Below are positions 1 to 64,000 of a DNA stretch of 64,000 nt, piece by piece. A program made the translations under genes and the position numbers. Under the pieces are notes generated by a model, which was given only the letters and a program-made list of their open reading frames with translations, was not told the DNA's origin and searched no databases. This DNA comes from a virus, in IMG/VR virus record IMGVR_UViG_3300035670_013228, positions 64,001 through 128,000 of that record, one strand, 5' to 3'. Positions within the stretch are counted from its first letter, which is position 1. Every line of letters starts with the position of its first letter.

Positions 1-2
1 TA

Positions 3-3000
3 GAAAAAGCTATTAGATATATAAATAGAGCGTTAGCTAAGACAGGAAAAGCAGATGCTGCTAAAGAAGCAAAAGAAGCAGCTATGAGGAAAGTTGCAAT
101 CGCCGGATTATTTCCATTAGATTATAATAAAGATTTTTCAGACTGGAAGTTGGAAGATGGTAGAGAAATTTATGGTTATGTTAGAGGATTTCAATCTAGC
201 TTTTTACCACAAATAGAAGCTATGCAAGAGGCTAATAGAGCTACTCGCCAAAAATTTGCTGAAGATATTCAGGATACGGCAGCATTAGGCGGATTAGGTA
301 ATAGAAATATTCAAGGACCAATTCAACCATTAGCAATAGATTTTGATGAAACATTAGCTCTTGGAACAAAAATGCTAGATGAAAATGGTAAAGAAGATTT
401 ACCAGCCTATTCGGATAGAAAAAAGGTTATGGACAGCCTGGCCAAAGCTAGACCAACCTCTCTAGCTAAAAGATTGGCCAGTATAGAACAAAAAAATCCT
501 GGATATGTTAGGATGTTTAGTCGTATCTTAACGGCCCGTCCTCAAAGCACAGCAGATATTATAACATCTACTCTTAATAGATTCGGATTACCATATATAG
601 AACAAGATGTCACTGGAGTTAGTAAAGGATTAGGAACAGATATAGCAAAAGCAAAAGCTGCGAATGTTGCAAGAGCTGAAAAATTAATCGATGATAGTGA
701 AGAAAATATTAGAGCAACAATGGCTGCTGGTAAAAGCACTTTTCGTTATGGCGAAGTACCAGAACTCAAAGGACCAGCAGAAGAAAAATTTGGACAATCT
801 AATATTGAAGGAGGCTTGTTAGAAGCGGCACTATCTCAATTATTGGGTTATCCAATAAATGTTGATGCTTTACAAAGAAATAGGGCGATTGATTTTCCAC
901 AAGGACTAGGTAGAGGTGCTCAACTTTTTGGATTACCTCCGAATATTGAAACAGAAGTAAAAAGGACTTTGGATGGAGACAGTTTTTCAAAAGCCAGAGA
1001 AGAATTTAGTAGATACTTTACAGAAAATCCACAAGCCTATGCTAAAGGAGGAGCAGCAACATTTGGCTCTGGATCATTTAAATTTCCCAAAAGAATAAGT
1101 AATGCTTATGTTCGGGAAATGGAAAAATTATTAGAACAAGAACAAATGGAGAAGGTTTTTGAGACGTATCCTCGTAATGAAAGAATGATTGTAGACGAAG
1201 AGGCTGTACAAAAAGGTTACGAATCTCCTTTTAGTAGAGAACTATTCATAAATTCATTTAAGGATAAAATAAGCAGAAATACAGTTTTTGAAAGAATGGG
1301 ACAATTTGCGAGAGTTATAGGATTGCCACCCACAGACTTTTTGTCTGCTATACCAACTCAGTTAGATTTTGGTGTTAATTATCCTGCTACAGCATTATTT
1401 AACAAGGATCCTTCTGGTCCAGGAACCAGAGGATTACAAGGAGTAGATTTAACACCATATGGTTATACTGAACAAGATAAACAAGATTTATTTGGATATA
1501 CTAAACTAATAGAAGAGAAAAAGAAACAAATATTAAAAACAATCAAAACTTCTGTTACAACATATGAAGATGGTAGTTTTGGTTATGATGTAGCTCTAGC
1601 AGAAAAACTAAGAGTAGAATTAAACGATCTACAAAAACAACAAAGATCTCTTATTGATAAAAATAATGCAGCCATTAAAGCTGCAAAAGAATCTAGATTA
1701 CAATCCGCAAACCAGAGTGGTCGTGGTAGCGTTGGTATAGCAACTAATCCGTTCAATACAAGTCAACGTCAAGACTATAGTATTTTATATCATGAATTAA
1801 CTCATCAACTTTTTAATAGTCTTAGAACTAAAAATGCTCAATCATTTGAAGCATACAAGGCAAAAGTTGCTAGTTTATTTAGTGGAAATAATGATGATGT
1901 AGCAGATGCTTTTGATGCTCTGGTGGGAAATACAGGATATAATAGTGCTGATGTTGCTTATGGAAGAAGTTATAAACTTAGTGGACTAAGCAGCTTGATG
2001 ATGGGATCGGCCAAAGAGTCATTTGCAAAATATGTTAATAGTGACCCAGAATATGTTCCAGAATTAAGAAAAACCTGGGCTGAAACAACCTCCACTACAA
2101 CCGCCAAAGCCTTTAAGCCACTTAATCCTAAAGTTAATGATATTTTATTAAGGGGTCAAATAAGTCAAGATGTTATAGATAAATATGAAGATAATGGCAA
2201 AGAAGAATTTTTAACAACACTAATACAAAAATTACCATTATTAGATGAAAATCTAAGCGGAGTTTTGGATAGTACTCTAAATGAGTTGTTAGGAGGCGCT
2301 GGAATAAGTAGACAAAAATTTGCTCTCGGTGGATTAGCAGATTCTAAAGATGCTATGTCTGGATTAATGCAAGGATTATATGGAAATAGAAGACAGCAAA
2401 CAGACAAAAAAGAAAAAGATTTTGGGAAAATAAGTATCACAGAAGACGGTGATATGCTTAGTGTTGGATATCTTAAAAATGAGAGTAGATCAGGATATGT
2501 ACAAGCAATGAAATACAAAGATAATCTATGGTATGTTGGATTATCAAAAGCTACTAAAGGATATGGACCAAGATTGTATGATGTGGCTATGGAGGCTGTG
2601 ACTGAAAAAGGAGGTATGCTAACTTCCGATAGAAGTATGGTCAGCTCTGATGCTCAAAAGGTTTGGGCTTATTACTTTAAAAATAGAGGAGATGTTAAAA
2701 AAACACCATTAGAACCAGAAAATTGGACTAAAAATCAAGCACTAATAGATCCTAAGCTTTATGGAAGAAAAGAAACATGGCCTCCAGCAAATGATCCGGC
2801 TTGGATACTACAGAGCGGCTATAGCAAAAGCCCCACCTTGCTTAATGATCCAGAACAAGTAAAAAGAAATAATAATAGAACACAAAAACCTGTTGATTCT
2901 AGAAGTATGGCTCTGTCATATTTTCAAAGAGCTGATGGCGGACCAATAAACCGTTTTGCTGATGGTGGTTCTGTTCCGGCTTTGGTAAGCAATGGTGAAG

Positions 3001-6000
3001 CTTATGTTCCTCCCAAACTTGCTAAACGTATTGGTTATGGAACATTAAATCGTATGAATCAAGCTGATAAAAATGGTATGGGACGATTTAGTGATGGTGG
3101 AATTAGTATATTTAAGGGGCCAGGAAGCGGAACTAGTGATAGTATACCAACAAGTTTACCTGTTGGAAGTTTTATAATAAGAGAAAAAGCTACAAAAGCC
3201 TTGGGATTAAATAGGGGCGGAAGTGTTGGAATACCACGTTTTAAAGACGGTGGTAGTCCAGGAAATCTAGAAGCAGAAATACAAAGAATATTAATAGAAC
3301 TAGAAAACTTTAAAAAAGCTATTTACGAAGGAGCTAGACAAGCGGGTAAAACAGCCACAGAAGCCAAACAGCAAGCAGACAGAGCGGTACTATCCAAAGG
3401 TTCAGAGATTCTATCTAGAACCGCAAAGCCTATAGATCCGAAAAACTTACCCCGAGGCAAAACACTTGAACAGGCCGAATCGGAAAGATCACAAACTCGA
3501 TCAGCCTCTTTTGAAGCACTAAGAAGGATGCAGGATCAATCTCCTATACTAAAGTCTAATACTGCAATACAAGTCTCTACTAGTCAAAAGATAACTGGAT
3601 TTTTTCAACAAATACTAGGTTTTTCTAAACAAACAGCACAAGCTCAACAAGACGGAGCTAAAGCTCAACAACAAGCGAGTAGCGCTATACAGCAATCTTC
3701 TGATCAACTACAGAATACCAGTAAAAAACAAAGTAACATTAATTTTGGGGGATTCGGTACGGCATTAGCTTTTACAGGACCGGCTCTTGCTAGTCAATTG
3801 GGAGAGGTCATAGGAGGAGCAACGGGTGCCGGCGTAGCAGGGGTCGCGTCTAATGTTTCAACATTTACTAGTATAGGTTCACAATTCGGTGGTATTGGAG
3901 CAATCGGAGGTTTACTAGTCGGATTAGCCACGTCCATAGATAGTTGGGGTGCTAGTATTGCAAATTTTGAAGCAACGGCTAGTGCTGCTAGAATCGATCA
4001 GATATTTGATACTACAACCAAAGCATTTGAAAGATTATCTACTAATATTAATGATAAAGGAGCTTTTAATGATGTTATAGGAAATTTTCAGAGAATACAA
4101 AATGAAGAAGTAAAATTAGCGGCTTTTAGAGAAAAAGCTAATGCTCCGTCAACACTAACCGGTTTGGGCAGAAGAATCGGCTTATTGTCAACACCAACCG
4201 CTGAAACAGTAGGAGGAGAAAAAGCGGTTAGTCAACAAAAAGCAGCAGCTGTGGCTCAACAATTTTTAGAATCTCAGATACAAGCAGAACAGGATTATAA
4301 AACAGTATCACAAAAACTACAACAAGCCGGATCCTCTTTTGATAGTTTATATGCTTCTATTTTAGAAGCTGATACAGCCTATGCTGTGGAGGTTGAAAAA
4401 ATTAAACAATCAACAGATACAGAAGATAGAAAAAATCAAAAAATTAACGAACTAACAGCTCAAAAAACACAAGAAATTAGAACAAGCATAGAAACTAGAT
4501 TTGCTGATATAGAAAGAGCCAAAGCAAACAAAAGACTAACTAAACAACTAGATTTTGTATCCGTTAGTTTGACCAGAACTTTTACCACGCTAAACCAATC
4601 AATTAACGCGGCTGCATTTAGTTTAGATCAAGCTTCTGAAAGTATTCAAAATATTGTTAATGATTCTGCAAATTTTAGTAATAGATTAAGAACATCTAAT
4701 ATTTTAGAAAATCCTAGAGCTTACTCTAGAGCCGAACAAAATGCCGCTATATCTCAATCCGCCCAATTTGCTGGAGGAGATAGACAGTTTATAGAACAAT
4801 TTGCACGATTTAGTTTAGATATAGAGGATTCCATGACATCCGCTCTGAATCAAGCCAGAGCAGGAGGAGTTACAGATCCTAATGTTATAGGAGACAGATT
4901 TGGTTCTTTGTTAACCAATCAACTAGATAGTATTTTTGGACCGCAACTTGGAGAAAGTATCAGATCGCAATTTAAAACAGCTATCAACGAATTAACAAAA
5001 GGAGGAACAAAATTAGAAGATATTAGTACACAAGATATATTAGATAATATACCCGGACTAAATCAACAAGTACAAGCTAGTAAACAAGTATTCGAAGCAT
5101 TAAATGCTAGTGCAAAATTTTTAGAAAATGCTTTGAATTTTGTTGGAGCATCAGCTAAAGAATATGGATCTTTACAAGATAAATTAGCTGAAAATATAGC
5201 ATCTTCACAAAATATTATTGCTCAAAGTAATCTTAGTTTACAAGAAGCGCTAGGCAAAAGAATCTCATTAAGCGAAAGAAGACAGGCTAGAACATCAACC
5301 GCTGCTATTCGTGCTGGAGTAAGACCACAAGATTTAAATGCTAATTTCTTATCTGATAGAAGAGATACATTAATACAACAAAAACAAAATATCGAAAAAT
5401 CATTAGACAATCTATCACAGTCTTTTAATAAGAGAGATTTAGCAGCATCTAGACAATTCGTTGAGCTCAATAAACAACTAGGCTTAACAGAATCTTCTAT
5501 TAGACAAGTTAATCAGGCACTAGAAAGTTTACCGCAAAATATAGAGCAAAATATTAATGATATTATTTCAGAAATATCTAGATTACAACAAAAATCTGTT
5601 AATATCACAGGAGCATCAACATCATTTGGCGAAAAACTATTAGGAAGTACTCCTCAAGAACTACAGGAACTAGGAACAACATTCAATATTCTTAATAGTG
5701 CATTATCTGGTAATTTAAATACTATTCAACAATCTCAAGCTGCTCAACTAGCTTATAGACAAGCTTTGGATGATGGAAAAACTCAACAAGAAGCTATGGT
5801 AGTTGCTCAACAGGCTTTTGCCGGACAAACAAGAAATGTTTTAGGATTGTTTAATGAACTTAGTTCTATGAGTGGTCTAGAAGAAGATGAACTTAGACCA
5901 ATAAGAGCACAATTATTCAAAAATTTAGCATCATCTCAAGGAGCAGGACTAGAAAATAATCCTATATTTCAAACTATTATTAATAGGTTGGAACAGCCAC

Positions 6001-9000
6001 CAGAAGAAAGTAGAGAAATAAGAGAATTAAGAAATTTATTACAGGTTGAACAACAATCTTTAATACAGAGCACAGAAACAATTAATCAAAATACCCTAGA
6101 TAAACAAACAGCAGTATTAGATGCTGCTAATCAAAGATTTATAGATGCATTAAATGATATTGAGGTTAGATTTAATACAGAACAATTAAGAAGCATGGGA
6201 TTAGGATTAAGTAGACCAGGAGATATTAAGCCGCCGGCGGCCCCTCAAGCCAGAGCCAAAGGAGGCTTAATTTATGCTAGTGATGGAACATATGTAAATT
6301 ATCAACCTAAAGGTACTGATACTATACCAGCAATGCTAAGTCCGGGAGAATTTGTGGTTAACGCACAAGCTACTAAAAATAATCTTGGTTTATTAAGATC
6401 TATTAATAGTAGTGTTGGTAGTGGAAAAACTTTTAGTAGTGGAGGAGTAGTTTATGCAGCTGACGGTGGGTCGTCAGCAGCCAAGGGATTATTTAGTAAC
6501 AGATATTTTCCAACACTTGGTCCAATATGGGATAGTATTAAAAAGTTATTTAGCTCCGCTGGTAAATTTAGTATTCCCAATTTGGGTAATTTGGGTAAAT
6601 TAGATTTAACTCAATTATTGAGCAGTGGGGTTCGTGGATTAGGTAGGCTTGGAGGTAATATTGGTAATACTCTCATAGACGATTTTGCTAAGGGTGGTTT
6701 GAAAACCGCAATCACAAACATTGTTGATGCATTTAGTAGTTTGGGTAATACTTTTTCTCTAACATCTGACGGAAACCTGCTTCCAGGACAGTCAGATAGC
6801 GTACTAGATGATGTTAGTAAAAATTTAAGAAGTATATTCAGCAAGACCAAAGGCGCTGGTGTGCTGTTTAGATATTTGGGGCCATTGATCGGTGGTGTGC
6901 AAGGATTTATGGCCGATACGGAAAAAACCAAAAGAAACTCGTATGCTAATGCAGCATTAGGAGCACTTACCGGAAGTGGTACCACCATGGGGGATGTTGG
7001 CGCAACATCTATTACCGGATCTCAAACTGGTGGTAATTTATTACAAGCTGGTTTGGCAACAGCGCAGTATATGAGTATGGGGGTTCCACCACCACTAGCC
7101 GCTGCTTTAGCTGCTGGCGCCATGACTACCCAAGAAGTTATGGGATATATGGGAGATATTGATGAAACAAGAGCGTCTGAGGCCAGAACACAATCTATTA
7201 GTCAATCTCAACGAAATGCTGGTAGAGTAGTTTCTAATGACATAAAGCGAAAACCAGGAGAAACTAACGAAGAATATAGAAGTCGCAGAATAGAAGAAAG
7301 AGCAGTCGAAAGAGTTGGCGCAAATAAACTTGTAGGATTTAATGCTAATGAAAGATTATGGATAGCTACTAAAGCTAGATTAACAAATGAAAAAGAATCA
7401 TTATTATCACGACTTGGTCCGGATAGTCCTCAAGTGGTAGAGATTGATAGAAAAATTAAAGAACATGATAATAGTCGTTCTAGTATTTTTCAAGATACAA
7501 GATTTAATAGCACTGGAGCTGTTTTAAGTTATATCGGATTAGGTAGTGCTACTACTGTTAACGAAACTAAGAGCGCGACAGAAATAGAAGCTGCTGTACA
7601 AAGTGAACAAAAATACCAAAAAGCCATGGCAGTTGCAAGAAGAGAAGAACAAGAATATTTTGCAGATATGGATGATAGAAGAGCATTAGCTAGACAAAAT
7701 AAGCTGGAAAAAGAATTAAAAGACAAAGGTATATCTTTGGATAAGGACGGTGATGACGAGTTAGATTCCGAGTTCGTAAAGGAAGAGGGGGATCCGGACT
7801 ATCAACGTTATCTGGATATGCAGGCTATATTCGATACGCAACAATTTATACAAAGGAGTGAGAAAGCAGCGGAAACCGAAGCAAACGACAAAGCCGAATT
7901 ATTAGAACTTGGCTTACCATCCTATGCTTCTGAGGCTCAAGTCGATGCGGCCCGGCAGATACGCGATGCTAAACAACAAGCCACACAGATAGAACAAAGG
8001 ATAAAAGAAGAATTAGATACGGATAATATTCCGGGAGTAGGCAGATTCAAAACATCGTCTCAATTACGAGCAGATGCGTCTGATAGAAATTTTGGTTTAC
8101 CACCAGAGGTTTTGGCTAGTGGTAACTTTAATGAGTGGCAACAATTATTAGCAAAGAAAGAAAAAATATTTGCAAAAATTGAAGAATTGAATCGTGGCAG
8201 ATTGGTATCTAGTGGTGATCCGTTTAGTGGTGATACTATTACCACCTCTTTGAGAGAAGCTAATGCAGATGAATTAGGGCGATATTTAACAGAATATCAA
8301 CAGCTAGCACAAATAGATAGTGATCTAGCACGGGCATATCAAACCGGATTAGAAAACTATGCAAGCACAAATTATCCAAGCGCAGATATAGATGAGGTAC
8401 GAAGTATGGCTTGGGATGATTATGATAAAGGTATACGATCCAAAGAAGCAGAAGCTCAAAAAAGAGACAAACTTGCAGCAAATAAAGAAGCTGATAAACA
8501 AGCTAAGATGTGGAAAACCGTAGCTAGTATAAGTAATGTTAAATTACCTTCTAAATTCGAGAATCCTGGTAAATTCTTAACTTTCAGATCAAATATATTA
8601 GATAAACTAAAGAGTAAATTTCCATTATCGGGAGATCCGTCAACAGATATTCAAACTATGCAACAATATGGTTTAGATGCTAATATAGCCGAGGCTATAT
8701 TCAAACCATTTGATAATAATCAAATAGCTGCTGTAGCATCTTTAATTCCTATTAGTGCAAATACTGATCCTGTTTTGCGCAGTCAAGTATCATTATTATC
8801 TCAAGCATCCAGCGCATCAATCGACACTGCTAAAAATAATGCATATTTATTAAATATTATACAAAAGAATCCTAAAGTTAATCAAAAATTTAAAACAGCT
8901 TTTATTAAAAGTGTTAATGATATAAATAACTTTAATAAAATGGTTACTGGATATAATCAATTAGATCCAACAAAACAAAATAATGCTAGAGCTAATTTAC

Positions 9001-12000
9001 TTAAAAGATTAACTAGACAAGGATATATTGATCCTAGAGATCCTAATGGTAGCATTGATAGACTAAATGCTTTGGGTGGCACTAATGTTTCTCAGTTCCT
9101 ATTTCCTAATCAACAAGCTCAAAATAAAGTTATCAGAATAGCCGGTGCTAAAAATTCAGGAGGTATAGTATATGCTAGTGGCGGAATGCTTGTGCCGTAC
9201 GAGCCCAAAGGAACTGATACTGTGCCGGCTATGCTTACCCCAGGAGAGTTTGTTGTTAATAAACAAGCAACAGCAAGAAATAAAGGATTATTAGAATCTA
9301 TTAATAGAAGCAAAGGAGGAAGTGTTAAATATTTAGCTGATGGAGGTTTGGCTTCAGATACTAGTGATAAAATTACAGTAGGCACTAAAGATGGAACTAG
9401 TATAGTAAGACAGAATCCATTGTATACAACAGTTCAAGATAATCTACGATATACTAAGCGATTAGATAGTATGGCTGTGAGTACAGAGAAAACATTGAAG
9501 GGTCATACACGATCTCTTGAGTATATAGGATCAGGAGTTACAAAACTTAATAATCGTATTGATTCGGCAAGTACTACATTAGGCGTACCATTTTCTAGAG
9601 GTGGAATAGTTTATGCTAGTAATGGAATGTTAGTTCCTTATCAACCAAAAGGCACAGATACTGTTCCGGCCATGTTGACTCCCGGCGAATTTGTGGTTAA
9701 TCGTCAAGCAACATCTAAACATAGAGGTTTGCTAGAATCTATTAATAGAAACAAAGGAGGAAGTGTTAAATATTTAGCAAATGGTGGGCCCTCTTCTGAT
9801 AGCGAAGTAACAAAAGTTGTTGACGGAGTGCAGATAACAAAACCTAGCGAGGTATTAAAATTAAGCAAAGAAAATTTATCTACTAGTAAAACTCTTTTAA
9901 CGAATAGTATCAAAACCAAAGAAATATTACAGAACAGTAACAATTATTTCGTTTCTAGTGATAAAACAGTTAATGAAAAACTAGATAAGATTTTACAAGA
10001 TAATAAAGGACTAAGAGAAGATACAGCGCAAGAACATAAGAAGACTAGAAGACATATTGAGCGTGAACATTTTCATACTAAAGAATATATTGATTATGCA
10101 CACTATGGGACTAGGGACAAGCTAGTGGCTGAACATGCTACTACGAGAACTCATATTACTGCCGAAGATAACGATACTAGACAATACGTTGCTGATCAGC
10201 ATGACAATACCAGAAAGTCTGTTGCTGATGAGCATAAGAAGACTAGATCTGAGATCCCTTCCCATCTGAAGATCTCGATGAAGGCAAGAGGAGCTGAAAC
10301 AGACGCACATACCACGATTGAGGCGATGGGTATTAAATCACATGTTACAGACGAACATAAGCTTACCAGAAACTTTTTGTTGCGTCAACAGCCTAAAAAT
10401 CTTGCTTCTGGCGGCATAGTTTATGCTAGTAATGGACAACTAATTAATTTTCAACCAAAAGGTACCGACACTGTTCCGGCAATGTTAACGCCGGGAGAAT
10501 TTGTTGTTAATGCAAAAGCTACTAAAAATAATTTAGATTTATTACATAGTATAAATAATGGTGGCAAACCATATAGTAGAGGAGGTGTTATTCATTTACA
10601 AGATGGTGGACTAGCAGTAGACAAAGGAGATAGAGTAGCAGAAGCATATAATGCTACATTAAAAGCATATGAACAACCCGAAGACGCTCAGCTAACGAAC
10701 AAAAAAATACCCATAAAAGGTGGTGAAGCTCAATATTTTCCAAAATTAGATTATTTTGCTCTATATGATAGACCTAGTGGGATTCCTGATGAAAACAGGA
10801 TCAGTGGCGATTCATTCTCAAGAGGATTTAGAATTCAGGTAAGAGAAGGAATAATAAGTAGAAGCAATGTACCACGAGAGCCTTCGGCCGCTGTTAGCGA
10901 ATTAGGAGACGAAGAACTTTCCACTATTTGGACAATTAATAAACAAGACTGGCTTAGCGATGAGGCCGCGAAACGAGGAGTTGATATTAATAGAGGTGAT
11001 AATCGTCCGTGGAAAGATAGAGTTCAGAACCGTCTTCCAACGGAATACCCAGAAAAATGGTGGGAAAAGTTCGATCAAGATCCGGAATTAAGAGAAAATC
11101 TGGCGACGCTTAACGCTGCCGCCAACACAATGGGTGGTAGCAGTAAAATTAGCCCTATCTGGGATTATGGACGGAACTCTAGAGATCAAGTTGAAACCAT
11201 TAGAAAGAAGATAAAAGATTATTTAGTAGCTAAAAAAATTAAAGAATCTGTTGCAGAAGACACAGCAATGGGAATATCAGAATCGGAAATATTAACATAT
11301 TTAGAAAGATATTCATCTTTAACAGACTTTAATAGTAACAAGAGCGACAAAGATGAAAAACTATATTTTTGGGAACAATGGTTGAGTAGAATTAGATTAT
11401 ATAATAGAGTCACAGGGAGAGAGGACCAGGAGGGACCGACTATTTATATACCAAATGATCAAACTCCGCAACAGAGAGAAGATGCTAGACTAGCAGCAGA
11501 AGCGAGAAAAGCTGAAGAGATCAGAAAAGAAGAACAAAGAAAAGCTGAAGCAACTAGAAAAAGAGTAGAAGACTATAAAACAGAGAGAACACGAGCACAG
11601 CGCGCACAAGATCCTGATGCTATTTGGAAATTACCTGGCGATAAAGAACAAACAACAAACGAATGGTCAGGAAAACCACCACAGCCTGAAAGAAGATGGG
11701 TTTCTCTAGATGAGAAATACGCCACCATTGGAACATTAGTTGCTTATAAAGATGGTAAAGCATCTATTCGTAAACCAACTGGTCAAACTATAGTTGTTGA
11801 TCAAAATAAATTAAGTGAAATGGATCAAAAGTATTTGACTGATCTTCTTATTGAACAAAAAACACAGCCTCTACCAACTCCGAAATCTCGAACTGGTCCG
11901 CAAACTTTGCCAACACCACAATCTCAAACGCGTCAGCAACCCTTACCAATCCCAAAACCTCAAACCGGTCCTCAAACAAAACCAGCCGATAGGCAATTAC

Positions 12001-14549
12001 CGACTCCCAGACCTCAAACCGGTCCTCAAACAAAGCCAATCCCCGAACCCAAGACTATTCCTCAAGATAATTCATATGTATGGTTAGGTGGACATAAAAT
12101 AAATGATAAACCACTAAAAGGAACTTACATTAATAAAGATAGTAATGGCGTACTTATACAAACTCCGGAAGGAAAAAATATCAGAGTAGATCCGTATACT
12201 TGGAATAAATATTCGACTCCAGAAGACAAAGCAAAAACCATGTCTCCTTCTGCTATGAGTCGTGGAGGAATAGTTTATGCTCAATTTGGAGGATTATTAA
12301 ATGATGATCAGTCTACAGTAGATATTTATAATCCACAAGCAATGAAGTCTACTTTAGACAGTTTAACAATGTCATTATTACCATATACCAGCAATGAAGT
12401 TGGACAACAAAGATTAATAATGGCTACAAATCAAAACTATGGCATAAGTGGTATAAGGCAATCAAATTTGCCGGGTAGAGCATCCGCAATGTTTGATGTT
12501 CAGTCTAGAAATTTAGTGTTTCGAGACAGAGTAATAAGATCAGCAACAGCAAAACACGAAATGGCTCATGCTTTAGCAAATAGTGTTCATGCTCCTCCAA
12601 CAACTAGAGATCAACAATTTGCAAATCAGATGGGACAATTTTCTTCCGAAGAAGCTCTTAGAATATGGGAAGCAAGAGCACAAATTAAAAAACAACAATA
12701 TATAGAGTCTGGGATAGACCGAGAACGTGTTGAACAACAATATCAGGCAGAAAAAAGGTTGCTGATACAACAACTTGGAAATAGAGGAAACGCTAGAAAT
12801 AGTATTGTTGCACAAATGGGAGAAGAACTTTACGAAAATAATTATCAACAACTGGCTGATACTAGTTATACCCTAGATCAACTAAATGCTATGCCTAATG
12901 AACTATTTGCTGTTATTGCTAGTATAGCAGACGCACCCGAATTTAGTAATATGCCGGCGAGTCAAGCTTTTTTGAAACAAAGCATGAGAACTTTAGGCTA
13001 TAGTAAAGGCGGAGTTGTTTATGCTAATAAGGGTATGCTAATTCCATACCAACCAAAAGGCACCGACACTGTTCCGGCCATGTTAACTCCTGGGGAGTTT
13101 GTTATAAACAGAGCAGCCACACAGGCTAATTTACCTTTATTACAAAGTATCAATAGCGGGAGGTATAATAAAGGAGGCATAGTTTATGCCGAGGATGGTA
13201 AATGTATTGGCAAGCAAACAGAAGATAAGTCAAATACAGAATCCAAACAACCAAAAAAGAAAGAACAATCTGCGAATCAGACACAAAATAATGTACAAGG
13301 AATAGATATTACCGATCCAAGACAAAGAGAACAAGCACTTGGTGGAATGTATAGAAGCTTAATTCCTTATACTACGGGAGAAGCTGGACAACAAAAATTA
13401 GCTATGGGTTTTACAGCATTGAAATCTGTAAGAATCAATATTAATCAGAGTAGACTTAAACAAAAGGGAGCTGGCGCGGAATTTGAGACATCTGGTCTAG
13501 GAACAGATCCTGGAACAATATATGTTCCTGGAAAAATGGTTGATACACCATTATTAAGGCACGAATATGGCCATGCTCTCATAGCAGCAACAACTCCTAG
13601 ACAATTTATGCAGAATATCTCTGGGGTTGCTCCTATAAGTCAATTTATCAACAGTTTAGAAAAAGCTAATGCTCGCATCAGGGTTACTCCACATAACTAT
13701 GAGGATGGTGGAGAAGTTGAGGATAAAAAAACACAACAACCATCAGAAAAAACCAATACTATAGGAATTTATAACAAAGAGCAGTTATTAAAAAATCCTC
13801 AGGAGGTATTCGCTACGCTCGTTCAATTGATAGGTAGTAACTTATTTCATAATTTGGGCGGGTCTGATGCTCTTCGTGCTGCTATGAAAATTTATGGATT
13901 TAATAAAGGAGGAATGGTTTATGCTAATAATGGTATGTTAATCGATTATAAACCAAAGGGTACGGATACTGTTCCTGCTATGCTTACTCCCGGCGAGTTT
14001 GTTATTAATCGCCAAGCAACACAACAAAATCTGCCCTTGTTGAGAGCTATAAATAATGGAGATAGCGCAATACCATATAGCAATGGTGGAATTGCTTATC
14101 TAAGACGAGGCGGCCAAACTAGTAACCTGTCGCAATCTTATGGATATGCTCAGCAATTTGACAATATTTCTAGGCAACTACAAGTATTTAATGGTATATT
14201 AATGGGCGCTAATCAGACACTAAATCAATTTGGAAATACATTACAACAAATTGGAGTCAATTTACAAAGAAATAATCAGAATATTGGCGGCGGTGTAAAT
14301 AATATTGATGGATTATCAAGATTTACATCAGCTTTTAATACTTTTATTACCCAATTGTCTTCTATTAGGATTCCAGAAATTATAACTATGCAACTAGCAC
14401 CATTACCACCAATTCAGGTAGTTATTACAGGAGCCGAAGCTCTTGCTGCTATAGAACCAGGACTACAAAGAACAATTAGTAGTCGTATAAATGAAGCATT
14501 GTCTTCTTTTGCTAATAATTTTGATGGAATAGATATTCAACAATCATAA
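3..14549 (+). CDS. Giant tape-measure-like polyvalent protein, 5'-truncated by the window edge (>4,848 aa)
   Basis: The frame of the 84..14549 ORF is open from nt 3 (EKAIRYINRALAKTGKADAAKEAKEAAM), so ATG84 is internal. It has long Q/E/A-rich coiled-coil stretches, Gly/Ala-rich hydrophobic segments (~3740-3960, ~6560-7150) and repeated GG..GEFV..GG motifs typical of tape-measure C-termini, and lies directly upstream of tail genes. Confidence 0.8.
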   Translation, partial: EKAIRYINRALAKTGKADAAKEAKEAAMRKVAIAGLFPLDYNKDFSDWKLEDGREIYGYVRGFQSSFLPQIEAMQEANRATRQKFAEDIQDTAALGGLGNRNIQGPIQPLAIDFDETLALGTKMLDENGKEDLPAYSDRKKVMDSLAKARPTSLAKRLASIEQKNPGYVRMFSRILTARPQSTADIITSTLNRFGLPYIEQDVTGVSKGLGTDIAKAKAANVARAEKLIDDSEENIRATMAAGKSTFRYGEVPELKGPAEEKFGQSNIEGGLLEAALSQLLGYPINVDALQRNRAIDFPQGLGRGAQLFGLPPNIETEVKRTLDGDSFSKAREEFSRYFTENPQAYAKGGAATFGSGSFKFPKRISNAYVREMEKLLEQEQMEKVFETYPRNERMIVDEEAVQKGYESPFSRELFINSFKDKISRNTVFERMGQFARVIGLPPTDFLSAIPTQLDFGVNYPATALFNKDPSGPGTRGLQGVDLTPYGYTEQDKQDLFGYTKLIEEKKKQILKTIKTSVTTYEDGSFGYDVALAEKLRVELNDLQKQQRSLIDKNNAAIKAAKESRLQSANQSGRGSVGIATNPFNTSQRQDYSILYHELTHQLFNSLRTKNAQSFEAYKAKVASLFSGNNDDVADAFDALVGNTGYNSADVAYGRSYKLSGLSSLMMGSAKESFAKYVNSDPEYVPELRKTWAETTSTTTAKAFKPLNPKVNDILLRGQISQDVIDKYEDNGKEEFLTTLIQKLPLLDENLSGVLDSTLNELLGGAGISRQKFALGGLADSKDAMSGLMQGLYGNRRQQTDKKEKDFGKISITEDGDMLSVGYLKNESRSGYVQAMKYKDNLWYVGLSKATKGYGPRLYDVAMEAVTEKGGMLTSDRSMVSSDAQKVWAYYFKNRGDVKKTPLEPENWTKNQALIDPKLYGRKETWPPANDPAWILQSGYSKSPTLLNDPEQVKRNNNRTQKPVDSRSMALSYFQRADGGPINRFADGGSVPALVSNGEAYVPPKLAKRIGYGTLNRMNQADKNGMGRFSDGGISIFKGPGSGTSDSIPTSLPVGSFIIREKATKALGLNRGGSVGIPRFKDGGSPGNLEAEIQRILIELENFKKAIYEGARQAGKTATEAKQQADRAVLSKGSEILSRTAKPIDPKNLPRGKTLEQAESERSQTRSASFEALRRMQDQSPILKSNTAIQVSTSQKITGFFQQILGFSKQTAQAQQDGAKAQQQASSAIQQSSDQLQNTSKKQSNINFGGFGTALAFTGPALASQLGEVIGGATGAGVAGVASNVSTFTSIGSQFGGIGAIGGLLVGLATSIDSWGASIANFEATASAARIDQIFDTTTKAFERLSTNINDKGAFNDVIGNFQRIQNEEVKLAAFREKANAPSTLTGLGRRIGLLSTPTAETVGGEKAVSQQKAAAVAQQFLESQIQAEQDYKTVSQKLQQAGSSFDSLYASILEADTAYAVEVEKIKQSTDTEDRKNQKINELTAQKTQEIRTSIETRFADIERAKANKRLTKQLDFVSVSLTRTFTTLNQSINAAAFSLDQASESIQNIVNDSANFSNRLRTSNILENPRAYSRAEQNAAISQSAQFAGGDRQFIEQFARFSLDIEDSMTSALNQARAGGVTDPNVIGDRFGSLLTNQLDSIFGPQLGESIRSQFKTAINELTKGGTKLEDISTQDILDNIPGLNQQVQASKQVFEALNASAKFLENALNFVGASAKEYGSLQDKLAENIASSQNIIAQSNLSLQEALGKRISLSERRQARTSTAAIRAGVRPQDLNANFLSDRRDTLIQQKQNIEKSLDNLSQSFNKRDLAASRQFVELNKQLGLTESSIRQVNQALESLPQNIEQNINDIISEISRLQQKSVNITGASTSFGEKLLGSTPQELQELGTTFNILNSALSGNLNTIQQSQAAQLAYRQALDDGKTQQEAMVVAQQAFAGQTRNVLGLFNELSSMSGLEEDELRPIRAQLFKNLASSQGAGLENNPIFQTIINRLEQPPEESREIRELRNLLQVEQQSLIQSTETINQNTLDKQTAVLDAANQRFIDALNDIEVRFNTEQLRSMGLGLSRPGDIKPPAAPQARAKGGLIYASDGTYVNYQPKGTDTIPAMLSPGEFVVNAQATKNNLGLLRSINSSVGSGKTFSSGGVVYAADGGSSAAKGLFSNRYFPTLGPIWDSIKKLFSSAGKFSIPNLGNLGKLDLTQLLSSGVRGLGRLGGNIGNTLIDDFAKGGLKTAITNIVDAFSSLGNTFSLTSDGNLLPGQSDSVLDDVSKNLRSIFSKTKGAGVLFRYLGPLIGGVQGFMADTEKTKRNSYANAALGALTGSGTTMGDVGATSITGSQTGGNLLQAGLATAQYMSMGVPPPLAAALAAGAMTTQEVMGYMGDIDETRASEARTQSISQSQRNAGRVVSNDIKRKPGETNEEYRSRRIEERAVERVGANKLVGFNANERLWIATKARLTNEKESLLSRLGPDSPQVVEIDRKIKEHDNSRSSIFQDTRFNSTGAVLSYIGLGSATTVNETKSATEIEAAVQSEQKYQKAMAVARREEQEYFADMDDRRALARQNKLEKELKDKGISLDKDGDDELDSEFVKEEGDPDYQRYLDMQAIFDTQQFIQRSEKAAETEANDKAELLELGLPSYASEAQVDAARQIRDAKQQATQIEQRIKEELDTDNIPGVGRFKTSSQLRADASDRNFGLPPEVLASGNFNEWQQLLAKKEKIFAKIEELNRGRLVSSGDPFSGDTITTSLREANADELGRYLTEYQQLAQIDSDLARAYQTGLENYASTNYPSADIDEVRSMAWDDYDKGIRSKEAEAQKRDKLAANKEADKQAKMWKTVASISNVKLPSKFENPGKFLTFRSNILDKLKSKFPLSGDPSTDIQTMQQYGLDANIAEAIFKPFDNNQIAAVASLIPISANTDPVLRSQVSLLSQASSASIDTAKNNAYLLNIIQKNPKVNQKFKTAFIKSVNDINNFNKMVTGYNQLDPTKQNNARANLLKRLTRQGYIDPRDPNGSIDRLNALGGTNVSQFLFPNQQAQNKVIRIAGAKNSGGIVYASGGMLVPYEPKGTDTVPAMLTPGEFVVNKQATARNKGLLESINRSKGGSVKYLADGGLASDTSDKITVGTKDGTSIVRQNPLYTTVQDNLRYTKRLDSMAVSTEKTLKGHTRSLEYIGSGVTKLNNRIDSASTTLGVPFSRGGIVYASNGMLVPYQPKGTDTVPAMLTPGEFVVNRQATSKHRGLLESINRNKGGSVKYLANGGPSSDSEVTKVVDGVQITKPSEVLKLSKENLSTSKTLLTNSIKTKEILQNSNNYFVSSDKTVNEKLDKILQDNKGLREDTAQEHKKTRRHIEREHFHTKEYIDYAHYGTRDKLVAEHATTRTHITAEDNDTRQYVADQHDNTRKSVADEHKKTRSEIPSHLKISMKARGAETDAHTTIEAMGIKSHVTDEHKLTRNFLLRQQPKNLASGGIVYASNGQLINFQPKGTDTVPAMLTPGEFVVNAKATKNNLDLLHSINNGGKPYSRGGVIHLQDGGLAVDKGDRVAEAYNATLKAYEQPEDAQLTNKKIPIKGGEAQYFPKLDYFALYDRPSGIPDENRISGDSFSRGFRIQVREGIISRSNVPREPSAAVSELGDEELSTIWTINKQDWLSDEAAKRGVDINRGDNRPWKDRVQNRLPTEYPEKWWEKFDQDPELRENLATLNAAANTMGGSSKISPIWDYGRNSRDQVETIRKKIKDYLVAKKIKESVAEDTAMGISESEILTYLERYSSLTDFNSNKSDKDEKLYFWEQWLSRIRLYNRVTGREDQEGPTIYIPNDQTPQQREDARLAAEARKAEEIRKEEQRKAEATRKRVEDYKTERTRAQRAQDPDAIWKLPGDKEQTTNEWSGKPPQPERRWVSLDEKYATIGTLVAYKDGKASIRKPTGQTIVVDQNKLSEMDQKYLTDLLIEQKTQPLPTPKSRTGPQTLPTPQSQTRQQPLPIPKPQTGPQTKPADRQLPTPRPQTGPQTKPIPEPKTIPQDNSYVWLGGHKINDKPLKGTYINKDSNGVLIQTPEGKNIRVDPYTWNKYSTPEDKAKTMSPSAMSRGGIVYAQFGGLLNDDQSTVDIYNPQAMKSTLDSLTMSLLPYTSNEVGQQRLIMATNQNYGISGIRQSNLPGRASAMFDVQSRNLVFRDRVIRSATAKHEMAHALANSVHAPPTTRDQQFANQMGQFSSEEALRIWEARAQIKKQQYIESGIDRERVEQQYQAEKRLLIQQLGNRGNARNSIVAQMGEELYENNYQQLADTSYTLDQLNAMPNELFAVIASIADAPEFSNMPASQAFLKQSMRTLGYSKGGVVYANKGMLIPYQPKGTDTVPAMLTPGEFVINRAATQANLPLLQSINSGRYNKGGIVYAEDGKCIGKQTEDKSNTESKQPKKKEQSANQTQNNVQGIDITDPRQREQALGGMYRSLIPYTTGEAGQQKLAMGFTALKSVRININQSRLKQKGAGAEFETSGLGTDPGTIYVPGKMVDTPLLRHEYGHALIAATTPRQFMQNISGVAPISQFINSLEKANARIRVTPHNYEDGGEVEDKKTQQPSEKTNTIGIYNKEQLLKNPQEVFATLVQLIGSNLFHNLGGSDALRAAMKIYGFNKGGMVYANNGMLIDYKPKGTDTVPAMLTPGEFVINRQATQQNLPLLRAINNGDSAIPYSNGGIAYLRRGGQTSNLSQSYGYAQQFDNISRQLQVFNGILMGANQTLNQFGNTLQQIGVNLQRNNQNIGGGVNNIDGLSRFTSAFNTFITQLSSIRIPEIITMQLAPLPPIQVVITGAEALAAIEPGLQRTISSRINEALSSFANNFDGIDIQQS
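10032..10262 (+). repeat. Seven tandem 11-aa (33-nt) His-containing repeats, consensus EHxxTRxxIxx
   Basis: EHKKTRRHIER EHFHTKEYIDY AHYGTRDKLVA EHATTRTHITA EDNDTRQYVAD QHDNTRKSVAD EHKKTRSEIPS, with a further EHKLTR at ~10352. Confidence 0.9.
11866..12066 (+). repeat. Pro/Gln/Thr-rich linker repeat (LPTPxPQTGPQTKP-like)
   Basis: QPLPTPKSRTGPQTLPTPQSQTRQQPLPIPKPQTGPQTKPADRQLPTPRPQTGPQTKPIPEP, with the DNA repeat cctcaaaccggtcctcaaacaaa present twice. Confidence 0.85.
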
Positions 14550-14563
14550 TATGGAGAAATTTA

Positions 14564-17500
14564 ATGTCAAATCTTAATGTTATTTCTGGAACACTAAATA
14601 TAGGCTCTGGACAAGTTTATGACATTATTTTATCTGATACATCTGGTAGTCCTACAGTATTTAATCAAAATAGACTAAATATAGACTTTGCGGTTTCTGG
14701 TACAACAGCGGGAGATGCTCTATACTTTGATGCGTCAAAAGGTCGTTTAGGTATTAATAACACCAACCCGGACGCGGCACTACATATTGTTACGGATTGC
14801 GCATACGACGGATTAAAAATAGAGAACGAAACAAATTGTGCTACTGGTGTTAGAATACTATTTATACATAATAGTCAAACTCCGCCAGAAACAGGAAGTT
14901 ATCCCGTTACCATAGATTTAGCTGGCAGAGATAACAACTATAATACAATTAATTATGCTCAAATTAAATCTAGAATTTTAGATCCAGCTAGTTTGCAAAC
15001 TAGTGGAGAAATAATATTTTCTGTAGATCATACGGGAATTAGTAAAGAGGTTTTTAGATCCAGTCTTGTTAATACTGTTTTAGGTGGAATGAACAATGTT
15101 ACTGGACATTTTTATGATGTTATAGGATACAATAATATTACCAGTGGATTATCTTATATTTTATTAGGCAATAGTAATAATATTGTCAATAATACTGGTA
15201 TAGTTATAGGTAATAATAATTATGGTCGTGGAGATAAAGTCCTTATAGTATCAAATAATAGTTCTGTTTCAGGATTAAGTAATATAGCATTTTCTGTTGA
15301 TAGTTTTATTTCAGGCTTATCAAACATAGGTATAGGATCATCGTGTAAAGCAACTGGTAACTATAATATTTTTCTAGGTAGTAATAATAATATTAGCGGA
15401 AATAATTTAGTAGTTCTAGTATCAGAATCTATGTTGGTCGGAAATTCTGGTATAGGTTTTGGTACAAATATAGATAATATTGGAAATAATAATATTTATA
15501 TAGGTAATAATATTAATTTAAGTGGAAATAATGATATTATATTGGGTTCAAATACTAATATTTCTGGTTCTAACAACATTGTATATGGAAATAGTTCATC
15601 CGTTAGTGGTAATGATATTATTAATATAGGTAGAGCTAATAATACAAGAAGTATTAATAGTGGTATTTATATTGGTAGTAATATTAATTTAGAAAATAGT
15701 TTCAAATCTGTAATAGTAGGATTAGGAACATCAACCACTAGCGGTCTACAAGATAGCATACTACTCGGCATAAACAATAGCACACTTGATGCTTCTCCAA
15801 CTGGTCTGGTTGTTATAGGACAAAATAATATTGTATCTAATATTAGACAATCTTTAATTGTTGGAAATAATAATAATTTATCTGGTAATCTAGCTAATAA
15901 TATTATTATAGGTCCAAGAAATCATGTGCCTATTGATAGTAATAATAACTTAGTTTTTGGAGTTTTAAATAATACCAGCGGAATAGTTATTAGTACAGAC
16001 GGATCGGTTACTGGTACGGATACTAGAACCGCCGGAAACGCCATGTCTAATACTAATGTTTTCGGTATTAATAACTGGATTTCTAATGCTAGTGGAGCTT
16101 TAGTTGTTGGTAACAAATCAAGAGTAATAGGACTTAATGCTAATACTCTGGGTTCGTATACTAATTTAGATGGCAATAATATACAGAACTTGGGAAATAG
16201 TAATTTTATTATTGGAAATAATATTTCTACTTTAGGATCATATAATGATATTATAGGTAGTCATTCATTATCAGTTAATACATCAAGCGAAAGAAATCAA
16301 ATATTCGGTAGTGGTAATATTGTTATAGGTCCGAACGAAGTTATAATTAGTGGTATTACTATAGGTTCTAATAATGAAGTTTATGGACCACTGAATATTG
16401 TTTATGGTAATCATAATACTGTTGGACTAGTTAGATATCCATGCAGAGTATCCGGAACTAATATTGTAATAATCGGAAATATAAACGATTTCGGCCCCGG
16501 AGACAGAGTACTAACATGCCTATACTCTCCTGCATCAAAAAATACAGCCTGTCATATTCGTACAATTTTAGATGGTGTTAATCCAACAACAGAAGAACCA
16601 TTAGGTATTATTAAACAAAATACCGGTTCTAGTTATGTTACTACCTTAGTAGTAAATAGCACTATAACACAATCTGATACTGTAGATTATTATGTTAAAA
16701 CAACTTTTGATGATGTTGTACATGGTGGCGGAGATCCGTGCGAAGAGTGTTTTGCTGATTTATACGCAGGTTATGATACAGGATATGTTTTAGCGTTTCA
16801 AGATGGTAATGATGAAACAGATCTAATAAATAATCCTTTGTATGGTAATTATAATACTGTTATAGGGAATAATAATAGATGTACTCATGGTAGTGGTTTA
16901 GTTTTGGGATACAGTAATAATATTTCGGGTATTAATCACATCGCTATAGGACATGGAATCAAAGGCAATTACAATAATTCTGTACAAATTGGTAGTAGTA
17001 ATCTTAATAAATTATTTTTTGATAATGAAAAAATAGTATTTAATACCGGAACATATCAACAGGGCGTATATTTTAATAGTAGTAATGCTGGTGGAGTTAA
17101 TAATGATAGAGTCTTAATGATAAATCTATCAACTAATAGAGTAGGCGTTAATACCACAACTCCAAGATCCACACTAGATGTTAGCGGTGTTCTAACAACA
17201 GATAGATTACGAGTAAAATTATCAACAGTTCCGGGATATGCTTTGATAGCAGATGCTTCCGGAGAAGCAACTTGGCAATTTCCTGTTAATTTGTCTGGAC
17301 AAAATAGTGGATTATTATTTAAAGTAACAGATCAAATCGGTAGTGGTATCAGAGATATTATATTCAATACTGGTACTAGAGAAATTACATATTTAAGAGC
17401 AGACAAAGATTCTCAAGAAACATTTTTACTAGATTCAGAATCCATAGAAGAACGCATTCTAATTATTAGTCCTAGTGGAATGTTTTTAAATAATCCTGGT

Positions 17501-19117
17501 AGTGATTATGGTTATGATTTTGTGGTTAAAGGTAGCGGTGTACAAGCTCCAGTAGATGGAGACGAATCTGTATATTTGATTAAAACAATTATAGATCAGA
17601 ATGCTATTAGAGTTTATAATATTACCGGTATTTCCGGGTTTTTAAATAGATTAACTGTGTCTAGTGGATTAATTTTACCAGTAAGTTTAACCGGAACAGT
17701 TCTAAAAGTTAATAATAATGGTATTGCACAAAGTCAGAGTTTTGATAGACATAGTTTGTTATTTACTCATTCGACCTATGCTTCCACAGGTAATAATAGT
17801 TTGAGATATTATCCTAGTGTTCAAGCGATGACAATCGGCACAACAGGAGAACCTCCGTCTCAAGCGGAAACAACGTTACAACAAGGTACTAATAATACAT
17901 TTAATAATATTATTTTAGGTTCAACACAGAGTATAAATACTGTATTTAATAATGCTGGTGCTGCTGGTCATTATTTTATCGTTGCAGAAAGTGGTCAAGG
18001 ATCAAGTAAAAAGGGTATGCAATATTTTGTTGATAATGGAGCATTAGGAGTTGGTGTGGATACAACAATAAGTGACTGGCAAGTTTCTTCTGTATCAGAT
18101 GCAAAGTATTGGCACGAAGCTGGTAAATTGGTTATCGACGGGAAAATTAGAGCCAAAGAGCTACAATTAACACCCAATGGTAAAACCTTACCTGGTTCTA
18201 ATAGCATAAATAAATATCTAAAAATTATAGATAATGCTGGTAATGTTGGATTGGACACTATTGATCTAGATTATCAATTTAGTGGTATACATCCACTTAA
18301 TATAGTAACGAATCCTGCTGACGAAATAGTAACTATTAGGTTAGCAACCACAAATAGTAATAATGTAAACCTAGGATCATCAGACAATGGTTTGATGATA
18401 GTGTGGGATGGAGCCAAATGGATTCATAATAAAGGATTTCGTTTTCCTCAATCAGTAGACAATACCGATAATACTGTTGGCATAGAATTAGGTAATGATG
18501 TATCTCTTAACTCATGTAGAAATAATCATGTGAGCGCCGGAGGGGCATTAGTAAGAAATACCAGTAACTGGAAAGGATCTTCCCAAAATAGTCGATTTTA
18601 TCTTAGAGGAAGAACTCTTGGAGATGTGAGTAGCGAATTACTGGCCGATTGGCATAAAAACACAAGTAGCACCGCTAATATTAATAACACTATTAGTTTG
18701 CAATACTTATCAGATACTAATCCTAACGTGCCGATAGATCATAATAGAACTTTTGTTTGGAACTATACTGTTAATTATAGTGCAGTATTTAGTAATAATA
18801 CCGCGAATGGATACGGCGCTGTTGCTGGCGAATTAAAAGGAGCTATTTTAAGTTATAGAAACACTAACGGTACTCGCACAACTGTTAAACTAGGTAGCGA
18901 TACTGTGACAGAAAAAAGATACAATACTGTGGATTATAGCGCGAAAGCCCCAATTGGAGTATCAGTTTTAAATGATGGAGATAATATTAATGTTCAGAGA
19001 CTAGGAATTTTCGCAAGTGGCGTTTCCGATTATAATGGTTTGTGGTCTGTTATGGTAGATATTAATCAAGTGTTCGTTCCTTCTGGCATTAATTTTGGTA
19101 ATAGTGATATAGTATAA
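14564..19117 (+). CDS. Tail fibre / adhesin-like protein with YadA-head-like (GxxNxxxG) beta repeats
   Basis: Long Asn/Gly/Ile repeat tracts (GNNN.I.GN) and two RLGINNTNPDAALHIV / RVGVNTTTPRSTLDVSG motifs typical of phage fibres. SD GGAG upstream; follows the tape measure. Confidence 0.7.
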   Translation: MSNLNVISGTLNIGSGQVYDIILSDTSGSPTVFNQNRLNIDFAVSGTTAGDALYFDASKGRLGINNTNPDAALHIVTDCAYDGLKIENETNCATGVRILFIHNSQTPPETGSYPVTIDLAGRDNNYNTINYAQIKSRILDPASLQTSGEIIFSVDHTGISKEVFRSSLVNTVLGGMNNVTGHFYDVIGYNNITSGLSYILLGNSNNIVNNTGIVIGNNNYGRGDKVLIVSNNSSVSGLSNIAFSVDSFISGLSNIGIGSSCKATGNYNIFLGSNNNISGNNLVVLVSESMLVGNSGIGFGTNIDNIGNNNIYIGNNINLSGNNDIILGSNTNISGSNNIVYGNSSSVSGNDIINIGRANNTRSINSGIYIGSNINLENSFKSVIVGLGTSTTSGLQDSILLGINNSTLDASPTGLVVIGQNNIVSNIRQSLIVGNNNNLSGNLANNIIIGPRNHVPIDSNNNLVFGVLNNTSGIVISTDGSVTGTDTRTAGNAMSNTNVFGINNWISNASGALVVGNKSRVIGLNANTLGSYTNLDGNNIQNLGNSNFIIGNNISTLGSYNDIIGSHSLSVNTSSERNQIFGSGNIVIGPNEVIISGITIGSNNEVYGPLNIVYGNHNTVGLVRYPCRVSGTNIVIIGNINDFGPGDRVLTCLYSPASKNTACHIRTILDGVNPTTEEPLGIIKQNTGSSYVTTLVVNSTITQSDTVDYYVKTTFDDVVHGGGDPCEECFADLYAGYDTGYVLAFQDGNDETDLINNPLYGNYNTVIGNNNRCTHGSGLVLGYSNNISGINHIAIGHGIKGNYNNSVQIGSSNLNKLFFDNEKIVFNTGTYQQGVYFNSSNAGGVNNDRVLMINLSTNRVGVNTTTPRSTLDVSGVLTTDRLRVKLSTVPGYALIADASGEATWQFPVNLSGQNSGLLFKVTDQIGSGIRDIIFNTGTREITYLRADKDSQETFLLDSESIEERILIISPSGMFLNNPGSDYGYDFVVKGSGVQAPVDGDESVYLIKTIIDQNAIRVYNITGISGFLNRLTVSSGLILPVSLTGTVLKVNNNGIAQSQSFDRHSLLFTHSTYASTGNNSLRYYPSVQAMTIGTTGEPPSQAETTLQQGTNNTFNNIILGSTQSINTVFNNAGAAGHYFIVAESGQGSSKKGMQYFVDNGALGVGVDTTISDWQVSSVSDAKYWHEAGKLVIDGKIRAKELQLTPNGKTLPGSNSINKYLKIIDNAGNVGLDTIDLDYQFSGIHPLNIVTNPADEIVTIRLATTNSNNVNLGSSDNGLMIVWDGAKWIHNKGFRFPQSVDNTDNTVGIELGNDVSLNSCRNNHVSAGGALVRNTSNWKGSSQNSRFYLRGRTLGDVSSELLADWHKNTSSTANINNTISLQYLSDTNPNVPIDHNRTFVWNYTVNYSAVFSNNTANGYGAVAGELKGAILSYRNTNGTRTTVKLGSDTVTEKRYNTVDYSAKAPIGVSVLNDGDNINVQRLGIFASGVSDYNGLWSVMVDINQVFVPSGINFGNSDIV

Positions 19118-19136
19118 TTATATATAGTAGGAATAT

Positions 19137-20768
19137 GTGGACATGGGAACTAATATCATATATAATAATTTTGATTTTCAGGGTAGTGGACTATCTATTC
19201 CTACACTATCCATTAATAGTACATTTAATTTAACAGAAGGCGGATCACTAATTGGGGAAACTATTAATATATCTCTTAGAGGACAAATTAGAGATCCTTT
19301 TAATAGACCAATGAATGATAGTGGTAATTGGAGTAGTGGGCCCACTAATTGGGTCGGCATCTCGAATCTAGTTAGTGGTATGGAAAAAGCTTTTAGTGAA
19401 GATTATAAGAAGCTAGAAATTCTTTGCAATAGTAATCAATTATTTACTAATATACTTGATAAGGATATTGAAAAACAAACTAAAGTAAATAAAATAGAAT
19501 TCAGTAATAGAACAGACGAATACTTACTTCAAATATTAGATTATAGTATTGATTTACAAATTGAAAAATCCATAATAGGCGATGAGAGATATATAGACCT
19601 ATCAGGTATTTATGTTTCTAATATAGAAAATTCGTATACGATAAGATCATCGGACACTAGCGAATATATTCAAGATCCAACAACTACAGGATTTTTTCCC
19701 ACAGGTGTATCAAGAACACCATATACTATTACGCGCAAAATAAGTGCGGTTGGTAAAGCAACAGAAGCGGGAGCATTAAATAATGCTAAAAGTTGTGTTA
19801 CGGGATTAGTAGGTAAAGATATTGGCTTTTTTAATATATTATCTAATTTATCTATAACAGATAGATCTACTACAATAGAAGCAGATGATATTAATGGTTC
19901 TTACTCTATAACCGATACATTCAAGTCGTACAGCGGAACAACTGCTCCTACTTTTACAGAAATATTCACTGTTTCTAGCTCATTAGACGATAAATTTAAT
20001 AGAAATATTACTATAAATGGTACAATACAAGGCTTAAAGAATTTACCTACTAATAATAGCAATTTGTATTGGAATATCGACACTACATCAACAGCAGTTT
20101 TTTTTGATACAAATAATCATACTGGAAATATAGCATACTCCAATGCTTCTGGACAATTCAACACCTTTTTAGTAGATAATACTTTTTATCAAAGAGCTTT
20201 AACTTCAGTATTTTCTAGTGGTAATTTTTTACCACCACAAGGACCAATTTTTGAAAATTTTAATAATAGTCCTTCAAATAATCTTAACGGAAGAATATCC
20301 TGGATTAACCCAGATCCGATAAGTGTTAGTGTGGAACATAATAAAACAGAAGGTAGTATCACTTATACATTTGGATATGATTCTAGACCACTAAACCTAT
20401 TTACTAATTCTATTGAAGAACAAATTACCATTAGCGATAGCTATGGTATTAGAGAAAAAGTGGCTCAAACAGTTTTCAGACGGTTTCCGATAATACAGGA
20501 TATATCCACATATACCTTACCAACCAGAACAGTAAATTATACAGCAATATTACCTGTGAGTGGTTCTGCGGTTTCTCATATACCTACTACTATTCGAGAT
20601 AGTCTAAATAATATCATTGAAAAATTTAATCCAAATAAATTATTATCTCCGTCTCTTACTACAGTGAGCGTGGCTAGTTGGCGAACTTCGGATAAAGAAA
20701 CTCATGATCCGTTTTCTGGAACGTTTAAAAAAAGTGTAATATGGTCTTATGAAATACAATCTAGATAA
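19137..20768 (+). CDS. Putative tail/distal-tail structural protein (paralog A)
   Basis: 543-aa beta-rich ORF with a GTG start after AGGA; collinear motif similarity to the next ORF; tail-module context. Confidence 0.55.
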   Translation: MDMGTNIIYNNFDFQGSGLSIPTLSINSTFNLTEGGSLIGETINISLRGQIRDPFNRPMNDSGNWSSGPTNWVGISNLVSGMEKAFSEDYKKLEILCNSNQLFTNILDKDIEKQTKVNKIEFSNRTDEYLLQILDYSIDLQIEKSIIGDERYIDLSGIYVSNIENSYTIRSSDTSEYIQDPTTTGFFPTGVSRTPYTITRKISAVGKATEAGALNNAKSCVTGLVGKDIGFFNILSNLSITDRSTTIEADDINGSYSITDTFKSYSGTTAPTFTEIFTVSSSLDDKFNRNITINGTIQGLKNLPTNNSNLYWNIDTTSTAVFFDTNNHTGNIAYSNASGQFNTFLVDNTFYQRALTSVFSSGNFLPPQGPIFENFNNSPSNNLNGRISWINPDPISVSVEHNKTEGSITYTFGYDSRPLNLFTNSIEEQITISDSYGIREKVAQTVFRRFPIIQDISTYTLPTRTVNYTAILPVSGSAVSHIPTTIRDSLNNIIEKFNPNKLLSPSLTTVSVASWRTSDKETHDPFSGTFKKSVIWSYEIQSR

Positions 20769-20777
20769 TTATTTTAT

Positions 20778-22412
20778 ATGTCAGAAATAATAATTAAATA
20801 CGGCGATTTTGAATTCGATTCTAATAAGGGATATCCGTGCCCAAAAGTTTCATTCGATATATCAAAATCTCGGACATCTGCTGGCGATTTTTTAATGTCG
20901 GATAAAACCGTTACTTTGGAAGGAATATGTTATGTTAAAAGAAAAACAGACCATTATGATCCTTTAGAGTATAGTGAGACAAGCCCCAAGGTAGACTATT
21001 CGGTTGGTGGTCTTTTTGAGGCTGCTGATAGTCTAAAAACACAAATACTAGAAAATAATTATAAATCATTAACTGTGAGAGCTATCGGATCACAGCCATT
21101 AATATCTGGTAATTATGCTATTGTGGATAGTATTGTTTTTTCTGAAAATGAAAATAACTGGGCAGATTCTATTAATTATACAATAGTATTTACAGTACCA
21201 ACTTCTGGTAGCGGAAGTCATCTTATAACTAGAACAGAAGGATCTTTTGTTACATCTGTTACAGATAACTATACTTTAGAATCTTTGTATGATAATCAGT
21301 TTTGGGATAGAACATTTAATATTCCAATTCCTACATATAAAGTATCTCATACGATAGGAGCAGTTGGTAAAAATGTTGGATCGCCATCGGGGTCGTTGCA
21401 TTGGGCTAAAAAGTGGGTTCGTGATAGAGATAATTATTCTGGATTAATCGATATGTTTCCAGAAAGTCATTTTACGTTGTATAATCAGGAAAGATCCGTC
21501 GATGTTAGTGAGAGTAACGGATCTTATCAAATAACTGATACTTTTATAGCAAAGAGTGGAGAGGATCCTTGGATTGATACTTTTAAAGCTACTGTATCTT
21601 TAGATAGGCAATATAAAATATCTATAGAAATAGATGGTTCAGTACAGGGTTTAGAACCTGCTACTGGTGTATATGCTGGATTTGTAGATCATAGAACCAA
21701 TCCTCTTCATCCAAGCGGACAATATAGTATTAAAAATCCTGTTTCAGGATATAACCCAGAGGGATACAGTTCCAATAATGGGCTTAAAATTAATAATACT
21801 GCTATTGCTACAACTAAATATAGAAATGCTGTTAGTGGATGGAAAATAATAGAACCATTATTAATGGGTAGAGCTAGTGGATATTTGACACAAGCTATTA
21901 GTATGATTCCATTACGATTTAGAAATGGTATTAGCTCAATACCATTAAATAATATACCGATATCTACATCAGAACAACTATTTCCTTTTGATGGTAAAAT
22001 CACATATAATAGAAGATTCGACAATAGACCATCGCCACTAATTACTGGAACATTATCAGAAACATTATCGATAGAGGATACATTACCTGTGATCAGATAT
22101 CAAGAAACTAAGGTTATAGGCCGTAGACTAGGACCAGTAGTATATGGCTTTATTAATAGTTATAGTGTTGGTAGTAGAACATTAAATTACCAAGGCACAT
22201 TTCCTACGCCCACCGGTCTTGCTAAATATTCTTTTCCTAATACTATATTAAAAGATATTAATAGTAAAATTAGCGGCTACAAACCGGATCCTACAAAATT
22301 AGGCCTTCCTAATGTCGAGTATAATACATATATTAAATCAGAAAATCAAGATATAGATATTAATACAAATACTTTTACATATAATATAACTTGGGAGTAT
22401 TCGACATGTTAA
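20778..22412 (+). CDS. Putative tail/distal-tail structural protein (paralog B)
   Basis: 544 aa. Shares the motifs I(S/G)AVGK, NGSY(S/Q)ITDTF, I.I(N/D)G(T/S)(I/V)QGL, ITY...(Y/F)D.RP and a C-terminal W.Y with 19137..20768. Confidence 0.55.
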   Translation: MSEIIIKYGDFEFDSNKGYPCPKVSFDISKSRTSAGDFLMSDKTVTLEGICYVKRKTDHYDPLEYSETSPKVDYSVGGLFEAADSLKTQILENNYKSLTVRAIGSQPLISGNYAIVDSIVFSENENNWADSINYTIVFTVPTSGSGSHLITRTEGSFVTSVTDNYTLESLYDNQFWDRTFNIPIPTYKVSHTIGAVGKNVGSPSGSLHWAKKWVRDRDNYSGLIDMFPESHFTLYNQERSVDVSESNGSYQITDTFIAKSGEDPWIDTFKATVSLDRQYKISIEIDGSVQGLEPATGVYAGFVDHRTNPLHPSGQYSIKNPVSGYNPEGYSSNNGLKINNTAIATTKYRNAVSGWKIIEPLLMGRASGYLTQAISMIPLRFRNGISSIPLNNIPISTSEQLFPFDGKITYNRRFDNRPSPLITGTLSETLSIEDTLPVIRYQETKVIGRRLGPVVYGFINSYSVGSRTLNYQGTFPTPTGLAKYSFPNTILKDINSKISGYKPDPTKLGLPNVEYNTYIKSENQDIDINTNTFTYNITWEYSTC

Positions 22413-22428
22413 TATATAAGGAAAAATT

Positions 22429-25400
22429 ATGAGTTGTCGAAGTAATGCTTATCAACTAGCCGGGCCGTTTAATCAAACATTATTTTTAGGATGTAGTGTT
22501 ACTAATATAGATATGAATATGGGTTGGGGAGCAGAAGTTTCGTCTTGTAGAGTAAATTTAATTAAAGATTTATATAGACATAATAATCATCCGGCTATAC
22601 AAAGCTATAAAGCTACTATTTATACTAGATCTAGTTCTACTAATCTTAATAGAGAAAATCCTAATGTTAATGAGACTAGGGATTTACCATTTCACCAAAC
22701 CATACTTCAGAAAGAAAAAGACAAATGGCAACAACTGAATAACGAGAATAATAATTTACCATCACCACTACAAGATACGGGCAAACACTACTGGAAAACA
22801 TACAGATCAAACATACCTAACCAGTATAATATCGCTAATCCTAGTTTAGGATTTTGGACCACAAGAGATCCTGGTTTTTTGGGAGATTATAGTAATAATG
22901 AAGCTGGAATTGATATAGATCTTATAGGATGTCCAGTATTTTTTAGGTTTATGGATATTTGGTTTGGAGGTATGATAAAAAAATGGGGATTTAATAGTGG
23001 AAAATATGATGTAGAAATCAATAGTTTTGCATCTTTGCTTGGTGGATGTCAACTGATTTTACAAAAATATTATGGTAGTATTAGCACCATGATAGGCAAC
23101 ACAAGTTCCGCATTAGGATTAACCGGACAAAACTTGGCCGTACCATATAATGACCTATATTATCCTTGCGGAAATAATCCGGGATGTACAGCTACTTGGC
23201 CACAATATAATGGATTATATAATGGATCAGTTTATCAAGGTAATATACCTAATATTTTTAATGTTTTTGGTTACTTAGAAAATAATATTAACGGTAGCAG
23301 TGGTTTTGTGGAGGGGCGAGGAGTTTCAGCGCGTAGCGTCTACTTTGCTCTAAAAGATATGTTAGAACCGAAAATTAATAGGGTACAGTTTGGAGAAAAT
23401 GTATTTAATCCGTATGGAGCTATAGTAGCTAGAACTCCATTTGATCGCGGAACACAAACTTTTATTAATCCTCATAATACGACATTTAATATGGACGGAG
23501 CATCGGCACTTCTTAGCGAAATGGGTTTATTATATGCTCCTACAGCTGTTGATGGCTTATCCAGATCGTTGCTTGCACTAGACATAAGCGAAGTACCCGC
23601 TCCGCCTCAAGGCGTATATATATCAGAAGATACAATGTCTATAATCTCTTTTATAGAATATTGTTGTACAAATGCTGGAAAAGATTTTATAATAGATTTT
23701 ATTCCTATGGAACTTCCGGACCGATTTAATCCCAGAACAGAATATTACACTGGAACTATAAAAATTCGTACCGTAACCAGAGATGTACAAGCAAAACCCA
23801 ACACCATCAGAAGTTTTATACTCGATAGCACCTTTCAGCAAAATGTTGTTAGTTATAATTTTGGAGAAGAGTATCAAGACGTAAAAACTAGATCAGTACT
23901 CATCGGCGGACCTCAAGAAAGATTACATCAGTTTACCACCAATACTGGCGGACCAATGGGATGGTACAGAATATATGAGCCATTGATAGATAGTTTTGTT
24001 CCCATAACCAGTTTTGCAAACAATTCGACACAACAAAATAGTTTATATAACACATACAAAATGCCTGATCATGCTAATCAAAGAGTAATACCGAATGGGG
24101 CTGAACCATGGAGACAACTTGGAGGAGCCGCTACTGCTCAAGAAAATAATAGTTTTTATACTTTAGAAACTAATGCTTATGGTAATAACATTGTTCAAGG
24201 ATCTTATCTGCCTCTTAAAAAACCCGCATTAAATAGTACATTTATTGGTCCTAGTAACAGTTATCCTATATATTTAGATATTATTTCTCCGTATTTTGGA
24301 AAAAGTAATAATGGTGAATATAGACGAGTTTATCTTGATAGAAAAACCGGTAACTTACAAATAATATTTGATTTTAGAGATATTCAACCATTTTTTCCCA
24401 CACAATACGACATAACTGACGGCAATTGGAGTGCTGCTGGACAAGTTGTTAGAAATCTTTTTCCGGGCATCGTTGTACAACCCGGTGGTCTGGCTGGAGA
24501 TGTAACAGGAGGGGCGGTAACTTCTGGTAAATTTGTTGTAGAAGAAGACGAGATTAGAGCAGCAATGAGCAATCCTGGTGATTGGTATTATCATTTGAAC
24601 GTTATGCTAAATGTTGGCAAACCTACTGCAACATCTAAAATATTATTTAATTACATAAGTAGAACAGTATCAGATTTGTTTGCAAAATCTTATTTTCAAA
24701 ATAGTTTAGATTTAAAAAATAAAGGAAACTACTTGCAATATGTTCAAACTGTGGAAAATTTTTATAGTGCTTTTAGGGAGCGATACATAGGTCTTAACGG
24801 GATAGTGCATGACATGGGATTAAATATGTTTGCCAGCGCTTTTGCTCTAACACATCCCGAACTCAACGATAGACAATTTCAACAAAGTATGGATAGTATT
24901 AATAACTTATTTGAAAATGTTAGACTATTTATTAGGAGCGTCGGCGAAGCACACTACGGAAAACATTTTGCTGTAAGATTACCACAATTAAGTAGATATA
25001 CTAATAATAGTAATGGAGATACTATTTATAACTATAGTATAGTAGCTGATGCCTGGGAAGAACCAGGAAATATGATTGATGATACTATGGATATTAGTAG
25101 TTTAGCGGCACAATCTTTGACATCTGATAACCGTAAAATGCCACCACTATTAGGTTTTGATAATGGTGCAGAATATGACTTTCCTCCAATAATGTTGGGT
25201 ACTCATAGACATTTAACAGACAATAATCTTATGCATAGTAGTTCATTAACTCCATTTGCTTTGTATAATAGAACAATAATAGGAATGAGTTTAAAAAATC
25301 CATTACAAACAATAGGTATTGGTCCGGCACTTGCTAATAGATATTATCATCCTTTAATTCATAATTTACCACAAGATAGTTATATTATGTTACCATATAC

Positions 25401-26427
25401 GGTTTTATACAGTGACATTGTGATACCAGGTGGTAGATTAACTTTTAGTCCGATTGTGCCAGGCACCACAGCGCATAATATGCCTAGAAATGCAAATAGT
25501 CATTTGTATAAAATATATGCTAAAGCTCAAATATTATCTGTTGAAGAAGGTACTGATAATCCACAAATTACTTTTTGTAGAGGTACTCCGCGGGCTGTTT
25601 TGGCATTACCCAGTCCTATGCTGGTACGATCTGGTCCGTACGATAACGGAATAACTACCGGAATAGCAGCTCTGGTTTTGGGTGATGAAGAACCGGATGA
25701 AGTTGATATTATAGCAGCACCAGATCTGAATCAATTTTTTCGGGCTGATTCGGTTTTGTTAAATCAGGGACCTTCGTTATTTCACGACGGAGAATATATC
25801 GGCATAACCGATACGCAGTTATCATCAAACACATTTCCTAGAGCAGCAAAACCTATTTTTGCGGCTATCCCTTTAAGAAATAATTTAGTAACATATGGTC
25901 CATGGGTATCTCACCCGGGACTAATAGCTAATACTATTTTTCCCGGTCAGGGTTCTACACAATTCGGTTTGGTAGCATTGGTTAATAATTTGGTCGGTGG
26001 AGTAGATGTAAAAATTGATCCTAGCTTGGTACCTTGGGAATATGGAGGAATGAATGCTTTAGATGCTGCTGCATTATCCTTGGTTGGTATTAATAATGGA
26101 TATCAACAAGTACTAGAAACAGGAGATATCACACTTGCTGGTATTATGTTAAAAAATTGGACTCTGGGTAGTTATCTAAATGATGTTTTAGGCCCTATTG
26201 TTAGTAGTATAAAAATAACTATAGGAGATAATGGTATAACAACACAGTATAGTTTAAGAACTTTTAGTAGAAAAATTGGTTTTTACAATAAAGAACAAGC
26301 AGATAATATTAAAAATATAAATCAAGCGATGCTATTGCAAAATCGTAGATTTTCTGAATCAATCAAAAATATGCAAACAAGACTTATTCAGTTTGCGTCG
26401 AAGCCTATGGGAACAAGACCGTACTAA
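22429..26427 (+). CDS. Putative baseplate-hub / tail-tip protein
   Basis: 1,332 aa. The N-terminal LFLGCSVTNIDMNMGWG..S.CRVNL and C-terminal G.ITL.G...IVSSIKITIGDNGITTQYSL resemble gpD/gp27-type hub ends; position after the Dit-like paralogs. Confidence 0.45.
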   Translation: MSCRSNAYQLAGPFNQTLFLGCSVTNIDMNMGWGAEVSSCRVNLIKDLYRHNNHPAIQSYKATIYTRSSSTNLNRENPNVNETRDLPFHQTILQKEKDKWQQLNNENNNLPSPLQDTGKHYWKTYRSNIPNQYNIANPSLGFWTTRDPGFLGDYSNNEAGIDIDLIGCPVFFRFMDIWFGGMIKKWGFNSGKYDVEINSFASLLGGCQLILQKYYGSISTMIGNTSSALGLTGQNLAVPYNDLYYPCGNNPGCTATWPQYNGLYNGSVYQGNIPNIFNVFGYLENNINGSSGFVEGRGVSARSVYFALKDMLEPKINRVQFGENVFNPYGAIVARTPFDRGTQTFINPHNTTFNMDGASALLSEMGLLYAPTAVDGLSRSLLALDISEVPAPPQGVYISEDTMSIISFIEYCCTNAGKDFIIDFIPMELPDRFNPRTEYYTGTIKIRTVTRDVQAKPNTIRSFILDSTFQQNVVSYNFGEEYQDVKTRSVLIGGPQERLHQFTTNTGGPMGWYRIYEPLIDSFVPITSFANNSTQQNSLYNTYKMPDHANQRVIPNGAEPWRQLGGAATAQENNSFYTLETNAYGNNIVQGSYLPLKKPALNSTFIGPSNSYPIYLDIISPYFGKSNNGEYRRVYLDRKTGNLQIIFDFRDIQPFFPTQYDITDGNWSAAGQVVRNLFPGIVVQPGGLAGDVTGGAVTSGKFVVEEDEIRAAMSNPGDWYYHLNVMLNVGKPTATSKILFNYISRTVSDLFAKSYFQNSLDLKNKGNYLQYVQTVENFYSAFRERYIGLNGIVHDMGLNMFASAFALTHPELNDRQFQQSMDSINNLFENVRLFIRSVGEAHYGKHFAVRLPQLSRYTNNSNGDTIYNYSIVADAWEEPGNMIDDTMDISSLAAQSLTSDNRKMPPLLGFDNGAEYDFPPIMLGTHRHLTDNNLMHSSSLTPFALYNRTIIGMSLKNPLQTIGIGPALANRYYHPLIHNLPQDSYIMLPYTVLYSDIVIPGGRLTFSPIVPGTTAHNMPRNANSHLYKIYAKAQILSVEEGTDNPQITFCRGTPRAVLALPSPMLVRSGPYDNGITTGIAALVLGDEEPDEVDIIAAPDLNQFFRADSVLLNQGPSLFHDGEYIGITDTQLSSNTFPRAAKPIFAAIPLRNNLVTYGPWVSHPGLIANTIFPGQGSTQFGLVALVNNLVGGVDVKIDPSLVPWEYGGMNALDAAALSLVGINNGYQQVLETGDITLAGIMLKNWTLGSYLNDVLGPIVSSIKITIGDNGITTQYSLRTFSRKIGFYNKEQADNIKNINQAMLLQNRRFSESIKNMQTRLIQFASKPMGTRPY

Positions 26428-26447
26428 ATTCAAGGAAAACTTATATT

Positions 26448-28049
26448 ATGATAAATTTTGTATTAGTTGGTAATAATGCCAATATCACACCGGCCTCTAA
26501 TCCTATTGTGGATATTAGGAATATTCCGGAAAATATCAAACTTCCGGATAGTATGATCAGACCGAATACTAATGGACCACATTTACTAAACGGAGTTAGA
26601 ACAATTTCTCATGTATCTGTTTTACCAGATAGTAGCTTAACACCGCTATTTCATGGATCAACATATAATAAAGTTTCTATAATGAGTTTAGATGGCATTT
26701 TTTCTCCTGTATCTTTTTATCCAACACCATATAACACAACCTATAGTATGATTCCGTATTCTAGAAGTAAATGTCCTTATTGTAATGGTACCGAAAGATA
26801 TACTACTTTTATAACTGATTTTTCAGCTTTGCCACAAATGGATAATCCTAATAAAGATACTTTTATTAATTTTAAGAATGCTTGGTTAAATAGCATATTT
26901 CCCGGAAGAACCTTAAATAATAGAGAATGTAAGTTTTGTGTTCCAGATACAGACAAAGCTATAAAAAGAAATAAAAGTGCTACTCCTTCGGAAACTATGC
27001 CACCATACCTTATAGGAAGTGGAAATGATTTAGAAATTATAGATAATAGATCTAATTTATTTGCTGGTACTAATAATGTTATTAATAAATTCACTTTAAA
27101 TCCTTTGATTATGTCAAATGGAGAATTTGCCAACTCTGGATCCAAACAAATAGACGATAATTGTACACATAATGTTAATATTGTCGGATTTGGTATGGGC
27201 GTTCCTAACGAAAAAGGTTCCATATGTAGTACTCATTCATTAGAAATGAATAAGAATTTTTCTGAAAATGATATAGACTATGCAGATGGTTTAAGACAAA
27301 GTAATCAAAGATTTTTTGGCTTAAGGGGTCCAATAATAGTTCATGGTTGGGGATACGACAGAGAAGGTTATCCGGTACCAAATTCTTCAGGAGAATTTAA
27401 ATATAATAACGAAGGAGAGATTGTTAGAGATGCTGATAATAATCCAGTTTTTAAAAATCAGCAGCTACAAGAGAATGGAGAATATTCTGCTCCATATAAA
27501 GAAAAAACATTTTACAAAGGATGGGCTTCATTGCCGAATACATGGCCAGTTGGTCCGATAGATTTAAGATGGGACGAAGATGCTGAAGTTTGGACAATAG
27601 GAGCAATGTATAAGCCAGTATGGATTACTATCGAACATGATCTAGTAGATGAAAATCCTGTTAGAGGTGTTATAGAAGATGGCATGACAGACTCTACACC
27701 ATTACCTAATGGTCTGAGAAAAGTGGTCTTTGTTAAAGACTCCTCTTTGTTATTCAAGTCTCCAAGAGAAGCTGCTTTATATTGTAAATACAATCCGGAT
27801 AATGGATTTTATGAACCAATTTATAATCGTCCGTTTGTTACTACTGGAAGAATAACAAATAGTCAACAGGCATTAATAGACAAAGCATATACTGTTAAAG
27901 CAGCTAGAAATTCTTCTGCTGGAATTACAACGGTGGAAAGCTATGTGACCCTATACGATAATCCTTTAGGATTTTCTGTTCGTAGTAATATCGTAGGAAT
28001 CTTTAATTTTATGAATGGTAAGTGGACTCTAACAAGTATAAATGATTAA
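26448..28049 (+). CDS. Hypothetical virion (tail-tip) protein with a CxxC...CxxC pair
   Basis: 533-aa ORF in the structural operon with SD AAGGA; contains CPYC and CKFC motifs. No family recognised. Confidence 0.5.
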   Translation: MINFVLVGNNANITPASNPIVDIRNIPENIKLPDSMIRPNTNGPHLLNGVRTISHVSVLPDSSLTPLFHGSTYNKVSIMSLDGIFSPVSFYPTPYNTTYSMIPYSRSKCPYCNGTERYTTFITDFSALPQMDNPNKDTFINFKNAWLNSIFPGRTLNNRECKFCVPDTDKAIKRNKSATPSETMPPYLIGSGNDLEIIDNRSNLFAGTNNVINKFTLNPLIMSNGEFANSGSKQIDDNCTHNVNIVGFGMGVPNEKGSICSTHSLEMNKNFSENDIDYADGLRQSNQRFFGLRGPIIVHGWGYDREGYPVPNSSGEFKYNNEGEIVRDADNNPVFKNQQLQENGEYSAPYKEKTFYKGWASLPNTWPVGPIDLRWDEDAEVWTIGAMYKPVWITIEHDLVDENPVRGVIEDGMTDSTPLPNGLRKVVFVKDSSLLFKSPREAALYCKYNPDNGFYEPIYNRPFVTTGRITNSQQALIDKAYTVKAARNSSAGITTVESYVTLYDNPLGFSVRSNIVGIFNFMNGKWTLTSIND

Positions 28050-28051
28050 AA

Positions 28052-31000
28052 ATGGGATGCGGAATATATACAAAAAGTTTTATAGATGATATTAATATTA
28101 ATACAGCTTCTATTAATATAGATGCACTTAGATTAATTACATCTTTTCAATTATATAGTGATAATATTTCGGGTTTATGGCAACCTATTGTGATAGAGGA
28201 ATCACAATCATCTGCTATATATTGCGAACCCCTAATACAAGTTAAAAAAGATTTTAACAATGCTCTTAATCCATGTAATTGTAGTAACAATCAGATTAGA
28301 GATTTGACAAATAATTATTATGACATTTATAATGAAACAGATTTTAATTGTAATTATTGCTGCAATCCGTGTACAGGAATTTTGGATAATGATCCGGAAG
28401 ATCCAGAAAATGAGCCACTAACAACCTCTTGTGATGTTCAGTTTCATTCGGATGATTTTTTAGCAAAAGTTCCTGTTCTTAATCAGTCTTATATTTCTGG
28501 TTTTTATGATTGGAAACACCTTAAACAATTTCCAGCATGTAATAATCCTGGTTTAGGAATAGAACAATTTATTAGTTTTAGCGGCTTTGCTATAGATTGG
28601 AAGCTAAAAGAGACAATATCCGAAATTCCATATGATTCTACAACATCCTATCACATCAATGAGTATACACACAATAAGTCGTATGAAAAATCTGAATTAT
28701 TAAGTAGTACATGTGGTAACTTTATATTATTGTCTTTAGATCCTGAATATAATAATTATAGAGTACAATACTCTGGTATGTTTGGTGCTCTAGGAACATC
28801 CGCTATTATACCCACAGTCGAAAGTTTTACAAAACCATATGGTTTTTCTGAAAATAATTACAAAAATATTTTCTTAAATAGACAAAAAAGAGCTTCTCAT
28901 TGGAAATGGCAATATACTAGTGGTATTATGGGTTGGTACAGATATTTTGATATAGGCAGAGTAAATGATCAAAGGCCGATTCCCGGAGTAGATTTTTATA
29001 TTAGTCCCGGCGATGTTTTTTTTGCTAAGAATGAAGGGCCAGAACCAGCTAATACAAATTTTGATTTCGATGAACCGCCCGGCCCATCCCATCCTAGCGA
29101 GGGAGAATTACCAAAGTGTCCATCAGGACTTAAAGTAGTTGACGGTACAACATTTTTAGGAATTATTCCACCGAGTTCTAATTTTATTTATATATCTCAA
29201 AATTTATATGAAAGATTTTATAATCTATATTCTACATATACTGAGATAGGTTTAAATCATAATAAAGCCTTCAACTTATCCGCATTAATGTGTACATCTC
29301 CACTATACGATGGTATAACAACAAATTTATTAGATAAAGAAGCAAGAAATTTATATTCTGAATTTAATGATTTTGAACAAATAGATCTATTAAATAAAAA
29401 TATGTTAAGAGGCACAAAATATGATTCTGCTAATAATTTAAATTATATTTCTAATAGAGAAGAATTGGTAAAAACTTTATATGCTAAATATGGAGGATAC
29501 GAATGGATTCCTCCTAGATCAACCGTAATAAAAAATTTACCTATTGATAATAGAAGTAATTCTGTATATATAGATTTAGATTTTGATATGGTAATGGATA
29601 TAGATAAAGTTAAATTTAGAAATATTAACTCTAAACCGTATCGTGTATGCGAATCGTCTCCTATGGATGACGAGAGAATTAGTAAAAAGTTTTACTATGA
29701 TCAACATCTAGAATTTGGAAATTTAAACGTAAAAACAAGTGTTGATACCAATTTAAGATTTAGTAATCCATGTGACCCAGAAAATTCTAGTTATTCAATT
29801 TATGGGAACATAGTATATAATGATGTGGTTTTAAAAAGTAAGCCAATATTTAGTGGAGTAACTAGTTTTACTAACAAATATACTAATAATACATTTAACA
29901 GATCATATAAGGCGATAGCTTTTAATCCACATTTAGACTTATTGGCAACTCATCCTAATGGAGGAATATATTTTAATGCTGGCTCTTTTGGCGAAAATGA
30001 AACAGTAGTATTCAATACAAATATTACATCAGCTAGATCGAATGGAATTTCTATTACTTTTACTACCAAAGATGTGGGTATAAAATTATATAAAGTATAT
30101 GCTGCAAAATTACAGTCGGATACACCAGGAACAGAATCTTGTTTAAGATTTCCGGCAGACGAATCTAAATGTAAATGTTATGGATTAAATATTAGTCATT
30201 ATAATAATCATCCCATAAGTTGTGATACATCTCGTATTAGATTAAGTTCTTCTCCATTTTTTGTACCAGGATTATCTACTAAATATAGTCCAAGACTTAA
30301 AAGATATGGTGGATATTCTATTGAAGAAGTTATAAGATTATTTGGTATCGGTGCTTTGTATGCTGATGGTACTCCACAAGAAAATTCACAGTTTTTGCCA
30401 ATTATAGATAAAAAATTAGATCCAGAATATCCTTATGAGTGTGAACAATCGGCCACAATAAAACTTACTAATTACTCTACTACAAATTATTATACTACGC
30501 TGAAAAATTTTAGCACAAGATATAGTGACATCTATATTTCTATTTATGAACCATCAGACTTATTAGGACAACAATGGATATATGTACAAACCGATGGTGA
30601 TCAAGATGTGTTTGTGGAGAATACATCTTGGAAAAGATTTTTAAATAAGGTCACGGCCAATAATGTTACAGTTTATGATCAGCAAGAAAAAATCTTATTT
30701 CAAAAAGGCTCTAATATAACAGATCCTTTACTTATTAGTATTACCAATCCTTTTATTAATGCTCTATTAGGAAATTCTAATGAAAGATTGTCTATTCCCA
30801 CAGTGATAACTGATTCTATAACAAACCAAGTTTTAGCTTTTTCAGATCCTTGTGATCCTTTCAGAGGATATATTCCTCCAGAAACAACTATTAGAACAGG
30901 AAGAAACAGAGGAGATGAGATATCAGAAACATATATCACTATTAAACAAAAGCCCAGAAAACAATTTTTAGCATATAGAGTGTACAATATACCGGCCAGT

Positions 31001-34000
31001 CCTGATGGACCTAAACTTTACGAAAGAGATCAGAATATAGTTGGAATTGGTATGAAAGGCGCATATCATCCTAATTTTGGTATAACTTACGAAAGTAACC
31101 CATCGTTTGCTGGTCCAGTTATAGACGAAGACGGAAGAATACAATACGACACTAATCTTAATGGTGGTTTACAAGGAGATGGAGAAAAAACATATATATT
31201 TGATTTATATAACGATACAGCAACTATATTGGAACAAATTAGTAATTTCGATATTCATAGAAAACCTAGATTATTACTTATTCGAGGATTATCGGGCGTC
31301 GGACCGAACACCGGCAAGAGGTACTATAATATGGAACCCTTTTATAGTAATAGGGGTGGATATAGATTAAATAATATTGATTATATAGGATCTCCTAAGT
31401 TTTTTCTTTACGGGGATCCGTCGATCACACACCAACCTGATCCTTACATTATACAAGAACGAAGTGGTGATGCTTTAACAAGTTATTTGAACTTTATTAA
31501 TGATCTAAATAGACAAGCCAATGCTCCCATACTAGTGCCAGCAAGACCAAAAACAAATCTGTCTTTAGACTATATTTTACAGACTCAACCAGGTTTGGAA
31601 CAATGCGAAAATTCCGACTTACCGGTTGGTGGTGTTGATGGATTTCCTATAAATATTGCTAATTTATGGGGACAAAATATTAAAAATTGGCCAGACAAGA
31701 ATAGATTTTGGAATCCTATTTTTACTTCTGATCCTAGAGTAGTTAGATTTTATGGGTCTAGACCATACTTTAGGATTCCAGAAAAACGAACAGTAGAAGA
31801 CCTTTCTGATACTATCGATTCGTTAGATGACTTTATGTCGCAAACAGACATTTTGCCAGAATTAGTATCTAATACTATTTTATTATTCAAAAGTGGTTAT
31901 TATTTTTATGCTGGACCCACACGAACAGTTGCTACTAGCTATATTTTTGTTGGTAGAGATATCAGCATATTAACTAATTATAGTAATTTAAATATAGATT
32001 ATAAAAATTTTTCTTCTACAGGTTATGTTTATAACACAGAAACAGAATGCGATACTGCTGTAGAGTTATATAGAGTATCATCTTTATCTGGTCCGTTTTT
32101 AATGCCAACCGACGATAATGGTAATAGACTGCTCAGAGTTGTAGGTTCTAATGTTATAGTCGGTAAAAAAATTGTTGTACAAATCACCAACAAAGAAGGA
32201 CAACCAATTTTAGGAGGATCAGGATCAGAAGATAATACATATATTAAAATTTATACAGAATTTAGATTTAGAGACAAGATATTAGATACTGATTTTGATT
32301 TGGTGTGGCCAACCGAACCGAATAGATCATCCGTAGTAGTTTACGACGGTAGAATGATATCAACAGATAAAGATATTTTATTGTCTAATAAAAAATATAT
32401 GACAAAATGGGGAGATTTAATAAAATATGATAATGAGCTATTTAATAATCCTCATTTGTTTTCTTACGCACAAATACCTACGAGCATATATAATAATCTA
32501 TTTTTAAAACAAATTGTTAATGATAATTTATCTAGTGGTATTTTTAAATTAGATATTAATAGAGACAACACTAATGAATTAGATAGAATAGAGTGTTTAG
32601 GAAACATATCTTTACCGTTAGACTTACGATATTATACATCAGAAAACAAACCATACTATTGTATATATCAAAAATATGATTTGGATCATACCAAACCATG
32701 GAATATAGGACTAGACCAGTATCAAAATTATATTCCTATGATGGAAGTTAATTTTTCAGAAAAAATACCCGATGCTATGATTAGCGGTACGATACTATCT
32801 TCTGCGTTATATAGAAAAAACACAGTATTAGATTTTGCACCATTTTATCATATACCAGCTTTGGGCACAGAAGATGATTTTCTATTTAATGCTATTAATA
32901 ATGAAGAAGAAAGATTAAGAAGATCAAAAAGAATAAGTGAAATAGAAAAAATTAAAAGAGAACAAATATCTGATAATGCATATAGTCTTCGTAATGATTA
33001 TCGCCCCCCACAACATAATGTTTTTTTTATTAAGATACCGAATATTTTTAAAAGTACTATTGGTTTTTCTAATCCCAGAGGAGATTGGATAGAAACTTTG
33101 AAAGTTCAAACGCCAAGATATGTTTTAGCCAAAACTATATTAGAAGATAATCAAGTATCGCGAGATGATGTTAGACAAATATTTAGACCTATTAATCTTA
33201 ATATTATAGATAATCAAGCATTAATTAATAATAGCATGAATACTGATGCTTTTATTTTCGGTTCGGTAGAACGAGACACTCCTTTTATTTCTAGAACGAT
33301 ATATGCCGATATAGACAAACCAATGGATAATACTGTTGGCTGTGGATCAGAAAAATGCGAAATAACAACTGCTGGCGATATTAATTTAAGAGCTAACTAT
33401 ACTACATTTTTAAGTAGATATGCTACATATGAACAGTTACTACGCGGTACAAATTTTGAGCTCACATATGATGCTGGAACAGTTAATCTTGTTGGTTTGC
33501 GTCGTAATATGTCTAAAAAAATAGTTAGAACAATGTTGGATCCAGATAATCCTATTTTTTATGATAATACTTGTTTAACTACTACTCCAAAACCTAAAAT
33601 GCCATTTTATAGATTGCTTAATGATATAGACGCACAAGACTATTTGAATAACCAATATGCAGATAATGGAAATAGTATATCTCCAGAATTAGACATTTTA
33701 GATGATAATGCTAATGAAATGCTTTTTAGATTACTAAATGGTGAAAATCAAAAAATCAACAGAAAACAATTATTTAAGAAAAATTATATACTAACACAAA
33801 ATGAATTAATAAATTTTGTAGAACCAGAAATTACAGCTAAAGAAATTTATAATCAAATTTTATATAACTATGATAGTAGAATTAATCCAGGAGCTAATAT
33901 TAGTGGTTCATTAAATATTAATGGTACAAAAAATATTGGTGATTTTATTAGTATAGATATTTATAATGTAAATATACAGCTAAGTATTGTACAAGTTGAC

Positions 34001-36244
34001 GGAAACAATGTTGTATTAGTGGGTAATATTGGTAATAATAATGTTAATGAGCTTTTATATAGAAGAACAGAAACGCAAAATAGTTTGATAGTGGTTGAAT
34101 ATTCAACTTCGACATCTTCTGCGGCAGCAGCGGCGATATCGGCGGGATATCGTCCGGGAACAGGATCTGACGGAATTTTGGTACCACCCGACACAGAACC
34201 AAATATTATTCCTGCTGATCCGGAACCAACCGACGATAGCGAAAGTATAACACTAATAGCTACTCGTACTACTACTGATACTAGTATTGGTGTTTACGTT
34301 GATATAAGCATAAAAGAGGGATCTTGTGATCCGTGGAGAGAACCATTCGTAAGACCACCAGATTGTCCGGAACAAGGGGGATCCGAGATTGATCCAGTCA
34401 CTAATCTTCCTATTGGTGGACCCGTAGAAGAACCACCAGGATGTAAAGATCCTTGTCCATATGCTGGTGGAGCCGGGCTCGTAGATGGTCCAACAATGAT
34501 GACAGATATCCGAAGATGGAGAGGTTCAATAGAGTATGCTCCAACAACATGTGGGAAATCTAATTGGTACGATCCTTTTAAATATGGTTATTGTAGACAC
34601 ATAGATACTGAGGCTATTAAAAATAATCCAGAATTTAAACCAAAATGTGCAAATTGTAATTCATATTTTACTAATTATATTGATAATTACGATGGAATAG
34701 AAGGAGGTCCAGAATTTGATTATGAATTTCAAAAATGTTCTACCACATTTAGACTCAAAGGACACTTGTATAGACTTAAATTCACACCACAAAATGAAAG
34801 ACCATCATTTAGATGTAATCCGGAACTTTATAGTCCTTTCCTCCCAGCAAAAAATAATGCATGTACTGCAATTTTAGGAAATGTAGTAGGATGTTGGGCG
34901 GGTTGTACTCCTGGGCCAAAAAGTCCGAACTTTTGGCATCTGTCTAGAGTAGCAGATTGCTACAGCGATCCTTATGCACCATATTTTCTTTGTATTCCAA
35001 CTTTCGGAGATCCTTATCAATGTACTAAAGTATCAACAAGTAGCACAACCACAACAACTAGAAAAGTTTTCAAAAAAACCAAACAGATTGATTATGGTCC
35101 ATATACTCCACCAAGCTGTGCCGTTCCTTTTGTAAATATCTCATATACCAAAAATAAAGTAACTGTAAGCATACCATCTATCGGCAAAACTTACTGTTTA
35201 GCGATTAATTCTAATAGTAATTGTCCAATTATTAATATTGATATGCCCAAAAAATATACTGTAACAGAAAATATTACTAGTGAGTGTGTGAGCAATTGTG
35301 GAGATCCTGTTTCTATAGAAATTCAAGAAGAAAATAACGATTTTGATTTTGCTTATCAGGATTATACTGTGGTATGCGAACTAGGTCGTATATCTTATGG
35401 CGATTTACAGGGAGATGCTGTTGTAACAAATGGTTACAGGTGGCCCGATGGTTCATCAAGCGTACCACCGGGCGAATTTCCTCCGTGCGGAGATAGGGCC
35501 GGATGGATAATCTCGCTGTGCGGAGGAGGGCCGTTATGGTATAATTGTGGACCATTCTCCGAAAGAAATCTAACTTATGGAGGATGGACAGCTAGCGATA
35601 TGGCTGCTGGATGGAGACAAAAAATGGAAAATATATATAATAATGCTCAATTACCATGCAAGGTTAGTCCCGCAATACCAACAGAAGATATAATAGAAGG
35701 CATTATTCCTGGTTCATGCTCTTTAAATTTTCAAGATATTAGTCTTGAACAACCAAAATATAAAGATGTTAGTTATGATGAATTTGCTTCATCTTCATGG
35801 ACTGTAACTACATCTATTGCCTATATTACATATACCTATAGAAAAGCTAAAACTATACAAGATCATTTAATATCTGGAACTAATAATGGAAATATTAATA
35901 ATAGTATTGTAATAGAATATGAGAAAAATTCTTATATACCTTACGTGAGAACAGTAAACGGTATTGGCTCTTGTAAAGAGTTAGGTTTCCCACCGAGATT
36001 TCTAGCAGACACAGATTCGATTACAGGCGCATTATATAATACCTTTAAATTAACTTCACCGATTTATAGAAGAACATCTTGCGATACTGCTCCTACTTGT
36101 TATTATGATACTAAACTAGACGATAAACAAAGTCCTTGCAATTATGGAGATTGGATATGTTGGTCAACCGTCGGTTCTGCTAATAGAGCCTCGTTTTTAA
36201 ATAGAATATTCAAAGATCCTACAGGAAATAATAGGTGGGTATAA
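28052..36244 (+). CDS. Giant Cys-rich hypothetical virion protein (2,730 aa)
   Basis: Uninterrupted ORF with Cys clusters at the N-terminus and about 32 Cys in the last ~640 aa; an acidic/Pro linker at ~34100-34450. Confidence 0.7.
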   Translation: MGCGIYTKSFIDDININTASINIDALRLITSFQLYSDNISGLWQPIVIEESQSSAIYCEPLIQVKKDFNNALNPCNCSNNQIRDLTNNYYDIYNETDFNCNYCCNPCTGILDNDPEDPENEPLTTSCDVQFHSDDFLAKVPVLNQSYISGFYDWKHLKQFPACNNPGLGIEQFISFSGFAIDWKLKETISEIPYDSTTSYHINEYTHNKSYEKSELLSSTCGNFILLSLDPEYNNYRVQYSGMFGALGTSAIIPTVESFTKPYGFSENNYKNIFLNRQKRASHWKWQYTSGIMGWYRYFDIGRVNDQRPIPGVDFYISPGDVFFAKNEGPEPANTNFDFDEPPGPSHPSEGELPKCPSGLKVVDGTTFLGIIPPSSNFIYISQNLYERFYNLYSTYTEIGLNHNKAFNLSALMCTSPLYDGITTNLLDKEARNLYSEFNDFEQIDLLNKNMLRGTKYDSANNLNYISNREELVKTLYAKYGGYEWIPPRSTVIKNLPIDNRSNSVYIDLDFDMVMDIDKVKFRNINSKPYRVCESSPMDDERISKKFYYDQHLEFGNLNVKTSVDTNLRFSNPCDPENSSYSIYGNIVYNDVVLKSKPIFSGVTSFTNKYTNNTFNRSYKAIAFNPHLDLLATHPNGGIYFNAGSFGENETVVFNTNITSARSNGISITFTTKDVGIKLYKVYAAKLQSDTPGTESCLRFPADESKCKCYGLNISHYNNHPISCDTSRIRLSSSPFFVPGLSTKYSPRLKRYGGYSIEEVIRLFGIGALYADGTPQENSQFLPIIDKKLDPEYPYECEQSATIKLTNYSTTNYYTTLKNFSTRYSDIYISIYEPSDLLGQQWIYVQTDGDQDVFVENTSWKRFLNKVTANNVTVYDQQEKILFQKGSNITDPLLISITNPFINALLGNSNERLSIPTVITDSITNQVLAFSDPCDPFRGYIPPETTIRTGRNRGDEISETYITIKQKPRKQFLAYRVYNIPASPDGPKLYERDQNIVGIGMKGAYHPNFGITYESNPSFAGPVIDEDGRIQYDTNLNGGLQGDGEKTYIFDLYNDTATILEQISNFDIHRKPRLLLIRGLSGVGPNTGKRYYNMEPFYSNRGGYRLNNIDYIGSPKFFLYGDPSITHQPDPYIIQERSGDALTSYLNFINDLNRQANAPILVPARPKTNLSLDYILQTQPGLEQCENSDLPVGGVDGFPINIANLWGQNIKNWPDKNRFWNPIFTSDPRVVRFYGSRPYFRIPEKRTVEDLSDTIDSLDDFMSQTDILPELVSNTILLFKSGYYFYAGPTRTVATSYIFVGRDISILTNYSNLNIDYKNFSSTGYVYNTETECDTAVELYRVSSLSGPFLMPTDDNGNRLLRVVGSNVIVGKKIVVQITNKEGQPILGGSGSEDNTYIKIYTEFRFRDKILDTDFDLVWPTEPNRSSVVVYDGRMISTDKDILLSNKKYMTKWGDLIKYDNELFNNPHLFSYAQIPTSIYNNLFLKQIVNDNLSSGIFKLDINRDNTNELDRIECLGNISLPLDLRYYTSENKPYYCIYQKYDLDHTKPWNIGLDQYQNYIPMMEVNFSEKIPDAMISGTILSSALYRKNTVLDFAPFYHIPALGTEDDFLFNAINNEEERLRRSKRISEIEKIKREQISDNAYSLRNDYRPPQHNVFFIKIPNIFKSTIGFSNPRGDWIETLKVQTPRYVLAKTILEDNQVSRDDVRQIFRPINLNIIDNQALINNSMNTDAFIFGSVERDTPFISRTIYADIDKPMDNTVGCGSEKCEITTAGDINLRANYTTFLSRYATYEQLLRGTNFELTYDAGTVNLVGLRRNMSKKIVRTMLDPDNPIFYDNTCLTTTPKPKMPFYRLLNDIDAQDYLNNQYADNGNSISPELDILDDNANEMLFRLLNGENQKINRKQLFKKNYILTQNELINFVEPEITAKEIYNQILYNYDSRINPGANISGSLNINGTKNIGDFISIDIYNVNIQLSIVQVDGNNVVLVGNIGNNNVNELLYRRTETQNSLIVVEYSTSTSSAAAAAISAGYRPGTGSDGILVPPDTEPNIIPADPEPTDDSESITLIATRTTTDTSIGVYVDISIKEGSCDPWREPFVRPPDCPEQGGSEIDPVTNLPIGGPVEEPPGCKDPCPYAGGAGLVDGPTMMTDIRRWRGSIEYAPTTCGKSNWYDPFKYGYCRHIDTEAIKNNPEFKPKCANCNSYFTNYIDNYDGIEGGPEFDYEFQKCSTTFRLKGHLYRLKFTPQNERPSFRCNPELYSPFLPAKNNACTAILGNVVGCWAGCTPGPKSPNFWHLSRVADCYSDPYAPYFLCIPTFGDPYQCTKVSTSSTTTTTRKVFKKTKQIDYGPYTPPSCAVPFVNISYTKNKVTVSIPSIGKTYCLAINSNSNCPIINIDMPKKYTVTENITSECVSNCGDPVSIEIQEENNDFDFAYQDYTVVCELGRISYGDLQGDAVVTNGYRWPDGSSSVPPGEFPPCGDRAGWIISLCGGGPLWYNCGPFSERNLTYGGWTASDMAAGWRQKMENIYNNAQLPCKVSPAIPTEDIIEGIIPGSCSLNFQDISLEQPKYKDVSYDEFASSSWTVTTSIAYITYTYRKAKTIQDHLISGTNNGNINNSIVIEYEKNSYIPYVRTVNGIGSCKELGFPPRFLADTDSITGALYNTFKLTSPIYRRTSCDTAPTCYYDTKLDDKQSPCNYGDWICWSTVGSANRASFLNRIFKDPTGNNRWV

Positions 36245-36246
36245 TT

Positions 36247-36711
36247 ATGTTTTGTGAATTTGAAGATACAAAAAAAATCTATAATAATAAAAAAATCTAT
36301 AAATGTAAAAATTGCAAATTGGAAGTTGCTTTAGAAAATCCACAAACCAAAATTATTTGTTTTCATTTTACCAGGCAAGATATAGATGCTTCTTTATTAG
36401 CGGCTGATTTTCAACCATCAGTAAATTATGGTCATATAGATGATCCAACATCTTTTATAAGACAGCAGGCAGAAAATCATCTAGTAAAAATGGGCAAAGA
36501 TCCTGCTACTCCAACGTATGATCCAAAAGATTTATTATGTTCAGAGGACCAGATCAAAGACAGAATGAATATTTGTAAAACATGCGAATATTTTCAAAAT
36601 AATTCGTGTAATTTATGTGGTTGTTCTATTACTAGAGATAAAAACTATCATAATAAACTAGCTAATAAACAAGCTAGTTGTCCAGCTAAAAAATGGGGAC
36701 CTATTAGTTAG
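36247..36711 (+). CDS. Small Cys-rich protein, DUF6171-like C-terminus
   Basis: The R..IC..CEYF....C.LCGC....K......SCPAKKW motif plus an N-terminal CKNCK. The start is more likely ATG36247 than the track's 36235. Confidence 0.6.
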   Translation: MFCEFEDTKKIYNNKKIYKCKNCKLEVALENPQTKIICFHFTRQDIDASLLAADFQPSVNYGHIDDPTSFIRQQAENHLVKMGKDPATPTYDPKDLLCSEDQIKDRMNICKTCEYFQNNSCNLCGCSITRDKNYHNKLANKQASCPAKKWGPIS

Positions 36712-37696
36712 TAAAAGTTTCTATAACTTGAATATCTTGTCCCAAAACAACAACTGAATTTCTAGTATATACACCCTTTAGAGTTTTGATACGCACAGTC
36801 ACAGGAACTCTAGTATTGCTCGTCCAACTTCTAAAGAAATGCACACCCACAACAAATCTTCCGTGCGGAGAGCTGTTGTAGGGCCAAAAAACATTTTCTA
36901 TAGGATTATTATTTCTAGGTCCTCCAGCATTCATATCAATATCCAAAATCGCTCCGGATACACCGGCTCTTTTTCTCCAAAAAATAATCTCATTAATTCC
37001 GGATCCAATATATTGAACATGTAAGTCTATATCATCGGGAGTAGACCATGATAAAGATATTTGAACATCTCCTGTTCCGGCCCCATACATTTGTATTTTT
37101 TCTTCTATAGAATTTGTAGCATTAGGAGCACCTGTAGAGACGCTAGGAGTAATGGTTCGTTTAGGAATACCTTTGCCAATGGAAGTTCCTTTAGACACAA
37201 GTTGTTTTAAGGTATTGTCGGCACTCGTTTGACTTGTTGAATTCTCGCTTTTAACTTTTACAGGAGATTCTACATCATCAAACATTCTGTCGATATTAGG
37301 CTTGTGATTTACCATCGATTCCAATAGGGTAGATTCCTCCATCGAAACAATATCCGAGGTGTCAGATGATTCCGGTATTGATTCTTCCTCGAATACCGGA
37401 TTGATACTGGACTCTGGTTCCGTAATCAGTTCGGTATTATTGGTGTCTGTAACAAAATGCGATGTTGTTACTTCTAGTTCCAAGTTTACTGTATTGGTAT
37501 TGTCGTACTCAACCACCTCAGACAATGAAGATAGTTCAATAACTATAGGAGGCTTTTGTTTTTCTGCAACTATAAACACAAATGACAGTGTTAATAATAC
37601 AACGCAATGTATTATTAAGCTTTGCCAAAAACCATGTTCATAACCATAAAATACAATATTATCAATTATTCTTGTTCTTTTTTCCATTTGTGCCAA
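36704..37696 (-). CDS. Membrane-anchored YfaP/DUF2135-like protein
   Basis: N-terminal hydrophobic helix (SLIIHCVVLLTLSFVFIV), acidic linker, and a C-terminal GDVQISLSW.TPDDIDLHV..LDIDMN.GG....IENVFWP..G.F.VGVHFF domain. Confidence 0.7.
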   Translation of the reverse strand: MAQMEKRTRIIDNIVFYGYEHGFWQSLIIHCVVLLTLSFVFIVAEKQKPPIVIELSSLSEVVEYDNTNTVNLELEVTTSHFVTDTNNTELITEPESSINPVFEEESIPESSDTSDIVSMEESTLLESMVNHKPNIDRMFDDVESPVKVKSENSTSQTSADNTLKQLVSKGTSIGKGIPKRTITPSVSTGAPNATNSIEEKIQMYGAGTGDVQISLSWSTPDDIDLHVQYIGSGINEIIFWRKRAGVSGAILDIDMNAGGPRNNNPIENVFWPYNSSPHGRFVVGVHFFRSWTSNTRVPVTVRIKTLKGVYTRNSVVVLGQDIQVIETFTN

Positions 37697-37989
37697 CCGT
37701 TATTTGGTAACCAATTGCCTTCATCATCTTTTCTTTTAGGAAATAATGTGCCGCCTTTTTTATGTTGACCGAAAGCTAAAATAGCTCCGCAATCCATACA
37801 TCTCAATTCATAATAATCATTACCCTCTACATTTCGTACAATAAATCTGAGATTAGTACTTCCGCACAACCCACATTTTGTTTCTCCAAAAATTTCCTGT
37901 ATAAGAGCTATCTCCTTAAAAACTTCCTTTTGACCACTACCCTCTAATTCAAACTGCAATTTATCATTAGCCTTATATAGTACTTTCAT
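37666..37989 (-). CDS. Zinc-ribbon hypothetical protein
   Basis: CGLCG and CMDCG pairs in 107 aa. Confidence 0.65.
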   Translation of the reverse strand: MKVLYKANDKLQFELEGSGQKEVFKEIALIQEIFGETKCGLCGSTNLRFIVRNVEGNDYYELRCMDCGAILAFGQHKKGGTLFPKRKDDEGNWLPNNGWHKWKKEQE

Positions 37990-37992
37990 ATA

Positions 37993-38709
37993 TCACTTCC
38001 ATTCTGTTTCGTAGCCTTTAATGTTTTCTGAAATCGAAGCAGCATTCTGTTGTAGACTATTCAGATTTTGTATTATAGAAACCGCCTCGTGGTGTTTTAT
38101 ATTATATACAGAATCGCAGGATATGTCAAGATGCTTCAATAGTTTTACGACATTAACGTTTAGTCTTTGTGCTAGTACATCTATAAAATTGATTTGATTA
38201 ACGCTAATTTTAGACACACTATCTCCATTCGGATCATCTTCGATATTTGATGATATTTCTTCTGCCGCTACTACTTTGCGTAATTTTAATGCTCTTCTTA
38301 AGGCTCTTCCTTCTGCTCTTGTTTCGGCCACGGCCACGGGATGATTACGATATACTTTGTCGCAATTGCCCCAATAAACGTCCGCAGAGCCATCCACAGT
38401 CTGAATATTAATTCCGTCTGGGTCTGGAGTACCCGGATTTAAACGATACGTCAACGAATGAATAACCGTTGCTCTTTTTTCATTGTCCGGGCTGGGAGAC
38501 TGAGCCACAGACGATGTTGACGACATTAATCTACAATTTAGAGCAATCTCAAAAATACGACGCAATCCATCTGTAGTGGGATTACCTGAAATTTTTTCGT
38601 CATCAGATAACAATCCTAATACATAATCTGTCCATCCCAAATCTGTTGGTTTTAGTGTGATTTCTTTACTATCTTTCGTGTCTTTAGTTTCTTTGGTTTC
38701 CTTTACCAT
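37993..38709 (-). CDS. Rad52/Sak-like single-strand annealing protein
   Basis: The G.ADV...AVAETRAEGRALRRAL....AAEE motif and a C-terminal S.NQ..FI..L...EAVSIIQ.L helical domain seen in phage SSAPs. Confidence 0.6.
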   Translation of the reverse strand: MVKETKETKDTKDSKEITLKPTDLGWTDYVLGLLSDDEKISGNPTTDGLRRIFEIALNCRLMSSTSSVAQSPSPDNEKRATVIHSLTYRLNPGTPDPDGINIQTVDGSADVYWGNCDKVYRNHPVAVAETRAEGRALRRALKLRKVVAAEEISSNIEDDPNGDSVSKISVNQINFIDVLAQRLNVNVVKLLKHLDISCDSVYNIKHHEAVSIIQNLNSLQQNAASISENIKGYETEWK

Positions 38710-38710
38710 T

Positions 38711-39502
38711 TTAGTCCTCTATTTCTATAATTTTGGTATTGTCAAATGCCTTTTGGTCATTAAGTACTGATATTAAAAGATCATATAATTTATCTGCTCG
38801 ACTTTTGGAAAAGTCTTTCAGTTGTTTGATTCGTATCAATTTCAAGCCTTTGCCCAAGATGAGTCCTGATTTTTTATTATCATATTTTTGATTTCTTTTT
38901 AGGGTGTCGTCCCCCCATACTGGTAAAAAATGAGAAGGTCCATCTATTTCTATAGCAATGTTCATTGTTGGTAAGAACAGATCTATTTGCAATTTTGTTG
39001 TTAATAACATTTGTTCTTTGTGAAAATCTACTTTGAATCCATCAGCTAATAATCTATCTAGTAAATATAGTTCTAATTTAGATCCTGTTTTACTACTATC
39101 TCTAACAGCTTTATTCGCCAAATTCAGACGATATTGTTTTTCGTCATCTGTTAAATTGTCCCAAAGTTCTTTGGCGGTTTGTTTTCTTTTTTGTATTTCT
39201 TGAGCACTTAATCCTTCCCAAGATTTCATCACAGATAATCCTATTTTACTTTTTGTGTCGTCTGATCTAGATGTTCCTTTTGTGGGATGTTTATGAGCAC
39301 CTGTTTTTATAGCATTGGATTGTGCTTCGCTCTTGTTCCTGATCGGAATTTTATATTTTATAGCATCTCTTCTAATTTTATTCGAATATGTGTGGAGTAA
39401 TTCAGCAATATCAGAGAAGCTTTTTTTCTCTTTTACATATAAAGTATTTAAGATTTGTTTTTTATCTATATCAGAATAGTTCTCATAATTTTTGTATAAC
39501 AT
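38711..39502 (-). CDS. Putative homing endonuclease: HTH + NUMOD3-like + Vsr/DUF559-like nuclease domain
   Basis: HPTKGTSRSDDTKSKIG (NUMOD3-like) and SKLE..L...IDLFLP..NIAIEIDGPSHF...D.KK catalytic motifs. Confidence 0.75.
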   Translation of the reverse strand: MLYKNYENYSDIDKKQILNTLYVKEKKSFSDIAELLHTYSNKIRRDAIKYKIPIRNKSEAQSNAIKTGAHKHPTKGTSRSDDTKSKIGLSVMKSWEGLSAQEIQKRKQTAKELWDNLTDDEKQYRLNLANKAVRDSSKTGSKLELYLLDRLLADGFKVDFHKEQMLLTTKLQIDLFLPTMNIAIEIDGPSHFLPVWGDDTLKRNQKYDNKKSGLILGKGLKLIRIKQLKDFSKSRADKLYDLLISVLNDQKAFDNTKIIEIED

Positions 39503-39950
39503 TATGCATATCCGTTGGGTTGTATTCGTCTATAATAGCTATTGGTGTTTTCCAACATATGTTATATTCCGCATATAATTTTGGATTAGAAACTATTAAC
39601 TCAAAGTCTTTATTCATAAATATGTCTTTCCAAAATACATAAGGAGCTTTTGTATTAGTAGACCAATCATTTGAGGTTAGATATAATACTTGTTTTTTAG
39701 GACACGGAAAAGTTCTTGTTAATAAAGCACTTTTAATATCGAATACAAATAGTATACCATCAAAATATTTGGCCTGATTGATATGTAATATGTAGTATTT
39801 ATGATCTAAGTCAACATTATTATATTTACTATTGAACAATACTATATTATCATAGGGTCTTAGTTTGCACAGACTATTAATGGATTCTAAAATTTTTGCA
39901 TGTTGTTGATTTTTAGAATTGATATCCAGTAGGTAGAATCCTATATTCAT
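39483..39950 (-). CDS. Hypothetical protein resembling a GT-B N-terminal Rossmann domain
   Basis: Starts MNIGFYL with beta/alpha alternation; lies in the glycosyltransferase cluster; no catalytic motif. Confidence 0.4.
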   Translation of the reverse strand: MNIGFYLLDINSKNQQHAKILESINSLCKLRPYDNIVLFNSKYNNVDLDHKYYILHINQAKYFDGILFVFDIKSALLTRTFPCPKKQVLYLTSNDWSTNTKAPYVFWKDIFMNKDFELIVSNPKLYAEYNICWKTPIAIIDEYNPTDMHNVIQKL

Positions 39951-40732
39951 CTATCACCCATAATATGTGGTATTAAATACTTATCAATAAAGTATTTGTA
40001 TGTTTTTGTTTCTATGTTTGAAATTTTTTCTGTTAATCTGATATTATCTATAGCATCAATAATAGAATAGTTTACTATATCATAATGATTGATTCCAGAA
40101 GCTTGACTTTCTAGTAGATAGTTTTGGTCAAGATCAATAACTCCACTATAAAGAGAAAGAATATTTGCCAAATCAGGATAATTAAAAACGCCGACATTAA
40201 CTTCTGATTCGTATTCTGGATTATTCATAACTACTATTTGTCTATTTGTTTTTGGATAAATAATATCTGACAATAACTCTATATTTTTTTCATTATTTTT
40301 TGAGAGCAAAACAACGATCTTATTATTTCTTTCCGGGCCGGTATCAAAGAAAATAGTATGGTCATATAAATTATCAAATAAACATACTGTATTTTTATAT
40401 TTACTATCTATATTCTTTTTCAGCACAACATTTATATTGGTATTATTGATATGTTCAACAAATTTATCATCCACAAGACCATCTACAACAAGATAAATTT
40501 TTACAGAGTCGTCGTGGTCTCTGACAAAGTCATGAAATTCTTGGGTGTATTCCGATATATGCCAGACCAGATTAGAAAATCTGTGTTTTTGATATGTGCT
40601 GAATAACTTGCCGTGAAATTTGCCAAATAAAACATCGGTATTAGACATACTATTTATGCCGTCGATCAAGAACTTATTCATTCCTTTGCTGCAATTATTC
40701 TGAGCGTCGTGCAATAGTGTTGTTTGTTTCAT
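39947..40732 (-). CDS. Degenerate glycosyltransferase-like (GT-B) protein
   Basis: NLYDHTIFF..G and LANILSLYSGVIDLDQNYLLESQASG resemble a GT-B C-terminal domain; ATGA-coupled to its neighbours. Confidence 0.45.
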   Translation of the reverse strand: MKQTTLLHDAQNNCSKGMNKFLIDGINSMSNTDVLFGKFHGKLFSTYQKHRFSNLVWHISEYTQEFHDFVRDHDDSVKIYLVVDGLVDDKFVEHINNTNINVVLKKNIDSKYKNTVCLFDNLYDHTIFFDTGPERNNKIVVLLSKNNEKNIELLSDIIYPKTNRQIVVMNNPEYESEVNVGVFNYPDLANILSLYSGVIDLDQNYLLESQASGINHYDIVNYSIIDAIDNIRLTEKISNIETKTYKYFIDKYLIPHIMGDR

Positions 40733-41427
40733 TATGATATCTTATATTTGTCTCTGAGTCCTTTGATCTCTATGCTATCGGTAGTATTAATTTCATTAAT
40801 ATAAAATTTGTATCCGAATTTTTCTATTAGAAAATTAATAATCTCGAAATCAAACATATTATCGTAACAGTTGTCTATATCACATATGATACTCTGAGCA
40901 TCCCTCTTTGTCAAATAAAAACTTTTATTCCACAGATAATCTCCCATATTATAAAATATAGAACTAATCAATTCCGAATCGATTGTATTTATTCCGAGAT
41001 AATCAGTTTTTATACGATTTCTTTTGTGATGTTTTTTTGTTAATATCCATGATATATTTTTCTTTTTTGTAGAGATATTTTTAATTAGAGTATTAGAATC
41101 TAGAAAAAAAATACCATAATAATTATTTATTGTTGGCTTAATATGATTTAGAAATAGCTTGATAGCATAAGAATCATTTGTATTTTCATATTGAGAATTA
41201 TTAATTATATGCACATGTTTTTTTTTATCAAGAGATTTTATGATTTTGTCTTGTCCAAATCCAAGTACTAGAAATATGTCCACAGGGCCGAATATTTTAC
41301 GTAAATACTCTATTTGATAACTAATAAGTTCTTTCGATGCTTTATTCTTTTTCAGAGTGCCTATTGGACCATATGATTTCATGCCCTTAGTAATGTTATA
41401 TGATAATATACAACAGGCGGTTTTCAT
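40732..41427 (-). CDS. Nucleotidyltransferase-like protein (LicC / sugar-phosphate NTP-transferase fold, divergent)
   Basis: KGMKSYGP...L, LISYQIEYL, IFLVLGF..DKI and N.QYENTN.SY.I motifs. Confidence 0.6.
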   Translation of the reverse strand: MKTACCILSYNITKGMKSYGPIGTLKKNKASKELISYQIEYLRKIFGPVDIFLVLGFGQDKIIKSLDKKKHVHIINNSQYENTNDSYAIKLFLNHIKPTINNYYGIFFLDSNTLIKNISTKKKNISWILTKKHHKRNRIKTDYLGINTIDSELISSIFYNMGDYLWNKSFYLTKRDAQSIICDIDNCYDNMFDFEIINFLIEKFGYKFYINEINTTDSIEIKGLRDKYKIS

Positions 41428-41837
41428 ATTGTTTTTTCTAGAGTAGAAATAGTATAAATTTGATCAAAATATATATTATTGGTTTTTAGTTTCATCTGAT
41501 TAATAATATCTAAAAATTCTGGTTCAGACCATGCCGAAAGAATGTGTTGAAATATACCAGAAAATTTTTCTCCTGTTATTTCTAGTTTTTCTATTTTAGA
41601 TGCTAATAAGCTCAAATTAATAAACTTAATAGATACAGTACCACCTAAACATAACTTATTTATTATAGTCACAAATAAATTATTTCTTTCGTCAAAAGTA
41701 AAATTATCTAAACATAAACAGTCGATGTGGTTCACATAATTATTTGTAATATTATTGAGATTTTCAACATCAATATTATTTAATCCTTTTGGACATGTAT
41801 CATCAATATGTTTAACAATGTTGAGATTCGCTATCAT
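41424..41837 (-). CDS. Degenerate SAM-methyltransferase-like protein
   Basis: LDNF.FDER..LF..I..KL.LGG.VSI..INL resembles the 'LEH..e...l.e..rvLkpGG.l.i' half of class I methyltransferases; the glycine-rich motif I is not evident. Confidence 0.35.
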   Translation of the reverse strand: MIANLNIVKHIDDTCPKGLNNIDVENLNNITNNYVNHIDCLCLDNFTFDERNNLFVTIINKLCLGGTVSIKFINLSLLASKIEKLEITGEKFSGIFQHILSAWSEPEFLDIINQMKLKTNNIYFDQIYTISTLEKTI

Positions 41838-42742
41838 AATATGAAAGCCTTTCTTTTTGAATCGTGTTCTATTATATCGGATAATTTAATCTTGAACAGA
41901 TCGAAATTATGGAAACGTGTGAGGTATTCTACGACAGATTGCTTTACGGGGGGATTTTTAAGATCGCTATTGATATTTCTAGCTATATTATCTATTGATG
42001 ATCTATATATCAGTGATGGTATAGATGTGGTGTCCGATGATGGTACGATAGATAAGCACCCGCAAGCTATAGAAATTAACGAGAGTAATTTATCTGATTG
42101 TAAATTAATTATGCTCTTAAACCCATTTAGATACTCACACAGTTCCGACAATGACATAGATGGTATCTGATCTATAATATCACACTTAATATGTTCGTTT
42201 TCGAGATGGTGTTTTAATTGATGTCCAACCATGTTATTGGGTATATTTAGTATTAGTATATCTTTTTCTCTTTTGTCGTACTCTATAGTAGTATTAAAAA
42301 TTTCCAACGGAATTCCGTAATTTAGTATAATACTATTATGCTGATTCCAGCTTAATGCATAGTTCTCGTCAAAAAAGATTTTTTTGGTATATTTTAATTT
42401 TTGATTGATAATAGACAGATCTTCTTTTTTGATTTGATTTTGTTTAGGACCATGTTCAAAAACAAGAGAATTTAGATGTAACTGTTTTGGTAAAACATCT
42501 TGAGCCGATTGTAACAGAGAGTTGCAAATAAATAGATCATACGAATATAGATCAATATGAGATTCTGGCAAACCCAATGCATTTTCTGAGTTCGATATAT
42601 AGTTATTATCGAAAATGTAAAAGTTATAACCTACATAAAATAGAATTTTATCAAATACAGTATTCGCTGGTCTATATATAATATTTCTTTCGGATTCTAT
42701 AATTTGATGTATAATATTACTATTAATAATATTTAGTCGCAT
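41834..42742 (-). CDS. Degenerate GT-B-like protein
   Basis: NYGIPLEIF and SELCEYLNGFKSIIN...IACGC resemble GT4 landmarks, but the E-x7-E motif is absent. Confidence 0.45.
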   Translation of the reverse strand: MRLNIINSNIIHQIIESERNIIYRPANTVFDKILFYVGYNFYIFDNNYISNSENALGLPESHIDLYSYDLFICNSLLQSAQDVLPKQLHLNSLVFEHGPKQNQIKKEDLSIINQKLKYTKKIFFDENYALSWNQHNSIILNYGIPLEIFNTTIEYDKREKDILILNIPNNMVGHQLKHHLENEHIKCDIIDQIPSMSLSELCEYLNGFKSIINLQSDKLLSLISIACGCLSIVPSSDTTSIPSLIYRSSIDNIARNINSDLKNPPVKQSVVEYLTRFHNFDLFKIKLSDIIEHDSKRKAFIL

Positions 42743-43854
42743 ATTTTTTTACCTATTGTTTCATAACTAAATTGATTTATAGAAGAAATACCTATCTCTC
42801 TTTTTGCTTCATATGCTTTTCTATCGTTTTTGTACATAGTATAAATTTTTTGCATATTTTCTATTAGACTATAAACATTTGGCTTATACCAATATTCATA
42901 AGCATTATAAATATCAAAATCATTAGAAAGAGTTCTTTGCTTTAGCATAACTGGTTGTTTATGACTATTAATTAGAAATCCATTATTATTATCTATAAAA
43001 TCAGCCATACCTGTGTGATCGGTTACTATAGGGGTTTTGCCGAGAATTAAACCTTCTGCTGCTGGACGACAAAATGCTTCTCCGTATGAAGGCATTACTA
43101 GACAATCGCAAGTATTATGTAGACCTATTATATCTATATCGGAGAGTCTATCAGAGATTATAAACTCTTTTTTGTAATACTGTTTAATATTCATTTTCTT
43201 TTTGATCTCTGCTATGTCATCTTTGATAATAGACACAGATTGAGACTGAGAAGCTCCAGGTACGCTAGACTTAATTACTAGTACCACATTGTCTGTATCT
43301 TTAAAAGCTAGATGAAAAGCTATAATCAAATCTGCAAAATTTTTTCTCTCCACATACTCACCTATACAATAAAACTTAAAAGCTTTTTCTGGTAATCCTG
43401 AAATAGACAATTTATAGTTTGCATTATTTTTATACATGTCAATATCTATAGGTTCTGATACGACTTTGATTTTTGTTTTTACTCCAGACTTTTTTAAACA
43501 TAGTTCTTCTTGTTTGGAGGGTACGCAGATTTCGTCTATATTATTAAGATTGTGAATACAAATAGATTTGGATATATTATTAGTTTCTAATACAAACAAT
43601 CCTACATTTTTTGGTCCATTTTTGATAGGAGCTATGCAATGCGGAAGAGTTTTCTGAAAAATAATATCGTATGACGAATATATAGAGTTTTCATACTGTA
43701 TAATTTGTTGATCCGGTTCAGAAGAATTATTGATAAAGAATATCGGTCTGGCGGTTATATTGGGTATCTTGGTGGCTATGGCTTTAATATAGTCTTTGGA
43801 CGCCATACCCCACCCATCTGTTTGCCTATACGGACCTATAAATAAAGCATTCAT
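42733..43854 (-). CDS. Glycosyltransferase family 4 (GT-B)
   Basis: RKN...LI.AF and DCLVMPSYGEAFCRPAAEGLILGKTPIVTD.TGMADF (E-x7-E motif). Confidence 0.9.
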   Translation of the reverse strand: MNALFIGPYRQTDGWGMASKDYIKAIATKIPNITARPIFFINNSSEPDQQIIQYENSIYSSYDIIFQKTLPHCIAPIKNGPKNVGLFVLETNNISKSICIHNLNNIDEICVPSKQEELCLKKSGVKTKIKVVSEPIDIDMYKNNANYKLSISGLPEKAFKFYCIGEYVERKNFADLIIAFHLAFKDTDNVVLVIKSSVPGASQSQSVSIIKDDIAEIKKKMNIKQYYKKEFIISDRLSDIDIIGLHNTCDCLVMPSYGEAFCRPAAEGLILGKTPIVTDHTGMADFIDNNNGFLINSHKQPVMLKQRTLSNDFDIYNAYEYWYKPNVYSLIENMQKIYTMYKNDRKAYEAKREIGISSINQFSYETIGKKICD

Positions 43855-45512
43855 TTGGTTTGATCCTTCATATTGGCATAGATAATAAAATCTTCTTGAG
43901 ATAATAGTTCTGGATTATCTTTCGCCTGCATGGTAATATTATGATTGTTGATTAGTGACTCGAATGTTTGTTTTACATTATCAACATTGTAAGGTTGGGT
44001 ATTCATACCATTTATAGCAAAACCATAATCAAGATCTCTTATCATATTCAATAGAATCATAGATGTTGTTATTTGATTATCGGGAACATTTTTAGATGCC
44101 CAGTCTACTATCATGTCGTATGGATTTTTATTTTTTTCTAGTTCAGTGAGTGATGTTATTTGTGGTAATTGAGTGTCCCATTTACCTTGATAATTAGTTA
44201 AGATAATATTATCTAAATAATTTTCCCATTTTTTAGCTATAATATTCCAATCATAGTGTTTTTCTACCAATGTTCTGGTTTCGTGTCTTTTTTGATTTTT
44301 AAGAATATCGGGAGAAGAAATATAGTTTTTAATGATTTCTACTAGATGATCGTTATCTGGATACACTCGGATAGCTTTGGTTTCTAGTTCTTTAAAAAAG
44401 TGCTTTACTTTTACCGGAAACCCATTAAGTTTTTGTACAACGTCAGACATGGCACTATAATCTACTGATGCCACAGGGACGCCGCAAGCAGCGGCTTCGA
44501 CTTGGGGCATACCGAATCCTTCGCATATAGCATATTGAACATATAGGTCAAAAGTATTGATAATTGTATTCAAATCCTCTTGAGATAATCCATTGCTAAC
44601 ATTCGGCATAGAAAATGAGTAATTTCCACACTTAGGACAAAATGTTACAGGATGTTGGTATAAACACGGTCTTAGAAAATTACATGCTTTACAACTGTAA
44701 GTAAATAAAACTCTATTGCCTATTTCATATTCTTTTAATAGTTGAGGAATATCCCAACCAGCATCAGGATAGCTAGTATGTAGATATAGATATATATTTT
44801 CTCCTGCTGGATTATTTGACTCTTGATAATGGCCGAGTAATTTTTTGAAAACAACGAATAGTTCTGGAATTAGTTTTCTTTTTTGGTTTCTCATTATGCT
44901 TCCAACAACAAAAGCATTTTCTAAACCCATTACTTTTCTGATCTCATCCCTATTGACTAATGGACGAAAGATTTCTAGATTTATACCCGGCGATGTTGTG
45001 TCAATGTAGTTTATTTTATTGTTGCTTTGTATACGAAGAGTATCTCTACCAAAATCTGAGTATGTAAAAATAGCATCAGCATGTAAAAAAGTATCTATCC
45101 ATTCTTCTTGCTGTGGGGCGGAGTCTACTGTTGGCATCAAAATCCAGTGGAAAAATGGTCTTAATGGAGATACTTGCTGATATGAATTCATCCAATAGTC
45201 ACGTATGTCAATAACGACATCTGGTTTAAAATCTAGTAAGACTCTTTCAAATCTCCATCTTCCGAACTGGTTCTCCATAGAACTATTGTATTGTGAATGT
45301 CTGGGATCAGAATGATCCACGGCATTAGCGTAGTATCTCCATGTTATGGAACTATCTTTTGGATCATTCACTTTTCCATAGCAAGCAAATTCTGCTATAT
45401 CGTATTTTCCAGTCGAGTGAAGTCTTGATAACAACTCTTTGGTGTATGTTCCAAAACCAGAATTAAGAAAACTGGCCTCAGAAACCATTAGTATTTTTAG
45501 TTTAGAACTCAT
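43851..45512 (-). CDS. Glycosyltransferase family 4 with an inserted zinc ribbon
   Basis: GFGT, RNQKRK and DLYVQYAICEGFGMPQVEAAACGVP motifs; internal CKAC...CPKCG. Confidence 0.9.
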   Translation of the reverse strand: MSSKLKILMVSEASFLNSGFGTYTKELLSRLHSTGKYDIAEFACYGKVNDPKDSSITWRYYANAVDHSDPRHSQYNSSMENQFGRWRFERVLLDFKPDVVIDIRDYWMNSYQQVSPLRPFFHWILMPTVDSAPQQEEWIDTFLHADAIFTYSDFGRDTLRIQSNNKINYIDTTSPGINLEIFRPLVNRDEIRKVMGLENAFVVGSIMRNQKRKLIPELFVVFKKLLGHYQESNNPAGENIYLYLHTSYPDAGWDIPQLLKEYEIGNRVLFTYSCKACNFLRPCLYQHPVTFCPKCGNYSFSMPNVSNGLSQEDLNTIINTFDLYVQYAICEGFGMPQVEAAACGVPVASVDYSAMSDVVQKLNGFPVKVKHFFKELETKAIRVYPDNDHLVEIIKNYISSPDILKNQKRHETRTLVEKHYDWNIIAKKWENYLDNIILTNYQGKWDTQLPQITSLTELEKNKNPYDMIVDWASKNVPDNQITTSMILLNMIRDLDYGFAINGMNTQPYNVDNVKQTFESLINNHNITMQAKDNPELLSQEDFIIYANMKDQTK

Positions 45513-45533
45513 AATGATATTTATTGTAATTAA

Positions 45534-45567
45534 CGATCTGGCGTAAAATAAGTCTTACGCCAAATCG
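45534..45567 (-). terminator. 13-bp stem-loop downstream of ssb (terminator- or attenuator-like)
   Basis: Minus strand CGATTTGGCGTAA-gacttatt-TTACGCCAGATCG. The single mismatch is a G-U pair only on the minus strand; followed by TTAATT, a weak U-tract. Confidence 0.55.
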
Positions 45568-45591
45568 AAAATTACTTATTATACGAAATAA

Positions 45592-45960
45592 TTAAAAAGC
45601 TACCTTTTCCTTATCTTCTTTGTGATTCCTAGATAGCTTAGTAATCTTAGAAAAATTATTAACTCTTACCTTCAAAGAATTATGCTTAACGCCATCTTTT
45701 TCCCAGCTATCATTTCTCAATGAGCCTTCAACCAAAACCAAATCACCCTTTTTAAAGGATTCTCCTATGATTTCAGCCCCAGTATCCCAAGCTTCGCAAG
45801 GAACAAACGTTGTGATCTTATCCTTTTCTCCGTTTGCCTTTGTGTAGTCTCGTGAAACAGCAATGGTGAAGTTTACAACAGATGTTTGTTTATCTCCTGT
45901 TGTGACAGTTCTAACTTCTGGATCACGAGCCAAATTACCACGTAATATATTAATGTTCAT
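45592..45960 (-). CDS. ssb: Single-stranded DNA-binding protein
   Basis: GNLARDPEVR, NFTIAVSR, LVEGSLRNDSWEKDG motifs; C-terminal ..VAF; SD AGGAG. Confidence 0.95.
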   Translation of the reverse strand: MNINILRGNLARDPEVRTVTTGDKQTSVVNFTIAVSRDYTKANGEKDKITTFVPCEAWDTGAEIIGESFKKGDLVLVEGSLRNDSWEKDGVKHNSLKVRVNNFSKITKLSRNHKEDKEKVAF

Positions 45961-46002
45961 TATTAATTATCTCCTAAGTTAAATAACCAAGCCTACGACA
46001 GT

Positions 46003-46031
46003 ATTATACCAAAAAGACACACAGATGTCAA
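46003..46031 (-). promoter_or_regulatory. Consensus sigma70-type promoter for ssb
   Basis: TTGACA (46031-46026, overlapping the dnaE-C stop), a 17-nt spacer, then TATAAT (46008-46003). Confidence 0.8.
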
Positions 46032-47644
46032 GTTTTCGGTATAAAACACTTTTCTACTATAAATGAATCATCACCCTGTCCTTTTTTACCCTTAATAATA
46101 ATTATGTTATTGTCAAATAGAATATGTTTATATGTTCTATATGCTTCGGGGAAAAAGATAACACTATCTATAGATCCATAGCCGTCCGTTAAGCATACAA
46201 AAGCCATCTCTGCACCAGGAGATTTTCCAGACTTTGTTTTTGTTATATTTAAGCTAGAAATTTCTCCGCACACAATAAGATTATCTTTTAGTAAAATAGT
46301 TTTAAAATCTTTGCAGTTACAATTAGTCATGCTAACATCATACATATCCACTTTTGAACAAGTAATAGGACATCCTAAAACCTCATCTTCGGAATCAGCA
46401 ATCCATTCAGGATTATCATCCAGAGAATATGGTGGTTTTTTAATTGTGTCTAACATACTATTAATAGTAGTTTTTCTTTTTTGTGTTAATTTATGTTCAT
46501 GACATAGTTTATATATATACTCATATATAGTACTACATGAAGATATTTGATTTATTAGATATAATATTTCTTTGTTGGTAAGCTCGCTAACTAAACTAAA
46601 TTCAAATAACATACTTGTTCTAGTTTTTTTTGTAAAGTCAAGAGATCCCGATTTTATTAGAGCTTTAGCTGCTGTAGAATTAATATTAAGTAATATACGA
46701 AATAGAATATCGTACCAACTAGATTGGTATAGATCAATCTTATTATCTTCTACTATAGTAGATAATTTTTTATATACAGAAGATCCAAAACCTTTAATAT
46801 CTGTTAAACCAAAATATATATTTTTATCTTTTAGTATAAATAGTTCATTCATAAGACGTAAGTCTGGAACACTAACCAATATATCCATTTCTGTAGCATT
46901 TTGAACTAAAGATTTGATTTCTGCTTTAGGATCTATTTTATCTTTAGCGAATCTAAGATACGAAGCAAAGAAAACTTTAGGAAAATGAGCCTTACAATAT
47001 GCGGATAAATAGGCATTAATCGCATACGATACTGCATGACTTTTATTAAAAGAATATCTTTGGCTTTTTTCTATCCATCCAAAAATTTCCTCAGCTTCTG
47101 ATACCGAAACTATTTTTTTGTGTTTGGCCCCATCTATAAATTTATTTTTTAGTTTGGACATTTCTTCTGGTTTTTTCTTACCAATAGCTTTTCTAAGATT
47201 ATCTGCTTCTTGTAGGTCAAATCCGGCTATTTCTTTAGCTATTTCCATAGCCTGTTCCTGATAAATCATTTCACCATAGGTCTTTTTAAGTATGGATTCT
47301 AGTGCTGGATGATAATAATCTACAGATTCTTTGCCATTCTTTTTATCTATATAATGACTACTAACAGTTTTACCGTCTCTTACCGCTTCTAAGCATCCTG
47401 GTCTTAGAATGCTGATTAATGCGGATAGCTGTTCTATGTTCTGTGGTTTTAACTTTTTCGCCATTGATCGCCCTAAACGAGACTCTAATTGAAAACAACC
47501 TTTTGTGTTACCATCAGAAATAAGATTCCATGTTTTAGGACAATCTAGATTTATTTGATTGTTTATCGGATTAAAAGCAATATTTGTTTTATTTTGATCC
47601 AATAAATCAAATGAACAACCACATGAGTATGCAAATTTCTTCAT
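46028..47644 (-). CDS. dnaE: DNA polymerase III alpha, C-terminal half (fingers, HhH, OB)
   Basis: TKGCFQLES, LISILRPG, IYQEQAM, LRKAIGKK, YSFNKSHA and GLTDIKGFG motifs, and the OB-fold MAFVCLTD. Confidence 0.95.
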   Translation of the reverse strand: MKKFAYSCGCSFDLLDQNKTNIAFNPINNQINLDCPKTWNLISDGNTKGCFQLESRLGRSMAKKLKPQNIEQLSALISILRPGCLEAVRDGKTVSSHYIDKKNGKESVDYYHPALESILKKTYGEMIYQEQAMEIAKEIAGFDLQEADNLRKAIGKKKPEEMSKLKNKFIDGAKHKKIVSVSEAEEIFGWIEKSQRYSFNKSHAVSYAINAYLSAYCKAHFPKVFFASYLRFAKDKIDPKAEIKSLVQNATEMDILVSVPDLRLMNELFILKDKNIYFGLTDIKGFGSSVYKKLSTIVEDNKIDLYQSSWYDILFRILLNINSTAAKALIKSGSLDFTKKTRTSMLFEFSLVSELTNKEILYLINQISSCSTIYEYIYKLCHEHKLTQKRKTTINSMLDTIKKPPYSLDDNPEWIADSEDEVLGCPITCSKVDMYDVSMTNCNCKDFKTILLKDNLIVCGEISSLNITKTKSGKSPGAEMAFVCLTDGYGSIDSVIFFPEAYRTYKHILFDNNIIIIKGKKGQGDDSFIVEKCFIPKT

Positions 47645-48327
47645 CTAAAAGAATCCTTAAATTTAATGTTCTTAGAGAGTCTTCTGTGTAGTTTCATAAA
47701 TCTAATCATTATATTCGCTGTGTCTATGACATCTTTGGAAGCATCGTGAGCACCTTCCTTTGATATTCCGAAATATTCTCTTAGTGAATCTAAAGTATAA
47801 CTCTTAATATCACTATTCTGTTCAAACCAATAAAATATAAGATTAATTACATCTATAACATCTCTAGGATAAAAAAGATCTGTTTTTCCTTCTTTATTTA
47901 TGTTTTTATATTTGCTACTAAGTCTATTGATTATGGGTAAATCAAATCTATATATATTATATCCAGCAGCTATTGGTGCTGTAAACTGACTTTTTTTAGA
48001 CGATCTTGTATGGTATTTATCGAGATAGTCTGTAAACATTTTCCAAGAATGTTCTTGAGCAGGATTTGCTTTCCATTTACTTATAATATCTTCTTTTGAG
48101 CAACCATAAACCTTGGCATGAAAATCTACAACATCTGTGGTATATACGTAGTCGGAATCTTTTTCAAGAGTTTCTGGCTTAAAATAAATATTAAATTCTG
48201 AATTGGGTATAATTTCTAGATTAATGGGATCGATTATCACAGCAGCCAATTGGACAGGACTGCAAGACTCTGCATCTACGCCGTCCGTTTCAAAATCAAA
48301 AACACAAATTTTGTTATAATTGATCAT
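47641..48327 (-). CDS. dnaQ: DEDDh 3'-5' exonuclease (DnaQ/epsilon-like)
   Basis: ExoI VFDFETDG, ExoII GYNIYRFD and ExoIII AHDASKD motifs. Confidence 0.85.
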   Translation of the reverse strand: MINYNKICVFDFETDGVDAESCSPVQLAAVIIDPINLEIIPNSEFNIYFKPETLEKDSDYVYTTDVVDFHAKVYGCSKEDIISKWKANPAQEHSWKMFTDYLDKYHTRSSKKSQFTAPIAAGYNIYRFDLPIINRLSSKYKNINKEGKTDLFYPRDVIDVINLIFYWFEQNSDIKSYTLDSLREYFGISKEGAHDASKDVIDTANIMIRFMKLHRRLSKNIKFKDSFR

Positions 48328-48509
48328 TCTGTTACAACTTCTACCTCTGTAATAGGAATTATGAAATGTTTTTTTGTTGAATCTGTGGCAAGAACAGCAT
48401 TGAAGAGTTTACAGCAAGATATTCTTTCGTCTTGAATTTTAATAAATTCTTTATTATCTGTTTTAAACTTGGTGCCAACCGAAATATCTGCAAATTTTTG
48501 TAGTGACAT
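48324..48509 (-). CDS. Small beta-rich hypothetical protein (SH3/KOW-like)
   Basis: 61 aa, F.DISVGTKF...F.K pattern; tightly coupled between dnaE-N and the exonuclease, with SD AAGGAG upstream. Confidence 0.6.
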   Translation of the reverse strand: MSLQKFADISVGTKFKTDNKEFIKIQDERISCCKLFNAVLATDSTKKHFIIPITEVEVVTE

Positions 48510-48511
48510 AA

Positions 48512-50403
48512 TTATTCTCCTTCTTTTAATAGATCTTGAATCGTCATAATTTTATCTAGCATTGCTACACCGAGAATATCAAATTTTATTATTCCTAATG
48601 ATTCTAGATCTTGCATCTCCATTCCAGCTATCATTTGTTCATTTTTAGAATCATAAATCATAGGACAAATATCTTTGAGTGGACTAGCGCTTATGGCTAT
48701 TCCGGCCGCATGTTTAGATTGATTCGATTTTGTTCCTTCTAGTCTAATAGCCTGCTCGAATCTTTTTGCAAGTGGACCATTTAAAGTATTATTAGAATCT
48801 ATATAACAATAATCTTTTAAGCCGTCTGCATTATTTTCTAAAGCCCATCTTATAATAGATGCTTCTCCTGTTTCTTCTTTCATTTCTTGAAGCTCATCGG
48901 CAATTTTTGCTTCATCCGGGATATTCTTAGTAATTTTATTCATTTCGTCAAAAGATATATTGCCATATACTCTAAGAACATCTTTAAGAGCACCCCTACC
49001 TTTGATAGTGTTAAAAGTTATCATTTGAGAAACCTTATCTTCTCCATACTTATTTTTAATATATTGTATGATATTTTCTCTTTTATTAATTGGTACATCC
49101 ACATCTATATCTGGCATTGATATTCTATCTTTAGTATTTCTTCCAGAATTATAAAATCTATCAAACATTAGATTATATTTAATAGGATCAATATTTGTAA
49201 TGCCGATCAAATAAGACACCAGACAACCAGCAGCACTGCCTCTACCCGGTCCTGGTAACCAATTATTAGTTTTTACATAATTCACAATATCTTGTACAAG
49301 TAGAAAATAACTAGAAAGATTGGCACCTTGCAAAACATCTAGTTCGTATTTGATACGATCAACATAAATACCCTGATCATTTTCTGGTACTGTTTTTGCT
49401 ATTTTTTGTTTCCAGCCCTTTCTACATAATTCCCTAAGATATTCAGCATCTGTATACCCTGCCGGACAACTAAAAGGAGGTAAATTAGGCTTATCTAATA
49501 TATTATATTCTTCACACATACTATCTATTAAGTTTGTATTTTCTATTTCCTCCTCAGTATGTATACTATGCATTTCTTCTTGAGATAATATATGAAAATT
49601 GTCTGATGTAAAAAAAGCAGAGAGAGGAATATCTTCGTGATTATGAATTTTTTTACTAATTTCTCCGAAAGTTGTTTTTAGATTATTACATAGTAAAATT
49701 CTTTGATCTACCGCGTCTGTTTTTCTACAGTAATGGGCATCTGGTGTGCAGACAACCTTGGTATCGGTTATTACGCCTAGTTCTCTAATGCAGTCTGTTA
49801 GGGTCTTTTGTATGGGTAAGTTTTCTTGATCCATTAGTTGGGATTCTAGAAAAAAATTATCTTTTCCAAAGATGTCCTTAAAAGAGTTAATATGTTCGAT
49901 TCCAATATTTTTCCAATCTGATACAATCTTGTCGGCAATAACAAGCTTGTCGGCAATAAAAGATCCTAAATGTCCACAGATACAGACTAGATCACCTCTA
50001 ACGTATTCTTTTAATAAGGACAAATCTAATCTTGGTTTATGATAGTAAAAATTGGGTCTGTTAGATAAAGAAACAATTTCTATTAAATTCTTCCATCCTC
50101 TGTAATTTTTGGCCAAAACCAGTAAATGGCTTAGTTTTTTATTTTCCTTAGTTTGAACAGAAGCATCGTCGGAAGCGATATATAGCTCACAGCCAATAAT
50201 AGGCTTGATGCTATTCTTCTTCATTTCTGTATAAAACTTAATAGCTCCAGAAATATTTCCATGATCTGTTAGTGCGCATGATTTTGCATTAATTTCCAAA
50301 CATCTATCGGCGATTTGATGAGGTTGAGAAAGTCCATCCAATAGTGAGTAATGAGTCACTAGGAATGGACATGAAGAGGAACATACGTTCTTCTCATATC
50401 CAT
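48512..50403 (-). CDS. dnaE: DNA polymerase III alpha, N-terminal half (PHP + palm); first 14 codons out of frame because of an 8-nt insert
   Basis: LTDHGN, GCELY, TPDAHY, GRGSAAG, MPDIDVD and KFDILG motifs. The track ORF starts at GTG50359, but SD AAAGGA + ATG50403 encodes MDMRRTYVPLHVHS, then TAGTGACT, then HYSLLDG. Confidence 0.9.
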
Positions 50404-50455
50404 TATATTTTTATCCTTTCCTTTTCTAAAGATCTGTCAACTATTTATAACAAAA

Positions 50456-51502
50456 CTATTCGGCACTACCCGGAGCTTTGTACTGTCCTACATTATACCC
50501 CGGAGCTTGGTATTCGTCAACCACCACATCTATGCCCTTAACCGATATGTCGTGATGAACTTGTTCGCACATTGTCATATGTTCACCAAGTGGTGTAATC
50601 TGATTTTCTCTATATTCTATTATGGGAAGATGATTGGTATTATTAAATGTATTTTTGCCAAAATGACATAATTTTGTACATTTCCAGCTTTTGTTTAGTT
50701 CTGGATTAGTAGTATTTTTTATGGTTTCAAATTTATTCTTTAACATATTTTCAATTTTAGATATATGAGACTTGTCAAAACAGATCGAAAACATACCACC
50801 ATCATTAATAAAATATATAGACACTATAACATATTTAGCATCTGGGTATAATTTATGTACAGCATAGTAGTAGAGCATTAGTTGTGGATCTTCATGTAGT
50901 TTTGCCAAGGTTTTTTCCTGACCGGTTGCCCAATCTAATCTCTTGCCGGTTTTATAGTCTATAATTTCTAGTGTATCGTCATTGACGCGCGCTATTAGAT
51001 CCATAGTTCCTTTAATAGCTAAGTACCCATTAATTTGTCCCGTTTTAGTTTGATAATTATATTTAGCCCATTCTTTTTTTATTTCTATATCAAAATGCTG
51101 TTCTGGTTGTACAATATTTTTATTCCTAGGATCAAATATGCCATCAGAATAATTAAGGGCTTTAAAAATCCATTTTTTGCATTCATTATAGTCGGCTGCC
51201 GACCACTCATGATGATTAAATTTTGATATGTAATAATCGTATACTTTTTCTATAATTAGATTAATATCATAATTATTAATATCTATTATACCCAATATTT
51301 CTGTATCATTATAGTACTGTTGATTATTTTGATCACACAATTTTATATGTGCAAGAATTTCGAAAACTTTGTGACATATAGTACCTTTATCTGCTTTTTT
51401 GTTGGATTTAGATTTTATCCCAAGAACATATTCGAACATATATTGCATAGGACACATGGAGTGTGTTCCGTAACTGGAACTTCTTAGATATGTGATAATC
51501 AT
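50456..51502 (-). CDS. PD-(D/E)XK exonuclease, RecB/AddB/Cas4-like, probable Fe-S Cys set
   Basis: CP.QY, GTICH..FE, GTMDL...IIDYKTG and QLMLY motifs; C-terminal CTKLC...C. Confidence 0.85.
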   Translation of the reverse strand: MIITYLRSSSYGTHSMCPMQYMFEYVLGIKSKSNKKADKGTICHKVFEILAHIKLCDQNNQQYYNDTEILGIIDINNYDINLIIEKVYDYYISKFNHHEWSAADYNECKKWIFKALNYSDGIFDPRNKNIVQPEQHFDIEIKKEWAKYNYQTKTGQINGYLAIKGTMDLIARVNDDTLEIIDYKTGKRLDWATGQEKTLAKLHEDPQLMLYYYAVHKLYPDAKYVIVSIYFINDGGMFSICFDKSHISKIENMLKNKFETIKNTTNPELNKSWKCTKLCHFGKNTFNNTNHLPIIEYRENQITPLGEHMTMCEQVHHDISVKGIDVVVDEYQAPGYNVGQYKAPGSAE

Positions 51503-52092
51503 ATAGTTTCTTTTGGTAGAATATTTTTCTGAATAATAATTTTTTTTATGGTCTCAAATTGTTCTCTTACGGTCATATGAGCATTATTAATGATAAAATC
51601 AAATTTATTCCAATTATAATTTATTGCATCTAATATTGTTTCACTACTGTGATCAGAGTTGTGTGGATTTCTATTCAGACGTATAATAATACCGTTTTGA
51701 TTTTTAATAGCTTCTATTTCATTTGGAAATCTACAATCAGATACTATGACAACCTCATGTTTATTTTTCTTTATTTTATTCATCAAAGCATTAACCCAAA
51801 CATTATTATTTAATTTTCTAAATAAATCAGTGCCTATTAATTGCATCAGATCTCTAGCGGTCAATTGTTTATTATCCCAATAGGCATCAACTAGTTCATT
51901 TTTATTATGATCTTCACCATAACATTGAACATAGGATAATCCAAACATATTCATACAGATGTCTTCTTTCAATGGGTCTGCAAAATTATATATTGCAACA
52001 TCTGAGTATCCATTGGCCAATAATAATCCTTTTAAAAAATCTGAACAAATAGTTTTGCCGGATTGTTTACGTCCAGATAGTCCTATGATCAT
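51499..52092 (-). CDS. Deoxynucleoside monophosphate kinase
   Basis: IIGLSGRKQSGKT, FADPLK, R.LMQ.IGT and SDCRFPNE motifs. Confidence 0.9.
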   Translation of the reverse strand: MIIGLSGRKQSGKTICSDFLKGLLLANGYSDVAIYNFADPLKEDICMNMFGLSYVQCYGEDHNKNELVDAYWDNKQLTARDLMQLIGTDLFRKLNNNVWVNALMNKIKKNKHEVVIVSDCRFPNEIEAIKNQNGIIIRLNRNPHNSDHSSETILDAINYNWNKFDFIINNAHMTVREQFETIKKIIIQKNILPKETI

Positions 52093-53249
52093 AGTACAAT
52101 ATTCCTAATAAAAGTTTTGATTTGCTGTTCTATCTCAACAGAAGTCATCTCTGCAACGTCACCTTTTGAAATTTCTGGACAATATACCTTATAAGTATTT
52201 TCGCATTTTTCTTTGATCTGTGACGATGCTTTTTTACCGGCTTCATCGTTGTCCATTAGAAGTATTATAGTCATAGCTCCGGTTGAATCCAGAATCATTT
52301 TTTGCTTATCACTGAGCGAACAACCAAAAATGCCAACGCTGTTATGGATATTATTTTCTTCTAATTTCCATACATTACCAGGACTCTCTACGAGAATCAC
52401 AATACCGGTTTCCTGAATATGTTTTTTAGCAAACCATATATTGTATAGAGAGTTTTGACTTTTAAAGTTTAGGCTGTGTTTCCATTTTGGATATAAATAT
52501 AGCTTGTCCTCAGATGGACAATTATCTAGCTGGTTATGAAAACACGAACATTTTTGACATTTTTCGAAAATACTTCTTCCGGAACAACCTATAACGTACT
52601 CATGATCTAAATCATAAATAGGAACTACCGTTCTATTATACATTTCTCTGTTTGGGTTAGAGCATAAACCAACATCATATTTATCTAGTATAGCTCTGCT
52701 GAATCCTCTGTTAAGATAATATTCAGATGGAATATTAAGTAAAGATCGAGCTTTATCTCTATTGATTGTTTTTTCTGTATTGGATATGTGATTTTGTATA
52801 GCTATTTGACTAACAGCATTTGTAAAAGTATTTTTATTTTTAGATACTTTACATATTTTGATATTACTTAAGTCTTTATTTAGAAATTTTGATACAAATT
52901 GTATAGTATCTTCAAAAGATACCATTTTATCACCATCTTTTGACCAATTATATTTTTGATAGGATAATAATCCTCTGGTAAATCCTAGAATAGATCCTTT
53001 AAACGTTTTTTCACACTGATGTGTTCGACACTTCCAATTTCCTCTATAAGAATCGCCTTCTATATATAGATTTAATGCACTACTATTGTCTCCTTGATGT
53101 ATTGGACACGCCATTGATACCATTTTACCGGCATGTTTATACTTTATATCAAAATAAGATAATAGGTCATCTATATTATCACATAATAAGTCACATAATA
53201 TTTTATATTTATCTTGATCATTGGAACGGGATTTCTTCATCATTTGCAT
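52089..53249 (-). CDS. dnaG: DNA primase (CHC2 zinc finger + TOPRIM)
   Basis: CPIH...WKC..HQC, VILVES and MDNDEAG motifs; SD GGAGG upstream of ATG53249. Confidence 0.9.
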   Translation of the reverse strand: MQMMKKSRSNDQDKYKILCDLLCDNIDDLLSYFDIKYKHAGKMVSMACPIHQGDNSSALNLYIEGDSYRGNWKCRTHQCEKTFKGSILGFTRGLLSYQKYNWSKDGDKMVSFEDTIQFVSKFLNKDLSNIKICKVSKNKNTFTNAVSQIAIQNHISNTEKTINRDKARSLLNIPSEYYLNRGFSRAILDKYDVGLCSNPNREMYNRTVVPIYDLDHEYVIGCSGRSIFEKCQKCSCFHNQLDNCPSEDKLYLYPKWKHSLNFKSQNSLYNIWFAKKHIQETGIVILVESPGNVWKLEENNIHNSVGIFGCSLSDKQKMILDSTGAMTIILLMDNDEAGKKASSQIKEKCENTYKVYCPEISKGDVAEMTSVEIEQQIKTFIRNIVL

Positions 53250-54681
53250 GAATATCCTCCATTATAAATCCATCACTATTATTTTTTGTATTTGTTACTA
53301 GCTCTAATCTGGTTTTACCTTCTGTAATTTTAGCGCACCAGCCTTTCATATGACAATTGATATAGTCATTATCGTCTAGTCCTCCACCATGACGACTAAT
53401 AAGCGGCACAAGTTTTCTATTACCATTTTCTGGACCGTCCTCAGATATCTCTTCTGGAGTTTTTCTTTTAAAGATGCTGAAATTACTACACAGCCATATA
53501 ATTCTATCTGAACCACTGGCTGTGTCGGTGCTCTCTTTTGTTATGCCGTCCCTATTTAATTGTATAAATGCCACTATTGGAATTTTATATTTGGTAGCAA
53601 AATTATGTAGCGATGTCATCATAAAACCCAATACTTGGTATTCTTTCATATCCTGAGATATCCCAGCAGAGTCCATTAGTTTCAGATAATCATAAAAAAT
53701 TACACAATCTTTAGCTGTTCCGTCATCATTTAAGCCAACATCTTTAATAAGCCATCGTCTCATAATCGAAAGTTGATCTTCGAATGGCTTACCGGCTATC
53801 GATTTATAAAATAATTTTGTTTCTTTTAGATCTTCTACAGCTGCTTTTATTTTTGATAGTTTGTTTGGTGTATCAGAAAACTTGCCGGTTTCGATATGAT
53901 TAATTTCTATTTCTGTCATCATAGCCAAAACTCTGTTCAAATGATCTTCTTTGGACATTTCGGTGTCCATATTTAGTACAGGAATTTTAAGCTTATTTGC
54001 TATGTAAAATCCCATATTATCGGACAAAAGAGTTTTACCAACTTTTGGTCTGGCTGCTATAACATTGATAGTGCCTTTCCTAAGACCTCCGCCTATAGCC
54101 TGATCATAAACAGGAAATCCTGTTGGTATACCGACTTGATCTATTTTGTTCTCTAGTAAGTTATTTATATAATCATCAAGATTTGAGCCAATACGTTCCG
54201 CATTATTATCAACATCATTTAGAAGATTAGAGAAATCAAAAATACTATCCTCAGCTATACCTAATATAGAACCTATGCTTTCGTTGCCAGTAACGTCTAA
54301 TATTTTGTCTTGTGCTTGTTCTAACTGTTGTCTTAATAGTCTAGCTATTTCTAGCTTACGAATTTTTGAAGCAAATTTTCTAATATTAGAAATATTAACA
54401 GGAAAATCTAGTATGGCTTTAAGATGTTGTATTTCCTCTTTTTTCGATAGAATATGAGATAATCCAAGTTCCTCTGCTACAGAAAATATCGACGCTACAT
54501 CGATAGATATTTTTATATCTCTATCCAATAATGTTTTAAGACATTTAAATATAAACTTATTACTATCTACTGTAAAAGAAGATTCCTGAATAATATCAGA
54601 AATATCTAGATACGCATCTTCAGTATATTTACATATTCCTGCCAAAACAGCTCTTTCGGCAGAAGTATCGCATAGGATCAT
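53218..54681 (-). CDS. dnaB: Replicative DnaB-like helicase
   Basis: AERAVL, GIPTGF, AARPKVGKT, DYLKL and QLNR motifs. The likely start is MILCDTSAER (~54681); the track extends to 54735. Confidence 0.92.
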   Translation of the reverse strand: MILCDTSAERAVLAGICKYTEDAYLDISDIIQESSFTVDSNKFIFKCLKTLLDRDIKISIDVASIFSVAEELGLSHILSKKEEIQHLKAILDFPVNISNIRKFASKIRKLEIARLLRQQLEQAQDKILDVTGNESIGSILGIAEDSIFDFSNLLNDVDNNAERIGSNLDDYINNLLENKIDQVGIPTGFPVYDQAIGGGLRKGTINVIAARPKVGKTLLSDNMGFYIANKLKIPVLNMDTEMSKEDHLNRVLAMMTEIEINHIETGKFSDTPNKLSKIKAAVEDLKETKLFYKSIAGKPFEDQLSIMRRWLIKDVGLNDDGTAKDCVIFYDYLKLMDSAGISQDMKEYQVLGFMMTSLHNFATKYKIPIVAFIQLNRDGITKESTDTASGSDRIIWLCSNFSIFKRKTPEEISEDGPENGNRKLVPLISRHGGGLDDNDYINCHMKGWCAKITEGKTRLELVTNTKNNSDGFIMEDIHANDEEIPFQ

Positions 54682-54682
54682 A

Positions 54683-55063
54683 TCAGCCTGCTCCCTGTGA
54701 ACATTTATTGCACTTATATCTCTCAACATTATCATGTATCAATGTTGGACTTATGCTTTCTTTTTTACCACAAATTCTACACACAACAGATATTGGCTGA
54801 AATTTTCTAACCCTTGGTGTGGGAGCATATTTAGCTAATTTTTTATCAATTTCTACATCGTCTTTATGTAAATTAGCTTCTGTCATACTATCAAACTTAT
54901 TAATAGACGATACTCTTGGTTTTTTATCACGAGTTTTTATAGAATAATTTGACTCTGCGATTTTGGGTTCATCATCAGTTATACCGCTTGGCACGTCCTT
55001 TGTCAACATGCTTTGCAACAAAGAGATCATTTCTTTAATTTGTTCTTGTGATAGATTATCCAT
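54683..55063 (-). CDS. Hypothetical protein with a C-terminal zinc ribbon
   Basis: CRICG...CNKC; directly upstream of dnaB. Confidence 0.6.
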   Translation of the reverse strand: MDNLSQEQIKEMISLLQSMLTKDVPSGITDDEPKIAESNYSIKTRDKKPRVSSINKFDSMTEANLHKDDVEIDKKLAKYAPTPRVRKFQPISVVCRICGKKESISPTLIHDNVERYKCNKCSQGAG

Positions 55064-55550
55064 GTTTTGACGCCTTAGTTTTTTGAATAGAAATAAGTAT
55101 ATCCGATAGATTTTTAATAGATGTTGCTATATATGTTAGTCTGTCTGATCTTTGTTTAGCATATTTTTTAATTTTATTTAATGCCGATGCCCTATCATTA
55201 TGCTTGATAGCTTGTGCGGATTTTTCTATATATCCGTAGCCCTTATATGAATTAATATCATCTGCTATAATATCTTTAATTGTTTCTTCGGACCAATTAT
55301 ATCTAGCTATTTCTCTATTTAATGTTCTTTGTATATGAAAAGAAAACTGTCCTAATCTATAACTGATTTCACCGCATTGTTCCGGAGTAAGTTTTTCTAG
55401 GACATCTCTATTCATTGTTAAGTATGATTGTAACTCTTGTTCAGGTAAAGCATTCGATAAATACGCTGGTAATCCAATATTATTTTCATATTCATCTAAA
55501 ATAGAATCCCAATGTTCTATTTCTTCTTTTGCTGTTCTACTAGTATTCAT
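55056..55550 (-). CDS. Helical hypothetical protein (possible UvsY-like recombination mediator)
   Basis: Predominantly helical/coiled-coil 164 aa in the recA-dnaB neighbourhood; the family call is weak. Confidence 0.35.
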   Translation of the reverse strand: MNTSRTAKEEIEHWDSILDEYENNIGLPAYLSNALPEQELQSYLTMNRDVLEKLTPEQCGEISYRLGQFSFHIQRTLNREIARYNWSEETIKDIIADDINSYKGYGYIEKSAQAIKHNDRASALNKIKKYAKQRSDRLTYIATSIKNLSDILISIQKTKASKHG

Positions 55551-55950
55551 TTAGTATTCTCTTTTTCCATTCTGGTAATGATTCATTATATGGTAACTCT
55601 ATATATTCTATTTTATTAATACCGCACCATTCTTGCTTATCTTTATCTCTTTTTTTATGTCTTAAAAATCCCATCTTGTCTTTATGATAAAATCTAGAGA
55701 ATGCATAATGTTGTTCTCCGTGAACCTCTATACATTTTTTATTTAATGGCAGATAAAAATCTAAGAATAAAATTTCTGTTTTTCTGATATGAACAGGTAT
55801 TTCTTCTAATACTTGTAGTGTTGGAAAACAATCTCTAATTAACTGTCTTGCTAGTAAATGATAAGAAGATTTTTGTTCATCGTAGCTATTAGAAATACCT
55901 CCAATTAATTTCCAGTGATATATATTTCCGTCTAGGTCTTTGACTTGCAT
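55540..55950 (-). CDS. Vsr/DUF559-like PD-(D/E)XK nuclease
   Basis: LDFYLPL.KKCIEVHGEQHY...RDKDKQEWC motif. Confidence 0.75.
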   Translation of the reverse strand: MQVKDLDGNIYHWKLIGGISNSYDEQKSSYHLLARQLIRDCFPTLQVLEEIPVHIRKTEILFLDFYLPLNKKCIEVHGEQHYAFSRFYHKDKMGFLRHKKRDKDKQEWCGINKIEYIELPYNESLPEWKKRILNEY

Positions 55951-56957
55951 GGTGTACCAATAGTCTCATTTAGTTTTTCGTATAGTTCGTTATAAACCGT
56001 TTCATTCTCTGCTATATATTGTCTAAGTTTTTCTGTTCCTTGATATTTTTGCTTATCTCCTAAGCAACTAATTGTATACCATGCTCCGCTTTTATTAATT
56101 AGTCCAAAATCTATACACAAAGTTGCCAGCTCCATTGGTTTATCTATACCCTCTCCATACCTTATGAAACTTTTAATAGAGCCGCCAGGAGGGCCTAAAG
56201 CAGAGCATATGGTTTGCCAATCTACTTCCTGACCTATTTGAGGACCATCGGCACCGCTCAACCATGGCTTGAACATCTTAGCTTTAATTTTGATATCTGT
56301 TTGATATGCTATAGCTTGACCACTTTTTTCTTTCCACTCAACATTACCGTATCCAGGATTACCCATTAAATGAGTAATGCCTATAACTATGTTTTTATTC
56401 ACAGGTATTACATTCGCTACTTTACGACAAAATTTTGCTAGTAATTTTGCACCGTCTGCTCTTTGCATTTTATCCATTTCGCTAGTTATCTCAGCTTCTG
56501 TGCATAAAGCAGAATAGGAGTCGATTATCATAACAGATCCTGGTTCTTCATTAATAATTCTTTCTGCTATTTGAAGATACTCTTCTGCATGTAATATTTT
56601 ACCCTGTTGACTACCTATAATATTTAGTCTATTACAATCTAAATTTTTTATTCCTTCCAAGTCTCTTTTCTTGATTCTACCTTCTATGTTTAGATAGAAC
56701 ACTTCCCTAGGATTTTTTAAGGTTCCTTGATATTCTTCTTTCTGAGCAGTAGCCGCAAAGTCTAATGATGTTACTGTTTTTCCACACTTAGGATGTCCAG
56801 TCAATATAACAAAACTACCTTCTGGTATTCCACCATTTAGTATAATATCTAGAGCAGGACTAACCGGTATGGTGACCAATTCTCTGTCTATGATTGAATT
56901 AGCAGATAATAGTATATCTGAGCCGAAATCCTTTTTAACATCTTCTTTAATGCTCAT
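55932..56957 (-). CDS. recA: RecA/UvsX recombinase
   Basis: Walker A GHPKCGKT, LNIEGR, IIDSYSAL and GAWY motifs. Confidence 0.92.
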   Translation of the reverse strand: MSIKEDVKKDFGSDILLSANSIIDRELVTIPVSPALDIILNGGIPEGSFVILTGHPKCGKTVTSLDFAATAQKEEYQGTLKNPREVFYLNIEGRIKKRDLEGIKNLDCNRLNIIGSQQGKILHAEEYLQIAERIINEEPGSVMIIDSYSALCTEAEITSEMDKMQRADGAKLLAKFCRKVANVIPVNKNIVIGITHLMGNPGYGNVEWKEKSGQAIAYQTDIKIKAKMFKPWLSGADGPQIGQEVDWQTICSALGPPGGSIKSFIRYGEGIDKPMELATLCIDFGLINKSGAWYTISCLGDKQKYQGTEKLRQYIAENETVYNELYEKLNETIGTPCKSKT

Positions 56958-57379
56958 TCGTCTAGGTCCTTAATTCTGGAAATAATATTTTTATTTGATT
57001 GTATATTTTTGATACCAAAAATTATATCTTCTTTTCTATCAACATGCTTAGTCATGGTCTGATTTTGTTGATCTAGTTTTGCTTGTTCCTTTACTATCAT
57101 ATCTGGTAGATGCGGCGCTCGCAAAGAATAAATTTTTTGTCCGTCTCTACTCAAAAGAGCAGCTATGATAGCTTTATCTGAATATTGTTTAAGTAGTTTA
57201 TTAGCAGAACCTATTTGGTTTCTAAAAAACTTGCTCCATTCTTTACTAATCCAAAACCTATAATGTAGGTCTTGCTTATCTTTTACTGCTTTTCTTTCAC
57301 ATATTATTTCTGTAATGTATTGTGCAGCAGAGACTAGCTTATCGTTGGAGTATTTAGATATGTACTTCTTTGATACCAT
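56954..57379 (-). CDS. Hypothetical protein
   Basis: 141-aa ORF with ATGA coupling to recA. Confidence 0.6.
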   Translation of the reverse strand: MVSKKYISKYSNDKLVSAAQYITEIICERKAVKDKQDLHYRFWISKEWSKFFRNQIGSANKLLKQYSDKAIIAALLSRDGQKIYSLRAPHLPDMIVKEQAKLDQQNQTMTKHVDRKEDIIFGIKNIQSNKNIISRIKDLDE

Positions 57380-57782
57380 CTTTTTTATGTATTTTCTTTG
57401 CGCAATCTAATAGGCTACTATCAAATTTATCGATGAATCCAGATATTTGACATAGATAATCGACACCGGAGGGTACTGGTATATGATAAAAGCTTTCGAG
57501 TATTTGAGATATCTCTGTAAATTGTCCCATATCATTTACTGCCGACATTTCCATCCTTAGCTCCACATAGATTTCTCTTGGATAAGTACTAATATGTCTT
57601 GGATGTATAGGATCGTCAACAAGAATATTGGGATCATGGAGAAGTCCAGATAGATCTATATTAGGATCTAGTGGTTTGTTTTTAAGATTATCTTTTAGCT
57701 TATCTTTGATTTGTTCTCTAACTTTCTCAAAAACCTTTTGTTCTTCCGGAGACAAATCTAGTTTTATATTTTTATGATCCAT
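57354..57782 (-). CDS. Hypothetical protein
   Basis: 142-aa ORF tiling the operon. Confidence 0.55.
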   Translation of the reverse strand: MDHKNIKLDLSPEEQKVFEKVREQIKDKLKDNLKNKPLDPNIDLSGLLHDPNILVDDPIHPRHISTYPREIYVELRMEMSAVNDMGQFTEISQILESFYHIPVPSGVDYLCQISGFIDKFDSSLLDCAKKIHKKDGIKEVHI

Positions 57783-58107
57783 GTGGCCTATATATATGGG
57801 TAGAGGGTTTGATACTATTATTCGAATAGTTTAGTTTTTTATTTTCATCATTCATCTCTGAAGCAGCTTTTGTCATAATAGCTACATTTCTAGTACCAGA
57901 CTGACTATTTCTGATCATAAGATCCTTTGATGTAATTTTGTTTTCTTTAACAGGGGCTTCTGTAGTTGACTTTGTGGTTGTATTCTTAATTACGCTAATT
58001 ATTTGCTTAGAGTCTAATTTAAGTTCTTTTTGTATATCTTCTATGGTTAGATTCTGCGACTGTAACCATAATATAGCATATTTTTGCGTTTTAGTAATCC
58101 TTGCCAT
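57772..58107 (-). CDS. Hypothetical protein with a possible N-terminal HTH
   Basis: LTIEDIQKELKLDSKQIISVI resembles a helix-turn-helix. Confidence 0.5.
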   Translation of the reverse strand: MARITKTQKYAILWLQSQNLTIEDIQKELKLDSKQIISVIKNTTTKSTTEAPVKENKITSKDLMIRNSQSGTRNVAIMTKAASEMNDENKKLNYSNNSIKPSTHIYRPHGS

Positions 58108-58509
58108 TCAATCAACCTCTCTTTCTGCATTATGATAATAAGCTATATTTTTTGAAGTTAAAAATTGTATATAAAAATTAAAAGCTTTTTCATTGACTGT
58201 CTTAAATTTAGTAGATGATTTGCATACACTATCTAAAAAAGTATTAGTTTTTTCTTCTCCGTATATAGAGATAGGATTATATAGTTTACCATTATTGGCA
58301 AGTTTGATCATATACTTATATGATCCATCAATTTTTCTATATTTTTTGGCATATACCAGATTATCATCCTGGTTCCTTAATGGAATATTATCGAGATATG
58401 CTTCTTGAGACCCATCAAGGGTATAAAAAAGGGTTTGATGAGCCCCGGCAGTGTTTTGTTTATCAAAAATACTATTGTTTGATCGAAAAAAATCCATAAT
58501 TATGTCCAT
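58108..58509 (-). CDS. Hypothetical protein
   Basis: 133-aa ORF tiling the operon. Confidence 0.55.
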   Translation of the reverse strand: MDIIMDFFRSNNSIFDKQNTAGAHQTLFYTLDGSQEAYLDNIPLRNQDDNLVYAKKYRKIDGSYKYMIKLANNGKLYNPISIYGEEKTNTFLDSVCKSSTKFKTVNEKAFNFYIQFLTSKNIAYYHNAEREVD

Positions 58510-58844
58510 TTCGGTTTTGGAGGTTTTTTTACTCTAGACATACCTTTAGGTAATGGTTTATCACTTACCGTTTGTTTATATTCATTATGTTTATGAGCTA
58601 GATATTGTTTATGATCATCGGTCAGTCTATCTCTATTACGATTTGCTAAGTCTCCAACAGTGCGTAATTCCGAGTCATGTTTTTTAATTGACGAGGATAC
58701 AGAACATATGTCGTCGTGATAGCTTCGTTCTGTTTTTGACGAATCACAAAATACGCATAATGGGCAATCGGTATAATCGGATATATGAAAAAATAATTCA
58801 AATTTTTTACTACATTTATTACAATAATATGTATATGTGGGCAT
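58500..58844 (-). CDS. FmdB-family zinc-ribbon protein
   Basis: MPTY.Y.C.KC...FE...CP.C..C signature. Confidence 0.8.
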   Translation of the reverse strand: MPTYTYYCNKCSKKFELFFHISDYTDCPLCVFCDSSKTERSYHDDICSVSSSIKKHDSELRTVGDLANRNRDRLTDDHKQYLAHKHNEYKQTVSDKPLPKGMSRVKKPPKPKWT

Positions 58845-59443
58845 TATGGTTTCAGTAAATCAAGATAAGAATCAATATATTTCTTCCATTCCTCATAGTC
58901 TGTACTACTGTATATAGTAGTTAACTCCTTTGCTAGAGGCAAGTATCTTAATTCATAAAAAGGTTTTGTAGGCGCGGTAAGTATCTGCATATTAGCTTGT
59001 TCGGGTGTTTTATTAGATTTTTTACGATTGCAATTAATGCAAGCAGTAGTTATATTAGACCAATTTGTAGCAGAACTTTTATTAGAATAGAACTTACTTT
59101 TTGGCACAACATGATCATATGTTAATTCATTATATGAAAATTTTTTTCCACAATACTGACAAGTATAATTATCTCTAATAAATAGATTTTTTCTAGAAAA
59201 TTTTAGAGATCGACTATATATATCAAAGTATTTTGATGTTTTTGCCACCATTGGTACAGAGAATGTTCTTCCATTTGTTCCTTGTATATATTTATCTTTA
59301 TAGTACTCTATGATTTCGATTTTAAAAGTAGGATTATTTTCGTACTTAATAGACCATACTATAGCTTTTTGCCATCCAATAATTCTCAATGGCGAATAGT
59401 CTGCATTAAGTAGTAAACATTTACTATTTTCTGCTTTCTTCAT
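58844..59443 (-). CDS. HNH endonuclease (McrA/HNH_5-like)
   Basis: LLLNADY.P, NLFIRDNYTCQYCG, T.DHVVP and N..TAC..CN.KK motifs. Confidence 0.92.
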   Translation of the reverse strand: MKKAENSKCLLLNADYSPLRIIGWQKAIVWSIKYENNPTFKIEIIEYYKDKYIQGTNGRTFSVPMVAKTSKYFDIYSRSLKFSRKNLFIRDNYTCQYCGKKFSYNELTYDHVVPKSKFYSNKSSATNWSNITTACINCNRKKSNKTPEQANMQILTAPTKPFYELRYLPLAKELTTIYSSTDYEEWKKYIDSYLDLLKP

Positions 59444-60161
59444 AAATATCTAACTTAGCTAAGATTTTTGCTATTATAGGATTGCGAATAATATCATTGT
59501 CTGTTAAAGTAGAAATACCAATACCCTCAACATTAGCAAGATTGGTTATCATCTCATAAAAACCACCCTGTAAATGTCTGGCTAGATCGGATTGTGAAAC
59601 ATCTCCGGTCAATACCATTTTACTGTTTTGTCCAATCCTTGTCAACAACATTTTTAATTGTTCGTACGATGCATTTTGACACTCGTCAGCAACTATAAAA
59701 CTATCATGAAAATTACGGCCTCTCATAAAACCAAGAGGAACAATCTCAATTTTATTGTTGAGTTTTAGCGTTGTATTTAGAGCTTGTCCAATAAAATAAT
59801 TGATTTCGTCTTCTATTGGCAATAGATAGGGAAATAATTTTTCTTCGTATTTACCTGGTAGATATCCTATTTTTTCTCCTGCTTCAACAACGGGTCTTGT
59901 TATGATAATTTTTTTGATTTTGTCTTCTAGCAAATATTCTAACGCTAAACCAACAGCACAATGTGTTTTACCGCTACCAGCACTACCTTGACAAAAAGTA
60001 ATAGTATTTTCTACTATAGATCGTATATATTCTTTTTGATTTTCTGTTCTTGGTTTTAATCTATTCCTGGATGATAATCTTGTATTGTCTTGATTAAGGG
60101 GCGAATTTGTGAGATCAATAATTTTTTCTTTTCTAGTGCTACCATTTTTTTTCTTTCTCAA
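59424..60161 (-). CDS. phoH: PhoH-family ATPase
   Basis: G.AGSGKT, RPVVEAGEKIGYLPG, FMRGR, DECQN and GD..QSDL motifs. Confidence 0.95.
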   Translation of the reverse strand: MRKKKNGSTRKEKIIDLTNSPLNQDNTRLSSRNRLKPRTENQKEYIRSIVENTITFCQGSAGSGKTHCAVGLALEYLLEDKIKKIIITRPVVEAGEKIGYLPGKYEEKLFPYLLPIEDEINYFIGQALNTTLKLNNKIEIVPLGFMRGRNFHDSFIVADECQNASYEQLKMLLTRIGQNSKMVLTGDVSQSDLARHLQGGFYEMITNLANVEGIGISTLTDNDIIRNPIIAKILAKLDIYEESRK

Positions 60162-60219
60162 GTTATGCCCTTTATAATAAGTGATATATTAATAATAACA
60201 TATTAATATACACCATATA

Positions 60220-60585
60220 TCATATTACAAATGAGTTAAGGTCAGGAGCTTTCCATCCGTCTGGTTTTAGTACTTTACCATCTTCTCTCTTTTTTACTTT
60301 TCCTGTAACAGGATCTACTTTAGCGAAATTGGTTTTCATCACTTCATCCCATGCCCCTTGAGCATTGCTGCCTGTGCTGTTTATAGCTCCTGCTGTAACC
60401 ACAATGATATCTATTAAAGCATCTAGTATTTCTACTTTATCTTTATTATGTAGAGCCTCTTGTAATTCCGATACTTCTTCTTTGATAAGAGTATAATACA
60501 TATCTAGTTGAGATTGATTCCATTCGCAAACTGTTTGGTCACAAGCAACCATAAATTTTGTTTGATCTTCAAATACATTTCCCAT
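60220..60585 (-). CDS. MazG-like / PRA-PH nucleoside-triphosphate pyrophosphohydrolase (dUTPase-like)
   Basis: EEVSEL...E.LDAL.D...V...N..K...REDGKVLKP.GW..PDL motif. Confidence 0.85.
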   Translation of the reverse strand: MGNVFEDQTKFMVACDQTVCEWNQSQLDMYYTLIKEEVSELQEALHNKDKVEILDALIDIIVVTAGAINSTGSNAQGAWDEVMKTNFAKVDPVTGKVKKREDGKVLKPDGWKAPDLNSFVI

Positions 60586-60598
60586 TATATATTCTCCT

Positions 60599-62251
60599 TT
60601 AAGATTCGCAATTACTACATGACAAAATATTTCTTGCTAATTCTTGAGCGGGGTTGGCGCTTCGTTGATAATAAAAGGTTTTAATGCCTAATTTCCACCC
60701 TTCTATAAGAAGATCACTAACTTGTTTTGGTGGTATATCTGGACCTATCATTAGATTTAAAGACTGAGACTGATCTATATATTTTTGTCTCTGAGACGCT
60801 TGAATAATAATTTCTTTCTGACTAATTTCTCCAAATGTTTTAAATACTTCTTTTTCATTATCGGATAAGAACTTTAGATGTTGAACAGAACCTCCCTTAA
60901 CGAGAATACTCTTCCAGACAGTTTCGTCATTTTTATTGTATTTTTTAAGAATTTCTTTTAGATGAGGGTTCTTATATGTGAATTTTCCTTTTGCTAAATT
61001 CTTAACAAAATAATTACTATTCAATGGTTCTATGCTAGGACTTACTTGTCCCAATATAAAACTACTGCTAGTTGTTGGAGCAATTGCTAGCGTTGTTACA
61101 TTTCTACGGCCATATCCTTCTAGAATAGGAGCCTCTCCGAATTTTTCTGCTAATTCTCTTGATGCTTTATCTGATCGTTCTCTAATAGTTTGCCACATAT
61201 TAGTATTAATTAGTTTAGCTTGCATACTTTCAAAGCTTATCATTTTGCTTTGAAGATATGAATGCCATCCCAATACTCCCATACCTAATGCCCTATGATT
61301 TAAGGCAAAGTTTCTTGCGCTCTTCATAAAACGAATATTCTCTGTTTTATTTACAAACTCTTGGTTAACGCTATCTAAGAAGTAGATAAGAGTTTCTATC
61401 GCGTCGGTTTGTATAATTTCATCCCAATGAAGTAGATTAAGAGAACTTAGAACACAAACAAAACTATTATTTTCATCTGATGCTAGATTAATTTCTGAAC
61501 ATAGATTGCTACTATTTATTTTTATATTTTTGTCTTTATAAGCTTGCGGAGCATTATTGTTTACAGTATCATAAAAGAATATATATGGATATCCACTCTC
61601 AAATCGTTTTTGAATAATTTTAGCCCAAATTTTTCTTTTGTGCTTATCTCCTTCTACCATACTATGCATCCACTCATCGGTTATTGTAACACCAATACTC
61701 ATATTTTGAATAGGATGACCTTCATTACGAATTTGTAAAAATTCCTCTATATCAGGATGCTCCACCGGCAAGTAGGCCGCAAAGCTTCCTCTTCGTGCCG
61801 ATCCTTGACTAATAACATCTGCTACTTTATCGAACAATTCCATAAAGTGAACAGGGCCGCTACTTTCTCCTCCAACACTAATACTCGCTCCTCGTGATCT
61901 TAATTCTCCGAAATAACCACTAGTACCACCGCCTAATTTGCTCATCATACCAACTTCGGCCACTTTATACAGAATGCTGTCCATTCTGTCGCTGATATGG
62001 GAATTAAAGCAACTAACTGGCAATCCTCGGGAATTACCATAATTAGTCCAAACTGGTGTGGATAATGAGTAAAATCCTAAACTCATATACTTTTCAAATT
62101 TTTCTGCAAAATTTGGAATACCTAATAATTTTTCAGCATTTTGAGATATATTTTTTATTCTATCTTCTGGAGAAACATCTTGTTGAAGATATCCTCTTTC
62201 TAAGAATAGGCGACTATGTGAATTAAGCCAATAGTATGGTTGGGTCGTCAT
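60599..62251 (-). CDS. nrdA: Ribonucleotide reductase alpha subunit, short and without ATP cone (NrdAi/class Id-like)
   Basis: VSCF, SNLCSEI, APTTSS, FYYQRS motifs and C-terminal CSNC. Confidence 0.95.
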   Translation of the reverse strand: MTTQPYYWLNSHSRLFLERGYLQQDVSPEDRIKNISQNAEKLLGIPNFAEKFEKYMSLGFYSLSTPVWTNYGNSRGLPVSCFNSHISDRMDSILYKVAEVGMMSKLGGGTSGYFGELRSRGASISVGGESSGPVHFMELFDKVADVISQGSARRGSFAAYLPVEHPDIEEFLQIRNEGHPIQNMSIGVTITDEWMHSMVEGDKHKRKIWAKIIQKRFESGYPYIFFYDTVNNNAPQAYKDKNIKINSSNLCSEINLASDENNSFVCVLSSLNLLHWDEIIQTDAIETLIYFLDSVNQEFVNKTENIRFMKSARNFALNHRALGMGVLGWHSYLQSKMISFESMQAKLINTNMWQTIRERSDKASRELAEKFGEAPILEGYGRRNVTTLAIAPTTSSSFILGQVSPSIEPLNSNYFVKNLAKGKFTYKNPHLKEILKKYNKNDETVWKSILVKGGSVQHLKFLSDNEKEVFKTFGEISQKEIIIQASQRQKYIDQSQSLNLMIGPDIPPKQVSDLLIEGWKLGIKTFYYQRSANPAQELARNILSCSNCES

Positions 62252-62280
62252 TTAAAGTCCTATAAAACCTGTAGCAGTGA

Positions 62281-63252
62281 TTAAAACAAAGCCTCTATGT
62301 CGAACGACAGAGCTTTCTTAGAGTATTCTACGGGGCGAGAATGGAAGAAATCGGTCATATTGTTACCAAGAATCTGTTCGTCGAACCATAATGTTTTTGA
62401 CAACAATTTTTGATCAATATCAAATACAGGTTCGTATCCTATTTGGCTCAACGATTCATTTAGTCTATTTTTGATGAACTCTTTAAGAAGATCAGAATTT
62501 AGATTTTCTTCTACATAACCATTAACAATCCAGTCAATAATTTCGCATTCGTATTTGACCGCTTCCTTGGATTCGTGAATAATTTTATCTTCTAGTTCTT
62601 TATCAAACAGTTCTGGATATTCTTGTTTAATGGTGTTGATTATTTTAATACCTATCATAGCATGAAGATTTTCTTCTCTACTGGTATATTCAACTTGCTT
62701 ATTTGTATCTTTAAGTAAATTCAGAAATCTACCAAAATAACTAATAGTATAAAATTGAGAAAACAATGCTATATTCTCAACGAATAGAGTAAATAGAATA
62801 AGAGAGTAAATAAATTGTTTTTTGTTATCTTGATGGAATTTATGTAAATGCTTACGAAGATAATTAACCCTGCCTTTGATAATATCTAATTCTAAGATTT
62901 TTTCGAAATTATCATCTATGCCCAAAACTTCTAAAAGTCTTTCATAAGCATCGCCATGAATAACTTCCACATGAGCCATTGTATATCCTAAATCATTCAG
63001 AGATGGATGTGGCAGATTGTCTCCTAGTTTGGCCCAAAATTTCTTCACACTGATTTCTAGTTGGCCTATAGTTGATAGTGCTCGAATTATTATTTGTTTT
63101 TGTTGTTCAGTTAAATTAACCCTGAAATCTTGAGTATCACTACTAAAATTAAATTCTCTGTGTGTCCAAAAGCCATTATGCATAGCCTCTATGAAGTCTT
63201 GTGTCCATGGATAATTATCCGGCTTGCGACTAATTTGCTCATCAAAAATCAT
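62281..63252 (-). CDS. nrdB: Ribonucleotide reductase beta subunit (NrdBi/class Id-like)
   Basis: Ligand motifs QLEISVK, EVIH..AY, VENI and EENLH; C-terminal DFF.SRP.EY. Confidence 0.95.
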   Translation of the reverse strand: MIFDEQISRKPDNYPWTQDFIEAMHNGFWTHREFNFSSDTQDFRVNLTEQQKQIIIRALSTIGQLEISVKKFWAKLGDNLPHPSLNDLGYTMAHVEVIHGDAYERLLEVLGIDDNFEKILELDIIKGRVNYLRKHLHKFHQDNKKQFIYSLILFTLFVENIALFSQFYTISYFGRFLNLLKDTNKQVEYTSREENLHAMIGIKIINTIKQEYPELFDKELEDKIIHESKEAVKYECEIIDWIVNGYVEENLNSDLLKEFIKNRLNESLSQIGYEPVFDIDQKLLSKTLWFDEQILGNNMTDFFHSRPVEYSKKALSFDIEALF

Positions 63253-63264
63253 AATAAGACTCCG

Positions 63265-63402
63265 TTATTTTTTTAGTAGTAAAGACATAAACCCCAACAT
63301 GACCAAACTAGCAAATTCTTTATCGACAGGATTAAAAGTTGGGTCAAAATATATTCTTATCGTATGTATTATAGACACAATATAAAATAGGGTAACTATC
63401 AT
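63265..63402 (-). CDS. 45-aa hydrophobic small protein (not in the ORF track)
   Basis: MIVTLFYIVSIIHTIRIYFDPTFNPVDKEFASLVMLGFMSLLLKK. The ATG overlaps the deaminase TGA (ATGA) and the ORF fills the only gap in the operon. Confidence 0.55.
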   Translation of the reverse strand: MIVTLFYIVSIIHTIRIYFDPTFNPVDKEFASLVMLGFMSLLLKK

Positions 63403-63872
63403 AATACACCAATACTTTGTTTCATCCAATCAAGATTTGGTTGTATGTAAAAAATTTTTATACCACTCATTTTCACAAATTTATCGAATCTTTCCTTTGC
63501 TTTGTTATCAAACAGAACCGTCCCGTGATTATCTATCATATAGACGGTGTCGATGCCTTCTTGCCATAATGCTATAATACAATCATTGCAACATTGACCG
63601 GTAACATATGCTGTTCCGCCATCTGGTCTTACTACGCAATTACTAAGAGCATTTCTTTCGCTATGTACCATCCAATCGTATTTGTCTGGTCTTTCGGTTG
63701 GTAACTGGGAATCATCCAGACCACGAGGAAAACCATTATATCCCACGCCTAAAATTCTATTTTGCTTATCTGTAATCACACATCCGTGTTGGGTGTGTAT
63801 ATCGTGGCTTCTTTGAGAAACTACTTTGGATAGTCCAAGAAAATAATCTGTCCAGTTTGGTCTGTTTTTCAT
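63399..63872 (-). CDS. dCMP deaminase (ComEB/T4 cd-like)
   Basis: RP.W..YF, GYNGFPRG, VHSERNA and CCNDC motifs. The likely start is MKNRP at 63872; the track extends to 63959. Confidence 0.92.
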   Translation of the reverse strand: MKNRPNWTDYFLGLSKVVSQRSHDIHTQHGCVITDKQNRILGVGYNGFPRGLDDSQLPTERPDKYDWMVHSERNALSNCVVRPDGGTAYVTGQCCNDCIIALWQEGIDTVYMIDNHGTVLFDNKAKERFDKFVKMSGIKIFYIQPNLDWMKQSIGVL

Positions 63873-63879
63873 ATAACAT

Positions 63880-63907
63880 ATGATACCGCAGATCACAACT
63901 ATGTCAA
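63880..63907 (-). promoter_or_regulatory. Sigma70-like promoter directly upstream of dCMP deaminase
   Basis: TTGACA (63907-63902), a 16-nt spacer, then TATCAT (63885-63880), 7 nt before ATG63872. Confidence 0.5.
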
Positions 63908-63916
63908 TAGGATCAT

Positions 63917-64000
63917 TTATATTTTTAAAATTGGTTGGTTCATGAAATGATAATGACAAAGATTACCAATATTAGAATATTGTATATTTTTATGACTACC
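63917..64000 (-). CDS. 3' end of a gene entering from the right edge (partial)
   Basis: Open frame GSHKNIQYSNIGNLCHYHFMNQPILKI-stop running off the window; too short to identify. Confidence 0.3.
   Translation of the reverse strand, partial: GSHKNIQYSNIGNLCHYHFMNQPILKI

Follow-up and report, generated by a model that had tools for sequence, protein, structure and literature searches.

In phages lambda, T5 and JBD30, the tape measure protein (TMP; gpH, pb2 and gp46, respectively) combines a TP901-type N-terminal core and hydrophobic glycine-rich segments with an element that occurs once, beside the hub-anchored, proteolytically trimmed C-terminus. Residues 1022–1066 of the JBD30 protein are predicted to form a hook, which has been likened to the T5 structure that holds the TMP in the baseplate tube (PMC11445458). 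In lambda gpH the cut falls within a Gly-rich region and is made by a protease of unknown identity (PMC12617516). In T5 pb2 the cut follows R1127, and the freed pb2C, which carries a metallopeptidase motif, has been proposed to play a periplasmic role (PMC10038345). Tape measures exit the tail before the DNA (PMC12617516, PMC10038345). Enzymes built into a TMP and delivered at infection are found in SPbeta YomI (transglycosylase/peptidase), mycobacteriophage TM4 (Rpf-like motif) and T5 pb2C, as one or two cell-wall enzymes at fixed positions. Polyvalent proteins (Iyer et al. 2017, PMC5512222) join unrelated enzyme domains, with interspersed and enriched HExxH domains, on one huge polypeptide of variable architecture that is presumably delivered with the invading DNA; their anchors are MuF, ArdC, N4 RNAP and similar domains, and that study nowhere uses ‘tape measure’, ‘TMP’ or ‘tail tape’. 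Contractile injection systems (CIS) have modular TMP-related effectors such as Sle1, in which a TMP-derived carrier with an exchangeable functional domain is packaged in a tail-like tube and ejected from it, although Sle1-type proteins are small, bear a single cargo and belong to bacterial CIS particles, and repeated docking modules have not been reported for them (PMC13277306, PMC11126660).

The TMP described here shares the core and the hydrophobic glycine-rich segments with gpH, pb2 and gp46; however, it is five to seven times longer, carries the element in nine copies and contains many unrelated globular cassettes, which follow a grammar of ending in hydrophobic-x-x-G-G (ΦxxGG) and are extensively exchanged. 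The window analysed, a DNA stretch of 64,000 nt, contains an open reading frame at nt 3–14549 (plus strand, as are all window features below) that is open throughout but cut off by the window edge. The full gene encodes 6,196 aa. Its ATG, preceded by AAGGA, lies 4,044 nt ahead of the window, and genome positions 59959–64002 encode the 1,348 aa that precede the window part (aa 1349–6196). The tape measure identity proposed in the initial annotation was confirmed by matches of the N-terminal core to PF10145 (E 2.9e-22, 80 bits, cut-off 33.2) and TIGR01760 (E 4.4e-25, 88.4 bits, cut-off 28.8), and PHROG tape measure families are also matched by the 6,196-aa protein. The observation stood, but the gene is longer than described. 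That core lies in the upstream part and had gone unseen; one module and a P-loop/nucleotidyltransferase cassette, both upstream of the window, had likewise been missed. PF10145 matches this reading frame alone in the whole genome (177,880 bp), and the protein is the only recognised tape measure of an uncultured phage of ~178 kb.

The same flanking genes are conserved in relatives whose TMPs range from 3,512 to 6,196 aa, and no recognisable family was found among the adjoining tail genes. The tail of the phage is probably non-contractile; a search for sheath families was negative, which is weak evidence in this direction. Comparison of the window part with Pfam, PHROG, NCBIfam and PADLOC gave nothing above threshold except modules matching PHROG tape measure families. 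No match to INPHARED phages was obtained with blastn, and tblastn against cultured phages detected the TMP core or single modules only, the nearest cultured match of the N-terminus being an SPbeta-like TMP core (22–27 % identity). The moraphage lineage (PMC12619734) is a different group.

The repeated element is a module of about 75 aa with the pattern GG...PAMLTPGEFV...GG, and the nine matches of its profile in the 178-kb genome all lie inside the TMP reading frame. The six strong copies recognised earlier have GTDT[VI]PAML[TS]PGEFV centres at window aa 2115, 3081, 3228, 3498, 4364 and 4664 (modules 1 to 6, at nt 6255–6503, 9153–9380, 9594–9821, 10404–10643, 13002–13247 and 13902–14147), and the two degenerate copies recognised with them are located in tandem at window aa ~986–1092 (nt 2958–3278; GGSVPALVSNGEAYV and GTSDSIPTSLPVGSFII). 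The ninth copy, upstream of the window, occupies aa 523–595 of the full protein. The invariant spacing originally described holds for the segment that joins the leading GG and the PGEFV core, over which the modules align without gaps, but not to the distance between core and trailing GG, which is variable. Similarly, near-identity is a property of the 17-residue core and not of whole modules, which are 62–85 % identical as protein and use the same codon at just 36–70 % of identical residues. The nucleotide identity of the repeats is 61–76 %, and their synonymous sites have diverged, which rules out recent duplication or gene conversion and makes homologous recombination between the modules, previously invoked as the route of remodelling, unlikely.

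The module resembles the near-C-terminal element of other tape measures in that it aligns with residues 1015–1070 of JBD30 gp46 (E 0.0066); similarity to lambda gpH 750–777 is weak (hhalign E 2.4e-4, probability 43.5 %, 27 columns only). The last copy is situated 133 aa from the C-terminus, the canonical place of the gpH-type element, but the copy number is nine and not one. Among cultured phages the module matches annotated tape measures only, at one place per record; in the cultured Nodularia phages vB_NspS-kac65 and 2AV2, the tape measure (3,312 aa) bears two modules internally. The profile also matches all 192 metagenomic relatives, which excludes a chance origin. Judged from these alignments, the modules are old, diverged repeats of a putative docking motif that is found once in ordinary tape measures.

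The modules, in 7–9 copies, punctuate a scaffold composed of the TP901-type core, two long TMP-like glycine-zipper blocks and a C-terminal tail, and the scaffold encloses two cargo bays of exchangeable globular cassettes, each closed by ΦxxGG. The N-proximal bay, which separates the core from the first long block, contains putative nucleotide-directed enzymes, its contents being a P-loop plus HIGH nucleotidyltransferase pair, a HAD phosphatase, a 427-aa HExxH domain and a small conserved domain. In the window it begins with cassette B3 (nt 3–1052, starting 52 aa upstream), which includes the HAD phosphatase core (nt 321–743) and, in its C-terminal part, a nuclease-like E..D..ExK region (nt 771–1052), and closes with YAKGG (nt 1038–1052, window aa 346–350). 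Cassette B4 (427 aa, nt 1053–2333) has its HExxH motif, HELTH, at nt 1791–1805 and closes with FALGG (nt 2319–2333, aa 773–777), and cassette B5 (208 aa, nt 2334–2957) has a conserved SKATKGYGPRLYD and ends with RADGG (aa 981–985). The degenerate tandem modules, which are kept in 134 of 191 relatives, follow and end with FKDGG (aa 1080–1084). These four motifs, all placed in the window, are the (F/Y)xxGG-type closures noted initially.

The first long block, B6 (nt 3279–6254), is TMP-like in composition and hydropathy, rich in G/A/S/T/Q/N, and contains a hydrophobic glycine-zipper stretch (nt 3750–3959); the second, B7 (nt 6504–9152), has a Gly-rich hydrophobic start and is shared by few close relatives only. 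The distal bay, beyond this second block, comprises small HExxH domains and lineage-specific blocks. Blocks B8 (71 aa, nt 9381–9593), B9 (nt 9822–10403; His/Thr/Arg-rich repeats of ~11 residues) and B10a, the N-terminal part of B10 (nt 10644–13001), lack a counterpart in all 191 family members. The remainder of B10 carries two SHD1-like units (nt 11688–11843 and 12075–12227) separated by a Pro-rich linker (nt 11865–12068), and a small HExxH domain (HEMAH, nt 12555–12569). The latter has a paralogue (blastp E 2e-10) in cassette B11 (nt 13248–13901; HEYGH, nt 13560–13574, with an invariant Glu downstream), which is located between modules 5 and 6. In T5, too, a metallopeptidase motif lies between the element region and the C-terminus. 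Module 6, in the canonical near-C-terminal position, is followed by the C-terminal 133 aa and the stop codon (nt 14148–14549), with TMP-like composition and a hydrophobic stretch.

Enzyme folds between the modules had been claimed in the initial annotation, which also proposed a fold check of each inter-repeat block. In Pfam scans of blocks B1–B11, and in precomputed hits for the cargo of relatives, no cargo block reached threshold. The sole cassette with a confirmed enzyme fold is B3, for which a Rossmannoid HAD fold was found; HAD motifs I–IV (DxDxT, T/S, K, DD) are present, and among 11 sequences with identities down to 25 %, conservation is complete or reaches at least 90 % at D166-F-D168, T230, K271 and D283-D284. 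B3 is a Pnkp/AphA-like HAD phosphatase of putative activity. The upstream cassette contains Walker A, H/TxGH and ISGT motifs and matches UvrA, NMNAT/NadR and MJ0951, and these motifs support its assignment as a putative P-loop plus HIGH nucleotidyltransferase pair. The GNAT, nuclease and SHD1 assignments were not confirmed. For B5, a profile search of the PDB gave no match and an atlas feature search returned a rank-19 cluster with 13 % Acetyltransf_1, a weak acetyltransferase lead only; free-standing, unnamed relatives of 180–235 aa exist. The E..D..ExK pattern of B3 is conserved in a region modelled at pLDDT 48–70, for which the atlas search gave no lead, and SHD1 (PF03983) scored below threshold in B10 (14.9 bits against a gathering cut-off of 23.7, E 0.024), with precomputed PF03983 hits in some relatives.

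As for the zincins reported earlier, the HExxH catalytic residues proved invariant in all three domains, but none has a recognisable zincin fold. In B4, H247, E248 and H251 are invariant in a 23-sequence alignment, and the AF2 model is confident (pLDDT 89.7, pTM 0.85), yet no meaningful match to this model was found in the PDB (Foldseek), 48,161 PDB representatives (VIA-align), the ESM Atlas or BFVD, nor did its profile match any PDB sequence; B4 was therefore not called a zincin by fold. Only 43 hits to B4 were obtained in 1.84 billion representatives, nearly all of them giant proteins. In the small HExxH domain, H105, E106, H109 and E186 are invariant among six sequences of 25–32 % identity; its profile gave spurious matches only in the PDB and sub-threshold matches in Pfam (Peptidase_M91, 0.051; DUF6055, 0.011). 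HExxH motifs occur at 0.65 per family member against 0.006 expected, an enrichment of ~100-fold.

The family comprises at least 192 metagenomic relatives, in at least 192 clusters and on contigs of up to 240 kb, with TMPs of 3,428–7,872 aa that share the scaffold, contain 1–9 modules and carry variable, almost wholly unannotated cargo. The first module is found at a median of aa 532 and the last at a median of 147 aa from the C-terminus, and the smallest relatives (~3,430 aa) consist of scaffold and modules with almost nothing else. Block presence, scored over 191 relatives, ranges from 0 to 133 (block B6b is present in 121), and relatives that share their flanking genes span a 1.8-fold range of TMP length. 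The comparison of cargo order suggested in the initial annotation revealed 24 different combinations or orders of the five N-proximal cassettes, and a fixed domain order, which would have counted against the initial interpretation, is absent. B2, B3 and B5 lie before block B6b without exception and B4 in 19 of the 22 relatives that have it; B11 is invariably found after that block.

Exchange is most evident between nt 3865 and 7297 of the gene, where 3.4 kb spanning three cassettes is 92 % identical in nucleotide sequence to relative L006, whereas the rest of the gene is at most 74 % identical or unalignable. The breakpoints of this tract fall exactly at GG (..GG|TVE and RFKDG|G), the right-hand one at the end of the degenerate modules. 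On these nucleotide identities, the tract is a recent transfer. In L009-type relatives B5 is an indel bounded by GG, and across the family the ends of homology accumulate directly after GG at 10 of 24 peaks, against a GG background of once per 97 aa. Each cassette moves from phage to phage as a whole, and its junctions coincide exactly with GG.

These findings favour, with a fair degree of probability, an exchangeable-cargo tape measure with a conserved scaffold, whose cassettes would be delivered to the host. Because TMPs depart from the tail before the DNA does, the host cell would receive the cassettes, the distal ones arriving first, into the envelope, and the proximal ones last, with the DNA end, to serve as pre-made envelope-breaching and counter-defence enzymes. 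The analysis suggests a phage tail that may deliver a changeable set of proteins. The lumen of the tail tube is ~4 nm wide. Present three (or six) times, folded domains of 200–430 aa would be too large for it; the cassettes must be unfolded in transit or lie elsewhere, unless the tail is very unusual. More speculatively, the chain may also be cut at the GG junctions or close to them, in the way that gpH and pb2 each receive a single cut.

The alternative that fares best, possible but doubtful, is a true polyprotein, in which cleavage would follow each ΦxxGG, carried out by the chain's HExxH domains or by a protease of the host or the phage, and would release many injected effectors and free ~75-aa module peptides. 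It would be consistent with conservation on the P4–P1 side of GG that is lost right after it, as expected if the site were recognised from its P side, with a closing ΦxxGG of its own on every cassette, with the HExxH enrichment, with the single cuts of lambda gpH and T5 pb2 near this element (PMC12617516, PMC10038345) and with the proposal that zincin peptidases process polyvalent proteins (PMC5512222). On the other hand, the T5 cut follows Arg and not GG, the HExxH blocks are not recognisable as peptidases by fold or profile, about one-third of relatives would be without HExxH (mean 0.65 per protein), and cutting all junctions before assembly would wreck the ruler. A search of the genome for a GG-specific protease of the Prok-JAB or Peptidase_C39 (double-glycine peptidase) type found none, with divergent or host enzymes still possible, and ΦxxGG conservation could merely reflect the first strand of the module and not a processing signal.

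A giant ruler of purely structural function seems unlikely. In such a protein the modules would be register, trimer or tube-docking elements required to hold a very long TMP in position; the TMP would be trimmed once in the usual way, and the blocks would be spacers or envelope-penetration aids acting in peptidoglycan hydrolysis, for which T5 pb2C and mycobacteriophage TM4 are precedents, and not cytoplasmic effectors. The strong purifying selection on module protein while codons diverged would fit a conserved structural partner, the smallest relatives are nearly pure scaffold and modules, the Nodularia phage TMP has two internal modules, and the small HExxH domains near the C-terminus resemble the muralytic metallopeptidase motif of T5 pb2C (PMC10038345). 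However, the proximal Pnkp-like HAD, P-loop and HIGH nucleotidyltransferase cassettes have no obvious envelope substrate, TMP length varies while flanking genes stay the same, and cassettes that are quickly gained, lost and horizontally exchanged between constant neighbours follow the pattern of conflict genes rather than that of a length ruler.

An artefact of assembly or gene calling, by which a contig would be chimeric or genes would be fused through collapsed repeats, can be practically dismissed: repeated modules could mislead assemblers and the record is a metagenome-derived IMG/VR sequence, but an 18.6-kb open frame in 33–38 % GC sequence is impossible by chance, repeats of 61–76 % DNA identity are too diverged for collapse, the architecture recurs in ~190 independent assemblies of different origin, and twelve independent viral contigs share a 93–95 % identical cassette tract within giant open reading frames.

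Within the exchangeable-cargo reading, one improbable form of delivery would be serial docking and cutting. The TMP would be extruded C-terminus first through the opened hub, each module re-docking in the hub crevice held by the single T5/JBD30 hook, and a cut after the neighbouring GG would free the cassette just extruded. A single shot of the tail would in this way deliver effectors in order: envelope-acting HExxH domains, then channel-forming hydrophobic blocks, and finally nucleotide-directed enzymes, of Pnkp-like end-healing or NadR-like NAD salvage type, which would accompany the DNA end into the cytoplasm. ΦxxGG would then be a processing signal and a legal cassette-exchange junction at once.

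The family represents a new, multi-cargo form of enzyme-bearing tape measures and polyvalent proteins. Compared with SPbeta YomI, TM4 and T5 pb2C, it has up to a dozen blocks in variable order, including putative nucleotide-directed enzymes. In polymorphic toxins, short conserved demarcation motifs such as VENN of CdiA and DPxGL of Rhs likewise mark an exact boundary before variable sequence and serve as a swap point; here, in contrast, the motif is different, there are many boundaries per protein, delivery would be by phage tail and no immunity genes were seen. Like polyvalent proteins (PMC5512222), the family member described here possesses several unrelated enzymatic domains, namely the HAD fold, the P-loop plus HIGH nucleotidyltransferase motifs and three HExxH domains, but its carrier is a tape measure, with a repeated tail-docking element and GG-terminated junctions separating the cassettes.

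A systematic survey could not confirm recent domain transfer in tape measures (PMC10684548), whereas a clear case within a TMP gene is documented here. The GG junctions beside the conserved element are candidate cut sites for lambda-type tape measures, a long-standing question, and the ΦxxGG junction with the ~75-aa module provides natural splice points at which phage tails or tailocin-like particles could be engineered to carry cargo. Members of the family are widespread, and, if the cargo reading is true, the TMP would be a programmable protein-delivery scaffold besides a ruler and channel former, and a tail-borne counterpart of head-packaged polyvalent proteins, which would explain how some large phages supply counter-defence enzymes before gene expression.

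The tape measure gene, truncated by the window edge, occupies 3..14549 (+ strand) as 4,848 codons without a stop (GC 33–38 %). In the genome, a 177,880-bp IMG/VR virus record with the window at bases 64001–128000, it starts at an ATG at 59959, preceded by AAGGA, and encodes a product of 6,196 aa. The protein matches PF10145 at residues 192–383 (E 2.9e-22, passing the cut-off) and TIGR01760 (tape_meas_TP901) at residues 153–496 (E 4.4e-25); no other PF10145 match exists in the 177,880 bp searched, and the family search found no sheath family in the genome. The core, the B6 scaffold block and the C-terminal tail are G/A/S/T/Q/N-rich and aromatic-poor, a ruler-like composition, whereas the cassettes look globular, and this split agrees with a division into scaffold and cargo.

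The surrounding genes follow a conserved order: the tape measure comes after an Mtd/YHYH protein and seven small genes and is followed by a protein of ~1,520 aa, and between these same neighbours the tape measure varies from 3,512 to 6,196 aa. The Mtd/YHYH protein, upstream of the window (genome 52075–54435), has 786 aa with fn3, Mtd N-terminal and YHYH domains and is of the diversity-generating-retroelement target type; it lies eight genes 5' of the tape measure gene, a position kept in relatives. On the 3' side, window 14564–36244 holds six large genes in a row (1517, 543, 544, 1332, 533 and 2730 aa) with zero Pfam or PHROG matches, which presumably encode the distal tail, hub and fibres; the ~1,520-aa homologue in relatives has a faint ice-binding-like match. 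At ~36200–37700, gene orientation and GC/AT skew flip, from structural genes on the + strand to − strand genes that continue to the window end.

The window contains six strong and two degenerate copies of a GG-bracketed module, and a further copy lies 5' of it (aa 523–595 of the full protein); the module profile finds nine sites in the genome, every one inside the tape measure ORF. The initial annotation called these modules near-identical, which holds for their 17-residue core but not for whole modules, which are 62–85 % identical. Since just 36–70 % of the identical residues share a codon between copies, the modules are old and maintained by protein-level selection rather than recent duplicates, and the suggested recombination through the repeats themselves is not borne out. 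The closing motifs YAKGG, FALGG, RADGG and FKDGG were all found where they had been placed.

The module profile matches the JBD30 tape measure (8rk3_A, residues 1015–1070, E 0.0066) and, weakly, lambda gpH (residues 750–777). In JBD30, residues 1022–1066 form a predicted hook, likened to the T5 structure that keeps the tape measure inside the baseplate tube once its C-terminal domain has been expelled (PMC11445458). The C-terminal piece of lambda gpH, gpHC, remains attached to the hub protein gpI and is produced by cleavage within a glycine-rich region, the site and the protease both being unknown (PMC12617516). Among cultured phages, the module is confined to annotated tape measures, with a single site in each record. 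The nearest exception is the cyanophage Nodularia phage vB_NspS-kac65v162 (MK605244, 6391–16329), also the closest model for internal modules that can be cultured: its annotated tape measure of 3,312 aa contains two PAMLTPGEFV modules in tandem (aa 915–948 and 987–1022), distant from the C-terminus.

At least 191 relatives of 3,428–7,872 aa, on contigs of up to about 240 kb, were collected from 5.8 billion protein clusters, and nearly all carry PF10145. Each of the 191 has one to nine modules, the first directly behind the core (median aa 532) and the last a median of 147 aa before the C-terminus. A literature search found no published description of such a giant multi-module tape measure family.

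For a test of mosaicism, the protein was divided at modules and GG motifs and each block was scored as present or absent in the 191 relatives. The core, the modules and block B6b are present in 121–183 of them, B2 in 80–81, the HAD-bearing B3 in 99, B4 in 39, B5 in 57 and B11 in nine; blocks B8, B9 and B10a occur in 0/191. The five proximal cassettes form 24 distinct combinations or orders, and they nearly always precede B6, while B11 and the C-terminal tail follow it in all cases, so that there are two cargo bays. In one case the exchange is recent: nucleotides 3865–7297 of the gene (aa 1289–2432; B3, B4, B5 and a double module), a tract carried by twelve viral contigs, show 92 % DNA identity to one contig, the rest of whose tape measure gene is at most 74 % identical or cannot be aligned. 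The identity begins after ..GG|TVE and ends at RFKDG|G. A second group has its shared tract ending at QKFA(L/I)GG| and restarting at GG(S/T)(V/I)PALVSNGEAYV, making B5 an indel flanked by two GG motifs. Family-wide, 10 of the 24 peaks among 1,144 local-alignment ends fall exactly after GG (YADGG|, YAKGG|, FALGG|, FKDGG|, ADGG|, ANGG| and QDGG| among them), although GG occurs once per 97 residues; conservation thus lies on the upstream side of GG and is lost directly beyond it. No genuine recent case in a tape measure could be confirmed by a survey of mosaicism in phage proteins (PMC10684548); the 92 %-identical cassette tract is one.

The expectation of enzyme domains between the modules was supported for one enzyme fold; the SHD1 score of the protein lies under the Pfam cut-off, although SHD1 is on record in several relatives, and profile and feature searches matched B5, with its conserved KATKGYGPRLYD motif and small free-standing relatives, to no named family. 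B2 (upstream of the window, genome 62383–63843), inside the tape measure gene immediately 5' of the HAD cassette, contains a P-loop (GVAGAGKTT) and HIGH-type nucleotidyltransferase motifs (GGFAPMTLGH ... ISGTMVRD). Its 14-sequence profile matches UvrA at Walker A segments (E 2.6e-4), MJ0951, a HIGH-type nucleotidyltransferase, at its ISGT motif (E 8.5e-4), and both NMNAT and NadR at H/TxGH (E 0.03–0.04). The arrangement resembles NadR or Pnkp, and a putative succession of P-loop kinase, HIGH nucleotidyltransferase and Pnkp/AphA-like phosphatase would be compatible with nucleic-acid end healing or NAD salvage.

HExxH motifs number 0.65 per family member against 0.006 expected. In B4, H247, E248 and H251 are invariant among 23 sequences, and the confident model from this alignment (pLDDT 89.7, pTM 0.85) had no meaningful match in four structure libraries, nor did a PDB profile search give one. 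Its profile found 43 proteins only among 1.84 billion representatives, mostly giant; a small number are short, align at one of their termini and resemble fragments, and the HExxH half is found separately elsewhere in such proteins. The small HExxH domains B10c and B11 are paralogues (E 2e-10) with the HExxH and a downstream Glu invariant in six sequences of 25–32 % identity; their profiles gave only sub-threshold hints. Window 11688–12227 encodes two ~50-aa SHD1-like (SH3-like) units linked by a 68-aa proline-rich PxPxP/GPQT repeat. B9 (window 9822–10403) contains a run of ~11-residue His/Thr/Arg-rich repeats (EHKKTRRHIER, EHATTRTHITA, QHDNTRKSVAD, EHKKTRSEIPS, EHKLTRNFLL) that may form a metal-binding or amphipathic-helix array. 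Precomputed matches in relatives include a faint ADP-ribosyl exotoxin family (P0019), staphylococcal nuclease (SNase; P0164), EF-hands (P0005, P0018, P0087), sigma-70 region 3 (P0104) and SHD1, indicating a cargo repertoire much wider across the family than in the 6,196-aa protein.

The analysis shows a single tape measure whose scaffold is conserved and whose hook-type modules are repeated; its GG-ended cassettes undergo gain, loss, reordering and horizontal exchange. The initial annotation had suggested that it could be a delivery polyprotein cut into several injected effectors; its observation is confirmed and extended, and its interpretation is partly supported, in that cassette shuffling, one enzyme fold and units bounded by GG are shown. 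Two points make putative cutting at GG attractive: the P side is the conserved one, and the tape measures of lambda and T5 are cut adjacent to a module-type element, T5 pb2 reportedly after R1127; no recognisable JAB or C39 peptidase is encoded in the genome. By established tape measure biology, the protein would occupy the tail lumen with its C-terminus anchored in the hub and exit before the DNA, so the cassettes would reach the host; three copies of the folded domains would exceed the lumen, which requires unfolded transit or an unusual tail. The cassette-bearing tape measure would be the counterpart, carried by the tail, of the polyvalent proteins described by Iyer et al., in whose paper 'tape measure', 'TMP' and 'tail tape' do not occur (PMC5512222), and we rate the family as a variant of kinds already known, polyvalent proteins and tape measures that bear enzymes.

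Follow-up and report, generated by a model that had tools for sequence, protein, structure and literature searches.

Efficient natural bypassing is rare; it is known from gene 60 of phage T4 and its homologues and from the byps of yeast mitochondria, with phage phiHau3 as a candidate. The nearest counterpart of the locus described here is T4 gene 60 with MobA (Huang 1988; Bonocora 2011; Manning and Atkins, bioRxiv 10.1101/2022.08.31.505936). In that system an essential gene of DNA metabolism (a topoisomerase gene in T4) contains a non-coding gap of 50 nt (T4) or 20 nt (Aeromonas clade), always at the same point of the conserved protein. The take-off codon, for Gly or Asp, is reached after 46 codons in T4 and is directly followed by a stop codon; both lie in a co-varying stem-loop, and a second stem-loop is found upstream. 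The landing codon matches the take-off codon and has an internal Shine-Dalgarno (SD) sequence 5-7 nt upstream of it. The gaps are scattered over the phage tree and adjoin an HNH-type endonuclease gene, which has been lost in some members.

Other systems share parts of this design. In the terminase of Streptomyces phage phiHau3, 10-nt gaps follow a UUA codon (Smith 2013; Antonov et al. 2023, PMC10732093), and their bypass is supported by a junction peptide from a heterologous E. coli system (PMC10732093). These inserts are short (7-10 nt), break the frame of a conserved phage enzyme and occur in three of 100 terminase genes; the trigger lies in UUA, a rare "hungry" codon linked to the bldA tRNA of the host, local hairpins draw the landing codon near, and it was argued that a frameshift would disrupt conserved junctions. 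In the synthetic stop-hops of E. coli (Weiss, Dunn, Atkins and Gesteland 1987; PMC5009743), which are engineered, low-level and without dedicated hairpins, the peptidyl-tRNA skips a stop codon and lands on a matching codon a few nucleotides further on. Many natural gaps, the "byps", are bypassed in mitochondria of Magnusiomyces capitatus, a yeast (Lang 2014; Nosek 2015; cited in PMC10732093); they are mobile-element-like inserts of 27-55 nt with hairpins, spread over many genes. A different outcome is seen in the "fractured genes" of environmental phages (Dassa et al. 2009, PMC2677866), in which dnaE and others are invaded by selfish endonuclease cassettes, with split inteins and free-standing homing endonucleases, and are mended at the protein level by trans-splicing.

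The window analysed here is a stretch of 64,000 nt from an uncultured 178-kb phage (positions 64,001 to 128,000 of IMG/VR record IMGVR_UViG_3300035670_013228). The N part of its dnaE gene is interrupted after codon 14 by 8 nt that begin with a stop codon (Table 1). It is likely, with a probability of about 0.7, that this gap is crossed by programmed translational bypass (a ribosome hop), in a miniature counterpart of T4 gene 60. Comparison of the related loci also makes it fairly probable that a widespread clade of uncultured aquatic phages (~100-240 kb) reads its sole replicative polymerase through a bypass of 6-12 nt, placed 13-14 codons after initiation, driven by two hairpins around a Ser take-off codon and a stop codon, and spread by an HNH-type endonuclease, and that this constitutes a second, independently evolved natural counterpart of gene 60. 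No published description of such a dnaE gap was found.

If this is true, there would be a second phage system, in a different essential gene, with a gap of 6-12 nt and a 14-residue nascent chain. Matched codons, an internal SD and the nascent peptide are reduced or absent, which offers a test of the elements required in gene 60. The dozens of natural variants form a ready mutational series in stem strength, gap length and landing-codon match, and ~40 of them would define the smallest requirements for a hop. The pairing of a homing endonuclease with a bypass gap would be a recurrent evolutionary solution. Gene callers cut such dnaE genes short or call them pseudogenes, and many environmental phage annotations are affected.

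Table 1. Positions of the dnaE features and neighbouring genes in the window.
Feature	Position	Strand	Remarks
DnaE C part: fingers, HhH, OB domains	46028..47644	-	Pfam DNA_pol3_finger 7e-49
DnaQ-like exonuclease gene, between the DnaE halves	47641..48327	-	Pfam RNase_T 5e-10
DnaE N part body (PHP + palm), from resume codon	48512..50353	-	Pfam PHP 6e-36, DNA_pol3_alpha 1e-73
GGAUGGAC (Leu codon end, Asp and Gly codons, next Leu codon start)	50332..50339	-	Can pair with GUCCAUUC
SL2 3' arm UCACUA (Ser-Leu codons of HYSLLDG)	50342..50347	-	Co-varies with the gap
Resume codon CAU (His)	50351..50353	-	H/M position of uninterrupted relatives
Presumed landing triplet ACU	50356-50354	-	Last triplet of coding gap
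Coding gap TAGTGACT / UAGUGACU, 8 nt	50354..50361	-	Relatives: 6-12 nt, TAA/TAG start, NCN end
SL2 5' arm UAGUGA	50361-50356	-	Within coding gap, from stop codon on
Take-off codon UCC (Ser14)	50362..50364	-	TCY in 49/49 cassette sequences
SL1 3' arm CAUGUCCAU (H-V-H codons)	50365..50373	-	Ends directly 5' of take-off codon
SL1 5' arm AUGGAUAUG	50395..50403	-	Includes start codon; 9 pairs with 3' arm
Mini-ORF, 14 codons (MDMRRTYVPLHVHS), ATG 50403-50401	50362..50403	-	First strand and HxH metal ligands of PHP domain
Shine-Dalgarno-like GAAAGGA	50414..50420	-	10 nt 5' of mini-ORF start, within 52-nt spacer
Upstream PD-(D/E)XK nuclease core gene	50456..51502	-	Pfam PDDEXK_1 3e-18

The gene is assigned to dnaE by Pfam PHP and DNA_pol3_alpha matches above the cut-offs, and no other polymerase family was found in the record, which is 100% complete. 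An earlier note on this DNA had laid out an SD, ATG50403, 14 codons, the 8 nt and HYSLLDG, and was correct to the base; from 50353 on, the minus strand reads CAT TAC TCA CTA TTG GAT GGA. The tandem stops and overlapping GTG that it placed in the insert are there: frame 0 after TCC is TAG TGA and then nonsense, and the GTG at 50359, which is a by-product of the stem sequence, opens a 615-aa ORF ending at 48512. Its proposal that deletion of the 8 nt restores the PHP motif is borne out, since exact excision yields ...PLHVHSHYSLLDG, the motif common to uninterrupted relatives; no gap is needed to align it to Taq Pol III alpha (2hpi). The remaining PHP motifs are intact as it stated, with LTDHGN, GCE and DAH all found in the downstream ORF; the Pfam PHP match begins at profile position 6 in this ORF versus position 2 in an uninterrupted relative. 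Stop read-through or a reassigned code was considered and rejected, as the 8 nt change the frame and frame 0 runs into the nonsense described above. The record holds no suppressor tRNA gene, its single tRNA gene being Leu-CAA.

Upstream of the mini-ORF, gap-bearing relatives have AAGGAG where the window has its SD-like sequence; in gap-less relatives the dnaE start instead mostly overlaps the stop of the upstream gene by 4 nt. A PD-(D/E)XK homologue is found upstream in 64 of 72 gap-bearing and 64 of 66 gap-less loci. In the window, no homing endonuclease gene lies between the PD-(D/E)XK gene and the cassette, whose parts are a spacer that has its own SD, the mini-ORF and the gap.

The earlier note had suggested mapping raw reads across the insert and looking for it in related phages. 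A contig of depth 82 from run X1, which may be the source sample, covers the stretch without any difference, and positions 50294-50443 are spanned, with three substitutions and no indels, by a contig of another, independent freshwater study (X5); the 8 nt are kept in both. The sequencing runs listed for the sequence included none of RNA. Among relatives, 49 distinct cassette sequences carry a gap at exactly the same spot. Two protein-based scans of related loci gave the gap in 13/80 and 22/80, and a variable-gap DNA-pattern scan of IMG/VR relatives, used in place of an earlier fixed-spacing pattern that returned one locus only, extended the family to the 49. The pattern itself fixed some of the bases counted below as conserved; it matches every one of the 22 gap-bearing loci from the second protein scan, so little bias was added. 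Searches of GenBank phages returned no close relative by megablast and, by tblastn, only relatives at no more than 36% identity.

In all 49 cassettes the gap follows a Ser TCY codon, starts with TAA (26) or TAG (23; UAG in the window) and ends with NCN. Its length is 6 nt in one sequence, 8 nt in three, 9 nt in nine, 10 nt in 18, 11 nt in 17 and 12 nt in one, and the three frame classes contain 11, 18 and 20 sequences. Even sisters with a branch support of 100, L109 (11 nt) and L082 (12 nt), differ in frame. With gap lengths in all three frames, no single frameshift or read-through serves every relative. The last gap triplet, with its invariant middle C, is a TCN Ser codon in 30 sequences, ACT in 10 and GCT or GCC in 9, and the resume codon is CAY in 36/49 and ATG in 13/49.

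To judge from the sequence record, both flanks of the gap are translated and under protein-level selection. The mini-ORF residues Y, P, L, H, V, H and S (Y-x-P-L-H-V-H-S) are invariant in the 49 cassettes, the Leu being encoded by five synonymous codons; downstream, [YF]-S-L-L-D-G is nearly invariant, and the motif has the same spacing in 2hpi and in each of the 44 distinct gap-less relatives. The Val codon is GTC in 49/49 cassettes versus 1/44 gap-less loci, and, within GGAUGGAC, GGA is used in 45/49 versus 15/44; codons at the hairpin positions vary in gap-less relatives. With regard to a nascent-peptide signal in the ribosomal exit tunnel, M-[DG]-[MV] is also conserved, and as the same codons form the SL1 5' arm, RNA and peptide constraints are inseparable there.

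The take-off codon has a hairpin on either side. SL1 has nine pairs; 99.3% of its cells are paired and 19 cells are changed on both sides (AUG/CAU versus GUG/CAC), compared with 24-47% paired in controls in which the partner was slid by 1-3 columns. For the stem-loop holding the stop codon, SL2, an 8-bp stem had been claimed, and what was found is six contiguous pairs (TAGTGA/TCACTA), a C-C mismatch and one more pair. SL2 is kept through compensatory changes, as its arms also occur as TAACGA/TCGTTA, TAGAGA/TCTCTA and TAGCGA/TCGCTA. Its helix averages 6.9 bp, as against 5.6 bp when the pairings are permuted, and none of 5000 permutations gave a mean as high. SL2 was assessed with a script that assumes no pairing register and with an ungapped alignment of the sequences in the 11-nt class. 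On the MAFFT alignment (A1) SL2 is not countable because its 5' arm is misaligned, owing to length variation and two pairing registers. In the window, the fold has a z-score of -3.1, with 0 of 200 shuffles folding as well, and in the minimum-energy fold the UCC take-off codon pairs with GGA at 50339-50337, lengthening SL2.

A long-range helix between GUCCAUUC (50370-50363) and GGAUGGAC excludes SL1 and is the sole return of RNAalifold on A1. All eight pairs form in 47/49 cassettes, with co-variation absent among the 49, and thus the helix is not proven. The second hairpin, the long-range helix, the family of variants, the HNH link and the ACU/UCC mismatch all go beyond the earlier note; its term "translational switch", in turn, implies regulation and so goes further than these findings.

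In the proposed bypass, ribosomes would initiate at AUG 50403, translate 14 codons and stall once UAG enters the A site, the peptidyl-tRNA(Ser) being on UCC. Termination would not follow; the ribosome would move forward by 8 nt with the peptidyl-tRNA retained, the tRNA would re-pair with ACU through a match at two of three positions, and decoding would restart at CAU. The product would be a single DnaE N-part chain, ...YVPLHVHS-HYSLLDG..., containing the tryptic junction peptide TYVPLHVHSHYSLLDGLSQPHQIADR. We infer roles for both hairpins: SL1, built from the start-codon region and the H-V-H codons, could re-form behind the advancing ribosome, and in SL2 the gap, beginning at its stop codon, would be paired with the Y-S-L codons.

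Several observations count against bypass. The landing and take-off codons agree only at positions 2 and 3 in about 20 of the 49 cassettes, the window included, unlike gene 60; ACU is not a Ser codon, so the matched-codon rule of gene 60 does not hold in the window. The landing and resume codons sit in the SL2 loop, so that the hairpin would not obviously aid an 8-nt hop, and very short nascent chains, as after 14 codons, are prone to drop-off. A gap of only 8 nt (6-12 in the family) also leaves no room for an SD-like triplet 5-7 nt before the landing codon, a feature of gene 60.

In most other respects the dnaE locus can be set beside gene 60 element by element. Common to both are the non-coding gap, which keeps its place in a conserved protein encoded by an essential DNA-metabolism gene, the stop directly after the take-off codon with both in a co-varying stem-loop, the second stem-loop upstream (SL1 resembles the 5' stem-loop and SL2 the take-off stem-loop), the scattering over the phage tree, and an HNH-type endonuclease gene that adjoins in some members and has been lost in others. 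The differences lie in the size of the gap, the host gene, the Ser UCY take-off codon, its position after 13-14 codons, and the upstream hairpin, which holds the start codon in dnaE, unlike T4 gene 60.

The likeness to phiHau3 is in the short, frame-breaking inserts in a conserved phage enzyme, the hairpins that draw the landing codon near, and the same argument from conserved junctions. The dnaE trigger, in contrast, is a true stop codon, and there are ~40 natural variants and an endonuclease link. One relative (L077/L147) reads UCU UAA UCU, exactly the form of the synthetic stop-hops, but the dnaE device is natural, conserved, structured and in an essential gene. As with the byps, the inserts are mobile-element-like and have hairpins, but they occupy one site in one gene of bacterial viruses. 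The fractured genes involve the same kind of phage replication genes, and several relatives (e.g. L134) carry a split-intein fracture in the same dnaE besides the gap. The gap itself has no Hint domain, and repair must then take place at or before translation.

Five models had been put forward in the earlier note, and by comparison with relatives the ribosomal hop is now clearly the best of them. Termination at UAG with release of the 14-residue peptide, and synthesis of a separate DnaE chain from GTG 50359 or nearby, is unlikely, as is the corollary that the peptide can be dispensed with or acts in trans to complete the PHP barrel. An in-frame GTG is present within the window's gap, six of 32 variants resume at ATG, six more have a start codon within the gap, and 70S re-initiation near a stop codon is established in bacteria. 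Yet an in-frame ATG, GTG or TTG is missing from the gap and resume codon in 20/32 variants, which disfavours such a stop-start with the peptide in trans: 17 have no in-frame start at all in the resume frame and three have one only upstream of the gap. Moreover, an SD for the second start is absent, the conserved landing triplet with its middle C would have no role, and the residues flanking the gap are conserved as one motif, which is unbroken in gap-less relatives and solved Pol III alpha structures. A -1 (or +2) frameshift at UCC-UAG, adding L-V-T to the PHP motif, with +1 or read-through in relatives, is quite improbable, although the -1 frame is open across the gap and an A-site stop with a downstream hairpin is generally known as a classic frameshift context (PMC5009743). 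A slippery heptamer is absent and CAU UCC UAG permits no -1 re-pairing. Gaps among close relatives range over 6-12 nt and every frame, so that -1, +1 and read-through would each have to be invoked for some of them; this implies inserts of 2-4 residues, variable in length and sequence, within a motif of fixed spacing. Co-variation in the gap sequence, moreover, is that of RNA rather than of codons; the -1 model of the earlier note is accordingly disfavoured.

Excision of the 8 nt from the transcript, as a micro-intron, by cleavage and ligation, or by a polymerase skipping the 5' arm of the hairpin, is very improbable. It would explain the free gap length, and co-varying hairpins would suit structure-specific RNA processing, but we know of no mechanism in bacteria or phages for taking 6-12 nt out of an mRNA. 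The junctions are asymmetric, one at the stem base and the other in the loop, and neither the obligatory stop after the Ser codon nor the NCN before the resume codon would be needed. That the gene is dead or decaying, is misassembled, or has lost the PHP N-terminus and tolerates the scar left by a nuclease cassette is hardly credible. Homing-endonuclease traffic leaves scars, and other mobile elements also hit these dnaE genes; against this, the gap is held by independent samples, the 49 cassette sequences come from phages up to ~35% apart in DnaE protein sequence, the mini-ORF differs from that of the 93%-identical relative L001 by synonymous changes only, and the complete genome has no polymerase gene besides dnaE. 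The assembly error or private lesion that the earlier note had allowed for is excluded by the independent contig and the many gap-bearing relatives.

Beyond its bypass, the cassette may belong to, or derive from, a mobile element with an HNH-type endonuclease gene, the nuclease being absent in this phage. Such a gene abuts the cassette in 8 of 51 distinct gap-bearing loci versus 0 of 47 gap-less loci; in those eight, a ~240-aa ORF with HTH and HNH/EndoVII-like parts (e.g. L134:9105-9824) overlaps the mini-ORF start. No homologue of this nuclease was found in the window or its genome, and the mobile-cassette part of the reading thus rests on relatives. The gap might protect against the nuclease. 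BLASTP found no likeness between the cassette nuclease and T4 gp60.1, which makes an independent origin likely. On the DnaE tree the gap state is scattered and at least 13 changes of state are needed; a single gap-bearing clade is rejected by the AU test (log-likelihood difference 714, p 0.011). Only around the cassette is the distant relative L063 the one closest to the window, with an identity of 0.75-0.83 there and 0.54-0.71 in the flanks.

Frame 0 after the 14-codon mini-ORF that opens dnaE in the window reads TAG TGA on the minus strand. The frame encoding HYSLLDG and the following residues is open as far as 48512 and was called as a 615-aa ORF from GTG 50359; it comprises the PHP-plus-palm part of DnaE. 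The PHP profile matches this ORF from position 6 and an uninterrupted relative from position 2, and the N-terminus of the uninterrupted relative aligns with Taq Pol III alpha without a gap (...LHQHTQFSLLDG...). Thus, the PHP domain truly begins with these 14 codons, which lie exactly 8 nt from the remainder, and on re-examination of the sequence the coordinates of the earlier note and its reading of the mini-ORF, the 8 nt and HYSLLDG proved right. A T4-type late-promoter motif, TATAAATA (50442-50449, minus strand), lies inside the spacer of 52 nt that separates the mini-ORF from the PD-(D/E)XK gene.

Features of the dnaE region in the window (SL1, RNA hairpin preceding the take-off codon UCC)
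Feature	Position	Strand	Remarks
SD-like GAAAGGA	50420-50414	minus	precedes ATG 50403
SL1 5' arm AUGGAUAUG	50403-50395	minus	contains start codon
Mini-ORF, 14 codons (MDMRRTYVPLHVHS)	from ATG 50403; last codon TCC 50364-50362	minus	read from sequence
SL1 3' arm CAUGUCCAU	50373-50365	minus	stops directly before take-off codon
Alternative helix GUCCAUUC with GGAUGGAC	50370-50363 with 50339-50332	minus	possible pairing
Gap TAGTGACT, 8 nt	50361-50354	minus	directly after TCC, before CAT TAC TCA CTA TTG GAT GGA
DnaE N part	48512-50359	minus	split without any intein; N-part terminus at same place in all relatives
61-aa ORF	48324-48509	minus	between DnaE N and C parts
DnaQ-like exonuclease gene	47641-48327	minus	between DnaE N and C parts
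DnaE C part	46028-47644	minus	split without any intein

The window corresponds to bases 64001-128000 of its source, a virus record of 177,880 bp rated 100% complete in IMG/VR. A contig of sequencing run X1, which may be the source sample, covers 50100-50600 at a depth of 82 with zero differences, and a contig of run X5, obtained in an independent study of fresh water, spans 50294-50443 and shows three substitutions but no indel. The gap is intact in both, which excludes the assembly error considered earlier. Among polymerase families, DnaE alone was detected in the genome; PolA and PolB were looked for there and not found. The window also carries giant plus-strand ORFs at 3-14549 (4848 aa), 14564-19117 (1517 aa), 22429-26427 (1332 aa) and 28052-36244 (2730 aa).

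A first protein-based scan of IMG/VR returned 80 relatives (66-93% identity), most of them with an uninterrupted M-K-K-Y-I-P-L-H-[VC]-H-S-[MH]-Y-S-L-L-D-G in one frame and 13 with an insert in precisely the position seen in the window. A second such scan, queried from a different member, found the gap in 22 of 80 loci. The set was enlarged by a DNA-pattern scan, which added little bias, since the pattern fits all 22 of these loci. The scans together gave 49 distinct cassettes (spacer, mini-ORF and gap at the same place), and the suggestion of a private lesion was not borne out. Gap lengths are 6 nt (n=1), 8 nt (n=3), 9 nt (n=9), 10 nt (n=18), 11 nt (n=17) and 12 nt (n=1), hence three frame classes of 11, 18 and 20 sequences. 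Without exception, the codon before the gap is Ser TCY, the gap starts with a stop codon (TAA in 26, TAG in 23) and its final triplet has a middle C (Ser TCN in 30, ACT in 10, GCT/GCC in 9); CAY or ATG follows, corresponding to H/M in the uninterrupted relatives. Y, P, L, H, V, H and S of the mini-ORF are invariant while its Leu codons vary (CTT, CTG, CTA, TTA, TTG), [YF]-S-L-L-D-G is kept downstream, and all differences between the window and the 93% identical L001 in the mini-ORF and resume codon are synonymous. Judged from these sequences, both flanks of the gap are translated as one motif; a pseudogene is ruled out.

Every frame class occurs, even between sisters (for example, L109 with 11 nt and L082 with 12 nt; branch support 100). 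The gap is therefore not decoded as codons, ruling out any single frameshift or read-through; a frameshift, one of the models in the earlier note, is disfavoured. No suppressor tRNA is present in the genome, the sole tRNA gene being Leu-CAA (G000:C1:175989-176071 of the whole 178-kb record). Re-initiation by stop-start, another of those models, would yield DnaE downstream of the gap and is also disfavoured: 17 of 32 variants have no in-frame ATG, GTG or TTG anywhere upstream of the Y codon as far as the previous in-frame stop, and in 3 more the sole in-frame start codon is upstream of the gap, so it cannot be the general mechanism. With start codons absent or misplaced in 20 of the 32, the GTG in the window's gap is taken as a by-product of the stem sequence. 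The ribosomal hop fared best among the models, and a miniature programmed translational bypass is probably the best explanation (about 0.7). Peptidyl-tRNA(Ser) would depart UCC, the ribosome would advance 8 nt, and the tRNA would re-pair with ACU, His being the next residue added.

Conserved RNA structure is found on both sides of the take-off codon. SL1 has 9 bp and a loop of 18 or 21 nt, and 46 of the 49 cassettes have all nine pairs; paired cells make up 99.3%, against 24-47% with a slid partner, and 19 cells are altered on both sides (AUG/CAU vs GUG/CAC), a GUG start pairing with CAC in one case. Gap-less relatives have varied codons at positions constrained in cassettes: Val is GTC in 49/49 cassettes vs 1/44 gap-less loci, the second Ser is TCN in 49/49 vs 14/44, and Gly is GGA in 45/49 vs 15/44. 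In the SL2 hairpin, the gap sequence beginning with the stop codon pairs with the Y-S-L codons. Of 36 distinct gap/downstream pairings, 34 have a helix of 5-8 bp; the exceptions have 3 and 4 bp (L147, whose gap is 6 nt, and L106). The arms are TAGTGA/TCACTA in the window, where the "8-bp stem" of the earlier note exists but was overstated (6 contiguous pairs, a mismatch and 1 more pair), and relatives have matched arms TAACGA/TCGTTA, TAGAGA/TCTCTA, TAGCGA/TCGCTA and AAGUGRRU/AYUCACUU. Helices average 6.9 bp vs 5.6 bp for permuted partners (0/5000 permutations as high); in a gapless alignment of the 11-nt class SL2 is 98.4% paired, with a GC/AU exchange at one pair. The minimum-energy fold of the window (-29.2 kcal/mol, z-score -3.1, no shuffle as good) places SL1 adjacent to SL2 extended by UCC/GGA, the take-off codon lying where the two meet. 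The GUCCAUUC/GGAUGGAC helix, mutually exclusive with SL1, is an unproven candidate since it is invariant. In the same fold SD-like GGAAAG (50415-50420, minus strand) pairs with CUUUCU (50326-50331), ~85 nt further downstream, within the DnaE coding sequence. Such pairing could mask the ribosome-binding site; the CUUUCU bases are not conserved among relatives.

This layout fits the logic of T4 gene 60, in which a stop codon directly follows the take-off codon, the stop lies in a co-varying take-off stem-loop, a further stem-loop upstream can re-form once the ribosome has passed, and the landing triplet for the retained peptidyl-tRNA adjoins the resume codon (Manning and Atkins, bioRxiv 10.1101/2022.08.31.505936). 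Strict membership is weakened by several differences: of the three positions in the window's landing triplet only two match the take-off codon, an internal SD would not fit in the gap, the nascent chain is just 14 residues, and the landing and resume codons lie inside the SL2 loop. Full-text literature searches turned up no account of bypass in dnaE; the nearest items were the gene 60 papers, the 10-nt gaps of phiHau3 terminase (PMC10732093) and the dnaE genes that Dassa et al. described as fractured (PMC2677866).

In a tree built from 85 DnaE sequences, the gap changes state at least 13 times, at least 8 of them on well-supported branches, and a single gap-bearing clade is rejected by the AU test (log-likelihood difference 714, p 0.011). 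Over the gene body the window groups with gap-less L002 and L009, but near the cassette its closest likeness is the distant gap-bearing L063 (identity 0.75-0.83 from -105 to +30 vs 0.54-0.71 in the flanks). Gap-less dnaE genes mostly overlap the stop of the upstream gene by 4 nt, whereas gap-bearing ones mostly have their own 11-138-nt spacer bearing AAGGAG; in nine gap-bearing loci the mini-ORF start overlaps the upstream ORF. An ORF of ~240 aa overlapping the mini-ORF start occurs in 8 gap-bearing and 0 gap-less loci. It combines an HTH at the N-terminus with an HNH/EndoVII-like domain at the C-terminus (PHROG 3322 at 1e-20 to 1e-23; PHROG 374; PHROG 1035), its homologues in phages carry the annotation HNH endonuclease, and it has no BLASTP likeness to T4 gp60.1. 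A truncated, 106-aa copy (L139:4544-4864) suggests decay of the nuclease gene with retention of the gap. Directly upstream of the window's cassette is a conserved PD-(D/E)XK gene and no HNH-type cassette nuclease occurs anywhere in the genome; the window thus holds a cassette without nuclease, like the "hit and run" cases of T4 gene 60. A second break of the dnaE N part, at about residue 374, is seen in gap-bearing L134 (9866-12851), L089, L100, L118, L132, L137 and L156; a split intein (Hint/Intein_splicing domains) lies within it together with a free-standing ORF that is endonuclease-like, as in the "fractured genes" of Dassa et al. 2009 (PMC2677866).
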